In this document: in pieces, positions 1 to 56,484 of the stretch | How the letters are laid out: every line of letters starts with the position of its first letter | Numbering within the stretch: position 1 is the first letter of the stretch | Virus record (IMG/VR): IMGVR_UViG_3300025133_000039 | Strand: one strand, 5' to 3' | From: an uncultured virus (IMG/VR IMGVR_UViG_3300025133_000039) | Lineage: Duplodnaviria > Heunggongvirae > Uroviricota > Caudoviricetes | Length of the DNA: 56,484 nucleotides | The notes under the pieces: generated by a model | Told to the model about the DNA's origin: nothing | Databases searched by the model: none | Seen by the model: only the letters and a program-made list of their open reading frames with translations | Program-made: the position numbers and the translations under genes

Positions 1-3000
1 CATAAAAGTCTTCATAGCATCAGTGAATGCAGCAGTATTCATAAATACTGCCTGACCGCTTGCAGCTCTATAAGACCTAATCGCTCTCGCCTTCGAGGCG
101 GCGTTGCTACCGCCTCGAATATCATTAAGCATATCAAGACTAGAACCCTCAGGGAAGACAGAGCCAAGCATAGACCCTCTGGTGACGTTTGTCATCGCGC
201 CGGCAAAGAGGTCCGTCATGTTTCCGCGAAAGGCTCCTAGGCGGTCCTGGGCGACCCTGAATGCCTTTGAGCCAGCACCCTGCGCAGTGGAAATTCGGAG
301 TAGGTCATCATGAAGGGTTTTTACATTGCGAACGTACTGAGGAAAAATCTCAGTGGATGAACCATCTGCAGCACGAATAGAAGTCCCTTTCATGTTCTCT
401 AGAATGTCTCCACCTGGTAGGAATACAGAGGAGGATCCACCAAAAGCTTTCTCTGCGGCGGCTTGCACCTGCCTGTTCCCAGTGAAGTCGAGCGCAAGAC
501 CATCAGGGCTTTGCCTAAGAAGTGCTTCTACGGCTGCTTCTCCACCACCGCCAGCGGTGACAGACTTAGTGAACTTCTCCCAGTTCATCAGCGTTGGTCC
601 CTCAACGCCTAGCTTGTGTGCGGCTCTCACGTCACCAAGACTAGTGTGACCTATCATCGTTGACATAGTCTTAGATAGCCCGCTCGCGACAGACATGTCA
701 CGACCAATGTTCTCCTTGCGCGCCAGGAACGAAGTCATTACTTCGTTTACTTCATCTGCGTTCATACCCATAGTGTTTCGTAGGCGCTCTGCAAGGAACT
801 TGAATGAGCGAGGCTCTATAGAACCTTTCGCCGCACCGTATGTTAGGTACGGTGTCGGCGCCGCTGTAAGGGAGCCCATCCCTATAACGGCCTTAGACTC
901 AATGCCTTCCATAACGCCTGCTACCGCACCCTCCCCAAATGAACCTCGGATTGAGGCTTCGAGCCCAGAAGCGAATCCCTTTCCTGCGAATCTATTTCCT
1001 ACAGCGTGAGCACCGCCTAAGACGGAGCCAGCCATTTGTGGAGAAATGTCATTCATGTATACCGCTGCAGACAATACTTCGGTAGCAAAACTAGTCGCAC
1101 GCTGGAGCTTGAGGGCTTGTGTCAGAGGGGTCTTGGCTCCTCTAAGAGTCGCGGCATCTAAGCCTGCGCCTTTTGCGAACCAGGCATGTAGATCGTCAGC
1201 CCCACCGTTGGACCCCCAGGGCCCCAGGCCTAGCAGATCTAATCCACCAACCATCTGGTTAACAAGATTGTCAACAGACTTACGTAACATCGCGCCACTG
1301 GTGAAAAGTGTGCGATTCATATCCATCCCGGCTTCTCCAAATAGGGTCGCCGCAGTCATCCCACTACTACCTACAGGGATGCCTCTGAGCATCTTTCTAA
1401 TGGCGCTTTCGTCTGCTTCAAGAGTTGTTCCCTTGAATAGGTCACCGAAGAGCTTAGTTCTCCCAGTGGAGAACTCAGCCTTTCCATGGATATGAATCTT
1501 GTGCTGCGGGTTCCTTCCGCCAGTCACACTTCCAGAAGCCCTGAGGTGCATACCGGTCATATCGGGATGAGCCTTGATGAAAGCTTCCCTACCTTGAGGA
1601 CCCATTCCGAGCGCACCCTTATGACTTAGAATTTCAGCTCTAGTCAAATAGACACTCTCGCCCTTGCTTGTAGCATGGGTAATCCTGTTGAGTAGCTTAC
1701 GAGAAGAGAGATTGTGTTCTTTTGGGTTTAACACAGTCTTAACATATGGTGAACTGATGTTAGTCCTACCAGGCATTATTGCTTCGCCTTCGCCAATTCC
1801 GAAACGAGTACTAGTCTTCTTCTCAGACATGTCAAAGAAGATAGCCTTGTTCATAGAACCCGAGACCATATCGTTGGCTACAGACATGTTTCCACCGTAG
1901 ACCCTACGATCAGTTCGGCGCCCGACAGTAACGTTGGCTTGATTGTGGTGTGGGAAGATAAAGGTATCCCTTCCAAGCTGCTGGCCACGCCGAGCAGTTG
2001 TCAAAGAGGTTACCTGGGTTACTACTCCACCACCACGCATTGAGGAAGTATTGACACCCACGTTCATCGTGTCTCCGAACGGACCCCTGTTTACAGAAGG
2101 CTTCGATGACGGATGAAAGAATGAATCTTCTGGATGAAGGCTGGCGTCAGCAGCTAGCCAGGGCTGGAGATGGAAGGCCCTGTTTGAGTTAAGGGCTTCC
2201 ATTCCGACAACGGTCATGTGCTGGCTACGAGTCCTGTATGCATTCAGTAGGTTTCGACCGTACTCATCATTCTGTAGGGCTGCCCGAGGTAGAGCTTCGC
2301 TAAACGAGAGGGTGTGCTCACCGAACGTCCTGGAGTCCAGCATCCCTAAGTTGCCACCAACCTTGTCCATCCGTTGCTCAAAATGGCGGACAAAGAATTC
2401 TTCTGTTCCAACGATTGAAGCTGTACCCATCTTGGGAAACATAAAGCTGGACTGGACTACGTCCTTGGTCAGGCGAACCCTCTCGCCATGAGCAGCAAGC
2501 TGAAGCTCATCCATCTTTCCCGCGATTCCTGGTGCATCACCGAATAGCGGTGTTGCCGCATAAGGTGTAGCTAAAGCTTCTCCCGAGCGAATAATTTTAA
2601 GAGCCTCCCCGGGTCGATTCTTGCCTCCCCAAGAGGCAAGTTCCAGCGGAACAGAGGTAATGAACTTGTTGCCTTTTCGAATCTGAGCATAGTATGATAC
2701 TCCAACAGAGCCCTCTTTGACACTGACTAAAGAAACGCTACCACCCGCTCGCTGGGTGATATTGTTGATGCGCTCGTAGAAGTTTGTTGCAGCACTACCC
2801 AGTTCTGTAGCTGAAATTTTGTTATACCCCGCGCCACCCATGCCTTTCATACTTACAACAGGTGATGCGATCTGCGAACGAATGTCGAGAGCTGAATTCA
2901 ATGAACGATTGAACTCGCGTCGTACTGACTCAGTGCTTGTCTCTCGGATAGTGCTTACAGCCTGCTCAATAAGCTTCTCACTGTTACGCAAAATATCATC

Positions 3001-3447
3001 GGACTCCGATTCCAGCATCTGGCCAAGGGACGTGCGGATACCTTCGAGTGCAGGGTCATTTCTTTGGAGATCTAAGTTGTCGATAGTCTCAAGTACGGAT
3101 GTGATTACAGCTCGACGAGACTCAGCGCTCTCCGTGAGGATATCTTTAACGAACGTCCCTTTCGTTAGCTGCTCTCTAAAGCGCGCAGCCTGAGCATCCC
3201 GAGTGACAGCTTGCTCCTCGTGGATACGACGAAGGTTATCTCCAACAGAGATAGCCGTATTCTGGGCAGTGTTTGTCTTAAGATTGACAAGAGAGCTTGC
3301 ATCGTTGGACTTAAGCGCACGCCAACCGTGCGCCACGCCGAACATCACTGGAGCTACACCTAGTGCCTGCTTCAGAATGTTCGAGGTTGACTCGATAGGA
3401 GTTCTCGTAATGAGACTCGCCGGTCCGTTGGTGTTGTCGTTTGCCAT
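1..3447 (-). CDS. Giant virion-associated protein (>1149 aa, runs off window edge); possible virion RNA polymerase
   Basis: Open minus-strand frame from ATG at 3447 (TAATG overlap with the upstream stop) to position 1, starting MANDNTNGPASLITRTP. Absent from the ORF track because no stop is in the window. Lies in the structural module. RNAP-like hints (GEGEAIM, TKLFGDLFKG) are weak. Confidence 0.75.
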   Translation of the reverse strand, partial: MANDNTNGPASLITRTPIESTSNILKQALGVAPVMFGVAHGWRALKSNDASSLVNLKTNTAQNTAISVGDNLRRIHEEQAVTRDAQAARFREQLTKGTFVKDILTESAESRRAVITSVLETIDNLDLQRNDPALEGIRTSLGQMLESESDDILRNSEKLIEQAVSTIRETSTESVRREFNRSLNSALDIRSQIASPVVSMKGMGGAGYNKISATELGSAATNFYERINNITQRAGGSVSLVSVKEGSVGVSYYAQIRKGNKFITSVPLELASWGGKNRPGEALKIIRSGEALATPYAATPLFGDAPGIAGKMDELQLAAHGERVRLTKDVVQSSFMFPKMGTASIVGTEEFFVRHFEQRMDKVGGNLGMLDSRTFGEHTLSFSEALPRAALQNDEYGRNLLNAYRTRSQHMTVVGMEALNSNRAFHLQPWLAADASLHPEDSFFHPSSKPSVNRGPFGDTMNVGVNTSSMRGGGVVTQVTSLTTARRGQQLGRDTFIFPHHNQANVTVGRRTDRRVYGGNMSVANDMVSGSMNKAIFFDMSEKKTSTRFGIGEGEAIMPGRTNISSPYVKTVLNPKEHNLSSRKLLNRITHATSKGESVYLTRAEILSHKGALGMGPQGREAFIKAHPDMTGMHLRASGSVTGGRNPQHKIHIHGKAEFSTGRTKLFGDLFKGTTLEADESAIRKMLRGIPVGSSGMTAATLFGEAGMDMNRTLFTSGAMLRKSVDNLVNQMVGGLDLLGLGPWGSNGGADDLHAWFAKGAGLDAATLRGAKTPLTQALKLQRATSFATEVLSAAVYMNDISPQMAGSVLGGAHAVGNRFAGKGFASGLEASIRGSFGEGAVAGVMEGIESKAVIGMGSLTAAPTPYLTYGAAKGSIEPRSFKFLAERLRNTMGMNADEVNEVMTSFLARKENIGRDMSVASGLSKTMSTMIGHTSLGDVRAAHKLGVEGPTLMNWEKFTKSVTAGGGGEAAVEALLRQSPDGLALDFTGNRQVQAAAEKAFGGSSSVFLPGGDILENMKGTSIRAADGSSTEIFPQYVRNVKTLHDDLLRISTAQGAGSKAFRVAQDRLGAFRGNMTDLFAGAMTNVTRGSMLGSVFPEGSSLDMLNDIRGGSNAASKARAIRSYRAASGQAVFMNTAAFTDAMKTFM

Positions 3448-6400
3448 TACCTAAGCGCGTTCGCTATTCCTGAGAAGATATCGGTCTCTCTGTTATCGTT
3501 CCACTCGAACTGACCTCGGCTGCCTAGCCATGAGTTCGTACTGTGTACTGTCATCTGCGGACCTGTTCCGTTTCCACCGGGGTTAGCTAATCTATAAATA
3601 GCACCTTCGATGTATGTACGTCCAGGAGAGAAGGGGCTCTGCATAAGGAACTCATCGGAGCCCTCTAGGTAAGGTTTGCGAACCATTTGGCGCTCCTGGC
3701 TCTCCCACATATCGTACTCGTGGATATCCTTACCCAATGTACTAATGTACTTCATCTTAACATCGTCTAGGGATACATCCTGGTGCCATCCGATCCAATC
3801 GTCATGAGGCATCGGGTCCATCATCAACTCAGCATACTTCTGACTTAAGAACTGCTCATCAAGCTGTCGTTGAGCGTACGGAGACATTGTTGGGTCACCA
3901 GCATCTAGTCGATTCCATACGCTCTCGTAAAGAGCTGCCTGATCCCCTGGTACCATCTCAAGGATGCGCTTTCGGTCACTACCAGCCGCATAGGCAAAGG
4001 AGTCAAAGAACTTCTTCTCTGAATCAGGCAGCGCCTTGTAGATACCTAGAGGATTACCCTGAGGGTTCACACCATAGCGAGTTTCGCTAGCCTGCCTTAA
4101 AAGCGCTCGCTTCCCGGCCTTGTCCCCCATTGCTCCAGCCTGGTTGGCTGCAGCCATAGTCTTTGCGAACTGGAGCTTGTCGAAGTACTCACCGACATCA
4201 TCGGAGTCTTTTCTCCACGCAGGCTTGCCATCCCAGCCCAAGAAATTCGCAGCGCTGTGAGCAGCTGGTCTAAACCAATCTCGAATTGGCTCGTCCCAGA
4301 AAGCTAAAGGGGTACCATATAGGCGCTCATATTCGTACTGCTCGATAGCTGAACGATTACTCAGGAACTTCTGAACAGGTCTGAAGCCCATTAGGGTCAT
4401 GTACTCTACTGGTGCAGTGATACCTCTAAGGGTCTCTTGCGCATCGAACCAAAGCGGCTGTGTAATTCTAGACAAGGGGGTGATGATTGCAGCAGAGTCT
4501 GCCTGCTGCCAATTCATCTGGATCTGCTTCTCGTTAAGCATTCGATCCACACCGTCCATATACCTATTTACTTCAGCAGAAGTCTTTCCGGCTGCACGAT
4601 TCTGATATAGGCCTTCGCGGGTCTTGAAGAACTCGCTAGAAGTTGGAGCAATATCAGCAAGGATTGCGTACCTATGGATTAGCGGGTATGCCTCTGGGCG
4701 CAACCCGGCAAGTTCTGGGTGTAGCGACTGATAACCAGCTCCCGGAAGACGTACGTCTCCATGCTCTACGCTGCGATATGGGTCTCCGTAATGGAAGCGC
4801 GACGGGATCCAAGAAGGCATAGCATTGAGAATCGGGTTTCTCTGCTCAATCTCTGACCTGCGGCGAGGGACAAAGCGTCTCAACGCCTCAGTGGTGCCAA
4901 ATAGACCGCCAAGCGCCATATCCCAATAAGACTCAACCGGAGATGTCATTTGTGCAGCTGATGCCAGCACAGGGGTTTGAGCACCGAACGTGGCCGACCC
5001 AGTAATCGCTGCAGTCATAACGTTCTTGAACCAACCTGTCATACCTTCAAGTTCTCTAAACTGATAGTTCAAAGAACCAGCAAGGAAGCCGGGGGCGCCA
5101 CTGGTAGTAGGCGTACCTGGGCCGAGCCCGCCGAGGTTGTAGCTTGGTTCACCGGGCATGGGCCTGGATGCAAACTGTAGTTCACCATCAGGTCCTTCTC
5201 GAACCCAATCGGAAACATGCATCAGTCGGGATGGCTTAATAAGCCTCCCGACGGTAGACGAAAGCAGTCCTCCAATTACTGGAACATTCTCAAATGCTGC
5301 CATTGAAATCGGGTAAGGACGGTCGTAGTATTGCTGCCTCTCCAAATCGTAGGTGAAGTTCTTAATCCAGAACTTACGCATTGGAGAAATCTTGTCCTCG
5401 TCTTCACCCCAAACAGCTTTCTGCTTACTGCGGTTCATCATGAGCGTGTACTCAGAGGGGCGATGATAATCTACGCCAAGGCCTTCGAACGGCGTACCGC
5501 CGCCTTCCCACCATCTTGACTTACCTACAGCTACCTGCTGGCGTCCAGAGTAGATATTAATCTTCTCGCCGGGCCCCTGGAGGGAGCCGAATACGCCCTT
5601 AGTTAGAACTGCATGGGCAGCAAAACCAGTACCGAAGAGCATACCCAGTCTTCCAAGACGGGTATTAAATCCCATCCCAGAGATAGCCTCTTTGTAAGCT
5701 TTCTCATCTAGAGAAGCTCCAAAGAATGCGTGATAAGCCTTTGCCCCTGTTGCTTCAAGCGTTCGCATTGCTCCAGCGCCGAAACCGGCACCAGACGGAT
5801 ATCTACGATTAATTGCTTCTAGCCTGGTAATTAGGGACTGGTTAACCCCAGTTTTGCGGACTTCCTGAAGTTTAGTTTCCTCTGCCAGCTCCCAAAGCTG
5901 GGAGAGTTTATTTGCGAGCTGTCGCTGACTATCTAGACCGTCGGACGCGGCAGCCCACTGCAAGCCAGCAAGATATCTTCGATGCTTGATAAACTCTGGG
6001 CCACGACTTCTCGCAATATTCTCATAGTAGTCAAACCCTAGTTGGGTCTGAGCCATAGTCTCTACTGAGCGATAGAAGTGTGAACGAATAGATCTTGTAG
6101 GTGGTACCTGCCCTGCAACTTCCGACATATTGATGCCGATTCGGTTGCGCAAGCTACTCGGAAGCATGCCATTCCAGCCATACTTGCTCTTAGCAATCTT
6201 GCCAGGAAGACTTCCGTGAGACAGGACTGCAACGCCGATACCTGTAAGCGCTCCAGTCTTCCAGTCACTAATTCCTGGGAAAAGCCCTTCGACAACCCTT
6301 CTGTACGCACTAGTACCAGTTATCGCACCAATGCCAGAGCTAGCAACGTCCAAGTTCACTGCAGTTGTAGCAATTCCAGGAATAACACCTTCGTCAAATC

Positions 6401-7580
6401 CTGGGAGAATCATTTGCCCAGCGAAAGAGGCCAGGCCTGCCATCATGGCAGCCTGTGGACCCTTGGCAAATCTACTCACTACTCCTGAGACTCCAAGAGA
6501 GGTTAGACCTGACATTGCCAGGTGGCCAGGTAGTCCACCCTGGCGTCGAGCCCAATCTGTCTGAGAAAGACCGACACCTAAGGCACCTACAGCTCCAGCC
6601 TTTACGCCGAATCTCATGAACATTGAGTGCGCTGGGCCAGAGCGAATCTTCATAGAGAAGCCCATCTTCTTCTGAAGCGCGCTGTCTACGTCTCTAACAA
6701 AAGGGATCTGCTCCATTGTTCCCTGGAGCAAGCGATTTAAACGCTCCATGCCTGAGGCAAATGGAGCTAGCGGCAAGGTGCTACGCCGCCCGATATCCGC
6801 GATAGTCCCAGCAGGGCCAGAGATCGAAGGAACTGGGAAATGTGTTGCTGGGTTGTAACGGCCTCCAGCCCCCATCGTCTCCTGAGCGAAGAATTGATCC
6901 GGCCTAAAGCCGTCAATCTCCGTCATCCCTAACTGCTGAAGAACTCCATACGCAGCTGTGTTCATTCCCTTATTGCGGGTGAACAAGTGCTCGTCTCCAA
7001 GAGTTCTCTCGAAGAGGCTAATTGAGTCAGACAGTAGGTGAGACTTGCTACCAGTCTTTAGATATAGGGAGCCTCGCCCGCTAGTAGAACCTTGGGCTCT
7101 CTCGAAAACAAGGGAGTCGGGTCCACCTGCAACTGGAAAAGATCCCTTACCAGCAAGCCCTAGCTTGCTTAGGTCTTGCCCAGTGATTCTCTCTAGGTAA
7201 TCTAGGCTAAGGCCACCCTTACCCTGTAAAAAGGTCTTGTCCCACGAGCGCTGGTATACCTCGGCGCCACTTCCGGTAACAGACCGAGCTAGCCTCATCC
7301 CCTGCGCCGGAGCAGAAGTGAACGGAGACATCCATTCCGCTGCGCGGAAGGTGTTTGCAATACTAAATGGGGATAGGTTTCCAGCCAACCTTGCATTGGC
7401 TTGGAGAGAGTCAAAGAGGCTGTAGCCGCCTCCGATGCCTGCACTAGCAGCAGCTACACCGCCACCAATACCGAGGCCAACAGCGATTGCGAGGTTACTC
7501 GCTCGCTCGCCTCCTGGAAGATAAGGCTCTGCGGGATTAGATGTCCAGACTGTGGGACGCTGCTGATGCGGGCTGTACAT
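3447..7580 (-). CDS. Large virion protein (tape-measure-like or internal/ejected protein)
   Basis: 1377-aa Gly/Ala-rich ORF with hydrophobic segments, directly downstream of two chaperone-like genes and the tube genes. GGAG RBS present. Confidence 0.6.
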   Translation of the reverse strand: MYSPHQQRPTVWTSNPAEPYLPGGERASNLAIAVGLGIGGGVAAASAGIGGGYSLFDSLQANARLAGNLSPFSIANTFRAAEWMSPFTSAPAQGMRLARSVTGSGAEVYQRSWDKTFLQGKGGLSLDYLERITGQDLSKLGLAGKGSFPVAGGPDSLVFERAQGSTSGRGSLYLKTGSKSHLLSDSISLFERTLGDEHLFTRNKGMNTAAYGVLQQLGMTEIDGFRPDQFFAQETMGAGGRYNPATHFPVPSISGPAGTIADIGRRSTLPLAPFASGMERLNRLLQGTMEQIPFVRDVDSALQKKMGFSMKIRSGPAHSMFMRFGVKAGAVGALGVGLSQTDWARRQGGLPGHLAMSGLTSLGVSGVVSRFAKGPQAAMMAGLASFAGQMILPGFDEGVIPGIATTAVNLDVASSGIGAITGTSAYRRVVEGLFPGISDWKTGALTGIGVAVLSHGSLPGKIAKSKYGWNGMLPSSLRNRIGINMSEVAGQVPPTRSIRSHFYRSVETMAQTQLGFDYYENIARSRGPEFIKHRRYLAGLQWAAASDGLDSQRQLANKLSQLWELAEETKLQEVRKTGVNQSLITRLEAINRRYPSGAGFGAGAMRTLEATGAKAYHAFFGASLDEKAYKEAISGMGFNTRLGRLGMLFGTGFAAHAVLTKGVFGSLQGPGEKINIYSGRQQVAVGKSRWWEGGGTPFEGLGVDYHRPSEYTLMMNRSKQKAVWGEDEDKISPMRKFWIKNFTYDLERQQYYDRPYPISMAAFENVPVIGGLLSSTVGRLIKPSRLMHVSDWVREGPDGELQFASRPMPGEPSYNLGGLGPGTPTTSGAPGFLAGSLNYQFRELEGMTGWFKNVMTAAITGSATFGAQTPVLASAAQMTSPVESYWDMALGGLFGTTEALRRFVPRRRSEIEQRNPILNAMPSWIPSRFHYGDPYRSVEHGDVRLPGAGYQSLHPELAGLRPEAYPLIHRYAILADIAPTSSEFFKTREGLYQNRAAGKTSAEVNRYMDGVDRMLNEKQIQMNWQQADSAAIITPLSRITQPLWFDAQETLRGITAPVEYMTLMGFRPVQKFLSNRSAIEQYEYERLYGTPLAFWDEPIRDWFRPAAHSAANFLGWDGKPAWRKDSDDVGEYFDKLQFAKTMAAANQAGAMGDKAGKRALLRQASETRYGVNPQGNPLGIYKALPDSEKKFFDSFAYAAGSDRKRILEMVPGDQAALYESVWNRLDAGDPTMSPYAQRQLDEQFLSQKYAELMMDPMPHDDWIGWHQDVSLDDVKMKYISTLGKDIHEYDMWESQERQMVRKPYLEGSDEFLMQSPFSPGRTYIEGAIYRLANPGGNGTGPQMTVHSTNSWLGSRGQFEWNDNRETDIFSGIANALR

Positions 7581-7590
7581 CTAGAGTCTC

Positions 7591-8280
7591 CTACAGTGCT
7601 CTTCTACGCCTAGAAAGCTCCTGGACTTGCTGTTTCGTTAGAGTGGAACTTCGGTGCCCATTCTCTTCTATGAGGTGCGGGCCCATAGCTTTCTGAATAG
7701 CTCTGTTATCAGCATTGAAATCAACAGGCCCCTTGTTCTTCTTCTTTGCCTTCATTTCAGCCATCTCTTCAGGAGTTTTAATATCCTTGAGCTGCATACG
7801 CTGGAATTCTGGGTTTTGAAGACCAAGAATATTCTCTGCAATTGTAAACTTTTCTAGAAGCTCGGGGCGAGTCCATGCGCCCATATCTTCTAGAGAATAA
7901 GCAGAGAAAGCCATATTAATTACGGCCATCATGTGGTTCAAAACAGTGTCAGGTGGATTCGACTGTCGAGCAATCTTGATATCTTGCTTGAGGGTATCCT
8001 GCTCACAATCCCCAGAGAGCCACATCACCAACTGCCCAACAGAGACAGTTACTCCTGCGGGTAGCTCTTTAGAGATAAGCGAAGCAGTCCCCAAGTAGCA
8101 CCGATTAAACACTTCCTCCGCAAGCACGAGAGGGGGCAATACGCCCCCGTCTCGTAGCTTAACGAAAACCTTGTATTCCTTCATCGTCAAAAGACGATAT
8201 GAGAAAGAGATACCCAGTTCGGGGAAGGTGGTTCGGTATAGGCGACCGCCAGACTCTACTAGCGTGTCGATATCCACCAC
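7591..8280 (-). CDS. Putative tail assembly chaperone
   Basis: 229-aa ORF between the tube paralogs and the large virion protein. Assignment is positional. Confidence 0.45.
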   Translation of the reverse strand: MVDIDTLVESGGRLYRTTFPELGISFSYRLLTMKEYKVFVKLRDGGVLPPLVLAEEVFNRCYLGTASLISKELPAGVTVSVGQLVMWLSGDCEQDTLKQDIKIARQSNPPDTVLNHMMAVINMAFSAYSLEDMGAWTRPELLEKFTIAENILGLQNPEFQRMQLKDIKTPEEMAEMKAKKKNKGPVDFNADNRAIQKAMGPHLIEENGHRSSTLTKQQVQELSRRRRAL

Positions 8281-8286
8281 AACCTC

Positions 8287-9135
8287 TTATAGCTGAGTAG
8301 TTAGAAGCATCGCCTGCTGAGCGTTGAGGAAGTATGAGTTCAGCATAATGACCTCGTAAAGACTCGGAACAACACCCGCCCTTGAGTTAATGAAAAACTC
8401 GATAGGTAGGCGCGGCCAAATCATTGCGTGCTGCACAATCTTCTCGGCCATCTTGTCCTGCATCGCCTGGTTTCCACCCTGCTGTGCAATCTGCTCGGCC
8501 ATCTGCTGAATCTGCTGCCACTGCCCTCGCTTCAGGTGAGTGAAGATATAGACATCGCCCTCTCCGAAGGCAATACAATGGACCGCATTAGCTCCATACT
8601 GACGCTTCCAGGCATCAATCTGCGCCTGTCCTGGGGCTCCAGGAGTGTTACTCAGAATCTCTAGAATCTGATTATGCATTGAGGGGGCTAGAACTTCTTC
8701 AGCTGCTGGAGCCTGCTGATCGAGTTCTGCCTGAAGAGCATCAAGCTCTTGACCTAGATCGGACACTGGTGCCTCCTGTACTGCCGCCGCCTGCTCTCTG
8801 CGCTTAGCCCTGGGTACCAGAGCCTTGGGAGGCGCTGAAGGGCGAGCAGAGGCTGAAGGGACAGGACGCTTCTTAACCTGCTTGGGTAGTTTGAGTGTTG
8901 GTCGAACCGGAACCGGGACTTCGTACTCCACGGCTTCTGGCTGGACTGGCGCTTCTGGCGACCAGTCCTCTGTTGACAGATCGTCGGCAAACGAATCTGC
9001 AAGCTGATCTAGTCCACTAAGGATCTGACCAGCTGAGGGGGCCTCGCTATTAAGCGCGGCGAACTCTTCCTCGGAAAGAGCGCCGCCGACTGCTAGGTGG
9101 GACGGCGTGGCTTCCATTCGGATATTTCTTGACAT
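8287..9135 (-). CDS. Putative tail assembly chaperone (disordered Pro/Ala-rich N-terminus)
   Basis: 282-aa ORF after the tube genes. The C-terminal domain (QIDAWKRQYG...YIFTHLKRGQW) resembles myophage tail chaperones. Confidence 0.5.
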   Translation of the reverse strand: MSRNIRMEATPSHLAVGGALSEEEFAALNSEAPSAGQILSGLDQLADSFADDLSTEDWSPEAPVQPEAVEYEVPVPVRPTLKLPKQVKKRPVPSASARPSAPPKALVPRAKRREQAAAVQEAPVSDLGQELDALQAELDQQAPAAEEVLAPSMHNQILEILSNTPGAPGQAQIDAWKRQYGANAVHCIAFGEGDVYIFTHLKRGQWQQIQQMAEQIAQQGGNQAMQDKMAEKIVQHAMIWPRLPIEFFINSRAGVVPSLYEVIMLNSYFLNAQQAMLLTTQL

Positions 9136-9136
9136 A

Positions 9137-9808
9137 TTAAACTAAAGCTCCTTGGGCTCTTCTTACATCTTTGGTTGTAAGCGTTCTTGCAAAAAATGAA
9201 TACTCTTCTACGATAACATGCTCATTGATTTCAATGGCCTGCCCCCTGCCCACGATGAAGGCTGAGTTGATTAAGACTTCGTAGAAATCAGCATAGTGGA
9301 TTCTAATATCGAAGGGGCCCAGAAGTCCAACGTCTTTAGCTCCGGAAGTTGCAATGCCAAGTTGCTGGGGTGTTGAAGGGCCCCAGATATCTGACTCAAG
9401 CAAGCCTCTAACCCTGGAAAGCTGGGCTGGGTCATTTACGTCTACGTCTTGGATTACTTCCGCTGCACTTCGTGCGACTGGGTTAAAAGTAGCGCCCTCT
9501 GGCTTCTCCTGCCATGGGTTTCCCACTGACGCTAACTCAAACTCGGTTAAAGGTTTACCCCCGGTCTTTCTTCCTTGCTTCACAGCATACCACAAGTAGT
9601 CTGGGTGAACGAAATTGATTACAAAGGAGCCCTGAATAAGCACCTGCCCCGGTGCGACGGCGTCAAACAATCTAGAGTTATACCCATAGATTGGAATCGC
9701 AGAGTCAATAAGGTTGAACTGGATAGCGCCAACCTCTAACGAGGGTTGGCCGTCAAAAGTGACCACAGTGTTAGCGCCACTGAAATACTCATATGAATAG
9801 AAAGACAC
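9137..9808 (-). CDS. Tail tube-like protein (tube paralog / baseplate tube initiator)
   Basis: YFSGANTVV...PIYGY...GSFVINF...PFDI...EEYSFFART parallels the motifs of the tube protein at 11034-11711. Confidence 0.65.
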   Translation of the reverse strand: MSFYSYEYFSGANTVVTFDGQPSLEVGAIQFNLIDSAIPIYGYNSRLFDAVAPGQVLIQGSFVINFVHPDYLWYAVKQGRKTGGKPLTEFELASVGNPWQEKPEGATFNPVARSAAEVIQDVDVNDPAQLSRVRGLLESDIWGPSTPQQLGIATSGAKDVGLLGPFDIRIHYADFYEVLINSAFIVGRGQAIEINEHVIVEEYSFFARTLTTKDVRRAQGALV

Positions 9809-9820
9809 GATAACTCCTGT

Positions 9821-10954
9821 TTACTTGCCCCAGATTTCAGGGCCTGTTGCGCCAGGCCTTACCGAGTTCTGACCCCAAATTGAATCAGAGTCACCTACAG
9901 CTTCAATTGAAACAGAAGTCCCTCCCTCGGACAGAACCTGAGTTTCGTCTCTAGCTCCACCCATTGCTGGAGAGCCAGCTTCAAAGGAAATGCGATCTAA
10001 CTCATAGGCTAGAGCTGCTTCCCTTTTCATAACCGAATCTTCAATACTAGAGTCCTGGAAGTTTTGGTCCCCACCTTGGGCAAGCTCTCTTGCAATCTGA
10101 TCTGGAACTACAGGGCTGAAAGCTGCAAAGTCTTTAATGTCTCTACAAACAAAGTTGAATGTCATTTCGCTTACCACGTCATTTACAGACGTAACTAACC
10201 CCTGATCGAAAAGCTCAACACCTTGTAGTAGGAGGCATGCCGTAGCGCTACGAAACCGCGTCTCTGGACGACTAAGGACTGCACCGGGATTCTCGCCAAA
10301 AGCTGGTCTCGATTCTTCCACTCTCGCCGGCGATACAGTCTCTAGGTGGGCAACCTCTGTCGTATAGACGAGAAGAAAGTCGAAAGGAGAGAGCATTGTG
10401 GCAACTTTGCCAGAATGAAGTACTTCGTCTAAGAAGAGTCCATCCCGAACAACTCGGTCCCCAGTCCGGGAGAAAGAGTTTGGTGGCGTCAACGGGTGAC
10501 CCACACCCTTGTCGCCCATATCTACACTCCACTCACTGCCACGCCTATAAGCTTGAGGATCGGAGGGGTTTACATGCTCGGTTGTGCCAAACCTGCTGTT
10601 AAGCCTGTTCCTCGATCCGTACAATACGTCATCTGCTAGAAGCATGCGCAGCGGGTGGTCATCGATAACCGTAAAAATCATAGAGCCAGCAACCATACGC
10701 ACCGAGCGAGAGAAGCCCTTGACAGCTCTATACCCTAGCGCTCTAGCCGTACCTCTGGGCTCGTGGATAGAGAAAGAGATAGTGTGAAGAGACTCAAGAA
10801 ATCGAGGATTACTGAAATTGCCTCGACCCGGAGGCGCATAAGGGTCTACAGGAAGCCAAGCGTAAGCTCTGGCATCGGCACCTGAGAAAGCATAGCGCTG
10901 CGAATGGTTGGCGCTGCCTACTAGCGGAGAGGACCCGATGGTCTGATTTGTCAT
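9821..10954 (-). CDS. Tail tube-like protein (tube paralog)
   Basis: FSGADARA...LHTISFS...GFSRSVRMVAGSMIF...PFDF...GVEL...SVNDVVSEMTFNFVCR parallels the tube protein. Confidence 0.7.
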   Translation of the reverse strand: MTNQTIGSSPLVGSANHSQRYAFSGADARAYAWLPVDPYAPPGRGNFSNPRFLESLHTISFSIHEPRGTARALGYRAVKGFSRSVRMVAGSMIFTVIDDHPLRMLLADDVLYGSRNRLNSRFGTTEHVNPSDPQAYRRGSEWSVDMGDKGVGHPLTPPNSFSRTGDRVVRDGLFLDEVLHSGKVATMLSPFDFLLVYTTEVAHLETVSPARVEESRPAFGENPGAVLSRPETRFRSATACLLLQGVELFDQGLVTSVNDVVSEMTFNFVCRDIKDFAAFSPVVPDQIARELAQGGDQNFQDSSIEDSVMKREAALAYELDRISFEAGSPAMGGARDETQVLSEGGTSVSIEAVGDSDSIWGQNSVRPGATGPEIWGK

Positions 10955-10965
10955 TACCTTTTCCT

Positions 10966-11005
10966 AAAAAGAATGGCGGAGAGCAACTAGGCTCCCCGCC
11001 ATTCT
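10966..11005 (-). terminator. Intrinsic terminator after the tail tube gene
   Basis: Minus strand reads AGAATGGCGGGGAGC-CTAGTT-GCTCTCCGCCATTCT followed by a T-run. Confidence 0.85.
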
Positions 11006-11033
11006 ATCAATAGGGGTTCTGATTAGCTAGGAC

Positions 11034-11711
11034 TTAAACAGTTGTGAACTGCCCGTTGTTCTGGCTAAGGTCCCACGAACCTAGAGAGCGCCATGGGAGA
11101 ATCGTCCGACACACATATGTCATCTGGTTCTCAATGACGATATCGTCGATGCTGAAACCAGAACCTTCGTTCAGAATTTCTACACCGTAGATTCGCATAG
11201 TCGCCGCCTTACCATACTCATTCGCAGCAATAACTACGATGTCGAACGGTGGTACCTGGTCTACATACCAAGGAGCACGAACTGTGAAGTTGTCTCCGAG
11301 GTCACCAGGATTGAACGGCGCTGTGGATACTCCGGTTAGGTCGCCTACGGCGCCCGAACCTGGGAGTGGGGTTGCGTTGTTGGGATCGTTGGGATCTGGG
11401 TAGATCTCATCGTTGTCGGCTACGAAGTTAGTCTGCGCGAATGCAGTATCGAGAATCAGGTGCTGATCAAGCAATAGCGAGATCATGGTTCCTGCGATAC
11501 CACGCTTTCCACGAGAGAAACTTAGAGGGTCAACACGTCCCATGACGTAGATAGGAGCCTTCTCACGCTGAACAGCATAAGAGAGCGCCTGGAGCTGACC
11601 AACGGGCTCGCCGTTAATCACCGCACGAATATCTACTCCTGAGTAAGACGTGAAGTGACGACTTAGCTCGGTTGAGTCAGAAGGTACGTTTGGTCCAAAT
11701 GTACTAGGCAT
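11034..11711 (-). CDS. Major tail tube protein
   Basis: Directly follows the sheath gene and is followed by a terminator. Carries SYSGVDIRA...GQLQALSYAVQREKAPIYVMG...FSRGKRGIAG, a motif seen in tube proteins of large myophages. Confidence 0.85.
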   Translation of the reverse strand: MPSTFGPNVPSDSTELSRHFTSYSGVDIRAVINGEPVGQLQALSYAVQREKAPIYVMGRVDPLSFSRGKRGIAGTMISLLLDQHLILDTAFAQTNFVADNDEIYPDPNDPNNATPLPGSGAVGDLTGVSTAPFNPGDLGDNFTVRAPWYVDQVPPFDIVVIAANEYGKAATMRIYGVEILNEGSGFSIDDIVIENQMTYVCRTILPWRSLGSWDLSQNNGQFTTV

Positions 11712-11722
11712 TATCTATCTCC

Positions 11723-14026
11723 TTACCCTAGCTCGGATGCTTCCGCAGCGAGCGAAGTTTCGACCGTAATTCTCTCGATTGAGAAAGGTGGAATCATCGT
11801 TAGGGCTACAGTGAGCCTACCGATAACCTTGTCCGATCGCGTGTAACGTAGCCTTGCGACTGCACCACCGTTGAAGCCGAGCTGACGCTCAGCCTTAAGG
11901 AAGCCGTCGATTGCTGTCTGTAGAGACAGCAGCTGCGTACTACTAAATGGCTTACCAATGTAGCCTCGGCAGATTCTTCGGATTCCCTCAAGCTCACGGT
12001 TCACAGAGCGAATCGTTGAGATGCGAGTCCAATCAGAACCAGGATGTGCAGCAGTCTTTGAGTTAACGATAACTGGACCCACACCGTCTACCTGCTGTAC
12101 ACCGATGAATCGGAATCCAGCAAGGTCGTTCTGCAGAGTAATAGGTACTCGAACTGGGCTTACAATCGCAGTCATAAGACCGTTCTGCTCACCAATTGGC
12201 TCAAGGTTCTCTGCAAGTGTGGTTAGCTTACCTGCGAACGCTGCTTCGAAACTTCCTCGGTAGGTACCGAAGGAGTTTACATGGACAGGGTGCTCGTAGG
12301 TGATGAAGATATGCTTACCGATATCTACCGGCATACCATTCAGGTCTTCATCTTCGTCGCCATCGTCAATGCCGTATGGGCGGCTGTTGTTCGGAAGATC
12401 GTCACCAACAGTCTTGATGAATCCACCATAAGCGAGACCGTTAGAGGCAGCGCCATTGACGAGCTGCTCGTAACGATAACCCGCTGCACCAGTCATGAAT
12501 GGGTCTCCAAGAAGCCCCACACCCTCGTCGGCGCTTGAGTTAATTCCGTCAACACCGCTGAAGTCCGTGAATACAGGACGCTCACCAACCCACCCAGCTA
12601 CGTCAAGGCGGGAGAACCCGTCAGGAGGCAGAGTGGAAACAACACCAATCATGGTACGCCAGCTTGTGCTTGCCCACTCAAGGAAGGATGCTAGAGAGTG
12701 CGCAAAGTTAACCTCGCGAAGCTCTGCAACGGCGCCAGCCTGGAAGCGAGTATGCACTACGGCAGGGACGTCGTCGCCAGTTAGGTCTGCATGAGAAAGG
12801 TATGAGCCCGCAGGGAGATCAAACAACTCTGGGCCGTCCGGGGACATAGTTCCTGCAGAAGCAGAAGTAATAGTTGCCAGAGCGGTTGCAGGTCCAGAAA
12901 GGTTGAATCGTGTTTCAATCTGGTCGTCAGTTGAAACACCAGCCTCAATCTGGATTGAGATCGCGTTACCCACAACACTTACTACCTCTGCACCAGCGGT
13001 ACCGCCACCAGTGAATTCGATGCTTACAACCTCTCCCGCAGGGCCAGTAGCGACGGCGGTAAAGGTGTTGGTACCGGTATCAGTGATAACAGCAGTAGCA
13101 TTAGTAGCTGTAAACAGTGTCGCTGTTGGCGACATGTAGACGAACTTCTTACCTCGGTAAGTAAGCTCCCAAGCATAACCTAGGGCATCTCCCGCGCTCC
13201 CCGGTACTGGTACCGAGGTGTTGCCAGAAACAACATACGAAGGCGTATCGCCTCGCGACACGTTCGGATCGTCTAGGTGAATACCAGCGGGCACCACAAT
13301 GTCGGCATCGCGGTGATCAAGTAGGTGGTAAGCTACCTCTAGCGCAGCAAAGCGCTCAGGTAGCGACGGGTCTGTACCGTCGGCGCCGTTTGTCTTTGTC
13401 AGGGCAACAGATACAGCAGTCGCAGCGACGTCAGCCGTGAAACTACCCGTTACCATGTCAAGAAGCGTAAGTGCGTTGTCCGGGTCAGTGATATCGTTCA
13501 GCGCAAACAGGTCAAGACCATTGAGTGTGACATCAATAATGCCAGTATCAATGATCGGGATGCCGTCAATAGTTGCCTCTTCTGAATCGTAAACAAACTG
13601 ACTCTCTAGCTTGTCGTAAACAAGGATACGAAGAGTATCGTTGGTTGCGTCGTCGTTAGTGTCAATCGGCTCTAGAATTAGAGCGTACCTACTCAGAATT
13701 TCCGCATCGCGGAATTCTGGAGTAATCTGGAGTGTACCGCCGACGTTATCAGTAAGTAATACTGTGCCCTGGCTTCCACCGATTCGCATAAGGAAAATGT
13801 TGTCAGCACCCTGAGCGCGGACCTCGTGGTACTTTCTGTACATCTCTGATGATGCACCGAATTCTGTACGTACTTCACCAGAAGAGAGCCCACGAAATAG
13901 TTCGTAGGAAAGCCCACTGGGTGCGGTGCCGAGAATCAGGACTCGGGGCTGCGCCGATCCCGTGTCGGTAACAAGATTACCGTCCAGGTACACAGCGCCA
14001 ACGCCTGGGATATTTTCATATGGCAT
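11723..14026 (-). CDS. Tail sheath protein
   Basis: 767 aa with N-terminal IPGVGAVYLDG and a sheath-type C-terminus (RISTIR...YIGKP...IPPFSIERITVETSL). Lies upstream of the tube gene. Confidence 0.9.
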   Translation of the reverse strand: MPYENIPGVGAVYLDGNLVTDTGSAQPRVLILGTAPSGLSYELFRGLSSGEVRTEFGASSEMYRKYHEVRAQGADNIFLMRIGGSQGTVLLTDNVGGTLQITPEFRDAEILSRYALILEPIDTNDDATNDTLRILVYDKLESQFVYDSEEATIDGIPIIDTGIIDVTLNGLDLFALNDITDPDNALTLLDMVTGSFTADVAATAVSVALTKTNGADGTDPSLPERFAALEVAYHLLDHRDADIVVPAGIHLDDPNVSRGDTPSYVVSGNTSVPVPGSAGDALGYAWELTYRGKKFVYMSPTATLFTATNATAVITDTGTNTFTAVATGPAGEVVSIEFTGGGTAGAEVVSVVGNAISIQIEAGVSTDDQIETRFNLSGPATALATITSASAGTMSPDGPELFDLPAGSYLSHADLTGDDVPAVVHTRFQAGAVAELREVNFAHSLASFLEWASTSWRTMIGVVSTLPPDGFSRLDVAGWVGERPVFTDFSGVDGINSSADEGVGLLGDPFMTGAAGYRYEQLVNGAASNGLAYGGFIKTVGDDLPNNSRPYGIDDGDEDEDLNGMPVDIGKHIFITYEHPVHVNSFGTYRGSFEAAFAGKLTTLAENLEPIGEQNGLMTAIVSPVRVPITLQNDLAGFRFIGVQQVDGVGPVIVNSKTAAHPGSDWTRISTIRSVNRELEGIRRICRGYIGKPFSSTQLLSLQTAIDGFLKAERQLGFNGGAVARLRYTRSDKVIGRLTVALTMIPPFSIERITVETSLAAEASELG

Positions 14027-14040
14027 TGAAACCTCCGTTG

Positions 14041-14871
14041 TTAATCACAATAGCTTGCAGGCAAGCTGGTTGGTCTGTAATTGGCTAGAGGGAGTTCACC
14101 TACCAAGGCATTGCCCTCAAGCACCACGTTTTTAATCTTCGGGTGCGCTTTCACGAAGAATTCTCTAAACCGAACCGTGAAGTTAATCGGCCTATAGAAC
14201 AGACGCTGACCTTGAGAAGTAAAGTAAGTGTCGGGTCCTCGATCCTTAAAAAAGAACTTCTCTACGCCTCGACTCTCAAAGACCCACGAATGGGTTACAA
14301 AAAGTTGTTCTAGCCATAGAGCGGTTCTATTCGCATCCTTATTAGTTTTAGCCCAACAAGTAAACTCAATCAAGTGATCTAGTGGGCGTGACTCAATTTC
14401 TACTACCTTATTGGGGTAGTGAGGGCTACTCTCGTACCGCTCATGAAGGCTTCTTCTCTGCGGGCGTCCAGTACCTTTTGCATTCATCTTTGCAGGCTCT
14501 CGTCTCAGTAATCTGAAAGCGATAACCTCGTCTCCGTAGGAGTCGAATGGATCCGGTGGATACTCTTCAACCAGCGTTACCCTCTTACTCTCTTCCTTGT
14601 CTTCCTGCGCAACTTGAATCAGCTCTGCTGCCAAGGAAAAGAAACGCGGCAAACTCATTGACTGCTGAGTGGTCAATAACCTCTCAACATTTGTATTCCA
14701 AGGGCTACTAGTAGAACCCCAGGGGCTATGAATCTCAGTAGGAAGCTCCCATTGAGACTTAATGCTGTCGCCATCAAGCAGATGAACCGTGAATGTCTCC
14801 TTAGCTTCCTCTAGCCTTTCGACAGGCACGTCTTCAACAAGCGTGGAGACTTCGGGATCTACGTTTGACAT
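14041..14871 (-). CDS. Putative tail terminator/completion protein
   Basis: 276 aa immediately upstream of the sheath. The IEFTCWAKT...A pattern is typical of tail terminators. Confidence 0.55.
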   Translation of the reverse strand: MSNVDPEVSTLVEDVPVERLEEAKETFTVHLLDGDSIKSQWELPTEIHSPWGSTSSPWNTNVERLLTTQQSMSLPRFFSLAAELIQVAQEDKEESKRVTLVEEYPPDPFDSYGDEVIAFRLLRREPAKMNAKGTGRPQRRSLHERYESSPHYPNKVVEIESRPLDHLIEFTCWAKTNKDANRTALWLEQLFVTHSWVFESRGVEKFFFKDRGPDTYFTSQGQRLFYRPINFTVRFREFFVKAHPKIKNVVLEGNALVGELPLANYRPTSLPASYCD

Positions 14872-15455
14872 TACGGCTCCAACCTAATGGAATCTTCTTC
14901 TCTGCAGTAAACTGCAATAAACTCTAACCTTCCAAAATCAGCACGACGCTCATCGATTGTCTGCGGCTTATAGATGGCCTTTCGTTTGTATGGTACTACT
15001 GCGTCCCCTTCGACATCAAGCAATAGTTCAACGATCTTGTCATCGTAGCGAATGATTGTGTCGTATCTGAAGTAAAAAACCTTGTAATCGGTGCGCAGTG
15101 TACCGGGGGTGAGCTTCATTACTCTATTAGCCATGCCGCCATCAGCACCTACATATGTCTCGTATGTGGTCGCAAAAGACTCATCCCAGAAAAAGCCCTC
15201 ACCTAGGCAGAACGGACAGTCCTTCTCAGTATCAGGCTCGTGGGTAAGCTCATCCTTACAAGGGCAAGGGATTTTGGCACCATCGTCATCTCTTTGCATA
15301 ATGCGAAGAAGTACAGGCTTCCCATGAGGAAGACTGTTTGGACCTCCAAAAAGAATCTGATCGAACTCCTCACGCAAATCAATTTCACGACGACCGCCTG
15401 TCTGGCGGTTCGTCGCATTGCGACCTGCCGGATATAGTTTACGTGGAGAGGCCAT
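14871..15455 (-). CDS. Putative head-closure (neck) protein with zinc-binding motif
   Basis: CPC...CPFCLGEG motif. Position between adaptor and terminator. Confidence 0.6.
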   Translation of the reverse strand: MASPRKLYPAGRNATNRQTGGRREIDLREEFDQILFGGPNSLPHGKPVLLRIMQRDDDGAKIPCPCKDELTHEPDTEKDCPFCLGEGFFWDESFATTYETYVGADGGMANRVMKLTPGTLRTDYKVFYFRYDTIIRYDDKIVELLLDVEGDAVVPYKRKAIYKPQTIDERRADFGRLEFIAVYCREEDSIRLEP

Positions 15456-16528
15456 TAGGGCAGCCTATCGTTTCCAGAGAGGGCAGCTGGGATCGATCTC
15501 TCAATCACTGCGCGGGTTGGGCCGTCAGCGTGACCATGCCTAAAGCGTCTGAATCCTCTTGGACGAACCTTTGTGTTCTGATTAGGCACAGCATATGGGA
15601 ACTGGTCAGAGTTAAACCAAAGTCTTCCAATTGGCCTACGGTCAGGGTCGTAGAGACCCTTCACGGCGAAGCTTGGGTTAAAGCCCTGGCCAGGAGTAAT
15701 GCAGCCGCCAGAGTTGACAACTCGGAGCCACTCTCTTCGAAGCTCCTTGAGTTCGTCAAGGATACCCTTGAAGTCAGTGTTGTTCTGGATCATCAAGTCT
15801 GCGAGACGCTTAGTTTTTGGTCCCGCGCCAGCTGGTAAGAGCAGAAGCTTAATCATAGCGTCATAAGTAACGAACTTGGTCTTCGCTACAGCTAATCGCT
15901 GAGAGCATTTGCCTCCACCGTTGGGTGCGTACTGGTCAGCCTCAATTGAAGACCAATGAATCATCAGGCAGAGGGTGTCGTCGGGAATACCGTCGAGCCA
16001 CGGACCCGCCTCCAATCGTACCAGATCTGTCGAAGCGTAGAGAGGGTTGTAGACAGTGCTGAAGGTTAGGATTACATCCTCGCCAAGAGTGTCACCACTT
16101 ACCGAACCTGCAAGACTCTCATCTAGTGTAATTACGATAAGCTGATTGTAGTCAAGACTCTGCTGACTCCAACTACCACCAGTCACAACTTCCGTAGACA
16201 AGATTCTTGAAACCATGGTTGTCTGGATATCCCCTACCCAAACATCATGCCAGGTGCCAGCGGGCCCACCGCCTGGCACAGTCCACACGTACTCATAAAA
16301 GCCTGTATCAATATTAGTAATGCTGTCCGGAGCAACAGTTACAGTGGCTCCAGAAAAATCATCAGCATTGACAGCCGCCTGGACTGTATCGAGATCTGAA
16401 CTGGAATCATAGAGATACAACTCTAGAGTTCCTGAATCAACATTTACAGGCTCCCCACATGCATCTAGGAAGATGACTCGGAGAGTGATAGCTTGACCTG
16501 CCGGAACACATGTTCTTTCGAACGCCAT
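15455..16528 (-). CDS. Putative head-tail adaptor (neck) protein with Ig-like N-terminus
   Basis: Beta-rich N-terminus followed by a helical domain (YASTDLVRL...IPDDTLCLMI...TKRLADL). Assignment is positional. Confidence 0.55.
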   Translation of the reverse strand: MAFERTCVPAGQAITLRVIFLDACGEPVNVDSGTLELYLYDSSSDLDTVQAAVNADDFSGATVTVAPDSITNIDTGFYEYVWTVPGGGPAGTWHDVWVGDIQTTMVSRILSTEVVTGGSWSQQSLDYNQLIVITLDESLAGSVSGDTLGEDVILTFSTVYNPLYASTDLVRLEAGPWLDGIPDDTLCLMIHWSSIEADQYAPNGGGKCSQRLAVAKTKFVTYDAMIKLLLLPAGAGPKTKRLADLMIQNNTDFKGILDELKELRREWLRVVNSGGCITPGQGFNPSFAVKGLYDPDRRPIGRLWFNSDQFPYAVPNQNTKVRPRGFRRFRHGHADGPTRAVIERSIPAALSGNDRLP

Positions 16529-16538
16529 GTCAGTCTCC

Positions 16539-17645
16539 TTAGATTTCGATAGTTAGGACATCGTCAACCACTGTAAGCTTCTTAAAAAGCTCTACTGGCT
16601 GACCAGTCTTCGTTACAGAAGGTCCCGTGAAGGCTCCGCTCGCTGAGTGAGCCTCTACAGTTACGGTATCCTGGGTCACTGTTGCTGGATCCAGGTCCTC
16701 GCTAAAGGTAATAGTGATGGTCCTTGTGGTTAAGGGAAGGTTAAAATCCCTGTCAGGAGGATCGCTATCTATAACAGTAAGTGCGCCACTCGGAGAAGTG
16801 AGGCCTGTAAGACCGCCAATGACAGAAGTACTTGCTGACGAAGGAACCGACTGGATGGAGCCGGTTCCAGTAGTGAAGCTAAACGAATATGAAGCCGCTA
16901 GATAAACTAGCGGCTCTACTGCGAATACGTACTCATCATTAAGCAGGAACCCAGAACCAGTAGCTCTTAACTGCAGTCCACTATCAAGGCGTCTAAAGCG
17001 CCTTGATGTGAGCTTGCCAGTTGTAGCAGAAGGCTCGCCAAGAGAATCAAACCACCACTTATATTTAGCAGTGCCGATATCTCCAGCGAGAGTAATCTTC
17101 ACATGAACTTCGTCTGAAACGGAGCCGAGGTACTGGCCAGCGGGAACAAGGTCTCCAGTAGTACTGGTTACGCTAGCCTCGTCTATGTCGAAGATTGTTC
17201 TCTGGGAAACGCCCCTATCGTCACCAACCTCTGCCTTGCCGATAATATATACGGTGTAGTTGGTATCTGCCGCTAAAGGCGCCTTCGGGGTTACAACGAG
17301 TTTTTGGGAGTAGGGACCTGCGGTTTCGTCAGCCTGACCTAGCACTGGATCAATATCGACCTCAGCGCCAAGGCCGTCAACGTAAACCACCTTGTAATCC
17401 GCAGGCACCGTACCTGTGAATCCAGGGGATTTTAGAAAATAAGAGTTCTCTCCCGTGTCCTGATCGATCCAAATAGCCTGGTCTGGACCACTGGTCTGAT
17501 CGAAGTCGGGGCCGTAGATAACTACGTTAGAGATTGCTGAAGTTAGGTCAATGCCAACATCGAACGTAATCTCAATATCAGCTCGGACGGGTATCCCCGT
17601 CGCTAGGTCGTTCGGATAGACCGCTGTTACTGTTGGTGCTGGCAT
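16539..17645 (-). CDS. Ig-like (Big_5-type) domain virion protein
   Basis: Two Ig-like signatures: PTVTAVYP...IEITFD and VIDSDPPD...ITITFSEDLDPATV. Confidence 0.7.
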   Translation of the reverse strand: MPAPTVTAVYPNDLATGIPVRADIEITFDVGIDLTSAISNVVIYGPDFDQTSGPDQAIWIDQDTGENSYFLKSPGFTGTVPADYKVVYVDGLGAEVDIDPVLGQADETAGPYSQKLVVTPKAPLAADTNYTVYIIGKAEVGDDRGVSQRTIFDIDEASVTSTTGDLVPAGQYLGSVSDEVHVKITLAGDIGTAKYKWWFDSLGEPSATTGKLTSRRFRRLDSGLQLRATGSGFLLNDEYVFAVEPLVYLAASYSFSFTTGTGSIQSVPSSASTSVIGGLTGLTSPSGALTVIDSDPPDRDFNLPLTTRTITITFSEDLDPATVTQDTVTVEAHSASGAFTGPSVTKTGQPVELFKKLTVVDDVLTIEI

Positions 17646-17790
17646 CAGGCTCCTCCGGCTTAAAAGGCTTGATTTGGATGGTTACGAATTCGCCATCTTC
17701 TTCGAACTCAGCGAATGCAGGCAAAGAGACAGGTCTTCCAGCTGCGAGGTCTTCTTTTTGTCCCTCGTCAAGATTAGCACGCCAACTCAT
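17578..17790 (-). CDS. Small hypothetical protein
   Basis: GGAG RBS before ATG at 17790 (MSWRANLDEG...), downstream of the capsid terminator. Overlaps the next gene. Confidence 0.45.
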   Translation of the reverse strand: MSWRANLDEGQKEDLAAGRPVSLPAFAEFEEDGEFVTIQIKPFKPEEPDASTNSNSGLSERPSDGDTRPS

Positions 17791-17806
17791 AGGTTCTCCA
17801 GGATAA

Positions 17807-17842
17807 AGTAAAAGGGGTGAGGCCCCGAAAGACCTCACCCCT
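17807..17842 (-). terminator. Intrinsic terminator after the major capsid gene
   Basis: Minus strand reads AGGGGTGAGGTC-TTTCGG-GGCCTCACCCCT followed by TTT. Confidence 0.85.
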
Positions 17843-17868
17843 CAAAGTTTACCAGAGTTGCGCTTTGA

Positions 17869-19170
17869 TTACACTACAGGAGTAGCTGGGTCAATCGCAG
17901 CAGCAGTCACAGCCGCAGCCTGAACAGTACCGTTGAAGAAGTTCTCCTCAAGAGCAACGTTCTTGAATACGCCAACGCCCTGGCCTTCGTGTGCAACGGC
18001 GAAGCCGTAGCGCTCACGAATCTTGACCTTGACAGTCTCAACACTCTCGTCCCGCCACTCAACGGTGGTCGGGTCCTCGTCCACGAGGTAGAAGCCTACG
18101 TTTCCTTCGGATAGAAGGAAGATATCACCGAGGTTGCTCTCGGGATCGTAAGTCACCAGTGGGGAGGTGATGATGTTGAGGTTGATGCCAGCGTAAGAAG
18201 GCATACGGAAGGCGGAGTTAGCGCGGTTGCTACGCTCCGCAAGAGCCGTCGGAGTGTCGCCGGACGGAGTACCGCCTGGAACAATTCTCTGACCTCTAGA
18301 TGGACCCTGTCCACCCATAGCTCCGTTACTCCAGCCAGCCTGCGGACCGGGGTTGCCGGACCATCCACCGAAGTAGCTTCCGCCACCATGGTTGATGAGC
18401 ATCGCTCGCATAACCGGGTCCTGAACAAACTTGTAGAAGAACAGTGGGTTCATAAGAAGAGTCGTAGCCGTGAAGCCCTCCTCTGACATATGAGCCATCG
18501 CTCGTAGCAGGTCGTCCATTCGCATAGAACCGTTGCCGGTCATATCGATTGCGCGTCCGGTGGTTACACCGAATAGCGAAGTCGCTGGAGTTAGGTTGTT
18601 GTATAGCTCAGTGCCTAGGGCATTGAGGAAGTTAACTGCCTTCTGTTCCTTGTGTCGAACAAGAGCGTTACCCATGAGACGTAGGTTGATCGCCATGATA
18701 TCCCAGGTGCTGTAGCGCAGAGCCTCGTCGGTGAACGAAGCAGCAATACCGCTCTTACCGATCCAAGCAGTGCTTACCGCTCCACCAATCTGGAACATTA
18801 CCTCAGGATACGTACCGTTTTCCTGGACGTCGCCTGCGTAGACGGCTCCCAGTGCACCAGCAAGTACCTGAGTATTGAGACCCTGTGCCTGCACCTTGCT
18901 AAATAGCGAAGTGATTACAGCCTCGGGCTCAATTGGCTCACGGATGATAATCTCCATCGACTTCTGTAGGAGAGGGGTAATCTCAGAAGCCGCAACAGTG
19001 TCGCGGTTCTTTGGAGAGATTGTCTCTGCAAACGAGGCCCAGGGAACCTTACCATCGGAATCGGGGAGCTGACCCCGGTTCACCATTACGTCCGCTAGAT
19101 AGCGGGCTGCCTGCTCATCACCAGAAGGAAGCTCTAGCTCGTGGCCACCAGTTAGCTTAAGAGTAGTCAT
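17869..19170 (-). CDS. Major capsid protein (HK97-fold expected)
   Basis: Strong AAGGAGG RBS before ATG at 19170. Motifs GKSGIAASFTDEALRYSTWD and KIRERYGFAV. Follows the protease and decoration genes and is followed by a terminator. Confidence 0.85.
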   Translation of the reverse strand: MTTLKLTGGHELELPSGDEQAARYLADVMVNRGQLPDSDGKVPWASFAETISPKNRDTVAASEITPLLQKSMEIIIREPIEPEAVITSLFSKVQAQGLNTQVLAGALGAVYAGDVQENGTYPEVMFQIGGAVSTAWIGKSGIAASFTDEALRYSTWDIMAINLRLMGNALVRHKEQKAVNFLNALGTELYNNLTPATSLFGVTTGRAIDMTGNGSMRMDDLLRAMAHMSEEGFTATTLLMNPLFFYKFVQDPVMRAMLINHGGGSYFGGWSGNPGPQAGWSNGAMGGQGPSRGQRIVPGGTPSGDTPTALAERSNRANSAFRMPSYAGINLNIITSPLVTYDPESNLGDIFLLSEGNVGFYLVDEDPTTVEWRDESVETVKVKIRERYGFAVAHEGQGVGVFKNVALEENFFNGTVQAAAVTAAAIDPATPVV

Positions 19171-19180
19171 TGTCGCCTCC

Positions 19181-20563
19181 TTAGGACATCTTGACGTTGA
19201 CGATTGCGATCGAATCGGCAATAGTCTCGTCAGATAGTGTGATTAGGTCTGAGAAGCCCTTAGTAGCAGTACCGGGCATCTGGGCTAGCTTCGAGAAGCT
19301 GGAACCCTGGAAGCCTGTACGCACGCGGTCTAGGAGACCTCGTGGCTCAGTCTGGACTTCAAGTACACGACCGATTGACTCTTCCTTGTTGGAAGGATCG
19401 CGACCGAGGGAAACTAGGTTAGACTCCTCATCGAAGGATACGTAGTCGCCAGGCTTCGGCATATCCACGAAGTGAATGTGTCGATGGCCACCAGCGTTAC
19501 CCGCAGCGTAACCACTGTAGGTAAAGGTATCCGTGCCAGCAGGCAGTGCGTTACCACCGGTCTCGAAAATAAAGATCATGCCAACCTTTTCGTCAACCCA
19601 GTAGTCGCCAGCCTGCGAAATTGCAGAAATCGAGCTGCGCTTGCGAAGAAGCACGGTGCTTGAGCTTGAAATCGGAGTGCGATCGGTGTCAACCGCAAGA
19701 GGGAAGTCCTCAAACTGAACTGCGATAACGTCATCACCCGAAGCAACAGAGTTAAGACCGGAGCCAGCGTATCGAGCGAGACCCGATAGCTGTGCACTTG
19801 AGAGCCAAAGCTCGCCAGGGGCACTGGAAGCGTCCGGGAAGACGGAGCCGTCACCTGCACTAGCAGTCCACTGGGTGAAGGTGTTGAGTGCGGCACTAGT
19901 TGCTGTTCCCACAGCAACGACCGGAGCCCTTAGCTGAACGTCGGTTAGGAACTGAATTAGGTGCTGCTTCTGGTAGTTCGTGAAGTTCCGACCAGCGTAA
20001 TCATTCTGATCCGCGCCTCCGGCCCACACGTAAACATCGTAAGCAGCGATGCCGACTGCATCGGAGATCCAGCGCGCGGCAACAAGACCCACGTCGTTCA
20101 GGTCAGTATTATCATAAACACCTGGAGTAGTGAAAGCCGCCTCATCAAGACTCTCGGCCACTAAGCCTCGGTCAAGTAGCGCATCAGATAGCTCTGCAAA
20201 GGTTACGGCGCCAACGGCGCCAGTTGTTAGTGCTAGGCCAGTTCTAACATCTACTACACCATAGGACACGTCCGTAGAGGTATAAGTAATGAAAGTTCCG
20301 CCAACAGCAGCAGCATTCGCAATAACAATGGCCAGACCAGCTGGAACAATGCGGCCAGTGAGATCGTATGCGACAGGCTTGCCGCTAGAAATCACAAAAG
20401 CATCAAGAGATGCAGTACCGGTCCACTCGACTGGAAGCCAGTCAGCGGGCTTCCATTCGCCAGCAGGTGCCGAAACGTTAGTCTGAACAACGTTCTTCGG
20501 TGTAATCTGGTCAAAAATGTCATCACGTGTATTGAAAGATGCGTCAAAGCGCTTTACAGTCAT
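19181..20563 (-). CDS. Capsid-associated (decoration-like) structural protein
   Basis: 460 aa between the protease/scaffold and MCP, with FVISSGKPVA and IGRVLEV motifs. Confidence 0.55.
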   Translation of the reverse strand: MTVKRFDASFNTRDDIFDQITPKNVVQTNVSAPAGEWKPADWLPVEWTGTASLDAFVISSGKPVAYDLTGRIVPAGLAIVIANAAAVGGTFITYTSTDVSYGVVDVRTGLALTTGAVGAVTFAELSDALLDRGLVAESLDEAAFTTPGVYDNTDLNDVGLVAARWISDAVGIAAYDVYVWAGGADQNDYAGRNFTNYQKQHLIQFLTDVQLRAPVVAVGTATSAALNTFTQWTASAGDGSVFPDASSAPGELWLSSAQLSGLARYAGSGLNSVASGDDVIAVQFEDFPLAVDTDRTPISSSSTVLLRKRSSISAISQAGDYWVDEKVGMIFIFETGGNALPAGTDTFTYSGYAAGNAGGHRHIHFVDMPKPGDYVSFDEESNLVSLGRDPSNKEESIGRVLEVQTEPRGLLDRVRTGFQGSSFSKLAQMPGTATKGFSDLITLSDETIADSIAIVNVKMS

Positions 20564-20573
20564 GATAACTCCC

Positions 20574-22538
20574 CTAATCGTTTAGGTTGTTGGGATGGAA
20601 GCCTCGCGGCAGATAACCTGACTTACTGTCAAGGTACTTGTTCGCTACGTCTTCCCCGTCTTTTTCAAGAAGCTCTGTGTAGTGATCTACAATTCGCTGC
20701 TCAAATTTGCCAAGCTTCGTCTTCTTCTTTTCAGAGTCTGAGGAAGCAATACTTGGATCTTCTACCGGCGCAACCGGCTGGTCATCCGTGTCGTTCACAA
20801 TGGTAACAAACTGATCGTATGTAAATACAAGTTTGTCATCACCATTTTTATCAGAAAGTTCAACGTTCTTCACTTTCGCGTAAGCAACCAGAACTTCGTC
20901 AAGCTGTCCCTTGACCTCTGTTAGCGCTGCATTAGCTGCGTCTAGAGCATCGGTGTTGGGCTCAGAATTTTCGTCAGCCTTATCCTCAACAGCGGGAACT
21001 TCAGGAGTCACTGGAGCCTCATCGGCTAGGACTTCTTCTTCTTCTTTCGCTTCTTCTTTGGCTTCGGGGGCGTCTTGTACGCCATCAGTGTTTTCCTCGA
21101 CTTCCGGAGCTTCCTTCTTCGCAAGTAGGCTGGCCACAGATGTCGCCAGAGCCTCAAGCTGTTCGTCAGATAGAGCCACAGCGGCAGGGACCACAGGAAC
21201 CTCTGGAGTAGATTCATTCCCGGTTGCTGAGTCAACAACCGATGTATCCTCCTCGTCCTGAACCTCATCCTTGGTCTCTAGCGAAGGAGCAAGGTACTCC
21301 TCTGAAGCAGCGCCATCCTGGCCATACTTATCTAGCGAACCATTAATAAACGAACCTCGGAAGTCCTGCTCGGTAGAGACTTCGTGTAGTCTACCGTGGA
21401 GCTTGTATACGTCACGGGGAATTTCGTTGAGACCCTCGTCGCCGTAGTATCGAAGCTTGTAGTCATACTGGCTATGTAGCGAGTCGTGAACACGGATTAG
21501 CCACTCTCTCTCAAGCTGAGTATCTCCACCGAGAGCATCGGCAAGAGCTGAGGTAGCCTCGACCTGTCCGTCAAAGATGAGACGACCGAGCACATCAGGC
21601 TCGGTATCTGTAAGATTAAATACGCCGGTGCCCTTATCGGCATCGGAACTATCCGCGTTTAGAACCTTCTCTGGCTCCGGTGCTGTAGCGTCAGGCATAG
21701 CTGTCTCCACAAAGGTGTAAATTGAATCCGTAGTATAGACAGTGCCCATATCTACTAAGCAAGTTGCTGCATCAGCAAATCTTACGTTTCCTGTATTGTC
21801 AGCCATTTCCATGGCTCTGATTTGCGAGAGGTCATCAGCGGGCATGTTTACTACGGAGCCTTCATTTACGCGGAACTGACCGGTAATAAAGACTGCGAGT
21901 TCATTGTCGTAGATGCGACCATGGCGATGCTCGCAAACATCGCCAGTTGCCCAATCACTCATGCAGACGGAGCAGACGTGCCTATCTGTTCCACTACCAG
22001 CTGAGAAGGTCTGATATCGTCCATCAAGAAACTTCTCTACTGCCTCCTTATCGGAAATCTTTGCCTGAACCTCCATTACCCCAAGACCCGGCCACTTACG
22101 GTTGGTAAGTAGGCCGAACTTCTTCATAACATCATAGATCATCTGGGGGTCGTCAGCTTCGTAAGCGTCCTGAACCTTGAGGAAATCCGTAATGTTATTG
22201 AAGTGCCCCATCGCCTGGGGTGAGAGATCCCGCCACTGACCTCCAACGAACCGACCGATTGGGTCAGTCATTGTATCGTGGTTAAGGAGGATAGGCTTAT
22301 TGTACGGCTCGGTTAGAGTCTTGATGCCAAGCTTCTGGCCGCGCACCGGGTAGATACGGTTATTAATTCTACGACCCGAGTGAGAGAGGTCGTAGGTAAT
22401 TAATAGACCACCATTACCCTTAGCGATGCTAGCCTCAGCCTTATCAAGAAGCGCGTACTTCTCCTTGTCACTGAGCCCAGTAATCCGAGGGTCCGGCTTC
22501 AGCGTGACTAGGTCTGTAAGTGTGAACAGATCAACCAT
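20574..22538 (-). CDS. Prohead protease with acidic C-terminal scaffold region
   Basis: SHSGRRINNRIY, KPILLNHD...PIGR, FLDGRYQTFSAG, CSVC...CEH, EGSVVNMPAD, then a very acidic coiled C-terminal half. GGAG RBS before ATG at 22538. Confidence 0.8.
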   Translation of the reverse strand: MVDLFTLTDLVTLKPDPRITGLSDKEKYALLDKAEASIAKGNGGLLITYDLSHSGRRINNRIYPVRGQKLGIKTLTEPYNKPILLNHDTMTDPIGRFVGGQWRDLSPQAMGHFNNITDFLKVQDAYEADDPQMIYDVMKKFGLLTNRKWPGLGVMEVQAKISDKEAVEKFLDGRYQTFSAGSGTDRHVCSVCMSDWATGDVCEHRHGRIYDNELAVFITGQFRVNEGSVVNMPADDLSQIRAMEMADNTGNVRFADAATCLVDMGTVYTTDSIYTFVETAMPDATAPEPEKVLNADSSDADKGTGVFNLTDTEPDVLGRLIFDGQVEATSALADALGGDTQLEREWLIRVHDSLHSQYDYKLRYYGDEGLNEIPRDVYKLHGRLHEVSTEQDFRGSFINGSLDKYGQDGAASEEYLAPSLETKDEVQDEEDTSVVDSATGNESTPEVPVVPAAVALSDEQLEALATSVASLLAKKEAPEVEENTDGVQDAPEAKEEAKEEEEVLADEAPVTPEVPAVEDKADENSEPNTDALDAANAALTEVKGQLDEVLVAYAKVKNVELSDKNGDDKLVFTYDQFVTIVNDTDDQPVAPVEDPSIASSDSEKKKTKLGKFEQRIVDHYTELLEKDGEDVANKYLDSKSGYLPRGFHPNNLND

Positions 22539-22552
22539 TGGTGCTCCGTGGG

Positions 22553-24331
22553 TTAGGCATAAGGTCCAAGATACTTCTTCAGTAGAGCGTAGAATCTCCA
22601 CTCGGGGATATTAACCTCAGCATCATCAACAAAGTCTACTGGTTCCATATAGTCTGAAACAAGCTTGTCGAACTCAATACGGAATTGATTTCTTTTCGCA
22701 ATCATCAAATCCGCTCCTTCTAATAGATTGTCCGCCCAGTCGAACCAATCTGTCAAGCCGTCTTTACTCAGCTTGGGCCCACTGCGGGTCCCTCGCTGGT
22801 TTGCGGGCCTAGCTGCGTTCGCAGAAGTATTCTTCTTTGCAGACTTAGTAGCTGGTCGGCCCTTCTGGCCGGTACCAGCAGACTGGGCAGCCTTGGCTGC
22901 GGCAGCCTCCTTCTTAACTCCCTGAGGAGTAATTGAAGACTGAGGACTTGTTGCTAGAGCATTTCCAGCAGCACTATCTGGGGCCATCATAGCCTTGAGT
23001 AGTGCAAGGGGCTCTTCGTACTTCTTGAAGAAGGTTGTCTCAAGGAAGTTCTCTTCAACCGGCATGCGGCCCAAGTCCTTCCTAGCTTCACCTTCATTAA
23101 TAAGGTTGTTCTGCCATAGCTGGATTGTCTGGTTCTCAAGCTTGCTCTGGACCTCCTTGTCCACGATGCCAAACTTAATCTCAACCATGTCTTCGTCTGG
23201 GATCGTCTTAAACCCAAACGGACCCTCAAGAAGAATCTCTCGAATGATGAAGAACTCAATGAAGTACTTAAGTGTCTTCTGAAGGGCTTCGATGTCCTGC
23301 ATCGCGCCCTTAGAGAGAACATCGGCGGTAGCCTTGTTCGCACTGTCACCCTCACCGAAGTCCACGCCGGACATACCGAGGCCTGCGAACACTCGCTTCT
23401 TGAAGTACTCTAGGTATGTCTCAACTCTAAGTGCTCTACCCTCTGAGCCAATAGCAGTAATTGCATGTCTATGGTCTGAGACATAGATGCCTCCTGCTGG
23501 CATGTACTCAATTGTCTGCTTGATGATATCGGTTTCTTTAATACCCTCTGGCGAATACCTCTCTGGCATCGCATCCGAACCTACCTGGTAGTGAAAGAGT
23601 GGGTAAAGGTTGGACTCAATAAGCTCCTCTACGTTTTCTTCAATTCTGCGTAGCAGGGAGATGTCGTCGAGGACAGGTGTAACTTCCGGCGTTCCAATAG
23701 CAAAACCTGGAATCTTGTTCCTAAAGAAGTGAATTACATCCTCGGGAGCGAACTCCTTGGTTCGCCCCGAGGGGTTAACCTGTCGAACTCTTTTAATCTC
23801 TCCGTTAGCCTTAGTCTTAAACTCAAGGGTTTCGAAGGGGAGGATGAAGTAGCCTGCTACTGGGTCGATAATCTTTCCACCGACATGAATCGGTCGGCGC
23901 TTCCCAGAGGAAGCTTTATCATTACGAGCTTTAGCCCACATACAGTTACTGAACCTAAGTAGGTCCGCTGCAGTCTGCACCATCTGTAAAGGGAAAGGCC
24001 TATTGGTAGCTAGTTCAATTTCCTTGATTCGGTCTCGGACATAAGCGACAGTGTCAGGGTTGTGCCCAACAAATTCCCAACCAGCAATTAGGAGCCGGTC
24101 GGTCTTCTTCTGAACTGCTTTCGCGAAGTAGCTACTAGTAGTCTGCGCAATCTGAATATCAGCTAGGTTGTATTCAGGTCGGAACCACTGGCCGCGGTGG
24201 CGCGCTGTGTAGGATAGGGTCCTGTCTGAGACCTTCTTTGTCTTGGGCTTAAAGTGTGCCTTCGTAGTCTTATCCCTACTATTAGTAGGAGACGCGAGGT
24301 CCAACGCTAGCTCAAATGTACTAAGCTCCAT
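22553..24331 (-). CDS. Portal protein
   Basis: 592 aa upstream of the protease, with portal-like segments (EFAPEDVIHF...GTPEVTPVLDDI, VFAGLGMS...GEGDSANKATA, LINEGEARKDLG). Confidence 0.8.
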   Translation of the reverse strand: MELSTFELALDLASPTNSRDKTTKAHFKPKTKKVSDRTLSYTARHRGQWFRPEYNLADIQIAQTTSSYFAKAVQKKTDRLLIAGWEFVGHNPDTVAYVRDRIKEIELATNRPFPLQMVQTAADLLRFSNCMWAKARNDKASSGKRRPIHVGGKIIDPVAGYFILPFETLEFKTKANGEIKRVRQVNPSGRTKEFAPEDVIHFFRNKIPGFAIGTPEVTPVLDDISLLRRIEENVEELIESNLYPLFHYQVGSDAMPERYSPEGIKETDIIKQTIEYMPAGGIYVSDHRHAITAIGSEGRALRVETYLEYFKKRVFAGLGMSGVDFGEGDSANKATADVLSKGAMQDIEALQKTLKYFIEFFIIREILLEGPFGFKTIPDEDMVEIKFGIVDKEVQSKLENQTIQLWQNNLINEGEARKDLGRMPVEENFLETTFFKKYEEPLALLKAMMAPDSAAGNALATSPQSSITPQGVKKEAAAAKAAQSAGTGQKGRPATKSAKKNTSANAARPANQRGTRSGPKLSKDGLTDWFDWADNLLEGADLMIAKRNQFRIEFDKLVSDYMEPVDFVDDAEVNIPEWRFYALLKKYLGPYA

Positions 24332-26030
24332 TTTGCATTCCTCGCTCTAGGTCAGAGATCCAGCTTTTCAGCGTGTTATTAGTAGCCGCGTCGCGACCGT
24401 TTACACACTGGCCGACTACTGTAATAGTACCACTTCGGCTGCCCTGTGTTAAGTGGATATCCTTGTTAGCTACAGTGACGTCAGCATTAGGATACGTGAT
24501 TGCAAGCTGTTCTTGAAGCACCTGTGGATTTTCTTCTAAGAACTTACACCAGTCCTCTACGTCTTTTCCATGATTGCGGAACATTCGTATGATCATCGTA
24601 ATCATAGAAATAAGGTCTAGTACGGCGATGAGGCCGCCGGCTGCAGAGAACTGAAAGCTTAGGCCACCAGTAATAAATGCATTCAAAGACTGCACACCAT
24701 ACTGCAGGTTCGAGAATAGGTTCTCAATGTAACCCTTCGCATCTCTGAGAGCTAGGATGACCTGCTGTAGTGCATCGATATCCTTGAAGTCCGGGTTGTT
24801 CAAATAGTCGTCGAAACTATCACTACCAGAAATCTTTCCACCAGTCTTAATCTTGTTGTTGGCGCCGGAGCCTAGTCCTTGCTGACCGAACCCTCGCGCG
24901 CCTGGGTTGTTACTAAAGGCGTCCGGCTTCGGAAAGCCCGGTGCTAACTCTTCAGCAACCGAGGCGAATGTTGCGCTCTCGTCAGTCTCTTTGGCAAGGC
25001 GAACGTCGCCTGGCTCATAGCCAATCTCTGGGCTTTGCTCGAAGCTCCAGTCTGTACCAATTCCAGGGACAGTGGTTCCCTCGCCATTAGCTGTATCACT
25101 CAGAGCCTTACCTACACCGTAGACCGCCCCAGCTAGCTCTGTGCCTTGGTTGATAAGCTCGTTGATACCCTCAAGCATTGCAATAGAGCAGTCAATAGGA
25201 GCTGTCATGATTTGCATGATTGCCTGAAAGAGAGCCAGCACCGCATCTAGGATCAACTTAAGGATTGGACCAAGAACAGTGGTCCAATCCAGTTTAATAT
25301 CCAAGCCAAAGGATGTGTACTTACCGATGAGCATCTTGAGACTCATGAGTATCATGATGAGGTCGGGGATACACGCACCCTTAAGTGCATCTAGTAAAGT
25401 GCAAAGACCCTGAAGGCTCTTGAAGGGATCGATACGGTTTGCGAACTGGTCAATCATCTGTTCGATTTGATCAAACATCTGGTTGAAGGGTTCTAGCAGG
25501 TTTGTGGGCTGGAACTGCCAAGCGAAGTTCAATCGAAGGTCACACGGCTGACACTCCTCTAACCACTCCTTAATCATGTCCTGCGTGATGTCGCTCTGTT
25601 CGTCGCCCAGGACTTCTGCGATAAGCTCAGCAAAGTCCAGGGAGGCGTCAACACTTGCTCCTGGAGGAGTAATGTCAAGCCCTCGGAAATCCTGACTTGG
25701 GTCAACTAAGTCTGGGAATTCGCAACTAGCATGACCAGGAGTATGAACTACTCCTGGAGTTGTTGTTCCTTCAGCAGATGCGCCGGGTGCGCTACCAGAA
25801 CCACTTAGACCAGAGTTGCCGTCCCCAGCGGGCCGGCTTTGGGAAGCCGTTCCGCTGGAATTAATAATCGTCTCTTCTCCTGAGTCTAGAATCTGGCGGC
25901 ACGCAGCAATAGCGGGCATGGCAAAAACCATTGCGCCTTCACGAGTACCTGACTTAAGCGCAGCCTTCTCGAACTCATCAACGATGATCGACACGTACTG
26001 ATACTGGTACATCTCTTCAGCTGTAGCCAT
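24321..26030 (-). CDS. Hypothetical helical structural-module protein
   Basis: 569-aa ORF with overlapping start/stop coupling, Cys pairs and long amphipathic helices. Confidence 0.6.
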   Translation of the reverse strand: MATAEEMYQYQYVSIIVDEFEKAALKSGTREGAMVFAMPAIAACRQILDSGEETIINSSGTASQSRPAGDGNSGLSGSGSAPGASAEGTTTPGVVHTPGHASCEFPDLVDPSQDFRGLDITPPGASVDASLDFAELIAEVLGDEQSDITQDMIKEWLEECQPCDLRLNFAWQFQPTNLLEPFNQMFDQIEQMIDQFANRIDPFKSLQGLCTLLDALKGACIPDLIMILMSLKMLIGKYTSFGLDIKLDWTTVLGPILKLILDAVLALFQAIMQIMTAPIDCSIAMLEGINELINQGTELAGAVYGVGKALSDTANGEGTTVPGIGTDWSFEQSPEIGYEPGDVRLAKETDESATFASVAEELAPGFPKPDAFSNNPGARGFGQQGLGSGANNKIKTGGKISGSDSFDDYLNNPDFKDIDALQQVILALRDAKGYIENLFSNLQYGVQSLNAFITGGLSFQFSAAGGLIAVLDLISMITMIIRMFRNHGKDVEDWCKFLEENPQVLQEQLAITYPNADVTVANKDIHLTQGSRSGTITVVGQCVNGRDAATNNTLKSWISDLERGMQNGA

Positions 26031-26350
26031 TACTCTTCCTCGATTTCGTCGTCAAGAATGATCAAGTCTTTAAAGACTGCATTAGAGTCTTCGCCAGCGT
26101 CTAGGAAGACTTTGTACTCAAGCGCCCTCTTAAGCGCACCATCAATGGGATTCACTTCTAGGAACCTTGCCGGGTCTACGTCTAGGACGTCAAGTAGGTG
26201 TAGTAGTAGTCGAAAGAGATCGTCTCTGTGGACGAAGTCTCTGCCAATCTTAGGGAACATCCGAATATAGGTCTTCTCAAGCTCGGCTCCCTCGTTCGAC
26301 GGATCCGGCTCTTCGCCTGCAGCTGAGGACCTTAGGAAACCCTTAGGCAT
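26030..26350 (-). CDS. Hypothetical protein
   Basis: 106-aa ORF tightly coupled to its neighbours. Confidence 0.6.
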   Translation of the reverse strand: MPKGFLRSSAAGEEPDPSNEGAELEKTYIRMFPKIGRDFVHRDDLFRLLLHLLDVLDVDPARFLEVNPIDGALKRALEYKVFLDAGEDSNAVFKDLIILDDEIEEE

Positions 26351-26836
26351 TTAATCTCCAAGCTTGAAAACGTCCTTGCCGTTCTCTGCTTCTAGCTCTT
26401 TCTTGATTCGAAGAGCTTCCTTATAGGTTGAGTAAGTAATAGTGTTGGTGACACGCCCAGTCAGGAGTTTAACCGCCAACTTGAGCCTGGGTTTCTGCTT
26501 GATGTCGAGTTTGAAAGAGACCTCTTTCCCACTTCCGCCACCACTCAGTAGAACCTCGTCTACTTGGCTTTCGAGAACATCAATCTTCTTTCGAATGCGA
26601 GCCGCCTTGGCGAGCGTTCCCTGGACTTGCCTTTGAACGACTTCTGCCTGCTCTGGAGTCAGGGGCTTCCTGATGTCTCCGCGCACGAAAGCTTCACTGT
26701 CTCTCTTTACCTGTTCCTCAACACGTCGAGTTACCTCTTCATTGATAGCAGGCTGGCTATGAACTAGTGTGTTCGCTACCAGGGGCTGCTGCGGCGAGTA
26801 TACTCGCTTGAACTTCTTTTGAATCTCTGTAGCCAT
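26351..26836 (-). CDS. Hypothetical protein
   Basis: 161-aa ORF with TAATG coupling. Confidence 0.6.
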   Translation of the reverse strand: MATEIQKKFKRVYSPQQPLVANTLVHSQPAINEEVTRRVEEQVKRDSEAFVRGDIRKPLTPEQAEVVQRQVQGTLAKAARIRKKIDVLESQVDEVLLSGGGSGKEVSFKLDIKQKPRLKLAVKLLTGRVTNTITYSTYKEALRIKKELEAENGKDVFKLGD

Positions 26837-27273
26837 TAGGCACCTACGTTACGCTCGAAATACCTCAACTTGAGCTGCACATTCTCACGAATCTGCACAG
26901 GCTCATTGCCTGGGCAGTATACACGAACCCATACAGGGTGGTTGGTGAATGTATCTGCAGCTTCGGTGCTACCGATATCTGGTAGAGAGATAGCTACACC
27001 CGAGAGTGCCGCATCCCATTCCGCTTCTGTGGGCTGTCTCGAACCATAGAGAAGCTTAACGCTCCAGCCAGTGGTACCAAATTCGCCAGAATCATCATAA
27101 GCACCAATAAGCTCTGGTTGTAGAGTTACACTGGTGTAGTACTTAGCCGCATCTTGATTCCGCACATACACTACCTGCTCGTGCGCTTCACCGAGGTGAC
27201 CGTCATGATGAGAGCGAAGTGGATTAAGTGCAGTGAGAAGGACTAAGTCCCCATCGAATAGCTGTAGGGCCAT
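26836..27273 (-). CDS. Hypothetical beta-rich virion protein
   Basis: 145-aa ORF with an AGGA RBS in the structural operon. Confidence 0.6.
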   Translation of the reverse strand: MALQLFDGDLVLLTALNPLRSHHDGHLGEAHEQVVYVRNQDAAKYYTSVTLQPELIGAYDDSGEFGTTGWSVKLLYGSRQPTEAEWDAALSGVAISLPDIGSTEAADTFTNHPVWVRVYCPGNEPVQIRENVQLKLRYFERNVGA

Positions 27274-27282
27274 TTAGATTTC

Positions 27283-27678
27283 CTAAATTCGGTTTCCACG
27301 TCTTGCGTTGAAGCCTGTGCTGTGATTGTTTCTGTTTCCGCCGAACATCATACCACCTAGACCTGCTCCGGCGTACATTCCTGCTCGCTGCATCGAGGTA
27401 GATAGAGAGGCTCGGAGTCCGAATGCGCCCATCTTCATACCGCCAATGGCTCGTCGAGAACCACCTGGGCTGGCATTCATAATGGAGTTACCAAGCTTCA
27501 TGGCTCCGCTTCGCATGAATGCTCGCGAACCAACACCTGCAGCTAGACCCATTGCTGCGCCTTTGCCCATGCTCCCATCGCTAGCGTAACTTGCACCAGC
27601 TCCAAGGAGTCCGGCACCCAGCCAGGTGCCTGCGCTTCCGCTAGAGGCTCCAATGGCTTTGGCAATCATACTAGACAT
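27283..27678 (-). CDS. Small Gly/Ala/Met-rich protein (possible internal virion protein)
   Basis: GGAGG RBS. Low-complexity Gly-rich sequence with hydrophobic segments. Confidence 0.55.
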   Translation of the reverse strand: MSSMIAKAIGASSGSAGTWLGAGLLGAGASYASDGSMGKGAAMGLAAGVGSRAFMRSGAMKLGNSIMNASPGGSRRAIGGMKMGAFGLRASLSTSMQRAGMYAGAGLGGMMFGGNRNNHSTGFNARRGNRI

Positions 27679-27680
27679 AA

Positions 27681-29909
27681 CTAACCTCCGTAAATGTTAC
27701 CCCTACCTCTTCCGCGCCGGCCTTTGCGGGGGCCAGCTCTCGAAGGTGTAGAGATTGGTTGTGCTCTGCCTCCCGAGTATTCGTCGTCACCCCTGAGGCT
27801 TTCAGAATGCTTCGCAAGTCCCTGGAATAGATGGCTGTAGCCTTCAGATTCCCTCTTTGTAATCTCTCCTCTGGAGGACTTCTTACCCCAACCTCCACGA
27901 GGCTCTGGGTCATTAGCCTTCCAGTTCGCTCCTTGGTCGCGAACTAATTGAACAACTGACAGCATACCAGGGACACCAGCCTTCTGGACAGCGTCCGCGG
28001 CATCAGTAGGATCTACTTCTCGTTCGTCTAGATCCTTCTTAGAAATAAATCCAGGTGTAGAGAAAGCCAAGCCCTTCCCGCTGTAGACCGACTCTTCGAG
28101 AGAGAGGGCTACAAGGGAGAGCATCCATGCATCAAGGCGGTGATCGCCCACCCGTGCTTCCGACATACCGTAAACTGGCTTACCTGCAGAGTTCCTCTTT
28201 ACGACGATGTAGTTACTTAGCTGCTTACTTAGCTTATCGTCTCCGTGTGGGAACCTAAACAAGCTGTCTTCCATAATGGAGACAGCATTTTCCACCAGGT
28301 AATGCTTGGCAGCCTTCTTAAGCTCTGTTCCGTCAATCGGGTCTCTCATCTTGATAGTAGAAGAGAAGTTATAAGCTACGAGCCTGTCAATAAGCTGAAC
28401 TGTCTGCTGGTCAATGACATTCGGCTTTGCCTTCATCTTAACTCTGTGAGCATGGAGCTTTAGGTCCTCGATGATTGTATGACCATAACCTTCATCAGCA
28501 TAAATCCAGTCTGGCTTCCACTTGGCGTTAAGTCGAATTACTTCCTCTTTCCATCTTTTAGAGGAAAACTTAGACGCCGGAATGTTAACCGCTTCCAGCG
28601 CAAACCATAGACCCACATCCGTAGAGAAGCCGGTCACGAAGAACTCTGATCCAGCGTTCTTGTTCCAGTCAATACCGATAGCAATGATCATATTGGCGCG
28701 GTCCTTAACACCCTGCTTCCTCCAGAAGCCAGGCGCGTCTACGTCTGCATATGCGTAATCCGCCTTAGACTTAGCAATCCAGGAAGGCCTGAATACGCCA
28801 AAGCCGAAGTCAATGAATTCAGCCATGTACTCTGCAGCGAATGACTCTTTAGTTCCGTCACTCTCGAACTCGTGCTTAACGCTTTCCCAGTGAGGAATCA
28901 TCGTCGAGGGCAGGTAGTCTTCTTTAAAGTCCGGCCTCTCTAGACACCACTGATAGAACTTACCTCTCTTTCCAATCGGGGTAGAGGTCGCATACATGAT
29001 GGTGGTTGGATACGTAGCAAGAATCGGCGTGATTACCTTGTCTAGAATCTCCTCGGGAATCATATCCATCTCGTCTAGATAGATAATGTCTGCGGACTGT
29101 CCACGCATAGTTCCACCACCGGAACCGTCGTCCTTAACGCCGGTTCCTGAGACGAACCCTTGAATCATTGCTCCATTAATGAAACTCATCTTGTGGTTTG
29201 GAGTCTTTACGTAGAGGCTGCCACCAGTACCAGATGTACACTCGTTCCTTAGATCAGTGTTCCTCTTAAGTAGCTGCTCCATCTCATTAAAGATGTTAGT
29301 TAGCTGCATGGTGAACGGAGTAATGATCATGATATGCGGGCCACGTGTAGTTACGTTACCCTCCGAGTCTCGACCTCTACTAACCTCTGAGTTGAAGACA
29401 TGGTAGAGAAGCTTTAACGCCATAGCGAAAGTCTTCCCAGTACGACGGCCTTCTCGAATAACCACTCGGTTCGCAGTACAGCGAATCTGCTCCTTCTGGT
29501 AGTTACGAATGTTCCACTCAGCATCTTCGTCGGTAAAGCCGAACATCAGCTCAATCCAAGCGACTGGGTCAATCGTGGAGAGCATAAGCTTCTTAGCCCT
29601 CTCATAGGGCACGTCGGAGGAGGCAGAGATCTCTTTGAGTTTTCTTGCCGCACCCCTCGGCAAACTCTTGGCGATTCCGTCGCACTTAACGCTGAAGGGC
29701 TGACCTTCACCGAATTCTTTGTACTTTTCGATCTGGCGAATTTGACAATTGGTACATGTGCGGTGCAGATCCGTGCGGATACCGTACTCTTTAGAGTAGT
29801 GTTCAACTAGCTCCGGGTCGGGTACAGCGGCAGGGTTCTGGTGCTTGTAGCCATACTCATTAATAACAAAGAGTCTGTCTACTGCAGCTTTGCGTTCGAC
29901 TTCATTCAT
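27681..29909 (-). CDS. terL: Terminase large subunit
   Basis: YQ motif, Walker A GRRTGKT, Walker B IIYLDE, coupling motif STP and RNase H-like nuclease IGIDW...DHRLDA. Confidence 0.93.
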   Translation of the reverse strand: MNEVERKAAVDRLFVINEYGYKHQNPAAVPDPELVEHYSKEYGIRTDLHRTCTNCQIRQIEKYKEFGEGQPFSVKCDGIAKSLPRGAARKLKEISASSDVPYERAKKLMLSTIDPVAWIELMFGFTDEDAEWNIRNYQKEQIRCTANRVVIREGRRTGKTFAMALKLLYHVFNSEVSRGRDSEGNVTTRGPHIMIITPFTMQLTNIFNEMEQLLKRNTDLRNECTSGTGGSLYVKTPNHKMSFINGAMIQGFVSGTGVKDDGSGGGTMRGQSADIIYLDEMDMIPEEILDKVITPILATYPTTIMYATSTPIGKRGKFYQWCLERPDFKEDYLPSTMIPHWESVKHEFESDGTKESFAAEYMAEFIDFGFGVFRPSWIAKSKADYAYADVDAPGFWRKQGVKDRANMIIAIGIDWNKNAGSEFFVTGFSTDVGLWFALEAVNIPASKFSSKRWKEEVIRLNAKWKPDWIYADEGYGHTIIEDLKLHAHRVKMKAKPNVIDQQTVQLIDRLVAYNFSSTIKMRDPIDGTELKKAAKHYLVENAVSIMEDSLFRFPHGDDKLSKQLSNYIVVKRNSAGKPVYGMSEARVGDHRLDAWMLSLVALSLEESVYSGKGLAFSTPGFISKKDLDEREVDPTDAADAVQKAGVPGMLSVVQLVRDQGANWKANDPEPRGGWGKKSSRGEITKRESEGYSHLFQGLAKHSESLRGDDEYSGGRAQPISTPSRAGPRKGRRGRGRGNIYGG

Positions 29910-30074
29910 CCTCTACCCTCGCCTTGTACGTGCAGAGGTACGGTAATATCGTGGACCCAGTCGCCCCGAGATTCTAGACCTAGCTGGAATAAAATTTCAC
30001 TAAGAGGGTGCGCAACCAAGTTGTGAAGTGTCCACTGGAAACGGACTGGCAGTCGCGCCAAAAGAGTAGGCATC

Positions 30075-31433
30075 TTACCTCCTGTAAGGACTGAAGTAGT
30101 TCTTATTAGTGTGCATGAAGCTGGCTTCCTGGCCAAGAGCAGAGCGAGCGTTGGTATGGCTATTTCGAATTGCGCTTACGGCCCGTGCCCTCATAGTCAT
30201 TGCGTTCTGAGTGTAGAACGAAGCCATGTCTCCAGCAGTATCAATGCCTCTAGACGCGGCTCTCTTACGATAGCCGGTCTTGAGGAGGTTGTAGCCTCCC
30301 TTACCTACAGCTACTGTTCCACCAACTACTGCACCAGCGGCAGCGAGTCTTAACGGTGCCCGCCCAAGGCTGGCACCGACGTAACCACCAGCGAACGAAC
30401 CTGGAATACCCATCGCGCCGTGTCCCGCACTTGCTCCGATCGAGGCTGCCAGGAATACACTTGCGGTTCGCATAAAGCCTAGCTTCTTCGTAGCTACGCC
30501 AGCGCCGACCGCTGTTGCCACTGACGAGAAGCGAGCAACACCAGACATCGTTGCCAAATCGATGGTGCCTGCGTCAAAGGCTCCATGCATTCCGGTATGA
30601 CCAGTAACCTCACCCTTGTAGCCTAGGTACATGTAGTACGCAGAACCAGCAACCCCAGCGCCGCTCATCAACGCTGAGGTACTTACTGACTTCCCAAACA
30701 TTGAAATGGATTTAGTACTAATAGGCCGACCATTAGGAGAAGTAATGAGAGAGGTGCCCCCACGACCTACGAGGTTTCCATTTTGAACAGAGGCTCCGCC
30801 AAGAATTTGTGGACCCATTACACCTTGGGCTGCCCCAGTTCGATAAAAGCTGTTTCCCCAGCGATAAAAGCTTTGTCCTGCTGCGTGCTGACCACCCATT
30901 CTCTCGAACCCAGCCTGCATCATTCCTCCTGCTTGGACGTAGTTTCGTCCTCGCTGAAGTAGTCCCGGTCCACTGAGAGCCCTCATATTCGAAGTATGCA
31001 TAGATGCGCCTGCAGCGCGCATCGCCAAAGCGCCTCTCATTCGAAGTCCGGGTGTAGGAGCTTCGAGACTACTAGCATCGATTGCTGCAGAAGGGGGCGC
31101 ACTGGGGGCTGCACTAGGTAGTCGCGCCCCTAGGCGACTACCAGTTAGCCCTGCTAAAGACCCGTGCGGACTAACTCCAGGGGTACCTGTTGGGTTTCGA
31201 TCCCAGGAGGAGTCAACGCCAAAACTCCTGATCATATTGCGAACACCAATTCCACCCTGCCCAAACCTTCTTCCAGGCTGGTTAAAGGGATTCCAATAGT
31301 GATCAAATCCAGCTGTAGCTCTGGCAGTCGGCGCCGGCTGACTACCCGGACCGAAGTTTCCACTAAGCAGCTCGCCTGTGCCTAATGGTTGATAGCCTGG
31401 GGCCCCCGGCCTTTTGCCCAAATGGTTTGCCAT
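30075..31433 (-). CDS. Gly/Ala-rich basic virion protein (possible ejection protein)
   Basis: 452 aa of Gly-rich low complexity with hydrophobic C-terminal segments and a TMRARAVSAI...NARSALGQEA end motif. Confidence 0.55.
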   Translation of the reverse strand: MANHLGKRPGAPGYQPLGTGELLSGNFGPGSQPAPTARATAGFDHYWNPFNQPGRRFGQGGIGVRNMIRSFGVDSSWDRNPTGTPGVSPHGSLAGLTGSRLGARLPSAAPSAPPSAAIDASSLEAPTPGLRMRGALAMRAAGASMHTSNMRALSGPGLLQRGRNYVQAGGMMQAGFERMGGQHAAGQSFYRWGNSFYRTGAAQGVMGPQILGGASVQNGNLVGRGGTSLITSPNGRPISTKSISMFGKSVSTSALMSGAGVAGSAYYMYLGYKGEVTGHTGMHGAFDAGTIDLATMSGVARFSSVATAVGAGVATKKLGFMRTASVFLAASIGASAGHGAMGIPGSFAGGYVGASLGRAPLRLAAAGAVVGGTVAVGKGGYNLLKTGYRKRAASRGIDTAGDMASFYTQNAMTMRARAVSAIRNSHTNARSALGQEASFMHTNKNYFSPYRR

Positions 31434-31435
31434 GC

Positions 31436-34400
31436 TTACATCCTATGGTGGCCGATGGCGCTGTTGAAAACGCTCTGGTTTACCTGTCTTTGGGCTGCAG
31501 CCTGCACTGAGCGCCTATGCTTTCTCTCTCTCGCTGCAGCGACGTCTGCACCGTAGTCCTTGTAGGCCTGAAGACTGCGTCGAGCATATACTGACGTAGT
31601 TGTACCCGCTGTGTCCAGTGACAGCTTCTTATCTAGTTTACCATAGCCACCCCTGTGCTTAAACTTGTCCTGCTGGCGTCCGCCCCTAGTTTTCATTAAC
31701 TCCGAGGTGTCTCTAAGCATTTCAGACATATAGTTATTGTGTGGAGCCTGGTGGGTTCTATAGGTGCTACGGTTTCTATAATCATCGTAAGTTCCAACTC
31801 TCTGCAACGTAGAGCCAATCTCTACAGCTGCGTTCAAGTCGTTAACCCCAGCGTAACCCTGTTCCTGAGCCTGGCGCATGAGGGATGCGCCTGACATAAG
31901 TGTAGCGTTCTTCGAAAGTCGTGCCCTCTGAGCGATGGTGTTAAACGTAAGTCTTTGATCCATCTTGTCAGACATACCATAGTAAATCTGGAAGAATGGC
32001 TCAGCGTGGAGGCCTCGGCCTGCCTCTCTAGCTTTCGTCTCATGGGCGACCGCGACCGAGTAATCAACCATGGACTTCTTCCAGCTACCATAAGGTAGTG
32101 CTGCGGCGTGGCCCTGCTTTACTAGGTCAAAGTTTACGTTACGCTTGTCTGCAAATAGAACGCCGACGCCTCGCCCATAAGTAGACTGGGTGGGGTCGTA
32201 GACAATCTCAAGGTTTCCAGCTCCTGCAATAATCGCTTCCATTGCAGTCTTCGCTTCGTGCGCGTGTGGCTGGGGCGAGTACCAACTACGAGCACCGTGA
32301 CTAATTTCTGGAGAGTCAATACCAGCTAGTCGGAACGAGTACTTATTCATTCCGAAGAAGCCCTGAATCGCACCCACTACGCCACGTCGCGCGACGGACA
32401 CTGTGTCTGCGTCCTCGGCTGTAACCTTCCAATTCCCACTAGATAGGTTAATCCCTAGAAGGTTCTTACCCTTCATCCCGGAGTACTGGGACGCATCAAT
32501 ACCTTCTCCAACGAATCCAGAGGGAATAGAGCTAGCATGCCTTAGAGGGTTAAAAGCTCGTAGGGTGGAGATGTCTGCGAAGACTCCTGCTACTGGATCG
32601 TAGTGCCTAACTCCGTATACTGAGCGCATATACTTCTCACGCTCAGCAAGAAGCTCCTGGTCCATTAGAACAGCATTAGATGTCCAAGGACCACGGTAAG
32701 GTGAGCCGAAGTCCGTGTTGAACTTACGCCTGTCTGCAGCAATGCCTGACTCATTCATTCCTGAACGCCAACCCTTGTCGTTGTCGTTCAGATGTCCGAA
32801 GTTCGACTGGAACTCCTTCCACCTCTCATAATTCTGGGTGCGGAATACAGTATGGCTATCAGGTCTTTGGTCATTGCGGTTGCCGAACGCTAATCCCAGA
32901 GCAGTAACTGAAGCTGCAGCAAGTACCCCACCCTTCATCGCCTTAGAGAGACCCATACCTTGGAAGCGAGAAGTGCGTCTCGGGCCTCCACTCGCATCTA
33001 GGTTATCTATTAGCTGAGGAAGGGATGTACGACGGAAGAATTCATCAACTCCACCGTCAAGGTCTGCAATCATCTTGTCTAGCGAGCCAATGCCAGCATG
33101 CTCTTCTCTGAAGCCTGCGCTGATCCTCTGTAATGCTGTAGCTTCACCTACCTTGAGACGCCCGCCTTCCATTTTAAGACCTCCGCCCTCTTTGAGGCGT
33201 TCGGTCATTTGATTCCAAATTCCGCTAACGCGGGCGGCGTCATACTGCCCAGTATTTATAATGTAGTGAGCGGCTTGCTCTACATCCTTGAAAGTCTCTC
33301 TGGCTGCGAGGTTTACAGGGACCTCAAGAAGTTTGCCGTCAGGAGTCATCTGCTGAATCGCGCGAGTACCTCCGGACCCAGCGTGCTGTGCTGTGAATCC
33401 CTGGGTAGCAAAGTCCTGGAACATGCGATCGAAGCGCTTAGTCAAGTTAAAGCTCTGTAGTTCTGGAGCTAGTACGTCAAGGCGCTTTAGGAACGTCATT
33501 GCCTGGTGCAGGTGGCCGCCGCCTCGACGAGCTTCCTGAATAAGCTTCTTACCCGCAACTCCACCAAGCTGTACCTGGCGTAGAGCTTCAGTGCTCTCAA
33601 GAGACTTACGCAGGACGTAAGCTTCGGTAGCTGCAGTATCTTCTACCGCACGGTGCCACTCTTTACCCTGGAACATCTTAGTTGCCAGGGTTGGGTCTGC
33701 CTCGGTCGAACCAAAGAGACGCGCTGTAATATCCATCGAGAGTCCGTACTCTCGCCCAGGAGCGCTGAATAAGCCTAGCTGCCTACCATAAGACTGCTGT
33801 GCTTTAAGTACGTCCATGATGTCTCGAACATCACCAGCGCCAGTATTCCTTAGATACGCTTCATAGACCTGGGTCCAGTCGCCAGAGTGCTGTGCGCTGG
33901 CTCGGGCGGCGTTAACCGCCTTGCCAGTCACGTATAGGTTGTCAGCTGTCTGAGGGTTGAATGAAGCTAAGCCTTCATGTAGCCCGCTCTTCCGCATCTG
34001 TACGGCTAGCGCGTCTTCCTTAGAGATAGTCCCAGCCTGAACCTGCTCAAATAGCTCTGTGGGAAGCGCCGCAATCTGAGCGCCAATCTGCTTTGATTCG
34101 AACGGAGCGTTCGCAATCCAGATGGTCTTACCCTTCATTCGCTGAAGCATATCTGACCCAGGTGCCAGAGCTTCTTGAATACTAGTTCTTTGGGTAATGA
34201 TATCGCTAATGTTTCCGCCCATGCCTCTAATACGCTGCATACGAAGTGCAACGGGCTCAGAGCCACCACCATATGCCGGAGACTTTCCAGTCGCTAACAT
34301 GTGGGCCTGGAACGGATCAATCTTAGACAGCTGCTCAATAAGAGCAGCCTGCTTAATGTTCTTTAGTGCACCCGGTTTCTCGCCCTTCGCCATCTCTAGC

Positions 34401-34669
34401 TGGGCGATAATCACATCCCTCCAAGTAGAGTTCTTACCAATACCTGGGTGCCTCCTAGTAACGTCGTATCTGGTAGTCGCTAGCTGAAGGATATCCTGCT
34501 TCGGCCCACCCATACTTACTACTAGGTTAGGCTTGAAGAGGTACTCGTACGCCTTCTTGGTCTGTAGGTCGAAAATCGCCAACTCATGCAAACCACTACC
34601 ACGCTGAAGACCCATGGTCTCAGTATCGAGCAGAATTGCGTTTTGTAGCAGCGATAGACCTCGGTCCAT
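31436..34669 (-). CDS. Fusion of an N-terminal DEDDh-like 3'-5' exonuclease and a C-terminal SNase (thermonuclease) domain
   Basis: Exonuclease motifs LLDTETMGL, WIANAPFE, DIMD, HRAVED. SNase motifs DADTV, RLAGIDSPE, TYGR, VNFDLVKQGHA. Confidence 0.75.
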   Translation of the reverse strand: MDRGLSLLQNAILLDTETMGLQRGSGLHELAIFDLQTKKAYEYLFKPNLVVSMGGPKQDILQLATTRYDVTRRHPGIGKNSTWRDVIIAQLEMAKGEKPGALKNIKQAALIEQLSKIDPFQAHMLATGKSPAYGGGSEPVALRMQRIRGMGGNISDIITQRTSIQEALAPGSDMLQRMKGKTIWIANAPFESKQIGAQIAALPTELFEQVQAGTISKEDALAVQMRKSGLHEGLASFNPQTADNLYVTGKAVNAARASAQHSGDWTQVYEAYLRNTGAGDVRDIMDVLKAQQSYGRQLGLFSAPGREYGLSMDITARLFGSTEADPTLATKMFQGKEWHRAVEDTAATEAYVLRKSLESTEALRQVQLGGVAGKKLIQEARRGGGHLHQAMTFLKRLDVLAPELQSFNLTKRFDRMFQDFATQGFTAQHAGSGGTRAIQQMTPDGKLLEVPVNLAARETFKDVEQAAHYIINTGQYDAARVSGIWNQMTERLKEGGGLKMEGGRLKVGEATALQRISAGFREEHAGIGSLDKMIADLDGGVDEFFRRTSLPQLIDNLDASGGPRRTSRFQGMGLSKAMKGGVLAAASVTALGLAFGNRNDQRPDSHTVFRTQNYERWKEFQSNFGHLNDNDKGWRSGMNESGIAADRRKFNTDFGSPYRGPWTSNAVLMDQELLAEREKYMRSVYGVRHYDPVAGVFADISTLRAFNPLRHASSIPSGFVGEGIDASQYSGMKGKNLLGINLSSGNWKVTAEDADTVSVARRGVVGAIQGFFGMNKYSFRLAGIDSPEISHGARSWYSPQPHAHEAKTAMEAIIAGAGNLEIVYDPTQSTYGRGVGVLFADKRNVNFDLVKQGHAAALPYGSWKKSMVDYSVAVAHETKAREAGRGLHAEPFFQIYYGMSDKMDQRLTFNTIAQRARLSKNATLMSGASLMRQAQEQGYAGVNDLNAAVEIGSTLQRVGTYDDYRNRSTYRTHQAPHNNYMSEMLRDTSELMKTRGGRQQDKFKHRGGYGKLDKKLSLDTAGTTTSVYARRSLQAYKDYGADVAAARERKHRRSVQAAAQRQVNQSVFNSAIGHHRM

Positions 34670-34675
34670 GATGGC

Positions 34676-35047
34676 TTACTCGTATAAGGTGTGGTCAGGA
34701 GCGATGATAGTTCGGAACGTGTTCAAGCCTTTGAGTCGCTCCGGCTGAGAAACAGCTGTGAGGCTAATCCTCCGAGGGAGCTTCGTAGCTTCAAGCATAC
34801 CGTTAATCTTTATGCGCAGCCAGTCGGCAATCTGCATGGTTGGAGCCACGCAGACAACCTCAGTATAGTTTTCATTCCAGTGCAATCTGGAAACAATATT
34901 TGCCGCCTGCAGTGTGGTGCGGCCCGTTTGCCGCCCACATTCTGCATGTACTAGCCCACTCTTGTAGTTCTCTTTTCGTTGTGACTGGGCGAAGCCCTTA
35001 TAATCCTCATCGTACCCGCTAATCCTTAATACATCGGTCTTAGTCAT
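34676..35047 (-). CDS. Short terminase-ATPase-like fragment
   Basis: CGRQTGRTT (Walker-A-like), VVCVAPT, RLKG. Ends where Walker B would be (IIAPD). 123 aa. Confidence 0.5.
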   Translation of the reverse strand: MTKTDVLRISGYDEDYKGFAQSQRKENYKSGLVHAECGRQTGRTTLQAANIVSRLHWNENYTEVVCVAPTMQIADWLRIKINGMLEATKLPRRISLTAVSQPERLKGLNTFRTIIAPDHTLYE

Positions 35048-35828
35048 CGAGCAGAATCTCCTCTTCCGGGTCCCCCACGGTTAGCTGTAATGGCTCCTTG
35101 AGCCCAAGCTCTGAGACAGCCTCTCGGAGCGTTCTGATTTCACTGAGAATCTTACCTTCCTTCTGAGGATCGCCAAGCTTAAGCAACCAATCGCTCTTAG
35201 CCTTACGAGTCTCAAGCAAGGAGTTGAGTAGCTTCTCTCGACGACGCTCAAGCTTATCCAACATTTCCGCAGCTGGGTGCAACTTGCTCACCGTTGAAGC
35301 GTCGCCAGATTCAGAGAATCCAGTGACGTCAATCTTCATGAAATCGCGCCCCTCGCCCTGCTTGTCACCAATAGACATCAGGATCAGAGACCTATTCTTG
35401 TATAGATCGATAGTAGCTAGCTCGTTAGCCAGGCTTACTTCAATAGGATTGTTAGGATCGATATCCAAGTATACGAGGTAATCATGAAGCTTCTGCTGCA
35501 TGAAGAACTGCTCTAGTACACAGCCTCTCCCAATCGGATAGTCTGTAAGCAGCCCCTGCTTCGCAAAGCCATGTTCGTCCCGGTCCGGAATCGGACACTT
35601 CTCGAAGAAAGGACACTTCTCAGGCCCAAGGCAGGTGATGGGGGCTACGTTATGTAGTCCCATCTTAGTCCTGTTCGCAGAGTTGATTACCCTCTCGCGC
35701 TTCTCTGGAGAGAGATGGTCCAGATAGTTCAGATAACTATCATCCACATCTGTGACCTGGGCACGAAGTTCTTGCTTTGTTGGAAGCAGAATGATTTCCT
35801 GCACCTCATCTCTCTTAGTAGTCATCAA
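35040..35828 (-). CDS. Putative terminase small subunit
   Basis: C-x5-CPFxxxCP...C motif followed by long helices, upstream of terL. Assignment is positional. Confidence 0.45.
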   Translation of the reverse strand: MMTTKRDEVQEIILLPTKQELRAQVTDVDDSYLNYLDHLSPEKRERVINSANRTKMGLHNVAPITCLGPEKCPFFEKCPIPDRDEHGFAKQGLLTDYPIGRGCVLEQFFMQQKLHDYLVYLDIDPNNPIEVSLANELATIDLYKNRSLILMSIGDKQGEGRDFMKIDVTGFSESGDASTVSKLHPAAEMLDKLERRREKLLNSLLETRKAKSDWLLKLGDPQKEGKILSEIRTLREAVSELGLKEPLQLTVGDPEEEILLDD

Positions 35829-36712
35829 AACTCTCCGTTAGTAATCTCTCGTTGTGCCTGGTCATTGCGAAAATTCCAATTGCGTCGCGCCGCCGTTACG
35901 GCTTCTAGCCCTCCAGGAGCTGAAGCTGTCTGCAAGTTGCGAACCTTCTCCCATACCATTGTATCAACTAAGTAGTCGTCAACGTAGTGTGTAGTCTTTC
36001 CGGGAACCGTTGCAGTTAGATTAGGTGAGCCCATCGTGTAAATAGGTCGAGTCTCCGTCTGACTCTTCAACACTCGCTCCATTAGGAACGGGTCTAACTC
36101 TGGTACGTACTCTCCATACCTAAGATTGCGTAGGTCTCTGGGTGCTGGCGACGGAGGGAACTCCGTACCAAAAGCTGCCATTGGGTCAAACTGGTCTACA
36201 CCAGGAAGCAAATCACCATTAGCGTTAGCCCCCGTCTCGATAAACTCTGCTTCGTACTCCTGGAGGAACTCTCCAAAGAGCGCTCGATCAGGGTGCGTAA
36301 ACAGCTGTCGATTTATTTCGTACGCAGGAGTACGCCTTCGGTCTGTCTCCTTGAAGTCGGTAGCCTCTCCCACCTTTGCGCCGTCAACAAGTACCTCAAT
36401 CCGCTTTCGATTCGGAGTAGGGGCAGCCACCTTCTCTACCAGCTGGATGTAGGGGACTACCAGGGCCTCGCCGTCCCATTCGATATTCTCGAAAATCGAA
36501 TACCCAATGAAATCGGTACCTTCCAGCTTTAGAAAAGTGTTTGGCTGCGCCTCGTAGTGCCGGTCCACACCTACGGCATCCATAACCTTTGTTGCGTAAC
36601 TCGCAACGTAAGCACAGATATCCTCTTGGCTTGGATTCTCTTCTCCGTAGAGCGCGTTCAGCGTCTCGTGAAGAACTTCGTATGTTTGATCAGTCATCTC
36701 TAAACAATTCAA
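35825..36712 (-). CDS. Hypothetical protein
   Basis: 295-aa acidic ORF. The start could be the ATG at 36697. Confidence 0.6.
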   Translation of the reverse strand: MNCLEMTDQTYEVLHETLNALYGEENPSQEDICAYVASYATKVMDAVGVDRHYEAQPNTFLKLEGTDFIGYSIFENIEWDGEALVVPYIQLVEKVAAPTPNRKRIEVLVDGAKVGEATDFKETDRRRTPAYEINRQLFTHPDRALFGEFLQEYEAEFIETGANANGDLLPGVDQFDPMAAFGTEFPPSPAPRDLRNLRYGEYVPELDPFLMERVLKSQTETRPIYTMGSPNLTATVPGKTTHYVDDYLVDTMVWEKVRNLQTASAPGGLEAVTAARRNWNFRNDQAQREITNGEF

Positions 36713-36872
36713 AAAATGGGTTTTGGTGATTCGATGGGGTCGAGGCGAAGCTCGTAAATTTTACTCCCTCCAACCAATTCTCCAACGCATCTCTTACCAC
36801 CTCTAATGAGAACTCCTGTAAGTCGTCTACAGGGTACTCCAGGTCGCTGTGTATGCCTCTTACCTCAGTCAT
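36690..36872 (-). CDS. Small hypothetical protein
   Basis: GAGG RBS, 60 aa, in operon orientation. Confidence 0.45.
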   Translation of the reverse strand: MTEVRGIHSDLEYPVDDLQEFSLEVVRDALENWLEGVKFTSFASTPSNHQNPFFELFRDD

Positions 36873-36918
36873 GCTTGTGCCTCTGTAGGTTTAATGCTCG
36901 GAGCGCTTAGAAGCGCTC

Positions 36919-37092
36919 TCAGCGCCTCTTCTTCTTAGGGTGTACGGCTCCGGTTAATACCTGAGTCTTAGGCCTGGATGCGTACGGCTTCAGGTCGCTC
37001 TTTTTCGGGGGAGCTGGACCTACTTTTACTTTTGTAGTTTTGCCGATCCTTCCAGCCGATATATTCGGATAGCCTCCTAGTGGTTTACCCAT
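36919..37092 (-). CDS. Small basic protein (57 aa)
   Basis: Hand-translated MGKPLGGYPNISAGRIGKTTKVKVGPAPPKKSDLKPYASRPKTQVLTGAVHPKKKRR. GAGGAG RBS; fills the operon gap. Confidence 0.5.
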   Translation of the reverse strand: MGKPLGGYPNISAGRIGKTTKVKVGPAPPKKSDLKPYASRPKTQVLTGAVHPKKKRR

Positions 37093-37330
37093 TGTTACTA
37101 ATCTCCTCTGCTAGAGCTGCACTCTTAGCCGCAATATCTTGTAGTAGTAGGACTAGCTCCTGGGATTGGTGTGCGCCGAGTTCGAAGGACTTCTTTGCAT
37201 AACGACACTCTTCTCCAAAATCGCTGTGGTCTGCAATGGGCTTGTATCGAGTCCAATGGAATCCATTTAGTTTGTCTGACGCTGCTTTCAGTGCGTTGAG
37301 GTCTGTGGAGACCTGCATGATTCTACGCAT
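37085..37330 (-). CDS. Hypothetical protein
   Basis: 81-aa ORF coupled to the upstream gene (TAATG). Confidence 0.55.
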   Translation of the reverse strand: MRRIMQVSTDLNALKAASDKLNGFHWTRYKPIADHSDFGEECRYAKKSFELGAHQSQELVLLLQDIAAKSAALAEEISNNG

Positions 37331-37797
37331 TAGTTTCTGTTTCGCTGATCGGGAATTACCCAGGTTATTTTGACACCATTCACAAACACATCAATTCCGT
37401 CAGGAATTGCGAATCCGTCCATATGTGGTGGTACGTATTCGCTTGGATTGTTCGTCTCTTTATGTACAAGTCTCATGATTTTGTCTAGATCTACCTCTTC
37501 GTCATCCATCTCGATCGTATGCACCTTGCTGTATCTGGTACGACGGATGTTGCCAATGATGTGCTCAGGGTATGGGCCGTGTTCAGGAAGATCACCTTCG
37601 TAAACCTCTCCTAATGCTTTAGCCAAAGTCATGCTACAGGGTTCGGGGATGTGCGCGTTTTTGAAGACAAAGTCGAACTTGATCGGTAGAGGCTTGTGCA
37701 GCTTGTCAAAGGGAGGTAGGCCAAGCTTCTTAGCTCTCCAGTCTGAGACCATGAGGTAGAGAGGGACTATGAAGTTGAACAGTCGCTTAAGCATTTT
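37330..37797 (-). CDS. Hypothetical protein (first gene of the leftward operon)
   Basis: AGGAGG RBS before ATG at 37797 (MLKRLFNF...). Confidence 0.65.
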   Translation of the reverse strand, partial: KMLKRLFNFIVPLYLMVSDWRAKKLGLPPFDKLHKPLPIKFDFVFKNAHIPEPCSMTLAKALGEVYEGDLPEHGPYPEHIIGNIRRTRYSKVHTIEMDDEEVDLDKIMRLVHKETNNPSEYVPPHMDGFAIPDGIDVFVNGVKITWVIPDQRNRN

Positions 37798-38163
37798 GCC
37801 TCCTAAACTGCGAAGCAGTTTACATTTAGAAGTCAAGTCTAAGCTCGACATATAGGGAAAGTCAATTTTGATTATTTATATTTTGGGGTTTGGGCCGCGA
37901 TTCTTGTCAGAAGTCTTTGTCTCTAAGTAGGCGAAATTATTGTGAAAATATATTTTGCAGTACTAGGGTTGGTAGAGGATATATAGGAGATTTGACCAGG
38001 TTAGTGTTGTGTCATTTTGGGAGTACCGTTCATTCGAGCCCACCCCGGTTTAATCCAGCTTTTTTATTTCAACGGTGCGCTGAAGCACCATGGAGATAGA
38101 GACATGCAAGAGGCCTGTCCTCTCGGGACGAGGACATCAGCTAACTCCTAACCTCTAACAAGT

Positions 38164-38200
38164 AAAAAAGATGCACTGCCGCAAGGCAGTGCGCTTTTTT
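38164..38200. terminator. Bidirectional terminator-like hairpin
   Basis: AAAAAAG-ATGCACTGCC-GCAA-GGCAGTGCG-CTTTTTT. Confidence 0.75.
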
Positions 38201-38212
38201 ATTTCTGACGAT

Positions 38213-38925
38213 AGCGTGCGGTACCACCGTCACCTACACACCACCAGTGTGCAGGTAGCAGTAGGGCCGTAGTCGTACCTGTAGTCCCCGTGGGCTACCA
38301 TCCTATACGTATCGTGGGCTCGTACCCAGCATGAATCGGTATGCGTATAGGTTGGCTCTGATGTAGCTGTCGTGTAGCCCCATGTACCTAGTGCATGGGA
38401 TAGGTCACCACCTAGTAGGGTAGGGCATAGCAACCCCTGCCCCACACATGGTGAGTGTACTAACAGGGTGACACCTGGCTATGGGTACCCCTCTCATACC
38501 CGTTAAGAGAGGGGAGGTACGTGGTCCACCTAATAGAAGGACTGAGCATGTGGTGTGGGTAGCGCCCACCACGGCTCCTGTGTGTGCAACGCACACAGTC
38601 ACCGGGTACACCACAGGTAAGTGTACATACGTAGGTCTCACTGCGTAGCGACTAAGGTGTAGTAAGGGGTGTTCCACACACACAACCCCTGAAGGCCTAT
38701 GAGAATACCGGATCCTAGGGGGATACCTAGGGTCGGCGGGCCTGGAGGCCGAAACATCCAGGCAAGGGTCATAGCAGAGATACCGCACCTTCCGTGCGAT
38801 TGAAACCCGGTCTAACCAACCAAAGAATCTCTGTGGTCAGGAAGTAAGTTGGCCTGACACACCTAGCGCCCAGGGTTAAGGGCACCCAGCACCGTTCTGG
38901 TGCTACCCCGCACGATGAAGTGCAT
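38213..38925 (+). ncRNA. Candidate large (~700 nt) structured non-coding RNA or leader
   Basis: No credible ORF. More than 12 consecutive hairpins, many with G.T pairs that work as wobbles only on the + strand. Confidence 0.55.
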
Positions 38926-38939
38926 AGATGGAGATAGTA

Positions 38940-39707
38940 ATGTCCGCTTTCGTGAACTACGAGCTGCCTGTGTGCGTGCTCCCTGTCCTCCTCTTGCTCA
39001 TCGGCTACGGCCTGATGAGCATCGCCAAGCGCAGCCTGACGGCTGCCGTGTTCTCTGGTAACACCGAGCGTGTTGCCTACCTCGCGGAGGCCCTCATGGA
39101 GAAGGCCTCCTACATGAACCGCTTCTGGGGTAAGACCCAGGAGTGGTTCGCCACTCGCCCTGCCGCGCTCTCCTCGTGGGCTCAGGCCCGCAAGGAGAAC
39201 GTCCGTTCCGCTGGGAAGGCGGTCGCCAAGGGCTTCCTGGCCCTGGCAATGGGGCTCTTCGCCCTGCTGCTGCTGCTGGTCGCTGGGGTTGGTGCTGCCG
39301 CCAACCTCACCGTCGCCACGTACCGCAAGGCGCGTGCTTCCCTGAAGGCCCGGATCCTGAACTGGCTCGGTGCCACGGAGATGGTGAACGAGCTGAAGCG
39401 TGAGAACGCCAAGCTCAACCTGAAGGTCCGTCGCCTGGAGATCCTCCAGCAGGTTGCCGATCACGACTACGTGGTCCAGACCGAGGCGGACAAGATGGCC
39501 GAGGTGCTCGATGCTGAGTTCCGTACTCAGCTGGAAGTCATGCACCGTGACGACATCCAGTGGATGTGGCTGCAGCTGTACCCTGGATACAGCTGGCGCT
39601 CCACGTTCTGCAAGGAGTGGGGAATTGAGGACATCATGGTCCTCCCCCCTGGCCACCGAGCGAAGGCCTATGAGGCCTTCTGCAAGGTGGGACCGCTTCC
39701 GTTCTAG
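38940..39707 (+). CDS. Hypothetical membrane-anchored coiled-coil protein
   Basis: GGAG RBS, two hydrophobic segments and strong G/C-ending codon usage. Confidence 0.75.
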   Translation: MSAFVNYELPVCVLPVLLLLIGYGLMSIAKRSLTAAVFSGNTERVAYLAEALMEKASYMNRFWGKTQEWFATRPAALSSWAQARKENVRSAGKAVAKGFLALAMGLFALLLLLVAGVGAAANLTVATYRKARASLKARILNWLGATEMVNELKRENAKLNLKVRRLEILQQVADHDYVVQTEADKMAEVLDAEFRTQLEVMHRDDIQWMWLQLYPGYSWRSTFCKEWGIEDIMVLPPGHRAKAYEAFCKVGPLPF

Positions 39708-39907
39708 TGGTCTGCGGTGACTGCCTGGGGGACATGCATATCGTTGGAAAGCGGTATGTGTGTCCCCCGTGTGAGGATGCGCCCGAGGAGAGGCGTGTCA
39801 AGAAGGTGAAGCCGGTGAAGGTGAAGAAAAGAGTAATTCCCTTCACTGGTGGTGGCGCTACCGCCACCAAGTGGGCCTGCGGTTGTCTCTTTGAGTGCGA
39901 CTGCTAG
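39707..39907 (+). CDS. Small Cys-rich basic protein
   Basis: CxxC...CxxC and CxC...CxC motifs, lying between a stop codon and a terminator. Confidence 0.4.
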   Translation: MVCGDCLGDMHIVGKRYVCPPCEDAPEERRVKKVKPVKVKKRVIPFTGGGATATKWACGCLFECDC

Positions 39908-39917
39908 GCAAGGTGAT

Positions 39918-39960
39918 GGGGTGGCGGGTCTTCGGACCCGTCGCCCTGAGCTTTTTTCTT
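39918..39960 (+). terminator. Hairpin with cUUCGg loop plus T-tract
   Basis: GGGTGGCGGGTC-TTCG-GACCCGTCGCCC, then TGAGCTTTTTTCTTT. Confidence 0.75.
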
Positions 39961-40041
39961 TGATGATACCGAATGTACGGCGTTCTAACACACGACGTCA
40001 TACGTTCTCGAACCACCTGTGTGTTCGTTAGGAGCTAGAAG

Positions 40042-43000
40042 TTGGAAAACTTCAAGCGTCTGTTCGCCCTCGCGATCAGCCTGCTCGTCTTCGTCGCTAA
40101 GAAGCGACTGTATGGCGTGAAGGCTGCCACAAACCCGAAGGGAATCCTCACCTGGATCCCCTCTAACCTCAACAAGGATATGGGTCACGTCGGCCTCATC
40201 TCCGAAGCCAACCCGGACACCACCCGTTTCGAGATTATCGGAATGGAAGAGTCCATCACCCTGGTGCCGAATGAGGAATGGCACCCCTCTATCGTGACCA
40301 TGGCCTCCTGGAATGCCAAGGAGACCGGTCTGTTCAACTGGACGAAAGTTCAGTCTCTCTTCGATGAGGGAGACCTCATCGTGTCGAAGAAGGCGGAAGA
40401 AGTGGAAGACCACAACCGACGACTCGACGCTCGAAAGGAAGAGCGCGCTGTGAACCGGCGCACTCGCTCCCTGAGGGCTCGTGTCGAATCCTACATCACT
40501 AGCTTCCTGTTGGTGGTGTACAAGAAGATGATGCCTGAGGGTCCGAAGGTTCGTACTCGTTACACTCGGTTCGTGAGCCTGTCTGGGCTCCTGCACCGGA
40601 TGTTCCCGGATCTGCCGATGCCGAGTGTCCAGCTGAAGAACGACATGCCTGCCGATGAGCAGCGTGACGATCTGCCGGTTGCCATTCATCAGGCAGTTGC
40701 TCGTGATGGCCACATGCTGGTCAACCGCAAGCACATCGTCCACCGTGAGATCGTGCCCCTGTTGGCGAAGACCTTTCCGAAGGCCATCGACTTCAGGGCG
40801 TACGTCAAGGGTCTGTGCGCGCCTCTCGTGGCCAACGGTCACAGTCGCGTCGAGGTTCGGTTCGTTCACCTGCAGCATGGCAACAAGAGTGCTGGTGCTG
40901 ATGGGCGTGGCAACATCCACCCGAACCACCCGCTGTTCGCTCAGCTGGGCTACAGCGGACATGGTCCTCGTCCCTGCATCCAGATTCGTGGATGGAACCC
41001 TGACTTGGGATGCTTCATCAAGGGCATCCTGGTTCCGAGCGAGTCGGCAACGGACGCTGAAGGCAACCCCGAGATCCAGGTGGACTGGCTCCAGATCAAG
41101 GGGCTGCTGAAGGAGACGGCAAAGGCGAAGCACAAGCGTGCTGCCAAGAAGGTCTCTGATGGTCAGGCTCTCCACACGTTGGAGATGGCTGAGGCTGAGT
41201 TCGGTACCTACGAGTCGCAGGAAGCTCGTCGGTGGCTGGATGAGGGTCGGATGGTGCTGGACCTGGGTGTGACGAACGTCTTCGACAAGATCGTTCCTTA
41301 CTCCTGGTGCTTCGAAATCCTTGAGCGTGTAGAGGACACGCCTCGTACTCGTGAAATCATTCGCGAGTGGGTGGAAGAAGCGTTCCAGAAGCTGACCTTC
41401 GAGAAGCTGCTGGATTCGGCCTGTGCTCAGAGCGACAACGTTGCTTTCGCTCGCAAGCTGTGCAAGAAGCTCGGCATTGACCCGCTGAGCTTGCGCTTCA
41501 TCATGAAGCAGGTGCAGAAGGCGCTGGGGCAGCGGCTCTGGCTCATCAACCAGGGAGCTGGTAAGAAGGGTGATGGCTTCGTGTCCATTCTGGATGCAAC
41601 GCTGGAGCCTGGAACGTGTGTCCTGCCCTCCATCATGAAGGGTAAGCAGCGCGTGTACCTGCCGGGAGACACCATTGGAATCACTCGGTTCCCGATGGTC
41701 CTGCCTCAGGGTCTGCGTGTTGTGCGTGTGGTCGAGCCGTCCGAGCATCACCTGCTCAAGACGGAAGACGGCATGCAGCACGTCCCGAACGCCATCTGGC
41801 TCCACCCTGACGATCTGGAGATCGGCATGCAGGGTGACGACGATGGAGACGTGGTCATTGTGAACTCGGACCCTCGGGTTGTGGAGTTCTACAAGGAGCG
41901 TATCTCCATGCTGCCTGGTAAGCCGGACGCCATGTACTTGATTGAGCCTGTCAAGGGTGAGAACAAGGACAACCGGCTGGAAGAGCTGCACAGCCTCAGT
42001 GCTGAGGGTCGTGCGCTGGTGGCTAAGGATGGTCGTGGTCCGGTGGGTCTGAGTACCTTCTGGGGAGCGGCGTTCCTGGCGATTGGCAAGCGGGTTCACG
42101 GTCTGAGCATGGCTCACCTGACTCAGGAGTACATCGACTGTGCCAAGCGGATTCCGTTGTGGACGGACCCGCGTCAGGCATCCAATCCGAGCAACTACGA
42201 AGAAGTTCGGCCTGGAATCTGGAAGATCAAGCCCGGTAACACGGTGGAGATGGACTGGGCAGACGATGATGGCATGCTGAATCAGGACCTGGTGACCAAG
42301 TGGGTGCAGAAGCAGTTGGGCATGAAGCTCAACGACATTCTGTCCTGGCGTCAGCCGAATGGTGTGAAGAGCATCATTCTCGACTCGTGGGACATGCCCG
42401 AGGAGCCTGTTGGCAACCTCGTGCACTACTGCTCGCGGACCGCTTTCGAGGTGGCGCAGGGTTGGGCTGAAGAGCAGCTGGGTACTCAGGAGTCCGGTGA
42501 CATGTCGATGCTGGTCGTCGAAGCGCTGGAAGCAGCAGGTCAGGACATGAGTGGTGTTGAGCCGATGGCTCAGGAGCGCTACGTCAAGACCTTGCGAGAG
42601 AAGAGTGGTCTCAACGAGTTCGCCAAGTCCACGCTGTCTGTCATGAAGGCAGGCCTCGATGTGGAGGAGAAGGCTCGTCAGATGGATGCACTGCGTGCCA
42701 TCCTGGCTGGTCACCTCTCGATGCTGAGCATCGAAGAGTTGGCTACCATCTGGGTCACCGAGCTGTCGCAGCGGGATGAGAATGGCAACATTCCTGACCG
42801 GGCTGTCACTGCAGCGTTCCGGGCTGTGTGCTGGGAGGGTTCGCCCGTCCTGGTTGCGCTGAACCTGGAGCACAGCGATCGGTGTGAGTTCGCAGCTGAG
42901 AACATGGACGCCATCATGGCGTGGCTGCAGCACCGCGTTGATACCGGCAAGAACGGGAACTTGTTCCACGCGCTGGCTGAGACCATCTCGTCCAGCGTGA

Positions 43001-43179
43001 AGCACCAGGAAGTCACTGGTGTGGAGCTGCACAAGTGCAAGGACTGCACTACCCTCATGGAAGGCAAGGTCGTGTCCGAGGTCAGGAAGACCAAGGGCTC
43101 GGATGCTGAGAGTGTTGTGAAGGACATCATGTGGTCCGTGAACCGTGAACTCGGTTGGCCCACGAGCCGTCACAGCTAG
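40042..43179 (+). CDS. Single-subunit two-barrel RNA polymerase (YonO / cellular RdRP-like)
   Basis: Ordered motifs DGRG, QIR, KGIL, QIK, TRFP, catalytic GDDDGD (41836-41850) and QEYIDCAK. AGGAG RBS before TTG. 1045 aa. Confidence 0.85.
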   Translation: MENFKRLFALAISLLVFVAKKRLYGVKAATNPKGILTWIPSNLNKDMGHVGLISEANPDTTRFEIIGMEESITLVPNEEWHPSIVTMASWNAKETGLFNWTKVQSLFDEGDLIVSKKAEEVEDHNRRLDARKEERAVNRRTRSLRARVESYITSFLLVVYKKMMPEGPKVRTRYTRFVSLSGLLHRMFPDLPMPSVQLKNDMPADEQRDDLPVAIHQAVARDGHMLVNRKHIVHREIVPLLAKTFPKAIDFRAYVKGLCAPLVANGHSRVEVRFVHLQHGNKSAGADGRGNIHPNHPLFAQLGYSGHGPRPCIQIRGWNPDLGCFIKGILVPSESATDAEGNPEIQVDWLQIKGLLKETAKAKHKRAAKKVSDGQALHTLEMAEAEFGTYESQEARRWLDEGRMVLDLGVTNVFDKIVPYSWCFEILERVEDTPRTREIIREWVEEAFQKLTFEKLLDSACAQSDNVAFARKLCKKLGIDPLSLRFIMKQVQKALGQRLWLINQGAGKKGDGFVSILDATLEPGTCVLPSIMKGKQRVYLPGDTIGITRFPMVLPQGLRVVRVVEPSEHHLLKTEDGMQHVPNAIWLHPDDLEIGMQGDDDGDVVIVNSDPRVVEFYKERISMLPGKPDAMYLIEPVKGENKDNRLEELHSLSAEGRALVAKDGRGPVGLSTFWGAAFLAIGKRVHGLSMAHLTQEYIDCAKRIPLWTDPRQASNPSNYEEVRPGIWKIKPGNTVEMDWADDDGMLNQDLVTKWVQKQLGMKLNDILSWRQPNGVKSIILDSWDMPEEPVGNLVHYCSRTAFEVAQGWAEEQLGTQESGDMSMLVVEALEAAGQDMSGVEPMAQERYVKTLREKSGLNEFAKSTLSVMKAGLDVEEKARQMDALRAILAGHLSMLSIEELATIWVTELSQRDENGNIPDRAVTAAFRAVCWEGSPVLVALNLEHSDRCEFAAENMDAIMAWLQHRVDTGKNGNLFHALAETISSSVKHQEVTGVELHKCKDCTTLMEGKVVSEVRKTKGSDAESVVKDIMWSVNRELGWPTSRHS

Positions 43180-43184
43180 TCAGA

Positions 43185-43263
43185 AGTAAGGGAGGAGCTT
43201 CGGCTCCTCCCTTACTGCGGGAGGTGGCACCAATAGGGGTGCCACCTCAGGTCTTTTTTCTTT
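43185..43263 (+). terminator. Tandem hairpins plus T-tract after the RNAP gene
   Basis: AGTAAGGGAGGAGC-TTCG-GCTCCTCCCTTACT and GAGGTGGCACC...GGTGCCACCTC, then TCTTTTTTCTTT. Confidence 0.8.
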
Positions 43264-43294
43264 GATGGGTAATGACACCCGAAGGAGAGACGCC

Positions 43295-43696
43295 ATGATC
43301 GTTAGCAAGCTTAACTCTGTCAAGGTCTGGACCCCTGGTTCCGACATCGATGCTCGCGACGCCTTCCGCTTCTGGGGCTACGTGTTCCAGTGGGAAGGCA
43401 AGGCGAGGGGGCCCGAGGAGCGCCGCCGTCGCTTTCGGCAGGTTCACAACCTGCTGAACAACCTGTACTGGGATGAGGAGGCCGAGGCCGCGCTGTTCGA
43501 TGTCTACTACTGGGGTTCCTTGAACCGCACGTACAAGACGGAGAACCACCCCGGTCACCGGTTCTTCCAGGCCTTGCAGGGTCACGTGTGGAAGTTCGGG
43601 TCCAAGAACCGGAAGAAGACGGACCGACCCTGGAAGTGGGTCCGCGTGCCGAACAACGACAACCCGTTGGCCCCGTTCAAGGGTCTGCACTGGTAG
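43295..43696 (+). CDS. Hypothetical early protein
   Basis: AAGGAG RBS before ATG at 43295 and biased codons. Confidence 0.75.
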   Translation: MIVSKLNSVKVWTPGSDIDARDAFRFWGYVFQWEGKARGPEERRRRFRQVHNLLNNLYWDEEAEAALFDVYYWGSLNRTYKTENHPGHRFFQALQGHVWKFGSKNRKKTDRPWKWVRVPNNDNPLAPFKGLHW

Positions 43697-43790
43697 AGTC
43701 GTGAGTAGTGGGTGGGGAGGCTTCGGCCTCCCCGCCCTGGTCTTTTTTCTTTTACGGTGTGATATACAACCCGCACACCTAGGAGAGAAC

Positions 43791-44105
43791 ATGACTACGT
43801 GGCAACAGCGAATGAAGGAAGACCGACTCACCAACCGCTACCAGAACTGCGTTGCGAGCGAGTTCTACTGGTACAACAACGGTCGCAAGAGCATCTCGAA
43901 GGAAGAGATGCTCGACATCATCAAGCCCTTGCTGAAGTCGAACCAGGACTTGTGGTACATCATGCACTGCATCATGCCTTACGGTCCTGAGGGGAACCCC
44001 GGAATGCACTTTGGCAACATGACCAGTGGTGATGGCATCGGCCCGAAGACGGTCGAGAAGATCTTCGAAGCGGTCCAGGCCGCAGTGAACGAGAAGATGG
44101 CCTAG
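43791..44105 (+). CDS. Hypothetical early protein
   Basis: AGGAG RBS before ATG at 43791, followed by a GAAA-loop hairpin. Confidence 0.75.
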   Translation: MTTWQQRMKEDRLTNRYQNCVASEFYWYNNGRKSISKEEMLDIIKPLLKSNQDLWYIMHCIMPYGPEGNPGMHFGNMTSGDGIGPKTVEKIFEAVQAAVNEKMA

Positions 44106-44308
44106 ATTGAGATGGAGGGGAGGCCGAAAGGTCTCCCCTCCAGTACTCTTTTATTTGGTACTAACGACGACCTCCGCACACAGGCCTCTTCTCACGCCAC
44201 CATTCCTCCGCGACGACGACAGGCTCGCTTACGCTCGCTAGGTGGTGCTGGCATAGCCCAATCGGGCCTCGCCTTTTTCTTTCCCACTCTTTTCGTTTGG
44301 AGGTGTAC

Positions 44309-44449
44309 GTGAAGAAGCCTCGTAACTGGCATGCCGTCAATGCGAAGTTCCGGTCATCTGCTGGTCCTATGAAGAATAAGAGTCTTCGTGGGTCTGGTAA
44401 GGGGAAAGGGAAGGTTGCGCGCCACCCCAAGCACAAGTCAAAGTACTGA
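44309..44449 (+). CDS. 46-aa basic mini-protein, ArfA-like
   Basis: GGAGG RBS plus GTG. Sequence MKKPRNWHAVNAKFRSSAGPMKNKSLRGSGKGKGKVARHPKHKSKY; KGKG..R..KH resembles the ArfA C-terminal motif. Confidence 0.55.
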   Translation: MKKPRNWHAVNAKFRSSAGPMKNKSLRGSGKGKGKVARHPKHKSKY

Positions 44450-44514
44450 GGTTGAGGCATCCTAGTGGTGCCTCAACTAATCGAATAAACAAGCTCGATT
44501 ACTCTCGCTACGGG

Positions 44515-44707
44515 GTAGTGCAGTCCTCGGGCTCCCGAAATCCAGATAGGCCTGTCTGGATCGACATGGGGGTTTGGTTCTGAGACGGTGACTAGTACCC
44601 TGGGCAGGGAGCTGGTTTTGGGTCGGATGCATGCTGAGCCTCAGTGCCTTAGGGCTCTACCGCATGTCAAACGACCTTTTCCGAGGGGTTCGAATCCCCT
44701 CTGCACT
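44515..44707 (+). ncRNA. tRNA-like ncRNA (7-bp acceptor plus canonical T-arm) with a ~160-nt structured insert
   Basis: AGTGCAG (44517-23)/CTGCACT (44701-07) stacked on AGGGG-TTCGAAT-CCCCT (44684-700), with nested internal stems. Confidence 0.7.
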
Positions 44708-44742
44708 TTCTAATAAACAAGCTCGCTTATGCTCGCTGGATT

Positions 44743-44920
44743 GTGAGAGCTAGAGACAAACCTCTAACGATCAACGGGAGCGCGAGGCTGGAACCATACC
44801 AGTTGCATTCTGCAAGCACACCTCCTACGTGTGGAGTACCAGACACAGTGTGTGTCGTCTGGGGACGTAGGCCGCATGCTCGTTGGAGTTGAGAGTCATA
44901 CCTGTTTCAGGGTGGCTCTC
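44743..44920 (+). ncRNA. Candidate structured small RNA
   Basis: Between motif A and a terminator, with no RBS-led ORF. Stems CTCTAACGA/TCGTTGGAG, CCTACGT/ACGTAGG and CCAGAC/GTCTGG. Confidence 0.55.
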
Positions 44921-44960
44921 TTCTTTTTAATAAAGAACGCTCTCTTACGTTCGCTGGGCT

Positions 44961-45147
44961 GTGCAGGTCTTGATCAGCCTGCTCGCACGACAACAGTGAT
45001 GTACAGCTGGGTCGGGAGGACTACTCTTCCGATTCTGTCGAGCGGTTCATAGGTGGCGCCGAGGTGGCATCTCGGGCAGCAACTCAAGCATACATTCACG
45101 CCAATGGATGGGAGAAGAGAACCTCGACGGAGGTTCTCTTCTTTTTT
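44961..45147 (+). ncRNA. Candidate structured small RNA
   Basis: Between motif A and the terminator AGAAGAGAACCTC-GACG-GAGGTTCTCTTCT-TTTT. Starts GTGCAGG. Internal stems GCTCG/CGAGC, GTCGGGAG/CTTCCGAT and CCGAGG/TCTCGG. Confidence 0.5.
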
Positions 45148-45225
45148 AATAAAAAAGAACCACAAGCTCTCTTACGTTCGCTGGAGGGTGCTGGGACCAT
45201 GTCGGTCCCACACGGAGAGAATACC

Positions 45226-45504
45226 ATGATCGTTGTTACCCGCCACCCCGCGTACTTCCAGTACCTTGTCGAAGAGGGAGTCTGCAAGTCCGACGACGAG
45301 GTCGTCGAGCACGCCACGGTCGCGGAGATCGCAGGGCGTGACGTCGTCACCTCCGGGCTGCCGCTCCACCTTGCAGTGGAGTGCAAGACCCTCACAACGG
45401 TGGGGCTGTTCCTCCCCGCCGAGCTGCGTGGCAAGGAACTGGACATCGAGGACGTGCGCAAGTACGCCCAGCCCGCCGCAACCTACGTCGTGACCGGAGC
45501 CTGA
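45226..45504 (+). CDS. csx16: Csx16 (VVA1548)-like protein, putative cyclic oligoadenylate ring nuclease
   Basis: Signature VTRHP...VVEH...GLPLHLA...LPAELRGKEL..ED...Y.V. GGAG RBS, 92 aa. Confidence 0.75.
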   Translation: MIVVTRHPAYFQYLVEEGVCKSDDEVVEHATVAEIAGRDVVTSGLPLHLAVECKTLTTVGLFLPAELRGKELDIEDVRKYAQPAATYVVTGA

Positions 45505-45619
45505 AGCAGGGAGAAGAGAAGACGAGAGGCGGACCTTACGGGGTTCGCCTCTCTCTTTTAATAAGCTCGCTGACGCTCGCTAGGACTTGAGGCTTCGTCC
45601 TCACAACCAAGGAGGTAAC

Positions 45620-46180
45620 GTGGGAAACACGTTTGGAATGAACCCGTTCGTGCTGCGGCAGGTTGAGGCATCACGCTTCAGCCACTTCCGTGGCTCGCAC
45701 ATCTGCCTGCTGGACATGGTCGCGGAGTCGTTCGACCCTGAGACTCAGCAGGGATACCGACCTGGAGTCTACGAGGTTCCCGTGAACCCCAAGGGCTTCT
45801 TCTCCAACCAGGTGACGCTGGTCGAAGGAGATCTGCTGGTCGGCAAGTTCGAGGCTCGCCGTGAGGGTGAGGCTCCCAGGAAGACCGTTACGACGCTCGC
45901 ACGTCGCAAGTCGGTCGCTGGCTCCGCAACCATCATCATCTACGCCTCCGCTGTCTTGGCGGAAGATGGTGACAACTCGCTTCCTCCGCTGCCGGGGAAC
46001 TACGAGGTGGTGTCGATCAACTGTACGGCAGAAGAGCAGTTGCCCATCTGTCCGGAGGTGCTGATGCACAACCACTTCGGCAGTACTGGTGGCACGAGCA
46101 CGGGTCTGAGCGACTCGGAGTTCGTGGCGGTGCTCAAAGCATCGTTCCTAGCACACCGGGACAAGGCTAGCTGCGGCTAG
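45620..46180 (+). CDS. DUF3228-like protein
   Basis: AAGGAGG RBS plus GTG. Pattern F..RQ, GY.P, EARREGEAP, IY, YEVVSI, P.xP..LMHN...GGT. Confidence 0.6.
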   Translation: MGNTFGMNPFVLRQVEASRFSHFRGSHICLLDMVAESFDPETQQGYRPGVYEVPVNPKGFFSNQVTLVEGDLLVGKFEARREGEAPRKTVTTLARRKSVAGSATIIIYASAVLAEDGDNSLPPLPGNYEVVSINCTAEEQLPICPEVLMHNHFGSTGGTSTGLSDSEFVAVLKASFLAHRDKASCG

Positions 46181-46255
46181 GAGAACTAGGGAGACCACTC
46201 TTCGGGGTGGTCTCCCTAGAACTAATAAATAATGCTTGCTGACGCTCGCTACGCT

Positions 46256-46338
46256 GTGCAGGATTCTACGTTGCACGCGCGCGCACTGGAAGCAATCCGG
46301 CCTTAGGATGGGGTTCGAATCCCTCGTGAGTCCTGCAC
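46256..46338 (+). ncRNA. Degenerate tRNA-like RNA with an elongated acceptor stem
   Basis: GTGCAGGATTC(T)ACG/CGTGAGTCCTGCAC closing stem, GGGG-TTCGAAT-CCCT T-arm and CTGG-AAGCAAT-CCGG anticodon-like arm. Confidence 0.65.
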
Positions 46339-46357
46339 TCTTCAACCAGGAGACACC

Positions 46358-46534
46358 ATGTTCGCACGACTGAAGCGGCTCTTCACCAAGAAGACCACGC
46401 CTCCGCACTACGAGATCTTCACCACCACGTACATCGATGGTGAGTGCTGGATCTGCCAGCGCTCCACTGGGACTCCGATTCGTCGGCTGTCCTCCTTCTT
46501 CAACGACTCCCACAACCAAAGGATGGGACGATGA
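46358..46534 (+). CDS. Small hypothetical protein (58 aa)
   Basis: AGGAG RBS, MFARLKRLFTKK..., ATGA overlap with the next gene. Confidence 0.6.
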   Translation: MFARLKRLFTKKTTPPHYEIFTTTYIDGECWICQRSTGTPIRRLSSFFNDSHNQRMGR

Positions 46535-46992
46535 ACGCATACCAACGACGAAAGGCCCGACGCGCGGCGCTCCGCATGGTGGCCAACTTCCAGACGAAGC
46601 TGTTCCGGGTGCCCGGTACCGCTGCGCACGCCGAGCCGCTGAAGTGCCGAGGCTACAAGTTCTCGGTGCAGGCCTCGGACTACCACTACTCCGAGCCGCG
46701 AGACTGGTGTGCCTACACCGACTACACCGAGATGGAGGTCGCGATCTTCGACTCGGACGGAGACTGGTGTGTCCTGGCCGACGCCGAGGAGCACGAGTTC
46801 GGCACCCGCTTCGAGAAGTGGGACGGAGCGACCACCAGCGTCACACCGTACATGGAAGTCGAGAACATCCAGGCACTGCTGAACGCAGTCGCCCTCGGTG
46901 AGATTCGGCCCATCAAGCTCTCGGACTACCTCCACATGGTGAAGGCTGACCGCGAGATCGAGGCGTGCATCAACGGCATGGACGTGGTCTAG
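46531..46992 (+). CDS. Hypothetical protein
   Basis: ATG at 46531. FSVQAS.YHYSEPR...EVA motif common in phage hypotheticals; biased codons. Confidence 0.7.
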   Translation: MNAYQRRKARRAALRMVANFQTKLFRVPGTAAHAEPLKCRGYKFSVQASDYHYSEPRDWCAYTDYTEMEVAIFDSDGDWCVLADAEEHEFGTRFEKWDGATTSVTPYMEVENIQALLNAVALGEIRPIKLSDYLHMVKADREIEACINGMDVV

Positions 46993-47010
46993 TTAGCAAT
47001 CACGCTAACC

Positions 47011-47088
47011 ATGTACTCCTTTTCTACCGCATTGGAGTGCATTAATAAAGACGGTAGTGGGTCAGCTGTGCCCATCGTACTAACAGCT
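47011..47088 (+). ncRNA. Two tandem H-type pseudoknots in a 3' UTR
   Basis: PK1: ATGTACTCC/GGAGTGCAT plus CTACCG/CGGTAG. PK2: GTGGGT/GCCCAT plus AGCTGT/ACAGCT. Confidence 0.55.
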
Positions 47089-47187
47089 TGTAGGGAGTGG
47101 CTTCGGCCGCTCCCTACTTAATTATAAACAAGCTCTCTTACGCTCGCTGGATCGTGGTAATTCCGAACAACTCTCACCGAGGAAACC

Positions 47188-47358
47188 ATGACCGACTACG
47201 AACCGAACTTCGTCATCCTGACGTACGAGGACCTGTTGCTGCTCGAACTCATCTACACCATCCGTCAGGAGATCGCACGCCAGCGTCGAATCGCTGTCCT
47301 GCTGGATCAGCTGGCCGACACCATGGAAGAGCTGTACGAGCTGGGCTTCCCCTACTAG
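47188..47358 (+). CDS. Small acidic helical protein (56 aa)
   Basis: GAGGA RBS. MTDYEPNFVILTYEDLLLLELIYTIRQEIARQRRIAVLLDQLADTMEELYELGFPY. Occupies its own cassette. Confidence 0.65.
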   Translation: MTDYEPNFVILTYEDLLLLELIYTIRQEIARQRRIAVLLDQLADTMEELYELGFPY

Positions 47359-47436
47359 TCCCTCCGCTGAGCCTGCCCTGTCTGGGTGGGCTCAGCTGGG
47401 TGCAATAAATAAGTGCTCGCTTACACTCGCTACGTG

Positions 47437-47714
47437 GTGGTGAGATGAACAGCTCCCTCTGCAGGCAATGACTCGCTTTCCGTCCTGTGAGTGTCACGCC
47501 TTCATGGAGCCACGTTCACCCGTCGTGTCGAAGACTCTGTCTACAGCTGAACCAAAAAGAACACCGAGGACTCGCGTCCTGTTCGAAGTAGGTACCCATA
47601 AAAGCAAATAAGGCCCGTACTCCCCCTCCGAAACCGGATCGGAACACGAGTAGGACCACAGCGTAATCCGCGCAATGCTGGGATCAAGGTTGTAGGTAGA
47701 GTCTTCGATATGGC
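47437..47714 (+). ncRNA. Candidate structured RNA with a 26-bp G.U-rich closing helix
   Basis: 47522-47547 pairs with 47689-47714 at all 26 positions. Upstream domain TGAAC..GCTCC/GGAGC..GTTCA. Confidence 0.7.
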
Positions 47715-47741
47715 TCAACCTTCTCAATAATAAGGAACAAG

Positions 47742-48023
47742 ATGGAAATCAACTTCAGTCACTTCATCGATTCCCGAGCCAACGCGAAGAAGGCCTTGGC
47801 GGCACTGATTCACCTGTGCAAGGCGTTCGATGTTGATGATCGCGACATCCACGCGATCATTCGTTCGATTGCAGGAACGCAGAACGCAGAGATTCCAGTC
47901 ATCGCCGTCTACGAACTGGGGAATACGATCCCGACCATGAAGAAGATCCAGGTCATCAAGCTGATCCGCATGCAGACCGGCTGTGGACTCCGCGAAGCCA
48001 AGATCGCTGCGGAAAGCATGTAG
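47742..48023 (+). CDS. Ribosomal protein bL12 (L7/L12) C-terminal domain-containing protein
   Basis: KKIQVIKLIRMQTGCGLREAK matches the KI.VIK.VR..TG.GLKEAK signature. AAGGA RBS. Confidence 0.75.
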   Translation: MEINFSHFIDSRANAKKALAALIHLCKAFDVDDRDIHAIIRSIAGTQNAEIPVIAVYELGNTIPTMKKIQVIKLIRMQTGCGLREAKIAAESM

Positions 48024-48181
48024 TCGCATAACACTCGCGTACGCTCGTGACGTGGTGGTGGTTTCTCCTGCGGGGGTGTCTGGCTTCGGCTGGGCACCCT
48101 CGCTTCTTGCCAATAAGACTCGCTTACGCTCGTTGCGGGGTGATGACCTGGCGATGATGCCTTGTCTCAGCAGGAGGGCTC

Positions 48182-48460
48182 ATGCCCAACAAGGAAGACA
48201 AGTCCCTTGCTCCGATGCCGTGGTGGGCCAAGCTCATCGTCGGTGCGACCGCTGTTGGTCTGATCGTGAAGTTCACGCCGATCCAGCAGTGCCTGTACCT
48301 GTTCCTCATGATCGTGATGGTCCCGATGGCCCTGTTCGCAGGAATCGGTCTCATCTCCCAGGGCACCTACGAGGCGCTCCAGGGGAAGATCGCGGAAGCT
48401 CAGGCTGCGTTGCAGGAGCGAGTTGACGAGAAGATGCGGGAACGACGAGCCTCGGCTTAG
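48182..48460 (+). CDS. Small membrane protein with coiled-coil tail
   Basis: AGGAGG RBS and two hydrophobic segments. Confidence 0.7.
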   Translation: MPNKEDKSLAPMPWWAKLIVGATAVGLIVKFTPIQQCLYLFLMIVMVPMALFAGIGLISQGTYEALQGKIAEAQAALQERVDEKMRERRASA

Positions 48461-48514
48461 TCCAACCGTCCGTACTGTAAGCAAGAAGTAAAACCGTACT
48501 AAGGAGTACACCCA

Positions 48515-48958
48515 GTGAAGATTTCCCTTCAGGCCGTCACCGACACGGTCACCGCTGCCGTTCCCGGCACGTTCAAGTTCGCGATGCACGGTGGCAACTG
48601 TCACGTCACCTTCGGCTCCCTCCGGGGTTCCGATGACGAGGCCAAGTGCCGTGCCCTCACCCAGGCTGCCGACGCCCTCCGCGCCGCTGGTCTGGAGCCC
48701 ACGGTCCGCCTGTCCACCCGGTTCAAGGGTGAGGACAACTGGTCCCCGATGCCTCACATCTGGGTCAACCAGCCGTCCGCGCAGGAGCAGGCCACCTCGA
48801 ACCTGGAGCAGCAGGTCGCGACCCTGACGACTCAGTTCTCGCAGCTGATGTCCGCCCTCCAGGCGGGTCAGGCTCAGGCGGCTCCGGCTCCGTCGGGTCC
48901 CGAGGTCGTTCGCAAGCCCTCGAAGGAGTCCGTCAGCACTCCCGACTCGCCCATCTAG
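48515..48958 (+). CDS. Hypothetical protein
   Basis: AAGGAG RBS plus GTG and strongly biased codons. Confidence 0.75.
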   Translation: MKISLQAVTDTVTAAVPGTFKFAMHGGNCHVTFGSLRGSDDEAKCRALTQAADALRAAGLEPTVRLSTRFKGEDNWSPMPHIWVNQPSAQEQATSNLEQQVATLTTQFSQLMSALQAGQAQAAPAPSGPEVVRKPSKESVSTPDSPI

Positions 48959-49043
48959 GGCAAGAAGCTGACTTCCTGAAGTATGGGGGTGGGTCCACAG
49001 TTCCGTGGGCTCACCCCTGACGCTTCATAACTAAGGAGAAACG

Positions 49044-49244
49044 ATGGCTCGTCGTCACGTTTCGTACCGTGTGTACTCGGATCATCCGAAGCACAAGCAG
49101 ACCTCCGTGGATGTGTTCATTCCCGAAGGTCAAGATCCCCTCGTGGCTGGCTTCCGAGCGAGTCACGACCTGCGTCAGGTTCCGATGACGTTCACCCGAG
49201 GCAAGGCCACGTTCAACACGCGGTTCAGCTACCGGAGGAACTGA
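49044..49244 (+). CDS. Hypothetical protein
   Basis: AAGGAG RBS, 66 aa. Confidence 0.7.
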   Translation: MARRHVSYRVYSDHPKHKQTSVDVFIPEGQDPLVAGFRASHDLRQVPMTFTRGKATFNTRFSYRRN

Positions 49245-49537
49245 TGGGATACAACGCAAACCTGGCAGACCCCAAGGCCTGCCTGATCGTTCGGAAGTTC
49301 ATGCGTCCTGTGAAGGGCCGCAAGAACAAGGAACTCGTGCTCCGCGCCTTCATCGGCAAAGAGACCGAGGCCGGCAACTACACCGGCTCGTCGTACCGCT
49401 CGTTTCCGATTCTGGACCGACGCGGCAACTACGACGCAACCAAGTGTGCTGACCGCAACGCCTGTTGGGTCGGACCACGCCTGATTCGTCTCCGTGATGG
49501 AGCCGACATCACCCCGGAGGAAGAGAATGCTTCGTAG
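49244..49537 (+). CDS. Hypothetical protein
   Basis: TGATG coupling and GGAGG RBS. Confidence 0.7.
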   Translation: MGYNANLADPKACLIVRKFMRPVKGRKNKELVLRAFIGKETEAGNYTGSSYRSFPILDRRGNYDATKCADRNACWVGPRLIRLRDGADITPEEENAS

Positions 49538-49745
49538 CCTTCTTCGCATCGCAACTGCCCAACGTGAGGCTTTCACGTCCGCTCTCGTCAACGAGGCTGA
49601 CGTGCTCGGTCCCAAGCTGGTGGAGACCGTCAAGATCTGCGTCCGCTTCAACAAGCAGGAGGAGGGTCGCCGCGAGCGAATCGTCGCCGCCTACACCTCC
49701 TACCTCAAGCAGATCGACGAAGTCCTGGAGGAAGACGATGGCTGA
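49527..49745 (+). CDS. Hypothetical protein
   Basis: GGAGG RBS before ATG at 49527. Confidence 0.65.
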   Translation: MLRSLLRIATAQREAFTSALVNEADVLGPKLVETVKICVRFNKQEEGRRERIVAAYTSYLKQIDEVLEEDDG

Positions 49746-49989
49746 GACGACCAACGACCAGTCGAAGGGGATCAAGTTCGTCTTCCGCAGGGTGAAGGGC
49801 CAGGAGTACTCCCTGCCCTACTCCTACGTGGAGGACCGCTTCGTCGAGAACTCGGCCAGCAACCGCGAAGCCGCCGAGAACGCCAAGGCCTCTGGCTTCA
49901 CCTACGAGACCATGCAGAACAGGTACGGACGTGACAGCGCCAAGCTCCAGGCGGAGCTGAAGCGCAAGCAGCCGGCGATGTTCCTGTAA
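49738..49989 (+). CDS. Hypothetical protein
   Basis: GGAGG RBS before ATG at 49738, followed by a terminator. Confidence 0.7.
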   Translation: MAETTNDQSKGIKFVFRRVKGQEYSLPYSYVEDRFVENSASNREAAENAKASGFTYETMQNRYGRDSAKLQAELKRKQPAMFL

Positions 49990-49995
49990 AGAACC

Positions 49996-50029
49996 ACGTG
50001 AGGATCCCTTCGGGGGTCCTCACGTTTTT
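49996..50029 (+). terminator. Intrinsic terminator
   Basis: ACGTGAGGATCCC-TTCG-GGGGTCCTCACGT-TTTT. Confidence 0.85.
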
Positions 50030-50095
50030 AATAAAGAATTAGGATGACGCACTCGCTTACGCTCGTGCGTTGGTGCTAGGTGACCGTTGTCCTCA

Positions 50096-50188
50096 GCCCC
50101 CGAAGGGGGCAATAAGGTTTAAGGTACGACGCTTCCCCCGAAGGGGGAGACTCTAAAAACATCACCACCATTAAGCCCCGTAAGGGGC
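50096..50188 (+). repeat. Three near-identical mini-hairpins (CCCCC-GAA-GGGGG x2, GCCCC-GTAA-GGGGC)
   Basis: At 50096-50110, 50134-50148 and 50175-50188. Confidence 0.8.
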
Positions 50189-50212
50189 GTAACGTAAGTT
50201 AAGGAGAACAAG

Positions 50213-50404
50213 ATGCCTGTAGGTTGGAACAACCTGGTAGCGAAGCAGAATCATCAAGTGAAGTTCACCTTCACTGACGGGAGCGAAGCGACCGTCACCA
50301 TGGTCAACGACCTGGACGAGGACGAACTCACCGAAAAGCTCAATGCTTGGAGGACTCAAATGGGTGTCGAAGGACTAAAGTACGAGATTCTTACCTCGAA
50401 CTAA
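50213..50404 (+). CDS. Hypothetical protein (63 aa)
   Basis: AAGGAG RBS. Confidence 0.65.
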   Translation: MPVGWNNLVAKQNHQVKFTFTDGSEATVTMVNDLDEDELTEKLNAWRTQMGVEGLKYEILTSN

Positions 50405-50583
50405 GGTTCGTAGGAGAATAGGCACAGAAAAGAACGATTCTAATTCTTGGGGTACACATCCCCATGGAGAAGAGTGTTTAAGAAAATAGAATGGTGTTTT
50501 AGAGGTTTGGCAAAACCCTGAGATATCAGCTATTTACTCCGCGAATCACTCCTGTTTTAGTTCAATCTAGCCACATATCGGAA

Positions 50584-50658
50584 ATAACTCTTCATTTAGG
50601 CCAGATTCGGTTCAGTAATGGACTCGATCTGAAGATAACTCTTCATTTAGGCCAGATT
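50584..50658. repeat. Perfect 24-bp direct repeat ATAACTCTTCATTTAGGCCAGATT x2
   Basis: At 50584-50607 and 50635-50658, within an AT-rich non-coding stretch. Confidence 0.9.
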
Positions 50659-50683
50659 TCTCTTCGCTTACGCTCAGTGCGTG

Positions 50684-50972
50684 GTAGAGGTAGGCAGAGT
50701 TAGCACATAACTTTCCCTACCCGATAAGGAAGTAAATCTCTCACTTCCATAACTGAATAGACCTAGTTCCTATGGTCTAGTAAGAGAGATGAAGGAGTAT
50801 GTGCACAGTCAGGGTGAGGTCGTCGGCGGCCTCACCCTTTGATTTACTGATGCTTCGTACTTCGTACTAATGTGAAGTAGGAGAGACGAGAGTAAGTGTT
50901 AGGTACCAACGTAAGTCATAAAACCCCTTGCAGGGCAACCACTTACTCCACCTAACCCCTTGATACCTCTAC
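50684..50972 (+). ncRNA. Candidate 289-nt structured RNA
   Basis: Starts at the motif-A predicted +1. GTAGAGGTA pairs with TACCTCTAC (50964-72), followed by TCTTTTT. Internal stems AGGGTGAGGTCG/CGGCCTCACCCT and GAGTAAGTG/CACTTACTC. Confidence 0.65.
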
Positions 50973-51285
50973 TCTTTTTCATCTACCAACTAATCTCTTA
51001 GTTCGAACTAAAGGCTTAGTTGTAACAACCTGACGGAATAATCACGAATAAGGCTGAGATAAACCCCTGAGTCTCCGAACTCAAGGATTGAGTCTACTCG
51101 TTAAGAGTATTGCGATGGGGATAGTGATATCCCATCGACTAGATCATAGATAAGAGTTCTTATCTTGTAGTAGGTATACGTGCTCAGGCAGGTTTGTTTG
51201 GCTCGCGCTCGTCGCTGAGCTGACTACTACACATCGAGGTCGAAACAAACATCGCATTCAGCCTGCTCGTCAAAAGGAATAACAC

Positions 51286-51573
51286 ATGATCATCCTCTTC
51301 GCTCTTGCCCTGATCCTCGTTGGCTGTGGTGGAGCACTGTTCTACCACAGTGTCGATGTCCCCAGTGAGCGGCTGCTTTTTGCAGCCATCATCTGTATCG
51401 TCGCTGGAATCAACGGTACCATCGTTACTTCAGGCAAGATCGTGTCTGAGCATACTTTGGAAGAGTGGTTGTGTGAGCCTGTAGGTATGGAGTTGGTACA
51501 GTTTGACAAGGACGGTGTCTACTGCGCCGCGTCAGGCGAGACCAAGTTCTTCCCAACACCCAGCAAGGAGTAG
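51286..51573 (+). CDS. Small membrane protein
   Basis: AAGGA RBS and two hydrophobic segments. Confidence 0.65.
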   Translation: MIILFALALILVGCGGALFYHSVDVPSERLLFAAIICIVAGINGTIVTSGKIVSEHTLEEWLCEPVGMELVQFDKDGVYCAASGETKFFPTPSKE

Positions 51574-51575
51574 CT

Positions 51576-51953
51576 ATGAGACCCGATTGCCCCAACGAGG
51601 AATGGAGTCGTCACAGGCTTGGTGCCCACGGCCTCTGTTCTAATTGTGCAGGACATCGCAACGAAGTCCTCGCTCGACTTCAGGCTGTGGCACAACCTCC
51701 AGCGCTGACAAAGGACGTACCCCTGACATACAATCAGGTTCGTACTCTCATCCACGTCTTGCAAAACAGGACAGTGGTTGGGCTCCACGATATTCGCAAC
51801 TTTGTCACTACCGACATTCTGGTCCAGGCCGACGGCGATGAGCTTGGGTGGATTCGAGACAACTTCAAGAACATCCCTATCGGACCTGCACGAGTACAGC
51901 GCTGGTGGGGTGATGATGCAAAATTCATCGCATACCAGCTGCCACGCAGCTAA
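51576..51953 (+). CDS. Hypothetical protein with N-terminal Cys/His motif
   Basis: AAGGAG RBS, CP...H...CxxC. Confidence 0.65.
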   Translation: MRPDCPNEEWSRHRLGAHGLCSNCAGHRNEVLARLQAVAQPPALTKDVPLTYNQVRTLIHVLQNRTVVGLHDIRNFVTTDILVQADGDELGWIRDNFKNIPIGPARVQRWWGDDAKFIAYQLPRS

Positions 51954-51962
51954 GGAGTAGAC

Positions 51963-52334
51963 ATGTGGGAACCAAACGAAGGAATTGAAGTACTCTTGGG
52001 TAAGACCATCCTGAGTGTGACTTCAAGTGACGATGAGATCGTCTTTGAAACAAATGACGGAACATACAAGATGCTTCATCATCAGGACTGTTGTGAATAC
52101 GTTGTCATTGATGATATCAATGGTGACCTTCAGGGTCTGGTAGGACATATGGTGCGCCTCGCTGACGAGTGCACTGGCGACCGCCCCTCAGACATGGAAG
52201 ACGATGGCTACCGAGAGTCCGAAACCTGGACCTTCTACAACATCTCTGCTGGCGCCGAGGATGTGAACATCCGATGGTGCGGTAGTAGCAATGGCTACTA
52301 CTCGGAGTCTGTTGACGTGATCAAGATCAGCTGA
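51963..52334 (+). CDS. Conserved acidic phage hypothetical protein
   Basis: AAGGAG RBS. HHQDCCE.V...GSSNGYYSE motif widespread in phages. Confidence 0.75.
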   Translation: MWEPNEGIEVLLGKTILSVTSSDDEIVFETNDGTYKMLHHQDCCEYVVIDDINGDLQGLVGHMVRLADECTGDRPSDMEDDGYRESETWTFYNISAGAEDVNIRWCGSSNGYYSESVDVIKIS

Positions 52335-52573
52335 TGTTTAAGTGCATTGCTTGCAGGGACACAGGAATGAAGGGTCAATGCGGGTGTATGCCGCCAGCTA
52401 TCGGCTGGCGCGAGTGTACAAGAGAGCCTCACTGCAACCGCATACCTTGCGGTTGTGGTGGCTCCCCGCCGCAAGGTGACATCAACTTCAACAAAGAGCG
52501 CACCCCTGAAGAGATCTCTGAGATCATCTTCAACTACAACAGGAAATACGATGAGACGAGTCAACTCCCCTGA
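52334..52573 (+). CDS. Cys-rich hypothetical protein
   Basis: TGATG coupling and multiple Cys motifs. Confidence 0.55.
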   Translation: MFKCIACRDTGMKGQCGCMPPAIGWRECTREPHCNRIPCGCGGSPPQGDINFNKERTPEEISEIIFNYNRKYDETSQLP

Positions 52574-52865
52574 TGACATCCCGGATGGTGATCACTACGC
52601 AGTCTTGGTGTACAAGACTACTAGCACTCATGTGCCTGGTGATGAGCGCAGTCGTAGTAACCCTGGTCATGGCTACCCGGCACATACCGTTACAAACACA
52701 AGCTTTGAGCATTGGGTGACTCAGGATGAGTCGCTCTTGCAAAAGAAGGTGGAAAGCTTGTCAAAGCCTCCGCGCTTTAGCTACTCAGAGCCTGACAAGT
52801 TCGTGGTGTTGCGCGTCGCGAAGAAGCTGAACGTTACTACACGTACGACTGTCTCACTGTCGTGA
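52551..52865 (+). CDS. Hypothetical protein
   Basis: AGGA RBS before ATG at 52551. VPGDERSRSNPGHGYP motif. Confidence 0.65.
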   Translation: MRRVNSPDDIPDGDHYAVLVYKTTSTHVPGDERSRSNPGHGYPAHTVTNTSFEHWVTQDESLLQKKVESLSKPPRFSYSEPDKFVVLRVAKKLNVTTRTTVSLS

Positions 52866-53032
52866 AGTACGAGTACTACACACTAGCCTTTGTCAATAGG
52901 GATAGCGCACACATCAACTTCGAACTCTGCTACTGGGGTTCCACCGGGTGGAGGCTTGCCTCATCCATGCACTACATGAACCCAGTCAACGAACATGTAA
53001 TGCTCTTCTTCATGGAGAGAGAAAAGAAATAG
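52862..53032 (+). CDS. DUF4177-like small protein
   Basis: GTGA overlap. Hand-translated MKYEYY...WGSTGWRLAS...FFMEREKK. Confidence 0.55.
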   Translation: MKYEYYTLAFVNRDSAHINFELCYWGSTGWRLASSMHYMNPVNEHVMLFFMEREKK

Positions 53033-53038
53033 GAAATC

Positions 53039-53257
53039 ATGGCCGTACTCGCAGTCCTCTTTGGATGGATCGTCTTCTTGCTTTGTCTAGGTGCGCTCCT
53101 TGGACTGTGGGCATGGGTCATTGGCCCAACTCTTCTCTGGGCGCTGAACCAACTACCCCACAAGTGTAAGGAATACAAACTCAACCCCATCGCAGATGGT
53201 GTGCAGCAGGTCATCTACACACCAGGTAGATGCGCTCGCTGTGCAAGAGAACTCTAA
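53039..53257 (+). CDS. Small membrane protein with C-terminal Zn-ribbon-like motif
   Basis: Hydrophobic N-terminus, H.C...CxxC. Confidence 0.6.
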   Translation: MAVLAVLFGWIVFLLCLGALLGLWAWVIGPTLLWALNQLPHKCKEYKLNPIADGVQQVIYTPGRCARCAREL

Positions 53258-53547
53258 TGCGCAAAGTCATCTGGATTGACTCAATGTGCCACTACCTCAT
53301 CCAAGCACAAGGTAAGCATCTTGTGTTGTGGGAGTTTCCTCCTCGGTGCTGCTCCATACACGACTATGAAGTCAACATGGATGATGCAGTAGTGGTAACA
53401 AGATGGAAACGAGGGCGTCGAGTCATGTTGAAGTTCATTCCTGCGTGCTTGCAGGAGTGGGCAAACTGGCCCGGAGCCAATATTGCTACACATAAGAAGC
53501 TGTACCCTACTTCTATTGATTGTGGTGATAACCTCAAATATTTATAA
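53257..53547 (+). CDS. Hypothetical protein
   Basis: TAATG coupling at 53257. Confidence 0.55.
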   Translation: MRKVIWIDSMCHYLIQAQGKHLVLWEFPPRCCSIHDYEVNMDDAVVVTRWKRGRRVMLKFIPACLQEWANWPGANIATHKKLYPTSIDCGDNLKYL

Positions 53548-53562
53548 CTGAAAGGAAATCTG

Positions 53563-53772
53563 ATGGCACTCGACGACGACTTTTTCGAGGCACTGAGACT
53601 GGCAAAGATTGCCATTGATGACGCTATCTTCTATAGGAAGATAGCCGACCCCGAAAGAATGCTGATTTCCGCAAAACAAGCACACACTCGCCTAGACAAG
53701 GTCATCAACAAGCAAGAAGGCAATCTGCATAGCGGGCCGTGTTACCACGGCTGCGCTTATGGTTACGAGTAG
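53563..53772 (+). CDS. Hypothetical protein
   Basis: AAGGA RBS. Confidence 0.6.
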   Translation: MALDDDFFEALRLAKIAIDDAIFYRKIADPERMLISAKQAHTRLDKVINKQEGNLHSGPCYHGCAYGYE

Positions 53773-53978
53773 TGGCAAAGCCAACTAAGACTAAGCTCTC
53801 TCTTAAATACACATGTCCGAAATGCCAGGCTGAGCCTGGGTATCGATGCTTTAATCTGTATCGATACTGGCCTGGGGGAAAGCTGAAGCCTGCCTGGATG
53901 CGTGCGCAACCTGGTCACAAATCAAAACGTAGGCATACCAAAGCCTCTCACGCTGAAAGAATTTATGAGCACCTTTGA
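53772..53978 (+). CDS. Phage zinc-finger protein
   Basis: CPKCQAEPGYRC...H..R motif. Confidence 0.55.
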   Translation: MAKPTKTKLSLKYTCPKCQAEPGYRCFNLYRYWPGGKLKPAWMRAQPGHKSKRRHTKASHAERIYEHL

Positions 53979-54243
53979 CCCAAAACTCCACGTCAAGTGG
54001 GAGTATGACGTGATGTGGTACAACCCGCCTCCGGATGACCATGCGATGCTTGGCATCCAAGAAGAACTGGAAGAGCGAGGAAATGCAGGCTGGGAGCTGT
54101 GTGGTCAGGTTACTGACGTAACCAATGACACCGGCTACATCTTCAAGCGACCGCTGACCAACGCCGCACTGCTCGCCAACCCCGACGGCGCCGTGGCCGA
54201 GCGGGATGCGCGGGTGTGGGCGGGCTGGCTTGCCAAGTACTAA
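53965..54243 (+). CDS. DUF4177-like protein
   Basis: KWEY...LEERGNAGWELC...YIFKRP signature. Confidence 0.6.
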   Translation: MSTFDPKLHVKWEYDVMWYNPPPDDHAMLGIQEELEERGNAGWELCGQVTDVTNDTGYIFKRPLTNAALLANPDGAVAERDARVWAGWLAKY

Positions 54244-54245
54244 CC

Positions 54246-54422
54246 ATGAACTTCATGGAGCAGTGCCATCCTATTGACTGGCACGTGTGCAAGACCTGCA
54301 AAGGCAAGAAAAAGAACCCAAAGAAGCGCACTGAGAAGTGCCCAACATGTGCAGGCACTGGGAAGACAGCTATCTATTCCGAGAAGGATAGAAAGCTGAT
54401 GGCTTCTGGAGTGATGTTCTAG
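54246..54422 (+). CDS. Small DnaJ-type zinc-finger protein
   Basis: CKTCKG...CPTCAGTG. Confidence 0.6.
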   Translation: MNFMEQCHPIDWHVCKTCKGKKKNPKKRTEKCPTCAGTGKTAIYSEKDRKLMASGVMF

Positions 54423-54434
54423 AAGGTTGGAATA

Positions 54435-54686
54435 GTGAAAAACTTCGATCCTTTTACCATTGGTAAGCAAATCATCGAGGGTCTGCGTAATGATGGCCGC
54501 TGGGAGATGAACGACGTCAAGATTGTTCGTTGGCCCAAGCCTGGTGCACCTGACTTTCGGGTATACATCGGAGACAAAACAGTCTCTGAGTCGAGGGACA
54601 TGTGGCGCGAGGCAGATACCGCTCTGCTCTACGCCAACCCGCACTTCAGGGAAAGCCATCCTGAGCACTACGAACACCTGGAGTGA
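54435..54686 (+). CDS. Hypothetical protein
   Basis: 83-aa ORF in the operon. Confidence 0.55.
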   Translation: MKNFDPFTIGKQIIEGLRNDGRWEMNDVKIVRWPKPGAPDFRVYIGDKTVSESRDMWREADTALLYANPHFRESHPEHYEHLE

Positions 54687-54934
54687 ACATGGTAAAAAAG
54701 TATCTCTACGCGTGCATGGGAGTCAGAGTCTCTAGGACTAATCACGCTTTTGTAGAAAAACGTTACTTGGAGGAATTCCCTAATAACCCAAAACCCATTA
54801 CAGTTACCGACCTTAGCGCCCTGTGCCTCAAGAACAGCGCCAGGGACGCAGGCAGAATGCTTGAAGAGTATGTTCGAGACGACGGCTCTTCTAGCTATAC
54901 CTGGTGCATCATCGCTGTTGCAGTTAACTACTAG
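54683..54934 (+). CDS. Hypothetical protein
   Basis: Coupled to the upstream gene. The start may be the ATG at 54689. Confidence 0.5.
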   Translation: MNMVKKYLYACMGVRVSRTNHAFVEKRYLEEFPNNPKPITVTDLSALCLKNSARDAGRMLEEYVRDDGSSSYTWCIIAVAVNY

Positions 54935-54942
54935 GAACCAAC

Positions 54943-55239
54943 ATGAAGCTCTATCTGGATGATGAAAGAACCACTCCAGAGGGGTGGTTCCGAGTCTATA
55001 CTGCTCAAGAAGCAATTGATGTGCTGAAGATGGGGCTAGTGGAAGAGATTAGTCTTGACCATGACCTTGGAAACAAAGTACCTGGTAGTGGGTATGACGT
55101 GCTTCTCTTCATTGAAGAACAAGTATTCCTGTGGGGTGTTAGGCCGCCGATCATCTACATCCACACAGCCAACCCTTCAGCTCGAATCAAGATGGAGTCT
55201 GGGAAGAGAGCCATCGAAAAGCGGTGGAACAACCGTTAA
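54943..55239 (+). CDS. Cyclic-phosphate-processing Receiver-domain protein
   Basis: LYLDDER..P.GW, ISLDHDLG, GYDVL, IHTANP signature. AGGA RBS. Confidence 0.8.
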   Translation: MKLYLDDERTTPEGWFRVYTAQEAIDVLKMGLVEEISLDHDLGNKVPGSGYDVLLFIEEQVFLWGVRPPIIYIHTANPSARIKMESGKRAIEKRWNNR

Positions 55240-55247
55240 GGAGTGAC

Positions 55248-55418
55248 ATGTACGCAAAGCGCATCACAGCTCAGGATGCAAAAAGCCTGATGAAGGAAGC
55301 TACTGTCCCGGAGTCCTGGGAGCAGCAGCTGAAAACAGCAGTTAAGAAGGCTGCCGCCGTAAACTACAACAAGACCACAGTGCACCGAGGACACAGATGG
55401 TACTTGTATCAAATGTGA
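55248..55418 (+). CDS. Small hypothetical protein
   Basis: AAGGAG RBS before ATG at 55248. Confidence 0.5.
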   Translation: MYAKRITAQDAKSLMKEATVPESWEQQLKTAVKKAAAVNYNKTTVHRGHRWYLYQM

Positions 55419-55462
55419 CGAGTGTATCCGAGAATGCGATCCCTTCGGGAGGCCATGGTAAC

Positions 55463-55672
55463 ATGAACAAGCAGCCGCCGAACCCACACAAAGTATTTAC
55501 TCTTAGGTGGTATCTATGGAAGTGTGACAACGAAAACTGGAGTCCCTACTGTCTTCGTGAGGGCTGTAAGAGCAGGCTGAATCGGATGCAAAGGACAGGG
55601 CCTCGGCAATTCTGCTGTACCTTCTGTGGCAATATGGCCGGTTATGACCTGGTACCGACTGATGGAACCTGA
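55463..55672 (+). CDS. Small Cys-rich protein
   Basis: GGAGG RBS, PYC...C...CxxCG. Confidence 0.5.
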   Translation: MNKQPPNPHKVFTLRWYLWKCDNENWSPYCLREGCKSRLNRMQRTGPRQFCCTFCGNMAGYDLVPTDGT

Positions 55673-56033
55673 ACTCCTGATCATGGTCGCAAGCATCTTT
55701 GGCATTGGTTGGTGGCCCCCAGCATTCCGCAAGCTAGTGGCTGCCAAGTCCTCTAATGAGCACTCGCTGATTAGCTGGAGTTGTCGCATGTGTACACTCA
55801 CATGCGAACTGACTGCCTTCGCAATGCTTGAAATGTGGGGCGCCACAGCCCTTATGGTCGGGCACCTCACTACCTGTACATGCTTTATTGCACTAATCAT
55901 CTACTATCGAAAGAAGCAAAATGCTTGTCCGATTCCCATCCCAAGTGTCTACTCACGAAGAAGCAAGGCAGTACTACCTCGACAGAGGGATTCAGCTACG
56001 TCCAAGTGGGTGGCACCTGCACACCCTCACTGA
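55662..56033 (+). CDS. PQ-loop/SemiSWEET-like small membrane protein
   Basis: Three hydrophobic segments with the pattern P...K....KS....S after TM1. Confidence 0.4.
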   Translation: MEPELLIMVASIFGIGWWPPAFRKLVAAKSSNEHSLISWSCRMCTLTCELTAFAMLEMWGATALMVGHLTTCTCFIALIIYYRKKQNACPIPIPSVYSRRSKAVLPRQRDSATSKWVAPAHPH

Positions 56034-56484
56034 GCTGGATTATGGTGTTGAAGCCACAATCCGCTCACCCGAAGGAGTGGATCACAAGTCTGTCTTTGTT
56101 CTTGAGCAGGACCAAGGCAAGGGACACTTCACTCGCTGGCTTCAGGAGTCTGAGCATCCATATGCATCAGGCGCTATGTGTCCTGAGATGCTGAACTGGT
56201 TGCACAGGTACCAGATTCGGTACACCCCGGTCCCAAAGAACAATCGACCTGCCTATTTGGCAGCTGAGAAGTACTGTGGAGACCGAAAAGCAAGGCGTAG
56301 TGGCATCTTCTGGATGAATCACGTCGATGAAGGCTTGCTATTGCTTAAGCACCTAGGTGCATCTGACGATACGCTTGACGCATGGTGTCTACACCCCATG
56401 CTCCAGCCTGATGATGTACTACCAAAGACTCTCAAGTCTGGTGCATTATGTGAGCTAATCACTGGTGAGACCTCTGTTGCTTTA
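55921..56484 (+). CDS. Hypothetical protein with GNAT-like and HD-hydrolase-like segments (runs off window edge)
   Basis: Open frame from ATG at 55921 to the end of the window: SVFVLEQDQGKGHF...GDRKARRSG...NHVDEGL...AWCLHP. Confidence 0.5.
   Translation, partial: MLVRFPSQVSTHEEARQYYLDRGIQLRPSGWHLHTLTELDYGVEATIRSPEGVDHKSVFVLEQDQGKGHFTRWLQESEHPYASGAMCPEMLNWLHRYQIRYTPVPKNNRPAYLAAEKYCGDRKARRSGIFWMNHVDEGLLLLKHLGASDDTLDAWCLHPMLQPDDVLPKTLKSGALCELITGETSVAL

Follow-up and report, generated by a model that had tools for sequence, protein, structure and literature searches.

A conserved, highly structured non-coding element, possibly a large leader RNA, ahead of the operon of a QDE-1/YonO-type RNA polymerase in an uncultured tailed phage

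Introduction

Between the leftward and the rightward gene arms of an uncultured tailed phage lies a stretch of some 700 nt in which hairpins follow one another almost without interruption, and this raises the question of whether it encodes a large structured RNA, from which strand such an RNA would be read and what it would do at this place of the genome. Few natural RNAs of more than 500 nt with a conserved architecture are known, and each of them has opened new biology, as ribozymes, OLE and the GOLLD and ROOL assemblies illustrate. An earlier note on this DNA proposed that 38213–38925 is free of ORFs, saturated with hairpins and a candidate giant non-coding RNA selected for its fold on the + strand. 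The position of the element is defined, as it heads the operon of a single-chain RNA polymerase with undefined promoter recognition and regulation, and analogous stretches occur at the equivalent place in a whole group of uncultured phages from marine and groundwater sources.

Results

The element lies between two gene arms, ahead of a single-chain RNA polymerase gene

The window, by which we mean the whole stretch of 56,484 nt analysed, belongs to an uncultured tailed phage, and its DNA matches come from sequencing runs labelled as marine metagenomes. The genes for the terminase, portal, major head protein and tail sheath are on the − strand, left of 37851, those rightward from 38940 are on the + strand, and the divergent gap of 1.07 kb between the two arms contains the element. 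Rightward of 38940 the GC content increases from about 0.50 to about 0.60 (0.54–0.62 along the right arm at 39001–50000; both the structural arm and the DNA past 50 kb are at about 0.50). Searched against GenBank phages, the terminase finds only matches below 28% identity, to jumbo-type phages. A second record (G001) represents this phage over 18407–33080 of the window and stops short of the divergent gap and the element. Elsewhere in the window, a 1077-aa protein encoded among the structural genes (31436–34669) has a staphylococcal-nuclease domain (PF00565, E 4.7e-11), and a 146-aa protein (45064–45504) matches the Pfam family Cas_VVA1548 (PF09652, E 2.2e-13).

The + strand gene at 40042–43179 encodes a protein of 1045 aa with a Pfam match to the RdRP family (PF05183, E 0.0023) that is under the family cut-off, a motif, MQGDDDGD, that is invariant in the profile alignment, and an AlphaFold model (pLDDT 72.3) for which Foldseek gives Neurospora QDE-1 as best match (E 3.9e-13), with plant RDR2, Thermus-phage P74 gp62, P23-45 gp96 and crAss-like phi14:2 gp66 as further top matches. 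Taken together, the sub-threshold RdRP match, the motif and the Foldseek matches indicate a single-chain RNA polymerase of the YonO/QDE-1 type, with two double-psi barrels. A tblastn search against 50,697 GenBank phage records gave no match and a sequence search of the PDB no relative; distant relatives, at 25–34% identity, are found in marine and groundwater contigs. Scanning a profile of the 1045-aa protein against metagenome contigs yielded 21 loci, among which is L002, syntenic with the window and with a polymerase that is 86% identical.

From left to right, the gap comprises an AT-rich divergent region, a conserved box (37959–38075), a tiny variable ORF, a terminator (38172–38200) and the element, after which come a gene of about 255 aa, a Cys-rich ORF of 66 aa, a second terminator and the polymerase gene. 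The terminator at 38172–38200 is intrinsic and works both ways (a 9-pair stem and T-run on the + strand, an 8-pair stem and T-run on the − strand); it has a counterpart in L002 and constitutes the left edge of the element. The first rightward gene (38930–39707, + strand) has a GGAG ribosome site and starts at ATG 38940, and its product, which has a hydrophobic N-terminus and no PHROG or Pfam match, is 35% identical in amino acids to the L002 counterpart. The Cys-rich ORF (39707–39907, + strand) contains CxxC pairs, and between it and the polymerase gene stands a strong + strand terminator (39917–39961, a 14-pair stem and T-run, repeat family D5). Windows of 150 nt within 39650–39900 fold at z-scores down to −10; this stretch was considered as a second RNA and rejected, as it corresponds to the small Cys-rich ORF plus the terminator.

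Box and element are separated by a slot (38091–38151, + strand) that is a hot spot, occupied from strain to strain by different tiny ORFs, each with a terminator of its own. In L002 (~1905–2005) a different small ORF and an extra terminator replace the cassette, further strains in three DNA runs (X2, X3, X4) diverge at it, with loose ends at 38089, and the cassette is missing from L006, L008, L010 and L012. In both the window and L002 a T-rich junction flanks the insert on either side.

The box itself, of about 90 nt on the + strand, lies downstream of the AT-rich divergent region and contains an ACCAGGT-type word and a GCCCACC followed by the T-run in which it ends, GCCCACC being invariant in an alignment from 10 sources. 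It occurs once per locus, in every case on the same strand as the polymerase gene, at L003 952–1004, L006 1232–1284, L008 7022–7079, L010 ~4070–4165, L012 7074–7180, L013 5644–5700, L014 ~2549–2597, L017 1282–1338 and L018 4444–4499, and an A(C/T)GG follows it at a distance that ranges between 14 and 35 nt across loci. RNAalifold finds no consensus fold in the box alignment, just 3 pairs. Candidate roles of the box are promoter, nut/put-like site or DNA site.

Further into the right arm, a 16-nt motif, CTCGCTTACGCTCGYT, has 13 + strand copies at 44224–50678 (allowing up to 3 mismatches; chance expectation 1.1) and no copy near the element. By eye, several copies have a terminator hairpin and an A/T-rich tract before them and a small gene after them, and the motif also occurs in L002. 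We infer that these copies are candidate promoters of a later, phage-specific class, perhaps for the phage polymerase, in which case the host enzyme would transcribe an earlier unit that includes the element and the polymerase gene.

The element is non-coding, and its core is conserved

The stretch 38201–38927, between the two-way terminator and ATG 38940, is non-coding on both strands. On the + strand the 713 nt of 38213–38925 carry 41 stop codons in the three frames and no ORF of more than 55 aa; on the − strand there are ORFs of 127 and 71 aa, the longer of which has just 34 residues in a common frame with its 159-aa counterpart in L002. The indels that separate window and L002 within the element measure 1, 3, 1, 2, 2, 4, 8, 3 and 1 nt, and those of 1, 2, 4 and 8 nt, together with the non-conserved − strand ORFs, indicate a non-coding stretch, which is what the earlier description as ORF-free amounts to. 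A protein-coding gene on either strand, under any genetic code, is ruled out, since no reading frame is kept between the two sequences.

The alignment to L002 delimits a conserved core at 38377–38925, of about 550 nt and some 20 hairpins in three domains. L002 2220–2791 and window 38377–38958 are 77.7% identical in nucleotides; in the core, identity amounts to 93% in the 5′ half and 82% in the 3′ half, compared with 82–85% in the polymerase gene and 68–72% in the flanking genes, and conservation continues to the start codon at 38940. As judged from this alignment, the element is more conserved than its neighbours. The 5′ part (38201–38376, + strand) is also rich in hairpins, with stems at 38281–98 and 38298–38355, and is barely alignable to L002, so that of the hairpin-saturated stretch first described, 38377–38925 is conserved and the 5′ 165 nt are not.

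Within the core, the most conserved half (38377–38660, 93% mean column identity with L002) adopts in the + strand consensus fold a three-way junction domain (38376–38480) and hairpins at 38488–38514, 38523–38543, 38546–38575, 38578–38598, 38606–38626 and 38628–38647. It is followed by a variable domain (38661–38770), in which L002 has other hairpins in place of those of the window: by eye, three hairpins of the domain and the adjoining one at 38784–38798 correspond to stems of other sequence. The 3′ part (38771–38925) is again conserved and consists of a long helix (38774–38834) and hairpins at 38836–38858, 38868–38883, 38888–38904 and 38910–38923. Not only stems but also loops and junctions are identical between window and L002. 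The stems singled out in the earlier note are present at 38281–98, 38302–51, 38379–99 and 38578–98, as is the domain at 38697–38774 with its two inner hairpins; the helix thought to close this domain, CTATGA/TCATAG, is by eye not kept in L002, and the consensus fold closes the domain differently.

Base pairs are preserved beyond chance

The RNAalifold consensus of window and L002 on the + strand has an energy of −183.6 kcal/mol and 141 pairs, of which 13 are compensatory and 7 have one-sided G·U changes, with none broken; helices 16, 18 and 20 of the variable domain hold 6 of the 13 compensatory pairs. When partners are slid by 1–3 columns as a control, pairing drops to 32–50% and compensatory pairs to 0–2. 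As this consensus fold derives from the two sequences that are scored, we made a separate, unbiased test, in which the minimum free energy fold (MFE) of the window alone was computed and the 113 substitutions of L002 were then scored against random placement. On the + strand the substitutions break 19 pairs, against 42.5±3.9 under the null (0 of 1000 simulations as low), and create 7 compensatory pairs against 3.1 expected. On the − strand, 24 pairs are broken against 40.8 expected, and 9 are compensatory.

A distinct scenario results from coding controls, in which + strand broken pairs number 36 against a null of 40.9, 41 against 38.6 and 72 against 60.3. Over both strands, a first polymerase stretch gives 36–42 broken pairs, a second one 40–41 and a 173-aa gene 55–72, with respective nulls of 37–41, 38–39 and 56–60, and the controls thus behave like the null. 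As far as two full-length sequences allow, the comparison shows that the base pairs of the element are maintained by selection, with compensatory change. This number of sequences is too small for a statistic of the R-scape type. A possible third variant is seen in contigs from DNA runs, in which the 38578–98 hairpin has other letters and, by eye, a short stem is feasible. Over the element these contigs represent mainly an L002-like strain, and the stretch is partly present in seven DNA runs from 5 studies, with no RNA run among the sequencing runs listed as containing it.

Folding energy by itself discriminates poorly

We compared folding energies with those of dinucleotide shuffles (20 per strand for 38213–38925, 30 for the core). 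The 713-nt stretch has z-scores of −4.48 on the + strand and −2.23 on the − strand, the core −4.62 and −2.17, and the L002 core −3.88 and −2.44; local 150-nt windows within the element reach about −3 at best. Pieces of polymerase gene give, on + and − strands, −2.50 and −1.79 in the window (549 nt), −4.57 and −2.76 in L006, −4.86 and −2.98 in L017, and −3.26 and −2.79 in L018. The z-score of the element (−4.5) is just modestly beyond that of these coding controls (−2.5 to −4.9). Clearly, since coding stretches fold at such values in the sense direction, z-scores alone over-call structure in these phages: the element does fold below its shuffles, as the earlier note had asked, but so do coding controls, at −2.5 to −4.9. 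In fact, the better folding of the + strand relative to the − strand is found in 4 of 4 coding controls too.

Strand

The earlier note had argued for the + strand from imperfect pairs being mostly G·T on it, an argument that fails, as the MFE folds contain 18 G·U pairs on the + strand and 30 on the −; in the consensus folds, G·U cells number 22 and 23, respectively. The reading of the + strand stands instead on the consensus energies (−183.6 kcal/mol against −170.95 on the −), the z-scores and the context, the pair test being nearly equal on the −. As for context, the element leads with no intervening terminator into the GGAG ribosome site of a + strand gene; the left-edge terminator works both ways and would thus halt leftward transcripts ahead of the late genes; and behind the analogous elements of L008 and L017 stands a terminator that, by eye, works one way, on the + strand. 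We consider it probable that the element is read on the + strand.

The element matches no described RNA family

A search of the whole window with Rfam 15 at gathering thresholds gave 0 matches, with GOLLD, ROOL, OLE, HEARO, raiA and the group I and II introns among the families covered, and one in E-value mode over 37850–39000 gave 5 matches (E 1.7–9.9), each located either at the terminator or beyond the limits of the element; on 8 related loci Rfam found two tRNAs only. The suspicion that the element would fit neither GOLLD nor ROOL is thus borne out. By blastn the element has no match among GenBank phages. In IMG/VR, exact words of 39, 19, 17 and 17 nt from the element gave 0, 0, 1 and 2 matches, and the three matches to 17-nt words were dismissed as chance, as nothing is found in them by two models of the element, R1 (5′ half) and R2 (3′ part); a search of IMG/VR with three single flanking proteins gave no relatives. 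Against the 21 loci, R1, R2 and nhmmer find the window and L002 only, and weak matches in L014 (E 0.022) and L008 (E 0.0032) were not credited. On the basis of these searches, the element belongs to no described RNA family and would be a previously undescribed large structured RNA.

An intergenic search of IMG/VR for covarying structured motifs has been described, with motifs averaging 67 bases and at least 3 IMG/VR regions needed for each (PMC10690425). As far as described there, the comparative approach to IMG/VR is alike, and differs from our case in that the element is of about 550 nt and has, by exact words, no other IMG/VR copy; the element may overlap with a sub-motif of that catalogue.

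Analogous stretches stand at the same place in other phages

A shared layout is found in 10 of the 21 polymerase-anchored loci with a complete element (L002, L003, L006, L008, L010, L012, L013, L014, L017, L018), and in 2 more with a partial one (L004, L009): the box, optionally a small ORF and terminator, a hairpin-rich, ORF-poor stretch of 400–1300 nt, the first + strand gene and, eventually, the polymerase gene. These calls were made mostly by eye, and by blastn for L004 and L009; the count leaves out L011, L016, L020 and L021, and another five loci (L005, L007, L015, L019, L022) have too little upstream DNA for a call. An automatic count of elements by ORF gaps was rejected, as spurious ORFs fill GC-rich non-coding DNA. 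A second contig scan added 3 loci (L023, L024, L025), of which L024 equals L006 over the 871-nt element region compared.

On the + and − strands, respectively, the analogous stretches fold at z-scores of −4.55 and −3.35 (L003), −7.10 and −5.15 (L006), −6.03 and −6.13 (L008), −8.28 and −6.56 (L010), −5.64 and −4.78 (L012), −6.36 and −5.26 (L014, 2950–3920), −9.88 and −4.35 (L017), and −4.99 and −3.86 (L018); that of L013, at −0.99 and +0.07, folds no better than shuffles. Identity between elements within clades is 76–84% for L006 and L004, 69% for L008 and L010 and 80.5% for L008 and L009, the elements of L014 and L018 have 50 nt in common, and in the L006/L004 consensus fold 21 of 123 pairs are compensatory. 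Between clades, blastn links close pairs only, and no 10-mer (up to 1 mismatch) is found in more than 4 of 8 elements. The elements of different clades are alike in position and character, and their common descent is without sequence support. By eye, the sole motif noticed to recur across clades is AGCCAAGARAAGAAA, about 12 nt long and rich in purines, common to L010 (~4781), L017 (~1776) and L018 (~4921), which belong to different clades.

Discussion

Leader or free-standing RNA

The reading that we prefer, to which we give about an even chance, is that the element is a new large structured RNA, read from the + strand as a folded leader that heads the early, polymerase-encoding operon and acts in cis. 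According to this, 38201–38927, with its core at 38377–38925, would encode an RNA rather than act as DNA, and this RNA would be the long folded leader of a rightward, presumably early operon running through a small membrane protein, the Cys-rich protein and then the QDE-1/YonO-type RNA polymerase. The host polymerase would make the leader from the divergent promoter region, and the leader would act on its own transcript, possibly by stabilising it, by timing translation or by allowing passage of the terminators at 38172–38200 and 39917–39961, both of which the host enzyme would need to pass to reach the polymerase gene.

The ends of the element bear on the choice between a leader and a free-standing RNA. 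Scans detect neither a terminator in the interval from 38925 to ATG 38940 nor a recognisable sigma-70-like promoter after 38200, directly upstream of the element, so that the element lacks the promoter and terminator of its own by which a free-standing non-coding RNA gene would be recognised. Among the 11 complete elements, the window's included, an own terminator follows in 2 (L008 and L017), and the other 9 continue into the ribosome site of the next gene. The missing terminator before the next gene and the proportion of 2 in 11 make a long folded leader at least as likely as a free-standing RNA. Of the giant non-coding RNA first proposed, a conserved non-coding element with selected base pairs is therefore retained, and its free-standing status is not established.

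A large RNA acting in trans, cut or terminated from the mRNA after the model of GOLLD (RF01998) and ROOL (RF03087) and serving as a scaffold, as an assembly or as a decoy for a factor of host or phage, is nevertheless a possibility, although we rate it as rather unlikely. It would account well for the size and ornateness of the element, which match these RNAs, for the identity of loops and junctions in window and L002, and for the terminators found on both sides of the L008 and L017 analogues. The element resembles GOLLD and ROOL in being phage-borne, in the 500–800 nt size class and in having many conserved hairpins. Unlike these, it is fixed directly upstream of a gene, its analogues are mostly without own terminator and it matches no Rfam model; to our knowledge, GOLLD and ROOL are not bound to one fixed operon position.

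Readings at the DNA level, on the other strand, or without function

Less probable still is an element that acts as DNA where the two gene arms part, for instance as a replication origin or as a single-strand hairpin signal. In favour of this, pairs are preserved almost symmetrically between strands, the cumulative GC skew reaches its lowest value near 37 kb, and an AT-rich divergent region adjoins. However, the turn in the skew coincides with the switch of gene strand and is thus not specific, the element is GC-rich (0.55), and the conserved stretch holds neither an AT-rich unwinding element nor iterons, with two 2-copy direct repeats of 8–11 nt only; moreover, some 20 separate hairpins with conserved loops would be unlike the known design of origins.

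We are slightly more doubtful of an RNA from the − strand, which would be either the leader of the leftward late operon or antisense to the 5′ region of the first rightward gene. The late-operon non-coding RNA of SPbeta (PMC5467207, as far as described there) offers a precedent, and pairs are preserved on the − strand as well, with more G·U pairs. Against this, the terminator at 38192–38173 would halt leftward transcripts before the first late gene, the start of such transcripts would fall within the first rightward gene, the z-score is just −2.2, and the terminators of L008 and L017 work, by eye, on the + strand only. A non-functional spacer of decayed genes or accumulated selfish hairpins, which would fit the lack of sequence common to elements of different clades and the frequent indels of whole hairpins, is very improbable with a 5′ half that is 93% identical, above the 82–85% of the polymerase gene, and with broken pairs at less than half of chance.

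Significance and comparison with known systems

QDE-1 itself performs RNA-dependent synthesis. A bolder idea, to which we give only a small chance, is that the polymerase has a dedicated partner in the folded RNA, which would be either the template or primer for RNA-dependent synthesis or a cofactor that confers promoter specificity on a sigma-less enzyme. This would explain why a structured RNA travels with the polymerase operon across clades in which the protein is only 25–34% identical. If the element does control or partner the polymerase, large phage RNAs would be linked to transcription of the YonO/QDE-1 type; if it merely stabilises the transcript as a leader, the addition would be modest.

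As a leader, the element invites comparison with two systems. The lambda nutL/N leader and the put RNAs of HK022 measure about 70–220 nt and form one or two stem-loops. The likeness is one of place, past an early promoter, in front of the first early gene and ahead of terminators on the way to later genes; the difference is one of scale, with a core of about 550 nt and some 20 hairpins in the window, where antitermination is only a candidate role.

The second system is SPbeta, also a phage with a polymerase of the YonO/QDE-1 type, in which the late operon is reported to be started by YonO, from a promoter left undefined, at a point ahead of 'an unannotated non-coding RNA' (PMC5467207). A long non-coding RNA thus heads a long operon there too, before yonK (Forrest et al. 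2017, PMC5467207). The arrangement is different: as described for SPbeta, the RNA is made by YonO and heads the late structural operon (PMC5467207), whereas in the window the element heads the operon of the polymerase gene itself, and the structural genes are on the opposite arm and strand.

Follow-up and report, generated by a model that had tools for sequence, protein, structure and literature searches.

The DNA analysed here, hereafter the window, is a stretch of 56,484 nt from an uncultured tailed phage (IMGVR_UViG_3300025133_000039), whose nearest virus record, G001, corresponds to it in the head-gene region only. On the plus strand, positions 40042..43179 encode P0001, a protein of 1045 aa that we propose to be a non-virion, DNA-dependent RNA polymerase (RNAP) of the single-chain, two-barrel type. 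The ORF has a TTG start with AGGAG 7 nt upstream. All six motifs named in the initial annotation are present in the order that it gave: DGRG at residue 287 (nt 40900), QIR at 314 (40981), KGIL at 327 (41020), TRFP at 548 (41683), GDDDGD at 598 (41833-41850) and QEYIDCAK at 695 (42124), with the catalytic aspartate codons at 41836, 41842 and 41848. An extra DGRG is found at residue 663 and an extra KGIL at 33; since each of these words occurs twice, four-letter words alone are weak proof, and it is conservation that decides.

Conservation and predicted fold of P0001

K327, G328, P551, D599, D601, D603, Q695, D699 and K702 are identical in all 111 aligned relatives, R549 and K353 in 110, and D287 and Q314 in 109; R316 is less well kept (76/111), and the R of DGRG is found in only 2/111. 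The catalytic set is invariant across relatives at 20-37% identity. Judged by motif order and fold match, D287-G288, Q314-x-R316, K327-G328 and K353 (40900..41100, + strand) would form the NTP-binding side of the first barrel. The second barrel would carry R549-x-P551 and the catalytic loop G-D599-D-D601-G-D603 (41686..41850, +; middle D600 in 103/111), so that a DxDxD metal-binding triad follows R-x-P, as kept in 110-111 of the 111 relatives. The helix motif Q695-xxx-D699-xx-K702 (42124..42147, +) is also aligned to 8F72 in a profile match. The DDDGD loop and the very early position of the gene had both been considered unusual, a view that the family corrects: 122/160 relatives carry DDDGD, and an early position is the rule among them, as it is for P23-45 gp64 and 0305phi8-36 gp99. 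DDDGD is unusual only against described enzymes, with 0 matches across the 10 supplementary files belonging to PMC10770324. The family itself is large and uncultured, comprising 218 clusters at 50% identity, and its phages are contractile-tailed.

The AF2 model of P0001 (pLDDT 83.7, pTM 0.82) was matched by Foldseek to QDE-1 (E 1e-13) and to gp62/gp64 (E 4e-7 to 8e-7), and structural alignment (VIA) to QDE-1, RDR2 and the P23-45/P74-26 non-virion RNAPs gave Z scores of 16-19, extending over residues ~147-942 on QDE-1 and RDR2 and 178-811 on gp64. Because a confident model matches these enzymes, P0001 is, as judged from its predicted structure, a single-chain polymerase with two double-psi barrels, the barrels being read from the fold matches; strand clusters in the model lie at 267-421 and 509-608. 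The initial annotation had assigned P0001 to the QDE-1/YonO kind of polymerase and had proposed AlphaFold with Foldseek as a check; that comparison, together with VIA, bears the assignment out. The best structural matches are QDE-1 and RDR2 (Pfam PF05183; Z 17-19, 490-610 residues aligned), which have the same motif order but only 12-14% identity to P0001, a phage protein encoded among DNA signals, and P0001 is the phage fold closest to the eukaryotic RNAi polymerases in our searches so far. We take D709 of QDE-1 to be one of the invariant aspartates of the class. Eight invariant residues have been described for the class, in QDE-1 R738, K743, R962, P964 and four aspartates (PMC2919709). Matched by motif order rather than residue-level superposition, their counterparts in P0001 are D287, R316, K327, R549, P551, D599, D601 and D603.

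Sequence searches were less informative. The match of P0001 to the Pfam RdRP family PF05183 (17.1 bits, E 0.0023) falls below the 23.8-bit curated cut-off, and 7/16 relatives match this family at E<=0.1, the best at 5e-12. Nothing useful came from single-sequence searches of PDB, PHROGs, NCBIfam and cultured phages or from a 16-row profile against PDB, and tblastn gave no match in 50,697 phage records, nor was there one in PHROG or NCBIfam. As the best structural matches are RdRPs, the fold cannot separate DNA from RNA templates. SPbeta YonO, by description, resembles P0001 in being a phage enzyme of ~100 kDa with two barrels on one chain and a triad of aspartates, and it is the proven DNA-dependent example (PMC5467207); it transcribes late genes, whereas the P0001 gene heads the early arm. 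P0001 is very probably an active polymerase and, with marginally less confidence, its role is that of a non-virion RNAP.

Towards the C-terminus, a helical extension specific to the family carries a putative zinc site (42883..43047, +), where metal binding is suggested by C948, H988 and C999-xx-C1002, kept in 111, 107, 109 and 109 of 111 relatives, respectively. The VIA alignments to QDE-1 and RDR2 stop at residues 937-947, before this extension.

Motif B units and a candidate virion RNAP

A T-rich signal with an ATGA end, motif B, occurs in the window at 38063, 39955, 43257 and 43746. The first copy (38063..38075, +) marks the divergence point between leftward late and rightward early genes, and has the same location in L036, a close relative. 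The second is joined to a terminator hairpin (39917..39966, +) 87 nt before the RNAP start and is the proposed virion-RNAP promoter of the P0001 gene, the third follows the terminator of the RNAP gene (43221..43268, +), and the last is joined to a further terminator (43710..43757, +). Across 30 loci, 117 copies lie upstream of the RNAP gene (in 25 of the loci), 0 inside it, 10 downstream and 7 on the other strand. AT-rich terminator-promoter units form an array in which the P0001 gene is embedded, as is characteristic of P23-45 gp64; the 39917..39966 architecture is like TTS1/TSS2 of that phage, and motif B resembles its mapped virion-RNAP promoter, in which TTATTCCTTTA comes immediately behind a terminator. 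Neither motif B in front of the P0001 gene nor the probable virion RNAP at the left end had figured in the initial annotation. Another word, ACTCCGC, was tried as a promoter and set aside, as the window's RNAP start has no matching site.

That left-end gene (1..3447, - strand) encodes the N-terminal 1149 aa of P0164, a 1732-aa tail-module protein in the tape-measure slot. Its RxP...DFDSD lies in the part beyond the window, where the frame is continued by L027 (99.96% identical over 7393 nt). A homologue was found in 5/5 complete relatives, and among 8/8 full-length homologues at 22-28% identity neither R-x-P nor any of the three aspartates varies. The model of P0164 is poor (pLDDT 62, pTM 0.34): Foldseek gave a best E of 0.04 and nothing at E<=0.001, with many of the weak rows being RNAP second-largest subunits, VIA stayed at background level (best Z 7.1, to dynein), and ESM Atlas matches were all under 0.9. 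We found no profile link between P0164 and P0001, and no match to P0164 in 5 cultured relatives or 50,697 phage records. Its motifs and position make P0164 a probable virion RNAP.

This arrangement parallels that of P23-45, which has a tape-measure-fused virion RNAP, gp96 (PMC10770324). In both phages the gene of the non-virion RNAP (a proposed one here) has pre-early units around it that begin with an AT-rich signal joined to a terminator, a GC-rich second motif lies downstream, and the tape-measure slot is taken by gp96 in P23-45 and by the probable virion RNAP P0164 here; furthermore, P0001 shares the single-chain two-barrel fold with P23-45 gp64 and P74-26 gp62 (PDB 8F72, 8F5M; Z 16.2, rmsd 3.7, 408 aligned). 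Nevertheless, P0001 is 1045 aa long and gp64 about 617, they are 13% identical with a profile match of only E 0.03, and it is P0001 that has the DDDGD loop and the Cys-His-Cys-Cys C-terminal domain. The second motif here is also a covarying hairpin, the phage is contractile-tailed, and the partner RNAP is a candidate only.

Motif A and the C-TNAC-G hairpins

Thirteen copies of motif A (CTCGCTTACGCTCG, <=2 mismatches), the proposed promoters of P0001, occupy 44223..50677 on the plus strand, with starts from 44224 to 50663 (44224, 44494, 44722, 44940, 45167, 45566, 46235, 47133, 47416, 48034, 48119, 50052 and 50663) and none elsewhere in the window; the template strand reads CGAG-C-GTAA-G-CGAG. 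L036 has 11 copies. As a fixed 14-mer, motif A failed as a family signal, with 2-3 copies in 3/15 loci, whereas the hairpin form succeeded: as an oriented C-TNAC-G hairpin whose stems covary, motif A is present in 18/27 loci, which fall in both main clades of a quick, long-branched family tree used only to place them. Downstream of the RNAP gene, 110 such hairpins lie on the RNAP strand versus 6 on the opposite one (shuffles: mean 0.5, max 2), and their density over the 27 loci is 0.60/kb downstream, 0.56/kb at the gene start, 0.045/kb further upstream and 0.024/kb inside. Genome-wide, 12/12 and 13/15 are on the RNAP strand. TNAC sites were not found in 9/27 loci, 6 of them with >7 kb of downstream DNA.

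Several properties point to a structure formed by the template strand of the DNA. None of 131 TNAC stems contains a G-T pair, compared with 28 in 113 TTCG terminator stems, and the hairpin, lacking RNA-type G-U pairs, folds best as template-strand DNA with a GNNA loop and tandem G-A pairs; the hairpin filter let in a tandem TC/TC stem class. Whatever non-standard template-strand pairs the 13 window copies contain are purine-purine or T-G, in line with the CGAG block and GNNA loop of PMC10085684. The loops of L012 are TTGC, still GNNA on the template strand, but in L003, L009 and L055 it is the top-strand loop that begins with G, which speaks against a strict template-strand rule. GG most often follows the loop at a distance of 16 (28 sites), but the values run from 8 to 19, and in the window from 9 to 12.

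The early promoters of the N4 virion RNAP (PMC4496689) are likewise short inverted repeats in which stem identity is free as long as it pairs, and in which the template strand presents a fixed purine loop with its sheared G-A pair; the covarying stem and fixed purine loop found here correspond to this type. The N4 loop has three bases and is centred at -11, while that of motif A has four and its stem may hold tandem G-A, and the N4 enzyme is T7-like and virion-borne whereas P0001 is two-barrel. A second comparison is offered by 0305phi8-36, assigned to the same lineage on the basis of its portal, terminase and tail gene order, where the gene for the RdRP-like RNAP gp99 (ABS83659.1) adjoins the early-arm start, as that of P0001 does, and is followed by oriented hairpins (10 downstream T-TCGC-A, and one at -105). 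For gp99 the original authors proposed 14 phage-specific 21-bp promoters (PMC2147016). It differs in its DTDGD loop, in a tape measure without DxD[GAS]D and in lacking an array of motif B ahead of the gene; only ~70 columns at the catalytic barrel align with P0001 (E 4e-5), and it was the one match among 5 cultured relatives. On sequence grounds, motif A is probably a promoter, and P0001 is, somewhat less surely, its reader; the initial annotation had named P0001 as this reader, and oriented, covarying, family-wide hairpins behind the RNAP gene support that view as the probable one.

Proposed promoter recognition and its alternatives

The context of the P0001 gene fits a two-polymerase cascade. 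In such a cascade, the virion-borne RNAP P0164 would enter with the DNA and start at motif B, and the T-tail of each terminator would double as the next promoter, generating one-gene units, the P0001 gene among them. P0001, as an intact protein, would be made just after infection and would then initiate at motif A; at these short inverted repeats the template strand could fold into a stable DNA hairpin with a c-GTNA-g loop and a Watson-Crick or tandem sheared G-A stem, the start lying a short way downstream. P0001 would produce the early mRNAs as well as the small RNAs and, in several relatives, also the mRNA from which it is itself made. We lean towards the reading that P0001 is a non-virion DNA-dependent RNAP reading N4-like DNA-hairpin promoters. 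More tentatively, and at rather less than even chances, we put forward the complete scheme, a private two-step cascade in which an RNAi-polymerase-like RNAP, equipped with the DDDGD loop and the zinc domain, binds without a sigma factor an extruded template-strand mini-hairpin that has a GNNA loop and optionally a tandem G-A stem. The C-terminal Cys-His-Cys-Cys domain would be the candidate hairpin reader, but that the zinc domain has any such role is doubtful.

The hairpin-promoter design has so far been shown only for an enzyme unrelated to P0001, and the question of how single-chain two-barrel RNAPs pick promoters without a sigma factor has for gp64 reached only proposed motifs. The family supplies an enzyme together with a candidate promoter of 14-16 nt, for which 18 loci provide natural compensatory variants, and, as a built-in control, a second enzyme-promoter pair, so a single protein and a handful of oligonucleotides would suffice to test the proposal. 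If it is true, both RNAP superfamilies evolved hairpin promoters, N4-style structure-based recognition exists in the cellular-type polymerase superfamily, with a possible link to the engagement of single-stranded templates by QDE-1/RDR, and a compact orthogonal RNAP-promoter pair is available.

P0001 could also be DNA-dependent with the hairpins acting as RNA-level stop, processing or 5'-stabilising signals, or as single-strand priming sites, and with the promoter being a plain nearby sequence (a TTCT-N-GG box or ACTCCGC). Many TNAC hairpins do follow stop codons and have pyrimidine tails, and in L006, L011, L049, L051 and L058 many that sit right behind a gene and have such a tail could be terminators; behind TNAC hairpins there is a box in which +11 is T in 60% and +16/+17 is G in about 50%; ACTCCGC is found near the RNAP start in 13/30 loci, and downstream in the TNAC-less L003, L013 and L014; and the P23-45 gp64 promoters have a similar TT-Y-GG end with no constant hairpin by eye. 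Against RNA signals stand the stems without any G-U pair, the tandem UC/UC, which would make an RNA stem weaker, and the position of motif A in the window, after a complete UUCG-type terminator (directly so in four copies) and before genes; also, Rfam at E<=1 gave no ribozyme or other family in the window, two sub-threshold matches apart. We regard this reading as unlikely.

A further possibility, which we think quite unlikely, is that P0001 reads motif B or both motifs, that the 1732-aa tail protein is no polymerase and that host RNAP makes the first transcripts. Motif B is the more widespread signal, the polymerase fold of P0164 is unconfirmed by model and structure searches, and the equivalent tape measure of 0305phi8-36 is without DxD[GAS]D. 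The invariant residues of the P0164 homologues and the RNAP subunits among its weak Foldseek rows argue otherwise, as do the sigma-70-like sites, which are at chance level (6 found versus 3.8 +/- 2.0 expected), and P23-45, in which the motif B-like signal belongs to the virion enzyme. It is improbable that P0001 only elongates and depends for its choice of promoter on another protein of the phage or host, such as an SSB-like one or a small pre-early product, that binds the hairpin. In favour of this, N4 requires gyrase and host SSB, the loop varies between lineages though the zinc domain is kept, and genes without assigned function flank the RNAP gene under motif B control; against it, an unsystematic look identified no conserved partner gene.

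Two tRNA-like non-coding units lie behind motif A copies, at 44512..44706 (+; GTGCAG...CTGCAC ends and a T-arm word) and 46256..46338 (+; a long closing stem, z only -1.4), with T-arm-like words at 44687 and 46312. ARAGORN found no tRNA in the window, and shuffled sequences fold as well as these units do (z -0.8 to -1.5). That P0001 is an RNA-dependent polymerase copying these adjacent RNAs, as the initial annotation had speculated, is highly improbable, for although its nearest folds and weak Pfam match are to RdRPs and QDE-1 is reported to have both DNA- and RNA-dependent activity, those phage members that have been characterised, YonO (strictly) and gp64, depend on DNA templates, the T-arm word is found downstream in only 6/26 related loci, some as ordinary tRNA genes, the units in the window have no 3' CCA, and it is DNA signals that are the conserved partners of the RNAP gene. 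By its position behind motif A, the 44512..44706 unit is probably a product of P0001 and not its template.

Family and fold of the P0001 polymerase

The open reading frame at 40042-43179 (+) encodes P0001, a single-chain RNA polymerase (RNAP) of 1045 aa, from a TTG start codon with AGGAG 7 nt before it. All six polymerase motifs that the initial annotation had listed were recovered at their places and in the proposed order, but two of them also turn up by chance at other sites of P0001, and conservation was therefore tested. A word-based search with P0001 gave 17 proteins, 16 of which built a first profile that retrieved 218 clusters (50% identity) at E ≤ 0.001, 161 at E ≤ 1e-30. In 111 mostly full-length members, picked from 160 proteins, K327, G328, P551, D599, D601, D603, Q695, D699, K702 and C948 are invariant, and D287, Q314, K353, R549, H988, C999 and C1002 are present in 107-110. 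The DDDGD loop had been considered an oddity of P0001; it is shared by 122 of the 160 proteins and is thus a mark of the family, not of this gene alone. Another 23, mostly fragments, have no loop of this type, and the rest carry S, A, T or N at its middle position. DDDGD was not found in ten files of the PMC10770324 supplement.

Sequence databases gave faint signals: the Pfam RdRP match of P0001 (E 0.0023) was under the cut-off, the same model matched 7 of the 16 relatives (best E 5e-12), PHROGs, NCBIfam and 50,697 phage records returned no match to P0001, and the 111-row family profile weakly matched 8F72 (E 0.03), 8F5M and QDE-1. An AlphaFold model from a 68-row alignment reached pLDDT 83.7 and pTM 0.82, with low confidence confined to residues 1-114 and 378-386. 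Foldseek ranked QDE-1 first (E 1e-13), followed by RDR2, P74-26 gp62 and P23-45 gp64 (4e-7 and 8e-7) and, further down, the crAss phi14:2 RNAP (2e-4) and gp96. VIA-align gave Z 18.9 against RDR2 (493 aligned, rmsd 4.7), 17.3 against QDE-1 (595, 4.7), 16.2 against gp64 (408, 3.7), 12.5 against gp96 and about 11 against cellular RNAP subunits. The fold class, as modelled, does not discriminate between DNA and RNA templates. Structural matches end by residue 947; beyond it the family has a tail of its own, carrying C948, H988 and C999-xx-C1002, in which we infer a metal site, probably for zinc.

Three members of 1470-2566 aa (P0072, P0088, P0097) are possible fusions or inteins. The P0001 N-terminus (40060-40100) has a hydrophobic helix followed by KKR, a possible membrane tether, which among the 16 aligned proteins it shares with P0002 alone.

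Repeated signals flanking the polymerase gene

Around P0001 relatives, 53 loci were gathered (15 viral, 35 metagenome, 3 genome), of which 24, mostly duplicates or short contigs, were left out by eye; the other 29 and the window make up the 30 loci counted. Motif B, the proposed promoter of a virion RNAP, comprises a terminator hairpin, a T-rich tract, A-Y-G-G, a small 5' hairpin and a ribosome site, and recurs 5' of the RNAP gene and of its upstream neighbours. Its pattern, built on the first 15 loci together with the window and then applied to all 30, matched 117 times upstream (243 kb), never inside the gene and 10 times downstream (196 kb), with 7 matches on the opposite strand; 25 of the 30 loci have it upstream of the RNAP gene. 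The window copies lie at 38063, 39955, 43257 and 43746. According to supplement file 6 of PMC10770324, the P23-45 virion-RNAP promoter, TTATTCCTTTA, stands immediately behind a terminator, with the start just after. It drives the non-virion RNAP gene. A GAGCC(C/T)ACC..GG..TAA element, a possible genome-end or first-promoter signal, is common to the window (about 38037-38060), L001, L005, L007 and L036 and lies just 5' of the first motif B, at the late/early divergence point.

Motif A, the proposed P0001 promoter, begins 3' of the last motif B, with 13 copies at 44224-50663 and 11 in the close relative L036. As a fixed 14-mer it is rare in other loci; its general form is a hairpin in which the C-TNAC-G core stays constant and the stem sequence is free, with covariation. 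The 30 loci less L038, L062 and L065 leave 27, which hold 115 such hairpins downstream at a density of 0.60 per kb. Nine lie around the RNAP start (0.56 per kb), nine at a greater distance upstream (0.045 per kb) and two within the gene. Downstream hairpins of the 26 non-window loci are oriented (110 on the RNAP strand, 6 on the other), where shuffled sequences gave a mean of 0.5, at most 2. Counted genome-wide, the RNAP strand carries 12 of 12 in one complete genome and 13 of 15 in another. Under an identical filter, G-T pairs are absent from 131 TNAC stems, whereas 28 occur in 113 TTCG terminator stems; the chief TNAC irregularity is tandem TC/TC, a class the filter allows. On the template strand, the 13 window copies read as a stem with tandem G-A (12) or G-A/A-A (1) and a loop of GTAA (9), GTCA (2), ATAA or GTAC, which is the CGAG block with GNNA tetraloop described for DNA in PMC10085684. 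N4 promoters rest on a like hairpin principle, as outlined in PMC4496689.

A cultured test case for hairpin promoters is 0305phi8-36 (L079, 190000-218948, gp99 strand), with ten oriented T-TCGC-A hairpins with covarying stems 3' of gp99 and one more 105 nt 5' of it. The 14 21-bp promoters proposed there by Hardies et al. may or may not be these sites.

Loci with TNAC sites number 18 of the 27 and fall into both of the main clades that a quick tree shows. Of the nine loci lacking them, three have under 2 kb of downstream DNA. L012 has TTGC in place of the TNAC loop, L003, L009 and L055 carry top-strand loops that begin with G, and L013 and L014 have ACTCCGC in place of the hairpin. The distance from loop to downstream GG varies, and hairpins behind stop codons may in some loci double as terminators.

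The initial annotation had also raised the possibility that P0001 copies neighbouring tRNA-like RNAs; this fares poorly, given that the T-arm word lies downstream of the RNAP gene in only 6 of 26 relatives, that both units (44512-44706 and 46256-46338) lack CCA, and that YonO is strictly DNA-dependent in the account of PMC5467207. ARAGORN and Rfam name neither unit, their folding is unremarkable, and they are more simply explained as products of motif A promoters.

Several further elements were seen. In 13 of 30 loci (L005, L009, L037, L055, L057, L058 and L071 among them) ACTCCGC lies close to where the RNAP gene starts, often 20-50 nt before a hairpin, and the window carries TCCTCCGC 5' of the first motif A (about 44203). 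CCCCC-GA(T/C)A-GGGGG hairpins 3' of the RNAP gene in L001, L005, L009 and L071 are a separate element; 27 loops of the downstream census read GATA or GACA. Repeats spaced at 69 nt occupy 17062-21993 of L003, 3' of its RNAP homologue. Behind the first motif A lies a small basic ORF (KKPRNWHAVNAK..., about 44294-44449, +) whose DNA is strongly conserved in L036.

A candidate virion RNAP and the phage lineage

The cut ORF at 1-3447 (-), encoding the tail-module protein P0164, sits where 0305phi8-36 has its tape measure gp146. In a record that matches the window over 7393 nt at 99.96% identity, the frame continues to a full length of 1732 aa and includes R-Y-P and DFDSD; gp146 has no loop of this kind. 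A homologue was present in each of the five complete relatives tested, two of these standing outside the profile (E 2e-222 and 2e-112), and all 8 homologues compared keep R-x-P and the three aspartates. Their 114-residue spacing falls just beyond the 20-100 filter of a published survey. The structure model is poor (pLDDT 62, pTM 0.34): its best Foldseek match was vaccinia RNAP chain B (E 0.04), with many second-largest subunits ranked lower, VIA-align found nothing above background and ESM Atlas matches were all under 0.9. We consider it likely that P0164 is a virion RNAP. Neither the enzyme class nor the two-RNAP plan is new (PMC10770324, PMC2919709 and PMC7824862); a search of mostly open-access text returned no paper on the P0001 family or on a hairpin promoter of a two-barrel RNAP.

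The left part of the window encodes terminase, portal, major head and tail sheath on the minus strand. The nearest cultured portals and terminases (23-37% identity) are those of 0305phi8-36, WH1, Edson, KLEB27-3, MTATph1 and ME3, and the tail gene order follows that of 0305phi8-36. In that phage gp99, annotated as an RdRP-family RNAP, adjoins the terminal repeat, and its alignment with the P0001 family is limited to the catalytic barrel. P0001 relatives on three MAG contigs of different phyla may be binning passengers.

Near the terminase gene, 31436-34669 (-) encodes a 1077-aa protein with a staphylococcal-nuclease domain (E 5e-11) and a weak exonuclease-like match at its N-terminus. An early gene of 92 aa (45226-45504, +) has a sub-threshold Csx16 match (TIGR02620, E 1e-5). 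Long stretches without convincing genes lie at 38200-38800 and 50400-51250; the former, also conserved in L036, is a possible non-coding RNA or origin.

Follow-up and report, generated by a model that had tools for sequence, protein, structure and literature searches.

Thirteen small DNA hairpins as likely start signals for a phage RNA polymerase

Polymerase genes and the motif A array

The window (the whole stretch of 56,484 nucleotides that was analysed, from an uncultured member of the Caudoviricetes) contains the gene of a single-chain RNA polymerase and, downstream of it, an array of short units each headed by a small repeated element, motif A. The features outside the units are the following.

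1–3447, minus strand: candidate virion RNA polymerase gene, 5′ 1149 codons of an open frame that runs off the window
38060–38077, plus strand: motif B (T-run, TTT, then ATGG/ACGG-like), candidate pre-early promoter
40042–43179, plus strand: single-chain two-barrel RNA polymerase of non-virion type, 1045 aa, assigned by alignment, model and Foldseek
50584–50658, no strand: two identical 24-nt direct repeats in an AT-rich stretch (43.6% GC)

In the alignment of 96 homologues of the 1045-aa protein the metal-binding DxDxD motif (D599-D601-D603) is invariant. Foldseek of its model (pLDDT 85) gave QDE-1 as the best match (E 9e-14, TM 0.46), together with P74-26 gp62 (E 3e-7) and P23-45 gp64 (E 7e-7), and the T7/N4-type Pol I-like right-hand fold is absent among the matches listed. 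One relative passes the cut-off of PF05183, of which the window protein falls short (17.1 vs 23.8). As modelled, the protein is a two-barrel polymerase of the QDE-1/gp64/YonO clade, with the double-psi beta-barrel fold in one chain; the single-subunit polymerase of the first-pass annotation is retained as a single chain, its fold being corrected to that of QDE-1 and P23-45 gp64, which is not T7-like. The enzyme would be a relative of RNA-interference enzymes.

The product of 1–3447 matches (25.6% over 1148 aa, E 7e-58) a 1756-aa DxDGD protein of a complete relative, G004, whose gene sits among structural genes, and is probably a second, virion polymerase; its catalytic motif would lie beyond the window edge. 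Motif B, with further copies at 39953, 43254 and 43743, resembles the AT-rich promoter of the P23-45 virion polymerase. It heads the 1045-aa polymerase gene and, in relatives, genes upstream of the polymerase, and motif A starts only after that gene. The second polymerase gene and the AT-rich pre-early motif suggest a two-polymerase relay.

All 13 copies of the 17-mer previously reported were recovered, every one intergenic and on the plus strand. They are listed as hairpins of the template (minus) strand, with the plus-strand start of the 17-mer in brackets.

44222–44240, minus strand (44223): copy 1, template-strand hairpin, inferred start 44245
44492–44510, minus strand (44493): copy 2, inner pair C-G changed to A-T
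44720–44738, minus strand (44721): copy 3, heads ORF-poor unit u3 (44743–44928)
44938–44956, minus strand (44939): copy 4, heads ORF-less unit u4 (44961–45148, terminator included)
45165–45183, minus strand (45166): copy 5, heads Csx16-family gene 45226–45504
45564–45582, minus strand (45565): copy 6, followed by TT, heads gene ~45620–46180
46233–46251, minus strand (46234): copy 7, heads RNA u7
47131–47149, minus strand (47132): copy 8, heads 56-aa gene 47188–47358
47414–47432, minus strand (47415): copy 9, one single change, a template-strand G·T wobble
48032–48050, minus strand (48033): copy 10, heads 63-nt unit 48055–48117
48117–48135, minus strand (48118): copy 11, heads conserved six-gene operon 48182–49989
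50047–50070, minus strand (50051): copy 12, 6-bp outer stem, heads leader 50073–50195 and gene 50213–50404
50661–50679, minus strand (50662): copy 13, two outer pairs changed together

A profile of these 13 sites, which it contains by construction, scores nothing else in the 56-kb window above 13.1 bits. The flanks described by the first-pass annotation were also confirmed: in 12 of 13 copies GT stands 5 nt further on (GTG in ten, GTA in two), the copy at 45565 being the sole exception; AATAA occurs within 25 nt upstream in nine, and ten closely follow the end of a strong hairpin, one of these hairpins being the end of the 44515 RNA itself. As had been claimed, the +1 G pairs with the 3′ end of its unit at 46256 (p 0.99) and 50684 (p 0.88); the closing helix of 44515 begins at +3, not +1. 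Counting also the copies of a close relative, L026, G occupies the fixed downstream place in 21 of 24, as read from the sequence. No sigma-70 promoter was found between 43300 and 50460, that is, across the array.

Motif A as a base-paired element, in the window and in relatives

Motif A had been described as two GCTCGCT heptamers one helical turn apart, a description that fails because just 3 of 13 copies have both heptamers intact and the deviations compensate each other as base pairs. The direct repeat was ruled out, as the stem positions co-vary as base pairs: in the 24 copies of the window and L026 there are 17 double-change cells, which hit all five stem pairs and were equalled in 0 of 500 shuffles, slid controls giving at most three. 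The three single changes, at pairs 1-16, 2-15 and 6-11, each give a G·T on the template strand. Pair 5-12 is broken in 4 of 24 copies and the terminal 0-17 pair shows three G·T on the plus strand. The TC/TC columns, GA/GA on the template, are invariant in 24 and 23 of the 24 copies. The template core is GCGNNAGC in 6 of 13 copies, cGNNAg in nine and GNNA in eleven; in the parts of PMC13037366 and PMC10085684 available, GCGNNAGC is an extra-stable DNA mini-hairpin and CGAG/CGAG a sheared G·A block. By its letters motif A is a hairpin that fits the template strand, with tandem G·A pairs and a GNNA loop. An inverted repeat in which pairing is kept over sequence, and a stable G..A template-strand loop, are features that it has in common with N4-type hairpin promoters. 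Standard DNA energies give means of only −1.9 (template) vs −1.5 kcal/mol, so that extrusion would need supercoiling or a helper; in N4-type hairpin promoters extrusion depends on supercoiling and SSB. The candidate helper is encoded as follows.

48515–48958, plus strand: family-conserved 147-aa protein with homologues in relatives

These homologues are in L007, L012, L109 and L026; the protein obtained no Pfam or PDB assignment, and its tail presumably resembles those of single-strand-binding proteins.

The exact 17-mer is present in 72 viral loci, only three of them (two phages) near this polymerase family, and is therefore a generic element; in unrelated viral contigs (71 exact copies) GT stands at that place four times and AATAA upstream four times.

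In 15 loci of the polymerase family 65 hairpins of this class are downstream-sense vs 8 upstream-sense, with 14 and 17 antisense in ~126 and ~120 kb, counts that overstate independence because the definition was picked after seeing the data and the copies are related to each other. In relatives at 25–34% polymerase identity the polymerase gene is followed by hairpins whose stems are perfectly Watson-Crick paired and unrelated in sequence, the loop class being the same. In G004 all ten such hairpins lie on the polymerase strand within 0.9–38 kb, one of them ~90 nt before tRNA genes. Among 53 distant hairpins G occupies position 16 after the loop in 37 and position 17 in 35; part of the downstream G signal is ribosome-binding site. 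Five of the 15 loci (L004, L009, L011, L013, L014) have 0–2 downstream hairpins, not above background, and L001 and L110 only two each; L110 repeats the order hairpin, 12 nt, GTG, T-arm. In L002, L003 and L006 T-rich tracts follow the hairpins, which could be ordinary terminators. The complete relative G005 showed neither hairpins nor a 48515 homologue.

Small proteins and folded RNAs of the units

The unit of copy 1 encodes a 46-aa basic protein (44309–44449), 87% identical in L026. Among the small-protein labels proposed earlier, Csx16 stands (45226–45504, PF09652, 52.5 vs 25 bits cut-off, E 6e-14), the bL12 C-terminal label of 47742–48023 is just under the Pfam cut-off (25.1 vs 25.9 bits), DUF3228 is weak (gene ~45620–46180, E 0.037; 65% identical in L026), and ArfA found no match in Pfam, PHROGs or NCBIfam. 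The 48055–48117 unit, little more than one hairpin, is 85% identical in L026, where the six-gene operon is colinear (75%); its genes 48182 and 48515 have homologues in distant relatives. The leader 50073–50195 is hairpin-rich. Comparison with this one close relative bears out the modular character of the array, whole units being gained and lost, with content also swapped and order kept. Whole-unit indels would fit the proposed shuffling by recombination between motifs; the sequence shared at the leader swap is the ribosome-binding site and not motif A.

Several units begin with conserved structured non-coding sequence, for which there is comparative support. Of the six folded units announced earlier, 44515, 46256, 47437 and 50684 are reasonably supported, 44743 and 44961 weakly.

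44515–44708, plus strand: RNA u2, ~194 nt, 12-bp acceptor and T-arm minihelix, folding z −2.8
46256–46338, plus strand: RNA u7, 83-nt tRNA-like leader, aligned by hand to L026, z −2.0
47437–47730, plus strand: RNA u9, ~294 nt, z −4.2 and −3.4
50684–50980, plus strand: RNA u13, ~290 nt, z −4.3 and −4.7

With z of −1.2 for 44743 and −1.3 for 44961 without its terminator, and with 15 coding windows of the polymerase gene reaching −3.45, only 47437 and 50684 stand out by energy alone. The Rfam 15 search retrieved no family at gathering threshold in the window or L026, and ARAGORN no tRNA or tmRNA in the window, there being no cloverleaf with anticodon arm or tag frame. Structures were compared between two sequences, window and L026; u2 and u3 are known from one sequence and absent in L026, no homologue of u2 being found, and the diverged L026 counterpart of u4 keeps two hairpins and the terminator (z −0.3).

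In u2 the loop is TTCGAAT and CCA is not encoded; its minihelix recalls minimal tRNA-like RNAs such as the tRNA-like domain of tmRNA and YrlA. In u7 a long closing stem is followed by a D-like arm, a 3-bp stub arm and a T-arm, the arm order of mascRNA/menRNA, although the match to the mascRNA model is weak (19.5 bits, E 3.7, far below the gathering score of 42.5). Of its 25 hand-aligned pairs, 17 are the same in L026, 5 compensatory, 1 one-sided and 2 broken; an RBS and ORF follow with no terminator between. By what we take to be the criteria of minimal tRNA-like RNAs, u2 and u7 have no CCA, no G3·U70 and no tag frame, and the arm order of the bacterial Y RNA YrlA presumably differs from that here. 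Most likely both are tRNA-shaped RNAs presenting the tRNA elbow. That u7 serves as a processing or 5′-protecting handle is possible at somewhat less than even chances; that the two are decoys for tRNA-binding host proteins is doubtful, and equally so that they are decayed tRNA relics.

RNA u9 has a 5′ irregular hairpin, a stem of ~27 bp and a multibranch head. It precedes the bL12-like gene in the window and is free-standing in L026, where the homologue is 73% identical, with four compensatory pairs in the consensus fold; folds made on one genome and tested on the other kept 11/20 and 10/19 changed pairs (P 0.07 and 0.05). RNA u13 has a 9-bp closing helix, an H-type pseudoknot and a T-run at its end. 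All 47 modelled pairs are kept in L026, three by compensatory change, one of them in the pseudoknot stem, and the shuffle control (56/500) is not significant with two sequences. It may act as a primer or regulator of replication at the repeats beside it, a rather doubtful role; the repeats are possibly an origin or protein-binding sites.

A hairpin promoter reading, its alternatives and related systems

The 13 tiny hairpins are most likely start signals for the phage's own RNA polymerase, and the promoter-like character and the tie to that polymerase claimed by the first-pass annotation receive comparative support. We propose, with moderate confidence, that in a large tailed phage with two polymerases this locus forms the early region of the second wave, motif A being the template-strand hairpin promoter of the 1045-aa enzyme. 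In the model, the virion polymerase would start at motif B and make the 1045-aa polymerase, which would read motif A in the form of a hairpin that the template strand of the DNA extrudes, its stem having two or three outer pairs, then two of the sheared G·A type and two inner ones, closed by a GTNA loop. RNA synthesis would begin at a G, 5 nt past the stem. Transcription of the preceding unit would stop at the hairpin and A-rich tract upstream, which would also help the strands to open, and each unit would yield a short transcript for small proteins or folded RNAs.

The same hairpins could be promoters read by the virion polymerase, or by the host polymerase with a phage factor, the 1045-aa enzyme reading something else. 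The hairpin promoters of N4 belong to its virion enzyme in the partial account available, a virion polymerase candidate exists at 1–3447, and there are relatives that have the gene of the 1045-aa family but lack the hairpins; however, the array lacks sigma-70 sites, and motif B heads the polymerase gene with motif A only after it, in the same order as in P23-45, which makes this reading unlikely. Acting as antisense RNA, a GNRA-like hairpin with a U-tract (the reverse of AATAAAC) could terminate antisense transcription, the units being processed out of longer transcripts or having their promoters elsewhere. In 23 of 24 copies it is indeed the minus-strand RNA that folds more stably (means −5.3 and −3.3), and on that strand the 8 nt following the hairpin include at least five T in 6 of 13 copies. 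The tract is nevertheless missing in the other seven, the hairpin is weak for a terminator, no minus-strand genes are directed into the region, and neither the fixed far-side GT nor the 5′ ends at closing helices would be explained; we hold antisense termination to be quite unlikely.

Motif A could also be an operator bound as duplex DNA by a dimeric repressor, or a site at which cassettes are exchanged by recombination. Such a role would suit a quasi-palindrome and the whole-unit gain and loss between window and L026, but not stem letters that are free if paired around a fixed asymmetric loop, nor the conserved unit order with its single swap at shared RBS sequence, and no recombinase was identified in the window; its probability is very small. 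Smaller still is that of single-strand priming signals for primase: such mini-hairpins occur at the G4, St-1 and alpha3 origins and at the plasmid ssi site ssiA (in the part of PMC13037366 available), the 17-mer is common in unrelated viral contigs and the last copy borders the AT-rich repeats, yet the array packs 13 copies into 6.5 kb, each preceded by a terminator-like hairpin and followed by an RBS or folded RNA, which is a transcription layout, and hairpin position tracks the polymerase gene across the family.

The template-strand hairpin promoter has its closest parallel in N4, whose early promoters, in the accessible parts of PMC4496689, are short template-strand hairpins with a sheared G·A loop and stem letters free if paired, transcription starting a few nt beyond the stem. 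Geometry and placement match those of motif A, with starts here inferred from sequence. The N4 enzyme, however, is T7-like and virion-packaged, and its 3-nt loop is centred at −11, whereas here a two-barrel enzyme, 13 copies, tandem G·A inside the stem and a 4-nt GTNA loop at −13 to −16 are found. The proposed relay resembles that of P23-45, which passes from AT-rich to GC-rich promoters (PMC10770324 and its Supplementary Data 1, in part); in the available text an AT-rich motif stands right after terminators and before the non-virion polymerase gene, and the GC-rich motif after the gene, as motifs B and A do here. Its gp96 (virion) and gp64 (non-virion) polymerases share the two-barrel fold of the 1045-aa protein, but gp64 has ~600 aa, the 1045-aa protein is structurally closer to QDE-1, the GC-rich promoter has no cGNNAg hairpin, and that text describes no ncRNA array. 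In the T4-type PeSL cassettes of RB49 and phi1, a terminator and promoter punctuate small non-essential genes (PMC2839356, in part); repeated punctuation with unit gain and loss is common to both, whereas PeSLs use sigma-70 promoters and host polymerase, the array here being without −35/−10 elements, and mini-circles and motif recombination are PeSL features; the whole-unit indels seen here would fit these, with order kept in the one relative compared.

For most single-chain two-barrel polymerases, how promoters are recognised without sigma is an open question. The window brings together within 11 kb the enzyme, 13 naturally varied copies of its predicted promoter, which differ by compensatory changes, and the predicted start bases, so that the promoter question becomes a simple in vitro test. 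If true, the reading would offer an orthogonal transcription system of small size and would mean that hairpin promoters arose a second time independently, and the units give candidate RNA families absent from Rfam, including predicted tRNA mimics, that bear on phage use of RNA against hosts. The joint reading, in which an RNAi-type phage polymerase family reads hairpins sigma-free and fires at least four novel RNAs, two of them host-targeting elbow mimics, is offered tentatively, as unlikely to hold in full. Under it, sigma-free initiation would be a convergence with N4, and the mimics would, early in infection, target host defence or the translation machinery.

Motif A and its probable fold on the template strand

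The motif A array at 44223..50972 is real and well beyond chance. The 13 copies described by the first-pass annotation were all recovered on the plus strand, 12 of them with GT 5 nt downstream, and scanning of the window with the 13-copy profile gave no further site above 13.1 bits. That the motif usually follows a hairpin and AATAA holds as a tendency, a strong upstream hairpin being found at 10 of the 13 copies and an upstream AATAA at nine. Around 71 exact copies of the 17-mer in unrelated viral contigs, GT and AATAA occur at four each, a rarity that makes the surroundings of the array copies particular to this phage. The letters of the 17-mer were not found in the literature searched.

The same annotation had read the motif as a direct repeat of two heptamers. 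Both are intact in only 3 of the 13 copies, and the co-variation of stem positions rules that reading out. In the 13 window copies plus 11 from L026, a close relative with about 85% identity in the polymerase gene, the co-varying pairs are 0-17, 1-16, 2-15, 5-12 and 6-11. Both sides are changed in 17 cells (shuffles, 0/500; slid controls, at most 3) which, since orthologous copies are related, amount to about six distinct kinds of change and not to 17 events. The TC/TC columns, which are unpaired, hardly vary; the single changes in well-kept pairs (n=3) give C·A on the plus strand, that is, G·T on the minus strand. On the minus (template) strand the order is outer stem, GA/GA, two pairs and GTNA loop. 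The core GCGNNAGC, an extra-stable DNA mini-hairpin as outlined in PMC13037366, is exact in 6 of the 13 cores, GNNA loops are present in 11 of 13, and, as summarized in PMC10085684, the G·A pairs of a CGAG/CGAG block are sheared. Two observations count against a hairpin: pair 5-12 is broken in four copies, and the nearest-neighbour DNA energies are small, -1.9 for the minus and -1.5 for the plus strand, the minus strand being lower in 22 of 24. The alignment points to motif A being a hairpin on the template strand, whose sign is the substitution of G·A for Watson-Crick pairs. This substitution, together with the RNA units, is what the locus adds.

Polymerases and their putative promoters

The polymerase family is large, with 166 representatives, and its DxDxD motif is invariant in an alignment of 96 homologues. 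A structure model built from 96 sequences (pLDDT 85; an earlier 7-sequence fold with pLDDT 51 was set aside as poor) matches QDE-1, plant RDR2 and Thermus phage gp62/gp64, matches by which a T7-type polymerase was rejected. As modelled, the 1045-aa product of 40042-43179 (+), for which the gene caller set a TTG start at 40042, is a two-barrel enzyme, and RNA polymerase activity would follow from this fold. An open-ended frame of 1149 codons, absent from ordinary ORF lists, occupies window positions 1-3447 (-). The structural genes of the complete related genome G004 include a second protein, with DxDGD, whose homologue starts at 3447 and extends past the window edge; this product is a candidate virion RNA polymerase. 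The relatives have another signal ahead of their polymerase gene, the T-run, AT-rich motif B.

Motif B copies in the window
38060, motif B
39953, motif B
43254, motif B
43743, motif B

Motif B is similar to the AT-rich promoter used by the virion polymerase of P23-45, as described in PMC10770324. The simplest reading is a relay, in which the virion enzyme would start at motif B and the non-virion 1045-aa enzyme at motif A. N4 promoters, in the outline given by PMC4496689, share the geometry of motif A, a template-strand hairpin shortly before the start, although the N4 enzyme is unrelated to the 1045-aa polymerase; the second promoter of P23-45 is without a hairpin of the motif A kind. A two-barrel polymerase with hairpin promoters was not found in the literature searched, which holds few subscription papers.

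Downstream of the polymerase gene, relatives at 25-34% identity have hairpins whose stems are unrelated in sequence and mostly perfect and whose loops are TNAC or TNGC, equivalent to GNNA on the template; an A-rich tract is often kept too (L109, L007, L012, L110), and in a quick tree of the family the loci with both A-rich tract and hairpin group on one side. By one definition, set post hoc, 15 loci gave 65 downstream-sense and 8 upstream-sense hairpins against 14 and 17 in antisense (126 and 120 kb), five of the 15 being without enrichment and two more having only two hairpins. In G004 all 10 hairpins lie on the polymerase strand within one 37-kb stretch, one of them preceding tRNA genes; the three of G005, another relative, are scattered. 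The 17-mer itself is widespread in viruses, 69 of 72 loci having no polymerase of this family close by, which shows it to be a reusable single-strand element; the reading of the hairpins as single-strand priming signals for primase, very improbable in our judgement, draws support from this distribution. We consider that the motif A copies are probably hairpin promoters of a two-barrel phage polymerase, which accounts for the data better than any rival.

As a separate observation, the G·A-zipper mini-hairpin of the 69 unrelated viral loci (within L037-L108) is often located near the end of a contig or in intergenic DNA rich in AT.

RNA units and modularity of the array

At least six cassettes had been thought to begin with folded RNAs. 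Those at 44743 and 44961 are ORF-poor and not unusually stable, and those at 46256, 47437 and 50684 have pair support from L026. RBS-led frames within units are absent or of at most 31 codons. With Infernal/Rfam none of the units reaches threshold, and the top matches by E-value are terminator hairpins or chance. As a yardstick for the folds, z of coding controls reaches -3.45; yardsticks for tRNA-like RNAs are YrlA arm order, tmRNA identity elements and mascRNA processing.

The RNA at 46256 is tRNA-like, and 25 pairs aligned by hand with L026, which favours the model, gave five compensatory, one one-sided and two broken. In each of the two genomes it leads to an RBS, yet the gene that follows is not the same. 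Its D-like loop (window 46277-46284; L026 5645-5638) contains an 8-mer whose self-complementarity is kept through two changes, a candidate inner hairpin or kissing-dimer site. At 44515, in a single sequence, a 12-bp acceptor-plus-T-arm minihelix encloses about 150 nt of further hairpins. The unit at 47437 has z of -4.2 and -3.4; when one sequence was folded and the other tested, changed pairs were kept in 11/20 and 10/19 (P 0.07, 0.05), the nine broken each way lying partly in poorly aligned stretches. Eight matches to its core pattern look like chance and were rejected. At 50684, 47 of 47 modelled pairs are kept, with three compensatory, one in a pseudoknot stem, in a model drawn from both sequences (shuffle control 56/500); folding one and testing the other gave 2/2 and 10/16 (P 0.24, 0.001). 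Searches of 678 kb from 33 sources with covariance models of the 46256 RNA and the 47437 head recovered the two training sequences and no distant homologue. In the same region of relatives the RNAs are tRNAs, tmRNA and GOLLD RNA, and L109 has a hairpin-headed ORF-less unit with z -2.8.

RNAs downstream of the polymerase in relatives
L125 12627-13051, GOLLD RNA (G003)
L128 7741-8105, tmRNA (G004)

As to the proposed shuffling of cassettes, L026 lacks units 2, 3 and 5 and has an additional ORF-less unit as well as new ORFs; units 6 and 7 have exchanged leaders, and the order is otherwise kept. Such gain, loss and leader swap resemble PeSL cassettes, as outlined in PMC2839356, in outcome; the comparison gave no sign of exchange at the motif, and unlike PeSL cassettes the array is without sigma-70 promoters.

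Genome setting

The window comes from the genome of a tailed phage; the longest contig with the polymerase has 118 kb. The plus-strand block with the 1045-aa gene and the array has a GC of 58-59% against 51%.

Late block
from 37851 leftwards, - strand, terminase, portal, capsid and sheath genes

No tRNA or tmRNA was found in the window. Polymerase and array are unmatched among annotated phages, and the polymerase also among plasmids; the closest virus record, G001, spans structural genes only. No close relative turned up when viral contigs were scanned with single proteins or with the exact motif, and of 21 metagenome loci carrying the motif L026 alone shows homology to the array region. At the protein level, relatives with 77-91% identity are P0003, P0004, P0010, P0011, P0175 and P0176. 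No RNA holder is listed for the region, a result that bears neither way on expression. The bins that contain two of the distant relatives are titled Gemmatimonadetes and Isosphaeraceae, a host hint that may reflect binning artefacts.

The protein atlas gave no usable match for the 45620 protein, encoded behind motif A copy 6, or for the 147-aa candidate helper at 48515, to which we presumptively assign an SSB tail pattern; one array mini-protein presumably resembles ArfA. Two phage products, a Csx16-family protein (45226-45504) and a PF20274 protein with a cyclic-phosphate-processing receiver domain (54943-55239), may be linked to counter-defence or RNA repair.

The roughly 690 nt that separate the late block from gene 38928 (38230-38920) contain no convincing gene; headed by motif B and kept in L026 (E 1e-89), this stretch may be a further RNA or a genome end. 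Hairpins of the cGNNAg class at 38173-38192, which doubles as a plus-strand terminator, and 37402 (-) face the late genes as possible late promoters. Nested hairpins fill 130 ORF-less nt at 46995-47125, between gene 46531 and motif A copy 8, and a long ORF-less hairpin at 51185-51270 precedes the next gene block without a motif A head. About 120 nt at 50950-51070 are essentially identical to the L026 end (flanks near 78%); together with the pair of 24-nt direct repeats at 50584/50635 and the AT-rich DNA around them, they may mark an origin or packaging site; R-loop priming is known at origins.

Follow-up and report, generated by a model that had tools for sequence, protein, structure and literature searches.

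A tRNA-shaped, probably non-decoding RNA behind a presumed phage-polymerase promoter in an uncultured tailed phage

Phage T4 encodes two stable RNAs, species 1 and 2 (rnaC and rnaD), which are 120-140 nt long, do not decode and are linked to processing of the tRNA type. To our knowledge, their function has still not been established, and we know of no function for other non-decoding tRNA look-alikes of phages, decades after the T4 stable RNAs. Phage tRNA genes proper are now partly regarded as counter-measures to host defences that cut tRNAs. In plant mitochondria, the so-called t-elements consist of an acceptor stem and a T arm that direct cleavage by RNase P and RNase Z within a longer transcript and have no working anticodon. 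In the YrlA RNAs, the tRNA-like part is internal and the termini form a Ro-binding stem. These bacterial Y RNAs are described in PMC4201824 as non-coding tRNA mimics that engage tRNA enzymes. A module of acceptor stem and T arm, again with no working anticodon, is also found in mascRNA and menRNA (RF01684), where it provides the signal for RNase P and RNase Z cutting in a longer transcript.

Here we describe a putative tRNA-shaped RNA gene of ~191 nt, hereafter the element (44517-44707/8, + strand), in a window of 56,484 nt, by which we mean the whole stretch of DNA that was analysed. The T4 RNAs and the element can be compared by description: both are phage non-decoding RNAs tied to tRNA-type processing, which in the element is predicted. 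The T4 genes form part of a cluster of tRNA genes and are read by the host polymerase, whereas the element follows a motif ascribed to a phage polymerase, has no tRNA neighbours in the window and possesses a three-arm interior. The likeness to mascRNA and t-elements fits best for a short paralogue of the element, which is located in an mRNA leader. Those modules are eukaryotic or organellar, of tRNA size and placed at the 3' end of the transcript, whereas the element is phage-borne, ~191 nt long and situated at the 5' end. As in the tRNA-like domain of tmRNA, its paired ends constitute an acceptor stem stacked on a T arm, with a large inserted domain; unlike tmRNA, it is half the size and lacks the G3:U70 pair, the tag ORF and the pseudoknot series. 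The termini of the element form the acceptor stem, in contrast to those of YrlA; no Rfam Y RNA matches it, and no Ro60 gene was found among the window ORFs scanned.

By analogy, the closest systems in function would be the T4 stable RNAs together with the cutting signals of mascRNA and the t-elements, and the closest in topology the tRNA-like domain of tmRNA. The novelty lies in its association with the presumed promoter of a two-barrel polymerase, in an interior of three arms and in a paralogue that acts as an mRNA leader. None of the papers listed by literature searches describes the element, or an RNA with a tRNA top half that follows the promoter of a two-barrel polymerase; PMC10690425 mentions unnamed tRNA-like candidates in IMG/VR, and its supplementary tables might list a relative. 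The locus offers a well-framed case of such a look-alike, with a promoter motif, exact top-half geometry, structural selection, a leader paralogue and genomes with and without the element. It also supplies a candidate promoter for a little-studied class of two-barrel phage polymerases.

The tRNA-like top half

The 5' strand of the acceptor-like stem, AGTGCAG (44517-44523), pairs with its 3' strand, CTGCACT (44701-44707), through seven of seven Watson-Crick pairs. The end stem directly adjoins the T arm (44684-44700), in which a 5-bp stem, AGGGG/CCCCT (44684-44688 and 44696-44700), encloses a UUCGAAU loop (TTCGAAT, 44689-44695). The 7-bp acceptor on a 5-bp T stem, the UUCRANY loop and the G53:C61 pair are those of canonical tRNAs. 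Uridines occupy position 8 (T44524) and the discriminator position 73 (T44708, which completes the 3' strand at 44701-44708); the next letters are TTC, and CCA is not encoded. Pair 3:70 is U:A, not G:U. The acceptor pairing, its stacking on the T arm and the absence of both an encoded CCA and an alanine-type G3:U70 acceptor had been pointed out in the preliminary description, and all are borne out by the sequence and the fold. In the unconstrained ensemble, acceptor pairs 1-6 have probabilities of 0.86-1.0 and the T-stem pairs of 0.96-0.97. Acceptor pair 7 has a probability of 0.08, because G44683:C44701 competes with it as a sixth T-stem pair. The stack can be drawn as 7+5 or as 6+6, with 12 stacked pairs in both.

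ARAGORN reported no tRNA or tmRNA gene over the window, and Rfam 15 gave no match at gathering scores. At E <= 10, six weak Rfam matches were obtained on 44400-45250, none of them to a tRNA, tmRNA, intron or Y RNA. The one match on the element is to mascRNA-menRNA RF01684 (E = 4.6) and stems from the T arm; it scores 15.4 bits where the gathering score is 42.5, so that the element is not a member of that family. When introns of up to 300 nt were allowed at the default threshold, ARAGORN found no gene at the locus. At an 80% threshold, it proposed a tRNA-Gly with an 89-nt intron at 44538-44710, which has a different 5' end, and no tmRNA. A canonical tRNA was rejected on the ARAGORN result, the lack of an Rfam tRNA match to E 10 and an arm at the anticodon position that ends in a 4-nt loop. 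An intron-containing tRNA was rejected on the empty default search, the other 5' end of the sub-threshold call and the lack of an Rfam intron family, and tmRNA was discarded on its missing ARAGORN and Rfam matches, the U:A pair at 3:70 and the lack of a tag ORF. The earlier proposal of a tRNA mimic outside the known families agrees with these searches and with a fold that keeps the top half and has three arms without an anticodon loop. As the interior consists of three unrelated hairpins, the element should be unable to read codons.

The chance of such a top half was evaluated by a strict scan of the window and 18 related loci (286 kb, both strands), which required 7/7 acceptor pairs (G:U allowed), 5/5 T-stem pairs, G53:C61 and a TTYRANN loop. 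Six matches were obtained, namely the element and five true tRNA or tmRNA genes. Shuffled sets contained a mean of 1.0 match per set (range 0-3, 40 sets), and the scan by itself is therefore weak evidence. Stronger points against chance are the all-Watson-Crick acceptor, the two copies of the T-loop core and the end stems linked to promoters. Two exact copies of the 11-mer GGTTCGAATCC are present in the window (44687 and 46312), against ~0.03 expected by calculation; each is found a short distance 3' of a promoter-motif copy and is accompanied by an end stem that begins at the predicted transcript start. A 23-nt string covering the T arm and acceptor strand was present in no IMG/VR stretch. 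Relaxed T-arm scans of 23 related loci yielded two candidates that were dismissed as chance: 11202-11274 of L002, a stretch that reads as coding, and 1487-1610 of L096, which lies inside a 287-aa ORF.

Interior arms and natural variation

When the acceptor stem and T arm are imposed as constraints, three arms form in the interior. Arm 1 (44526-44584, + strand), at the position of the D arm, comprises an outer stem and a 9-bp hairpin at 44540-44561. The pairs of the outer stem are uncertain, with probabilities of 0.23-0.83, and no variant site bears on them. The hairpin ATCCAGATA/TGTCTGGAT (44540-44548 and 44553-44561) has a probability of 0.83-1.0; it had been described with ten pairs and is real, with nine, since a tenth would leave a 2-nt loop. 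Arm 2 (44590-44617, + strand), at the anticodon-arm position, is built of a 7-bp and a 4-bp segment on either side of an A-A internal mismatch and closes in a 4-nt GGGC loop. A 7-nt anticodon loop is absent from this arm, and there is no D stem in the element. Arm 3 (44620-44677, + strand), at the variable-arm position, is a 58-nt three-segment hairpin in which the previously proposed pairing of GGTCG..GCATGC..GAGCC with GGCTC..GCATGT..CGACC is confirmed and is backed by natural variation. The GCTCCC/GGGAGC stem suggested along with it (44530-35 and 44607-12) is complementary in sequence but has a pairing probability of 0.00, and is refuted because the variant-supported arm 2 (sites 44614 and 44617) uses that stretch locally. 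For the loop of arm 3, 19 complementary sites were found in the window at no more than two mismatches against 15.6 expected, with no target beyond chance.

The minimum free energy of the element is -82.3 to -82.7 kcal/mol (z = -2.43, equalled by 3 of 200 shuffles). Its own z is modest, and the opposite strand also folds (-67.6, z = -2.19). The strand is assigned from arm 2, where the reference has three G:U pairs that would read as A-C mismatches on the other strand, and from all 12 promoter motifs and the neighbouring genes, which lie on the + strand. Three small ORFs overlap the element and are unsupported as coding: in a natural allele described below, the change 44632 T>C removes the ATG of a 40-aa ORF, and a 41-aa GTG frame over the element accumulates three synonymous and four non-synonymous changes by hand count.

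Seven sequencing runs were listed for the element, none of them of RNA; contigs of four DNA runs were compared with 44100-45700 of the window for natural alleles. A variant, allele B, was recovered in two of the four, which belong to different studies: X2 (a 128-nt contig, 44567-44694) and X6 (a 151-nt contig, 44538-44688). It is identical to the reference over 44538-44596 and differs at seven sites: 44597 A>G, 44614 G>A, 44617 T>C, 44629 G>A, 44632 T>C, 44658 T>A and 44664 A>G. All seven are compatible with a two-allele consensus fold, in which no pair is broken. In arm 3, U44632:A44664 is swapped for C:G, G44629:U44667 becomes A:U, and the 44658 T>A change permits a new pairing with U44635; in arm 2, the changes at 44614 and 44617 turn G:U into Watson-Crick pairs; the 44597 A>G change sits in an internal loop. 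In the reference-only fold, one pair is broken by allele B because another register is used at 44629. Measured against that fold and 20,000 random 7-site sets, the joint chance of at most one break, at least one compensatory change and at least two G:U-to-Watson-Crick changes is 0.002. Allele B also has a minimum free energy of -87.3 against -82.3 for the reference, a value equalled by 2% of 300 random 7-site mutants. These data come from a single variant allele whose contigs span the interior up to the T arm, leaving the acceptor stem, the start of arm 1 and the last bases of the T arm uncovered; they support selection for structure in the interior of the element, with arms 2 and 3 kept.

In run X2, the seven differences fall within 68 nt (44597-44664), and the flanking contigs (~0.5 kb upstream and 1 kb downstream) contain 0-1. 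This clustering points to a small mosaic patch or to locally raised diversity in the RNA arms.

Promoter motif, polymerase and related loci

The window is part of a tailed phage genome, and the phage is present in marine metagenome runs. The minus strand, up to ~37.8 kb, encodes the tail sheath, the major head protein, the portal and the large terminase. From 38.9 to 50.7 kb, the genes are small, lie on the + strand and mostly fall outside known families. The GC content is 0.57-0.61 in this early region (38000-50000) versus 0.48-0.53 elsewhere, and is ~0.50 just before the rise. A blastn search of 44300-45100 against a phage GenBank collection returned no match.

A motif of ~30 nt, aaacA.GCTCGCTTACGCTCGCT-N5-GTG, is present in 12 copies between 44220 and 50048, every one of them on the + strand, and is presumed to be the promoter of a phage two-barrel polymerase. 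No sigma-70-type site was found in 43900-46600. One copy (44490-44516, + strand) has its predicted start near 44515, so placed that the element begins 0-2 nt past the conserved GT(G/A). The next copy follows 10 nt after the element, and no terminator was found between 44517 and that motif.

The candidate polymerase is a 1045-aa protein encoded at 40042-43179 (+ strand), 1.3 kb upstream of the element. Its Pfam RdRP match (E 0.0023) is below the cut-off, a search of 5.8 billion proteins found three relatives besides itself, and a PDB sequence search with the polymerase profile gave no match. The sequence QGDDDGD is invariant in 13 of 13 aligned relatives. A Foldseek search with the AlphaFold model (pLDDT 71.9) retrieved QDE-1 (E = 1.5e-11, TM 0.44/0.49), phage P74 gp62 (8.7e-8), P32 gp64 and the crAss-like phi14:2 virion polymerase. 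Members of the class share the double-psi beta-barrel fold and a DxDGD metal site, and the modelled fold together with the conserved motif places the product among the two-barrel single-subunit RNA polymerases (QDE-1, YonO, P23-45 gp64 and crAss-like enzymes).

The motif accompanies this polymerase in other genomes. A related locus, L001, encodes a polymerase 86% identical to that of the window and has 10 copies, all 10 on the + strand. The motif core also lies on the + strand beside the polymerase genes of the distant relatives L002, L006, L094 and L095, and is thus kept next to polymerases that are only 26-34% identical. The exact 17-nt core was found in 72 stretches among 2.9 million IMG/VR contigs, and two of the five polymerase-bearing IMG/VR contigs are among them. 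Three of the 72 (two of the same sequence) have GTG at the expected spacing; none has a T-loop within 400 nt or the context of the element. A search of IMG/VR with the polymerase alone found no relative.

A short paralogue of the element lies at 46255-46342 (+ strand). It starts at the promoter copy at 46231, has an 8-bp end stem, GTGCAGGA/TCCTGCAC, and carries GGTTCGAATCC within a T-loop 14-mer (46309-46322) common to both forms. It constitutes the leader of a 58-aa ORF (46358-46534), with a ribosome-binding site in between. Its orthologue in L001 (9008-9092) fronts a different gene, and the end stem there is longer by a matched insertion of G and C. Neither short form has its T hairpin 7 bp from the end, which leaves the long form as the only exact tRNA mimic; the stem of the short forms may be a plain 5' stabiliser and their T loop a tertiary motif. 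With the repeated promoter-like motif, the polymerase, the lack of a terminator and the paralogue, the element reads less as a lone oddity than as one of a small group of tRNA-like modules with which early transcripts of this phage would begin.

At the site of the long element, L001 has another RNA, an orthologue of the window stretch 44961-45148 (z = 35.5), and contigs of runs X5 and X6 leave the window sequence at exactly 44515 and continue into this same RNA. The long element is, therefore, an optional, dispensable cassette that is swapped at the promoter. A 9-nt word common to the element and RNA X of L001 was dismissed as not significant (z = 1.0). RNA3 starts with the same GTGCAGG, in a simple hairpin, and the end stem may thus be a general feature of transcript starts and not tRNA mimicry. 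True tRNA genes follow the polymerase gene in more distant relatives; tRNA-Lys was found in five of 18 metagenome loci and in one IMG/VR locus, and L010/L093 contains tRNA-Tyr, a 391-nt tmRNA and tRNA-Lys at 16585-17761, ~4-5 kb downstream of the polymerase gene. No tRNA-like module was found outside ORFs in these distant relatives.

Proposed role, alternatives and neighbouring units

From its sequence features, we consider the element with fairly high confidence to be a real, expressed, non-decoding tRNA-shaped RNA. Given such an RNA, the use of its top half as a processing handle is a tentative proposal, to which we assign somewhat less than even likelihood. The preliminary description had suggested that the RNA might serve RNase P/Z, the CCA enzyme, EF-Tu or tRNA-targeting defence nucleases as a substrate or decoy. 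The phage two-barrel polymerase would start transcription at ~44515, host RNase P would cut at 44516/44517, and an RNase Z-type cut would follow after U73, possibly succeeded by CCA addition. The tRNA enzymes could in this manner free a compact RNA of tRNA-like stability from a unit that lacks a terminator. Once released, the RNA would use its top half and interior arms at an early stage of infection, and might occupy a host protein that reads the acceptor/T-arm side of tRNAs; candidate targets are an enzyme of processing or modification and a tRNA-directed defence nuclease. In the short paralogue, the same module would serve as a detachable 5' leader of an mRNA. The explanation as a whole, in which a stable non-decoding early RNA of ~191 nt is released by tRNA end-processing and occupies a host protein via its top half and arms, stands in our estimate at an even balance.

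A joint reading goes further and is unlikely in our view. According to it, the tRNA top-half modules at +1 of the early transcripts of the two-barrel polymerase would form a system that hands terminator-less or leader-bearing phage RNAs to host tRNA maturation, and the free-standing 191-nt form would act early as a decoy and titrate a host factor directed against tRNAs, for instance a defence nuclease that recognizes the acceptor and T arm or a nucleotidyltransferase toxin. The element would then be an RNA counter-defence gene, placed beside a Csx16-like candidate anti-CRISPR gene.

The exchange of cassettes exactly at the predicted start site, seen as loose contig ends at 44515, would also be expected of a plain 5' structural cap and cassette boundary that stabilises transcripts of the phage polymerase or aids promoter escape, its likeness to tRNA stemming from an old tRNA fragment and no tRNA enzyme being involved. 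The long form, the short form and RNA3 all begin with GTGCAG(G) paired to a downstream CCTGCAC-like strand, and the short forms lack the 7+5 geometry. Such a cap would leave the exact 7+5 (or 6+6) geometry of the long form, with its U8 and U73, unaccounted for, as well as an 11-nt T-loop core that is unaltered across three otherwise diverged modules; moreover, neither a gene nor a terminator follows the long form. We regard this explanation as rather unlikely. The element could instead be a tRNA gene in decay, perhaps a former tRNA-Cys, disrupted by insertions and without a function of its own. A 20-nt T-arm/acceptor query had its sole exact match in the tRNA-Cys of a Doudnabacteria MAG (one genome each, 185,579 species), with identity over 23 nt, the same U73 and a 5' strand that differs only at pair 1:72, and distant relatives of the phage have true tRNAs, one of them also a tmRNA. 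One or two such matches are expected by chance, as estimated for the millions of tRNA genes with this T-loop core, so the tRNA-Cys match is a weak lead only. The perfect top half, the promoter motif of its own and the compensatory change in the interior arms also argue against decay, which appears quite improbable.

The tRNA-like ends and the sub-threshold ARAGORN call at 44538-44710 would suit an interrupted tRNA from which an intron or insert is removed to leave a working tRNA. That call does not share the 5' end of the element and disappears at the default threshold with introns allowed, no group I, group II or other intron matches in Rfam to E 10, there is neither a D stem nor a 7-nt anticodon loop, and ~115 nt would have to be removed from more than one place; this origin is very improbable. 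Even less credible is a reduced, tmRNA-like RNA that would act on ribosomes together with SmpB. The topology of paired ends, T arm and large interior recalls the tRNA-like domain of tmRNA, a true tmRNA follows the polymerase gene in the distant relative L010/L093, and 44558-44565 may resemble the D-loop analogue of tmRNAs. Against this stand the absence of a tmRNA call by ARAGORN even at the 80% threshold and of an Rfam tmRNA match to E 10, the U:A pair at 3:70, the missing tag reading frame, and an alignment to the L010 tmRNA that recovers the T loop only (z = 1.9). A non-decoding early RNA released by tRNA end-processing remains the reading that we prefer.

The surrounding early region contains several further units. 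Directly 5' of the element, a 46-aa ORF (44309-44449, + strand), very basic and rich in Lys and Arg, has its own promoter copy; in contigs of runs X3 and X5, its leader is replaced. The hairpin 3' of this ORF (44450-44478, + strand) is kept in L001 with altered loop and stem letters and lacks a U tract; the transcript from upstream may end or be processed here. Two more promoter-to-terminator units of ~185 nt each, without convincing ORFs, occupy 44743-44928 and 44961-45148 (+ strand). The latter folds strongly (z = -4.43, with 0 of 200 shuffles equal), has an orthologue in L001 and gives a weak Rfam match to Chlorobi-1 (18.8 bits against 50) that covers the terminator only.

At 45226-45504 (+ strand), a 92-aa ORF contains a Csx16/Cas_VVA1548 domain (Pfam 50.6 bits, cut-off 25; NCBIfam below cut-off). 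It has its own promoter motif and terminator, is absent from L001 at the same place and is a candidate phage counter-measure against type III CRISPR signalling. Outside the early region, amid the structural and packaging genes, the minus strand encodes at 31436-34669 a protein of 1077 aa that contains a staphylococcal-nuclease domain (Pfam E 4.7e-11). Close to the last promoter-like copy (50664), a perfect 24-nt direct repeat is found at 50584-50607 and 50635-50658, with a spacing of 51 nt.
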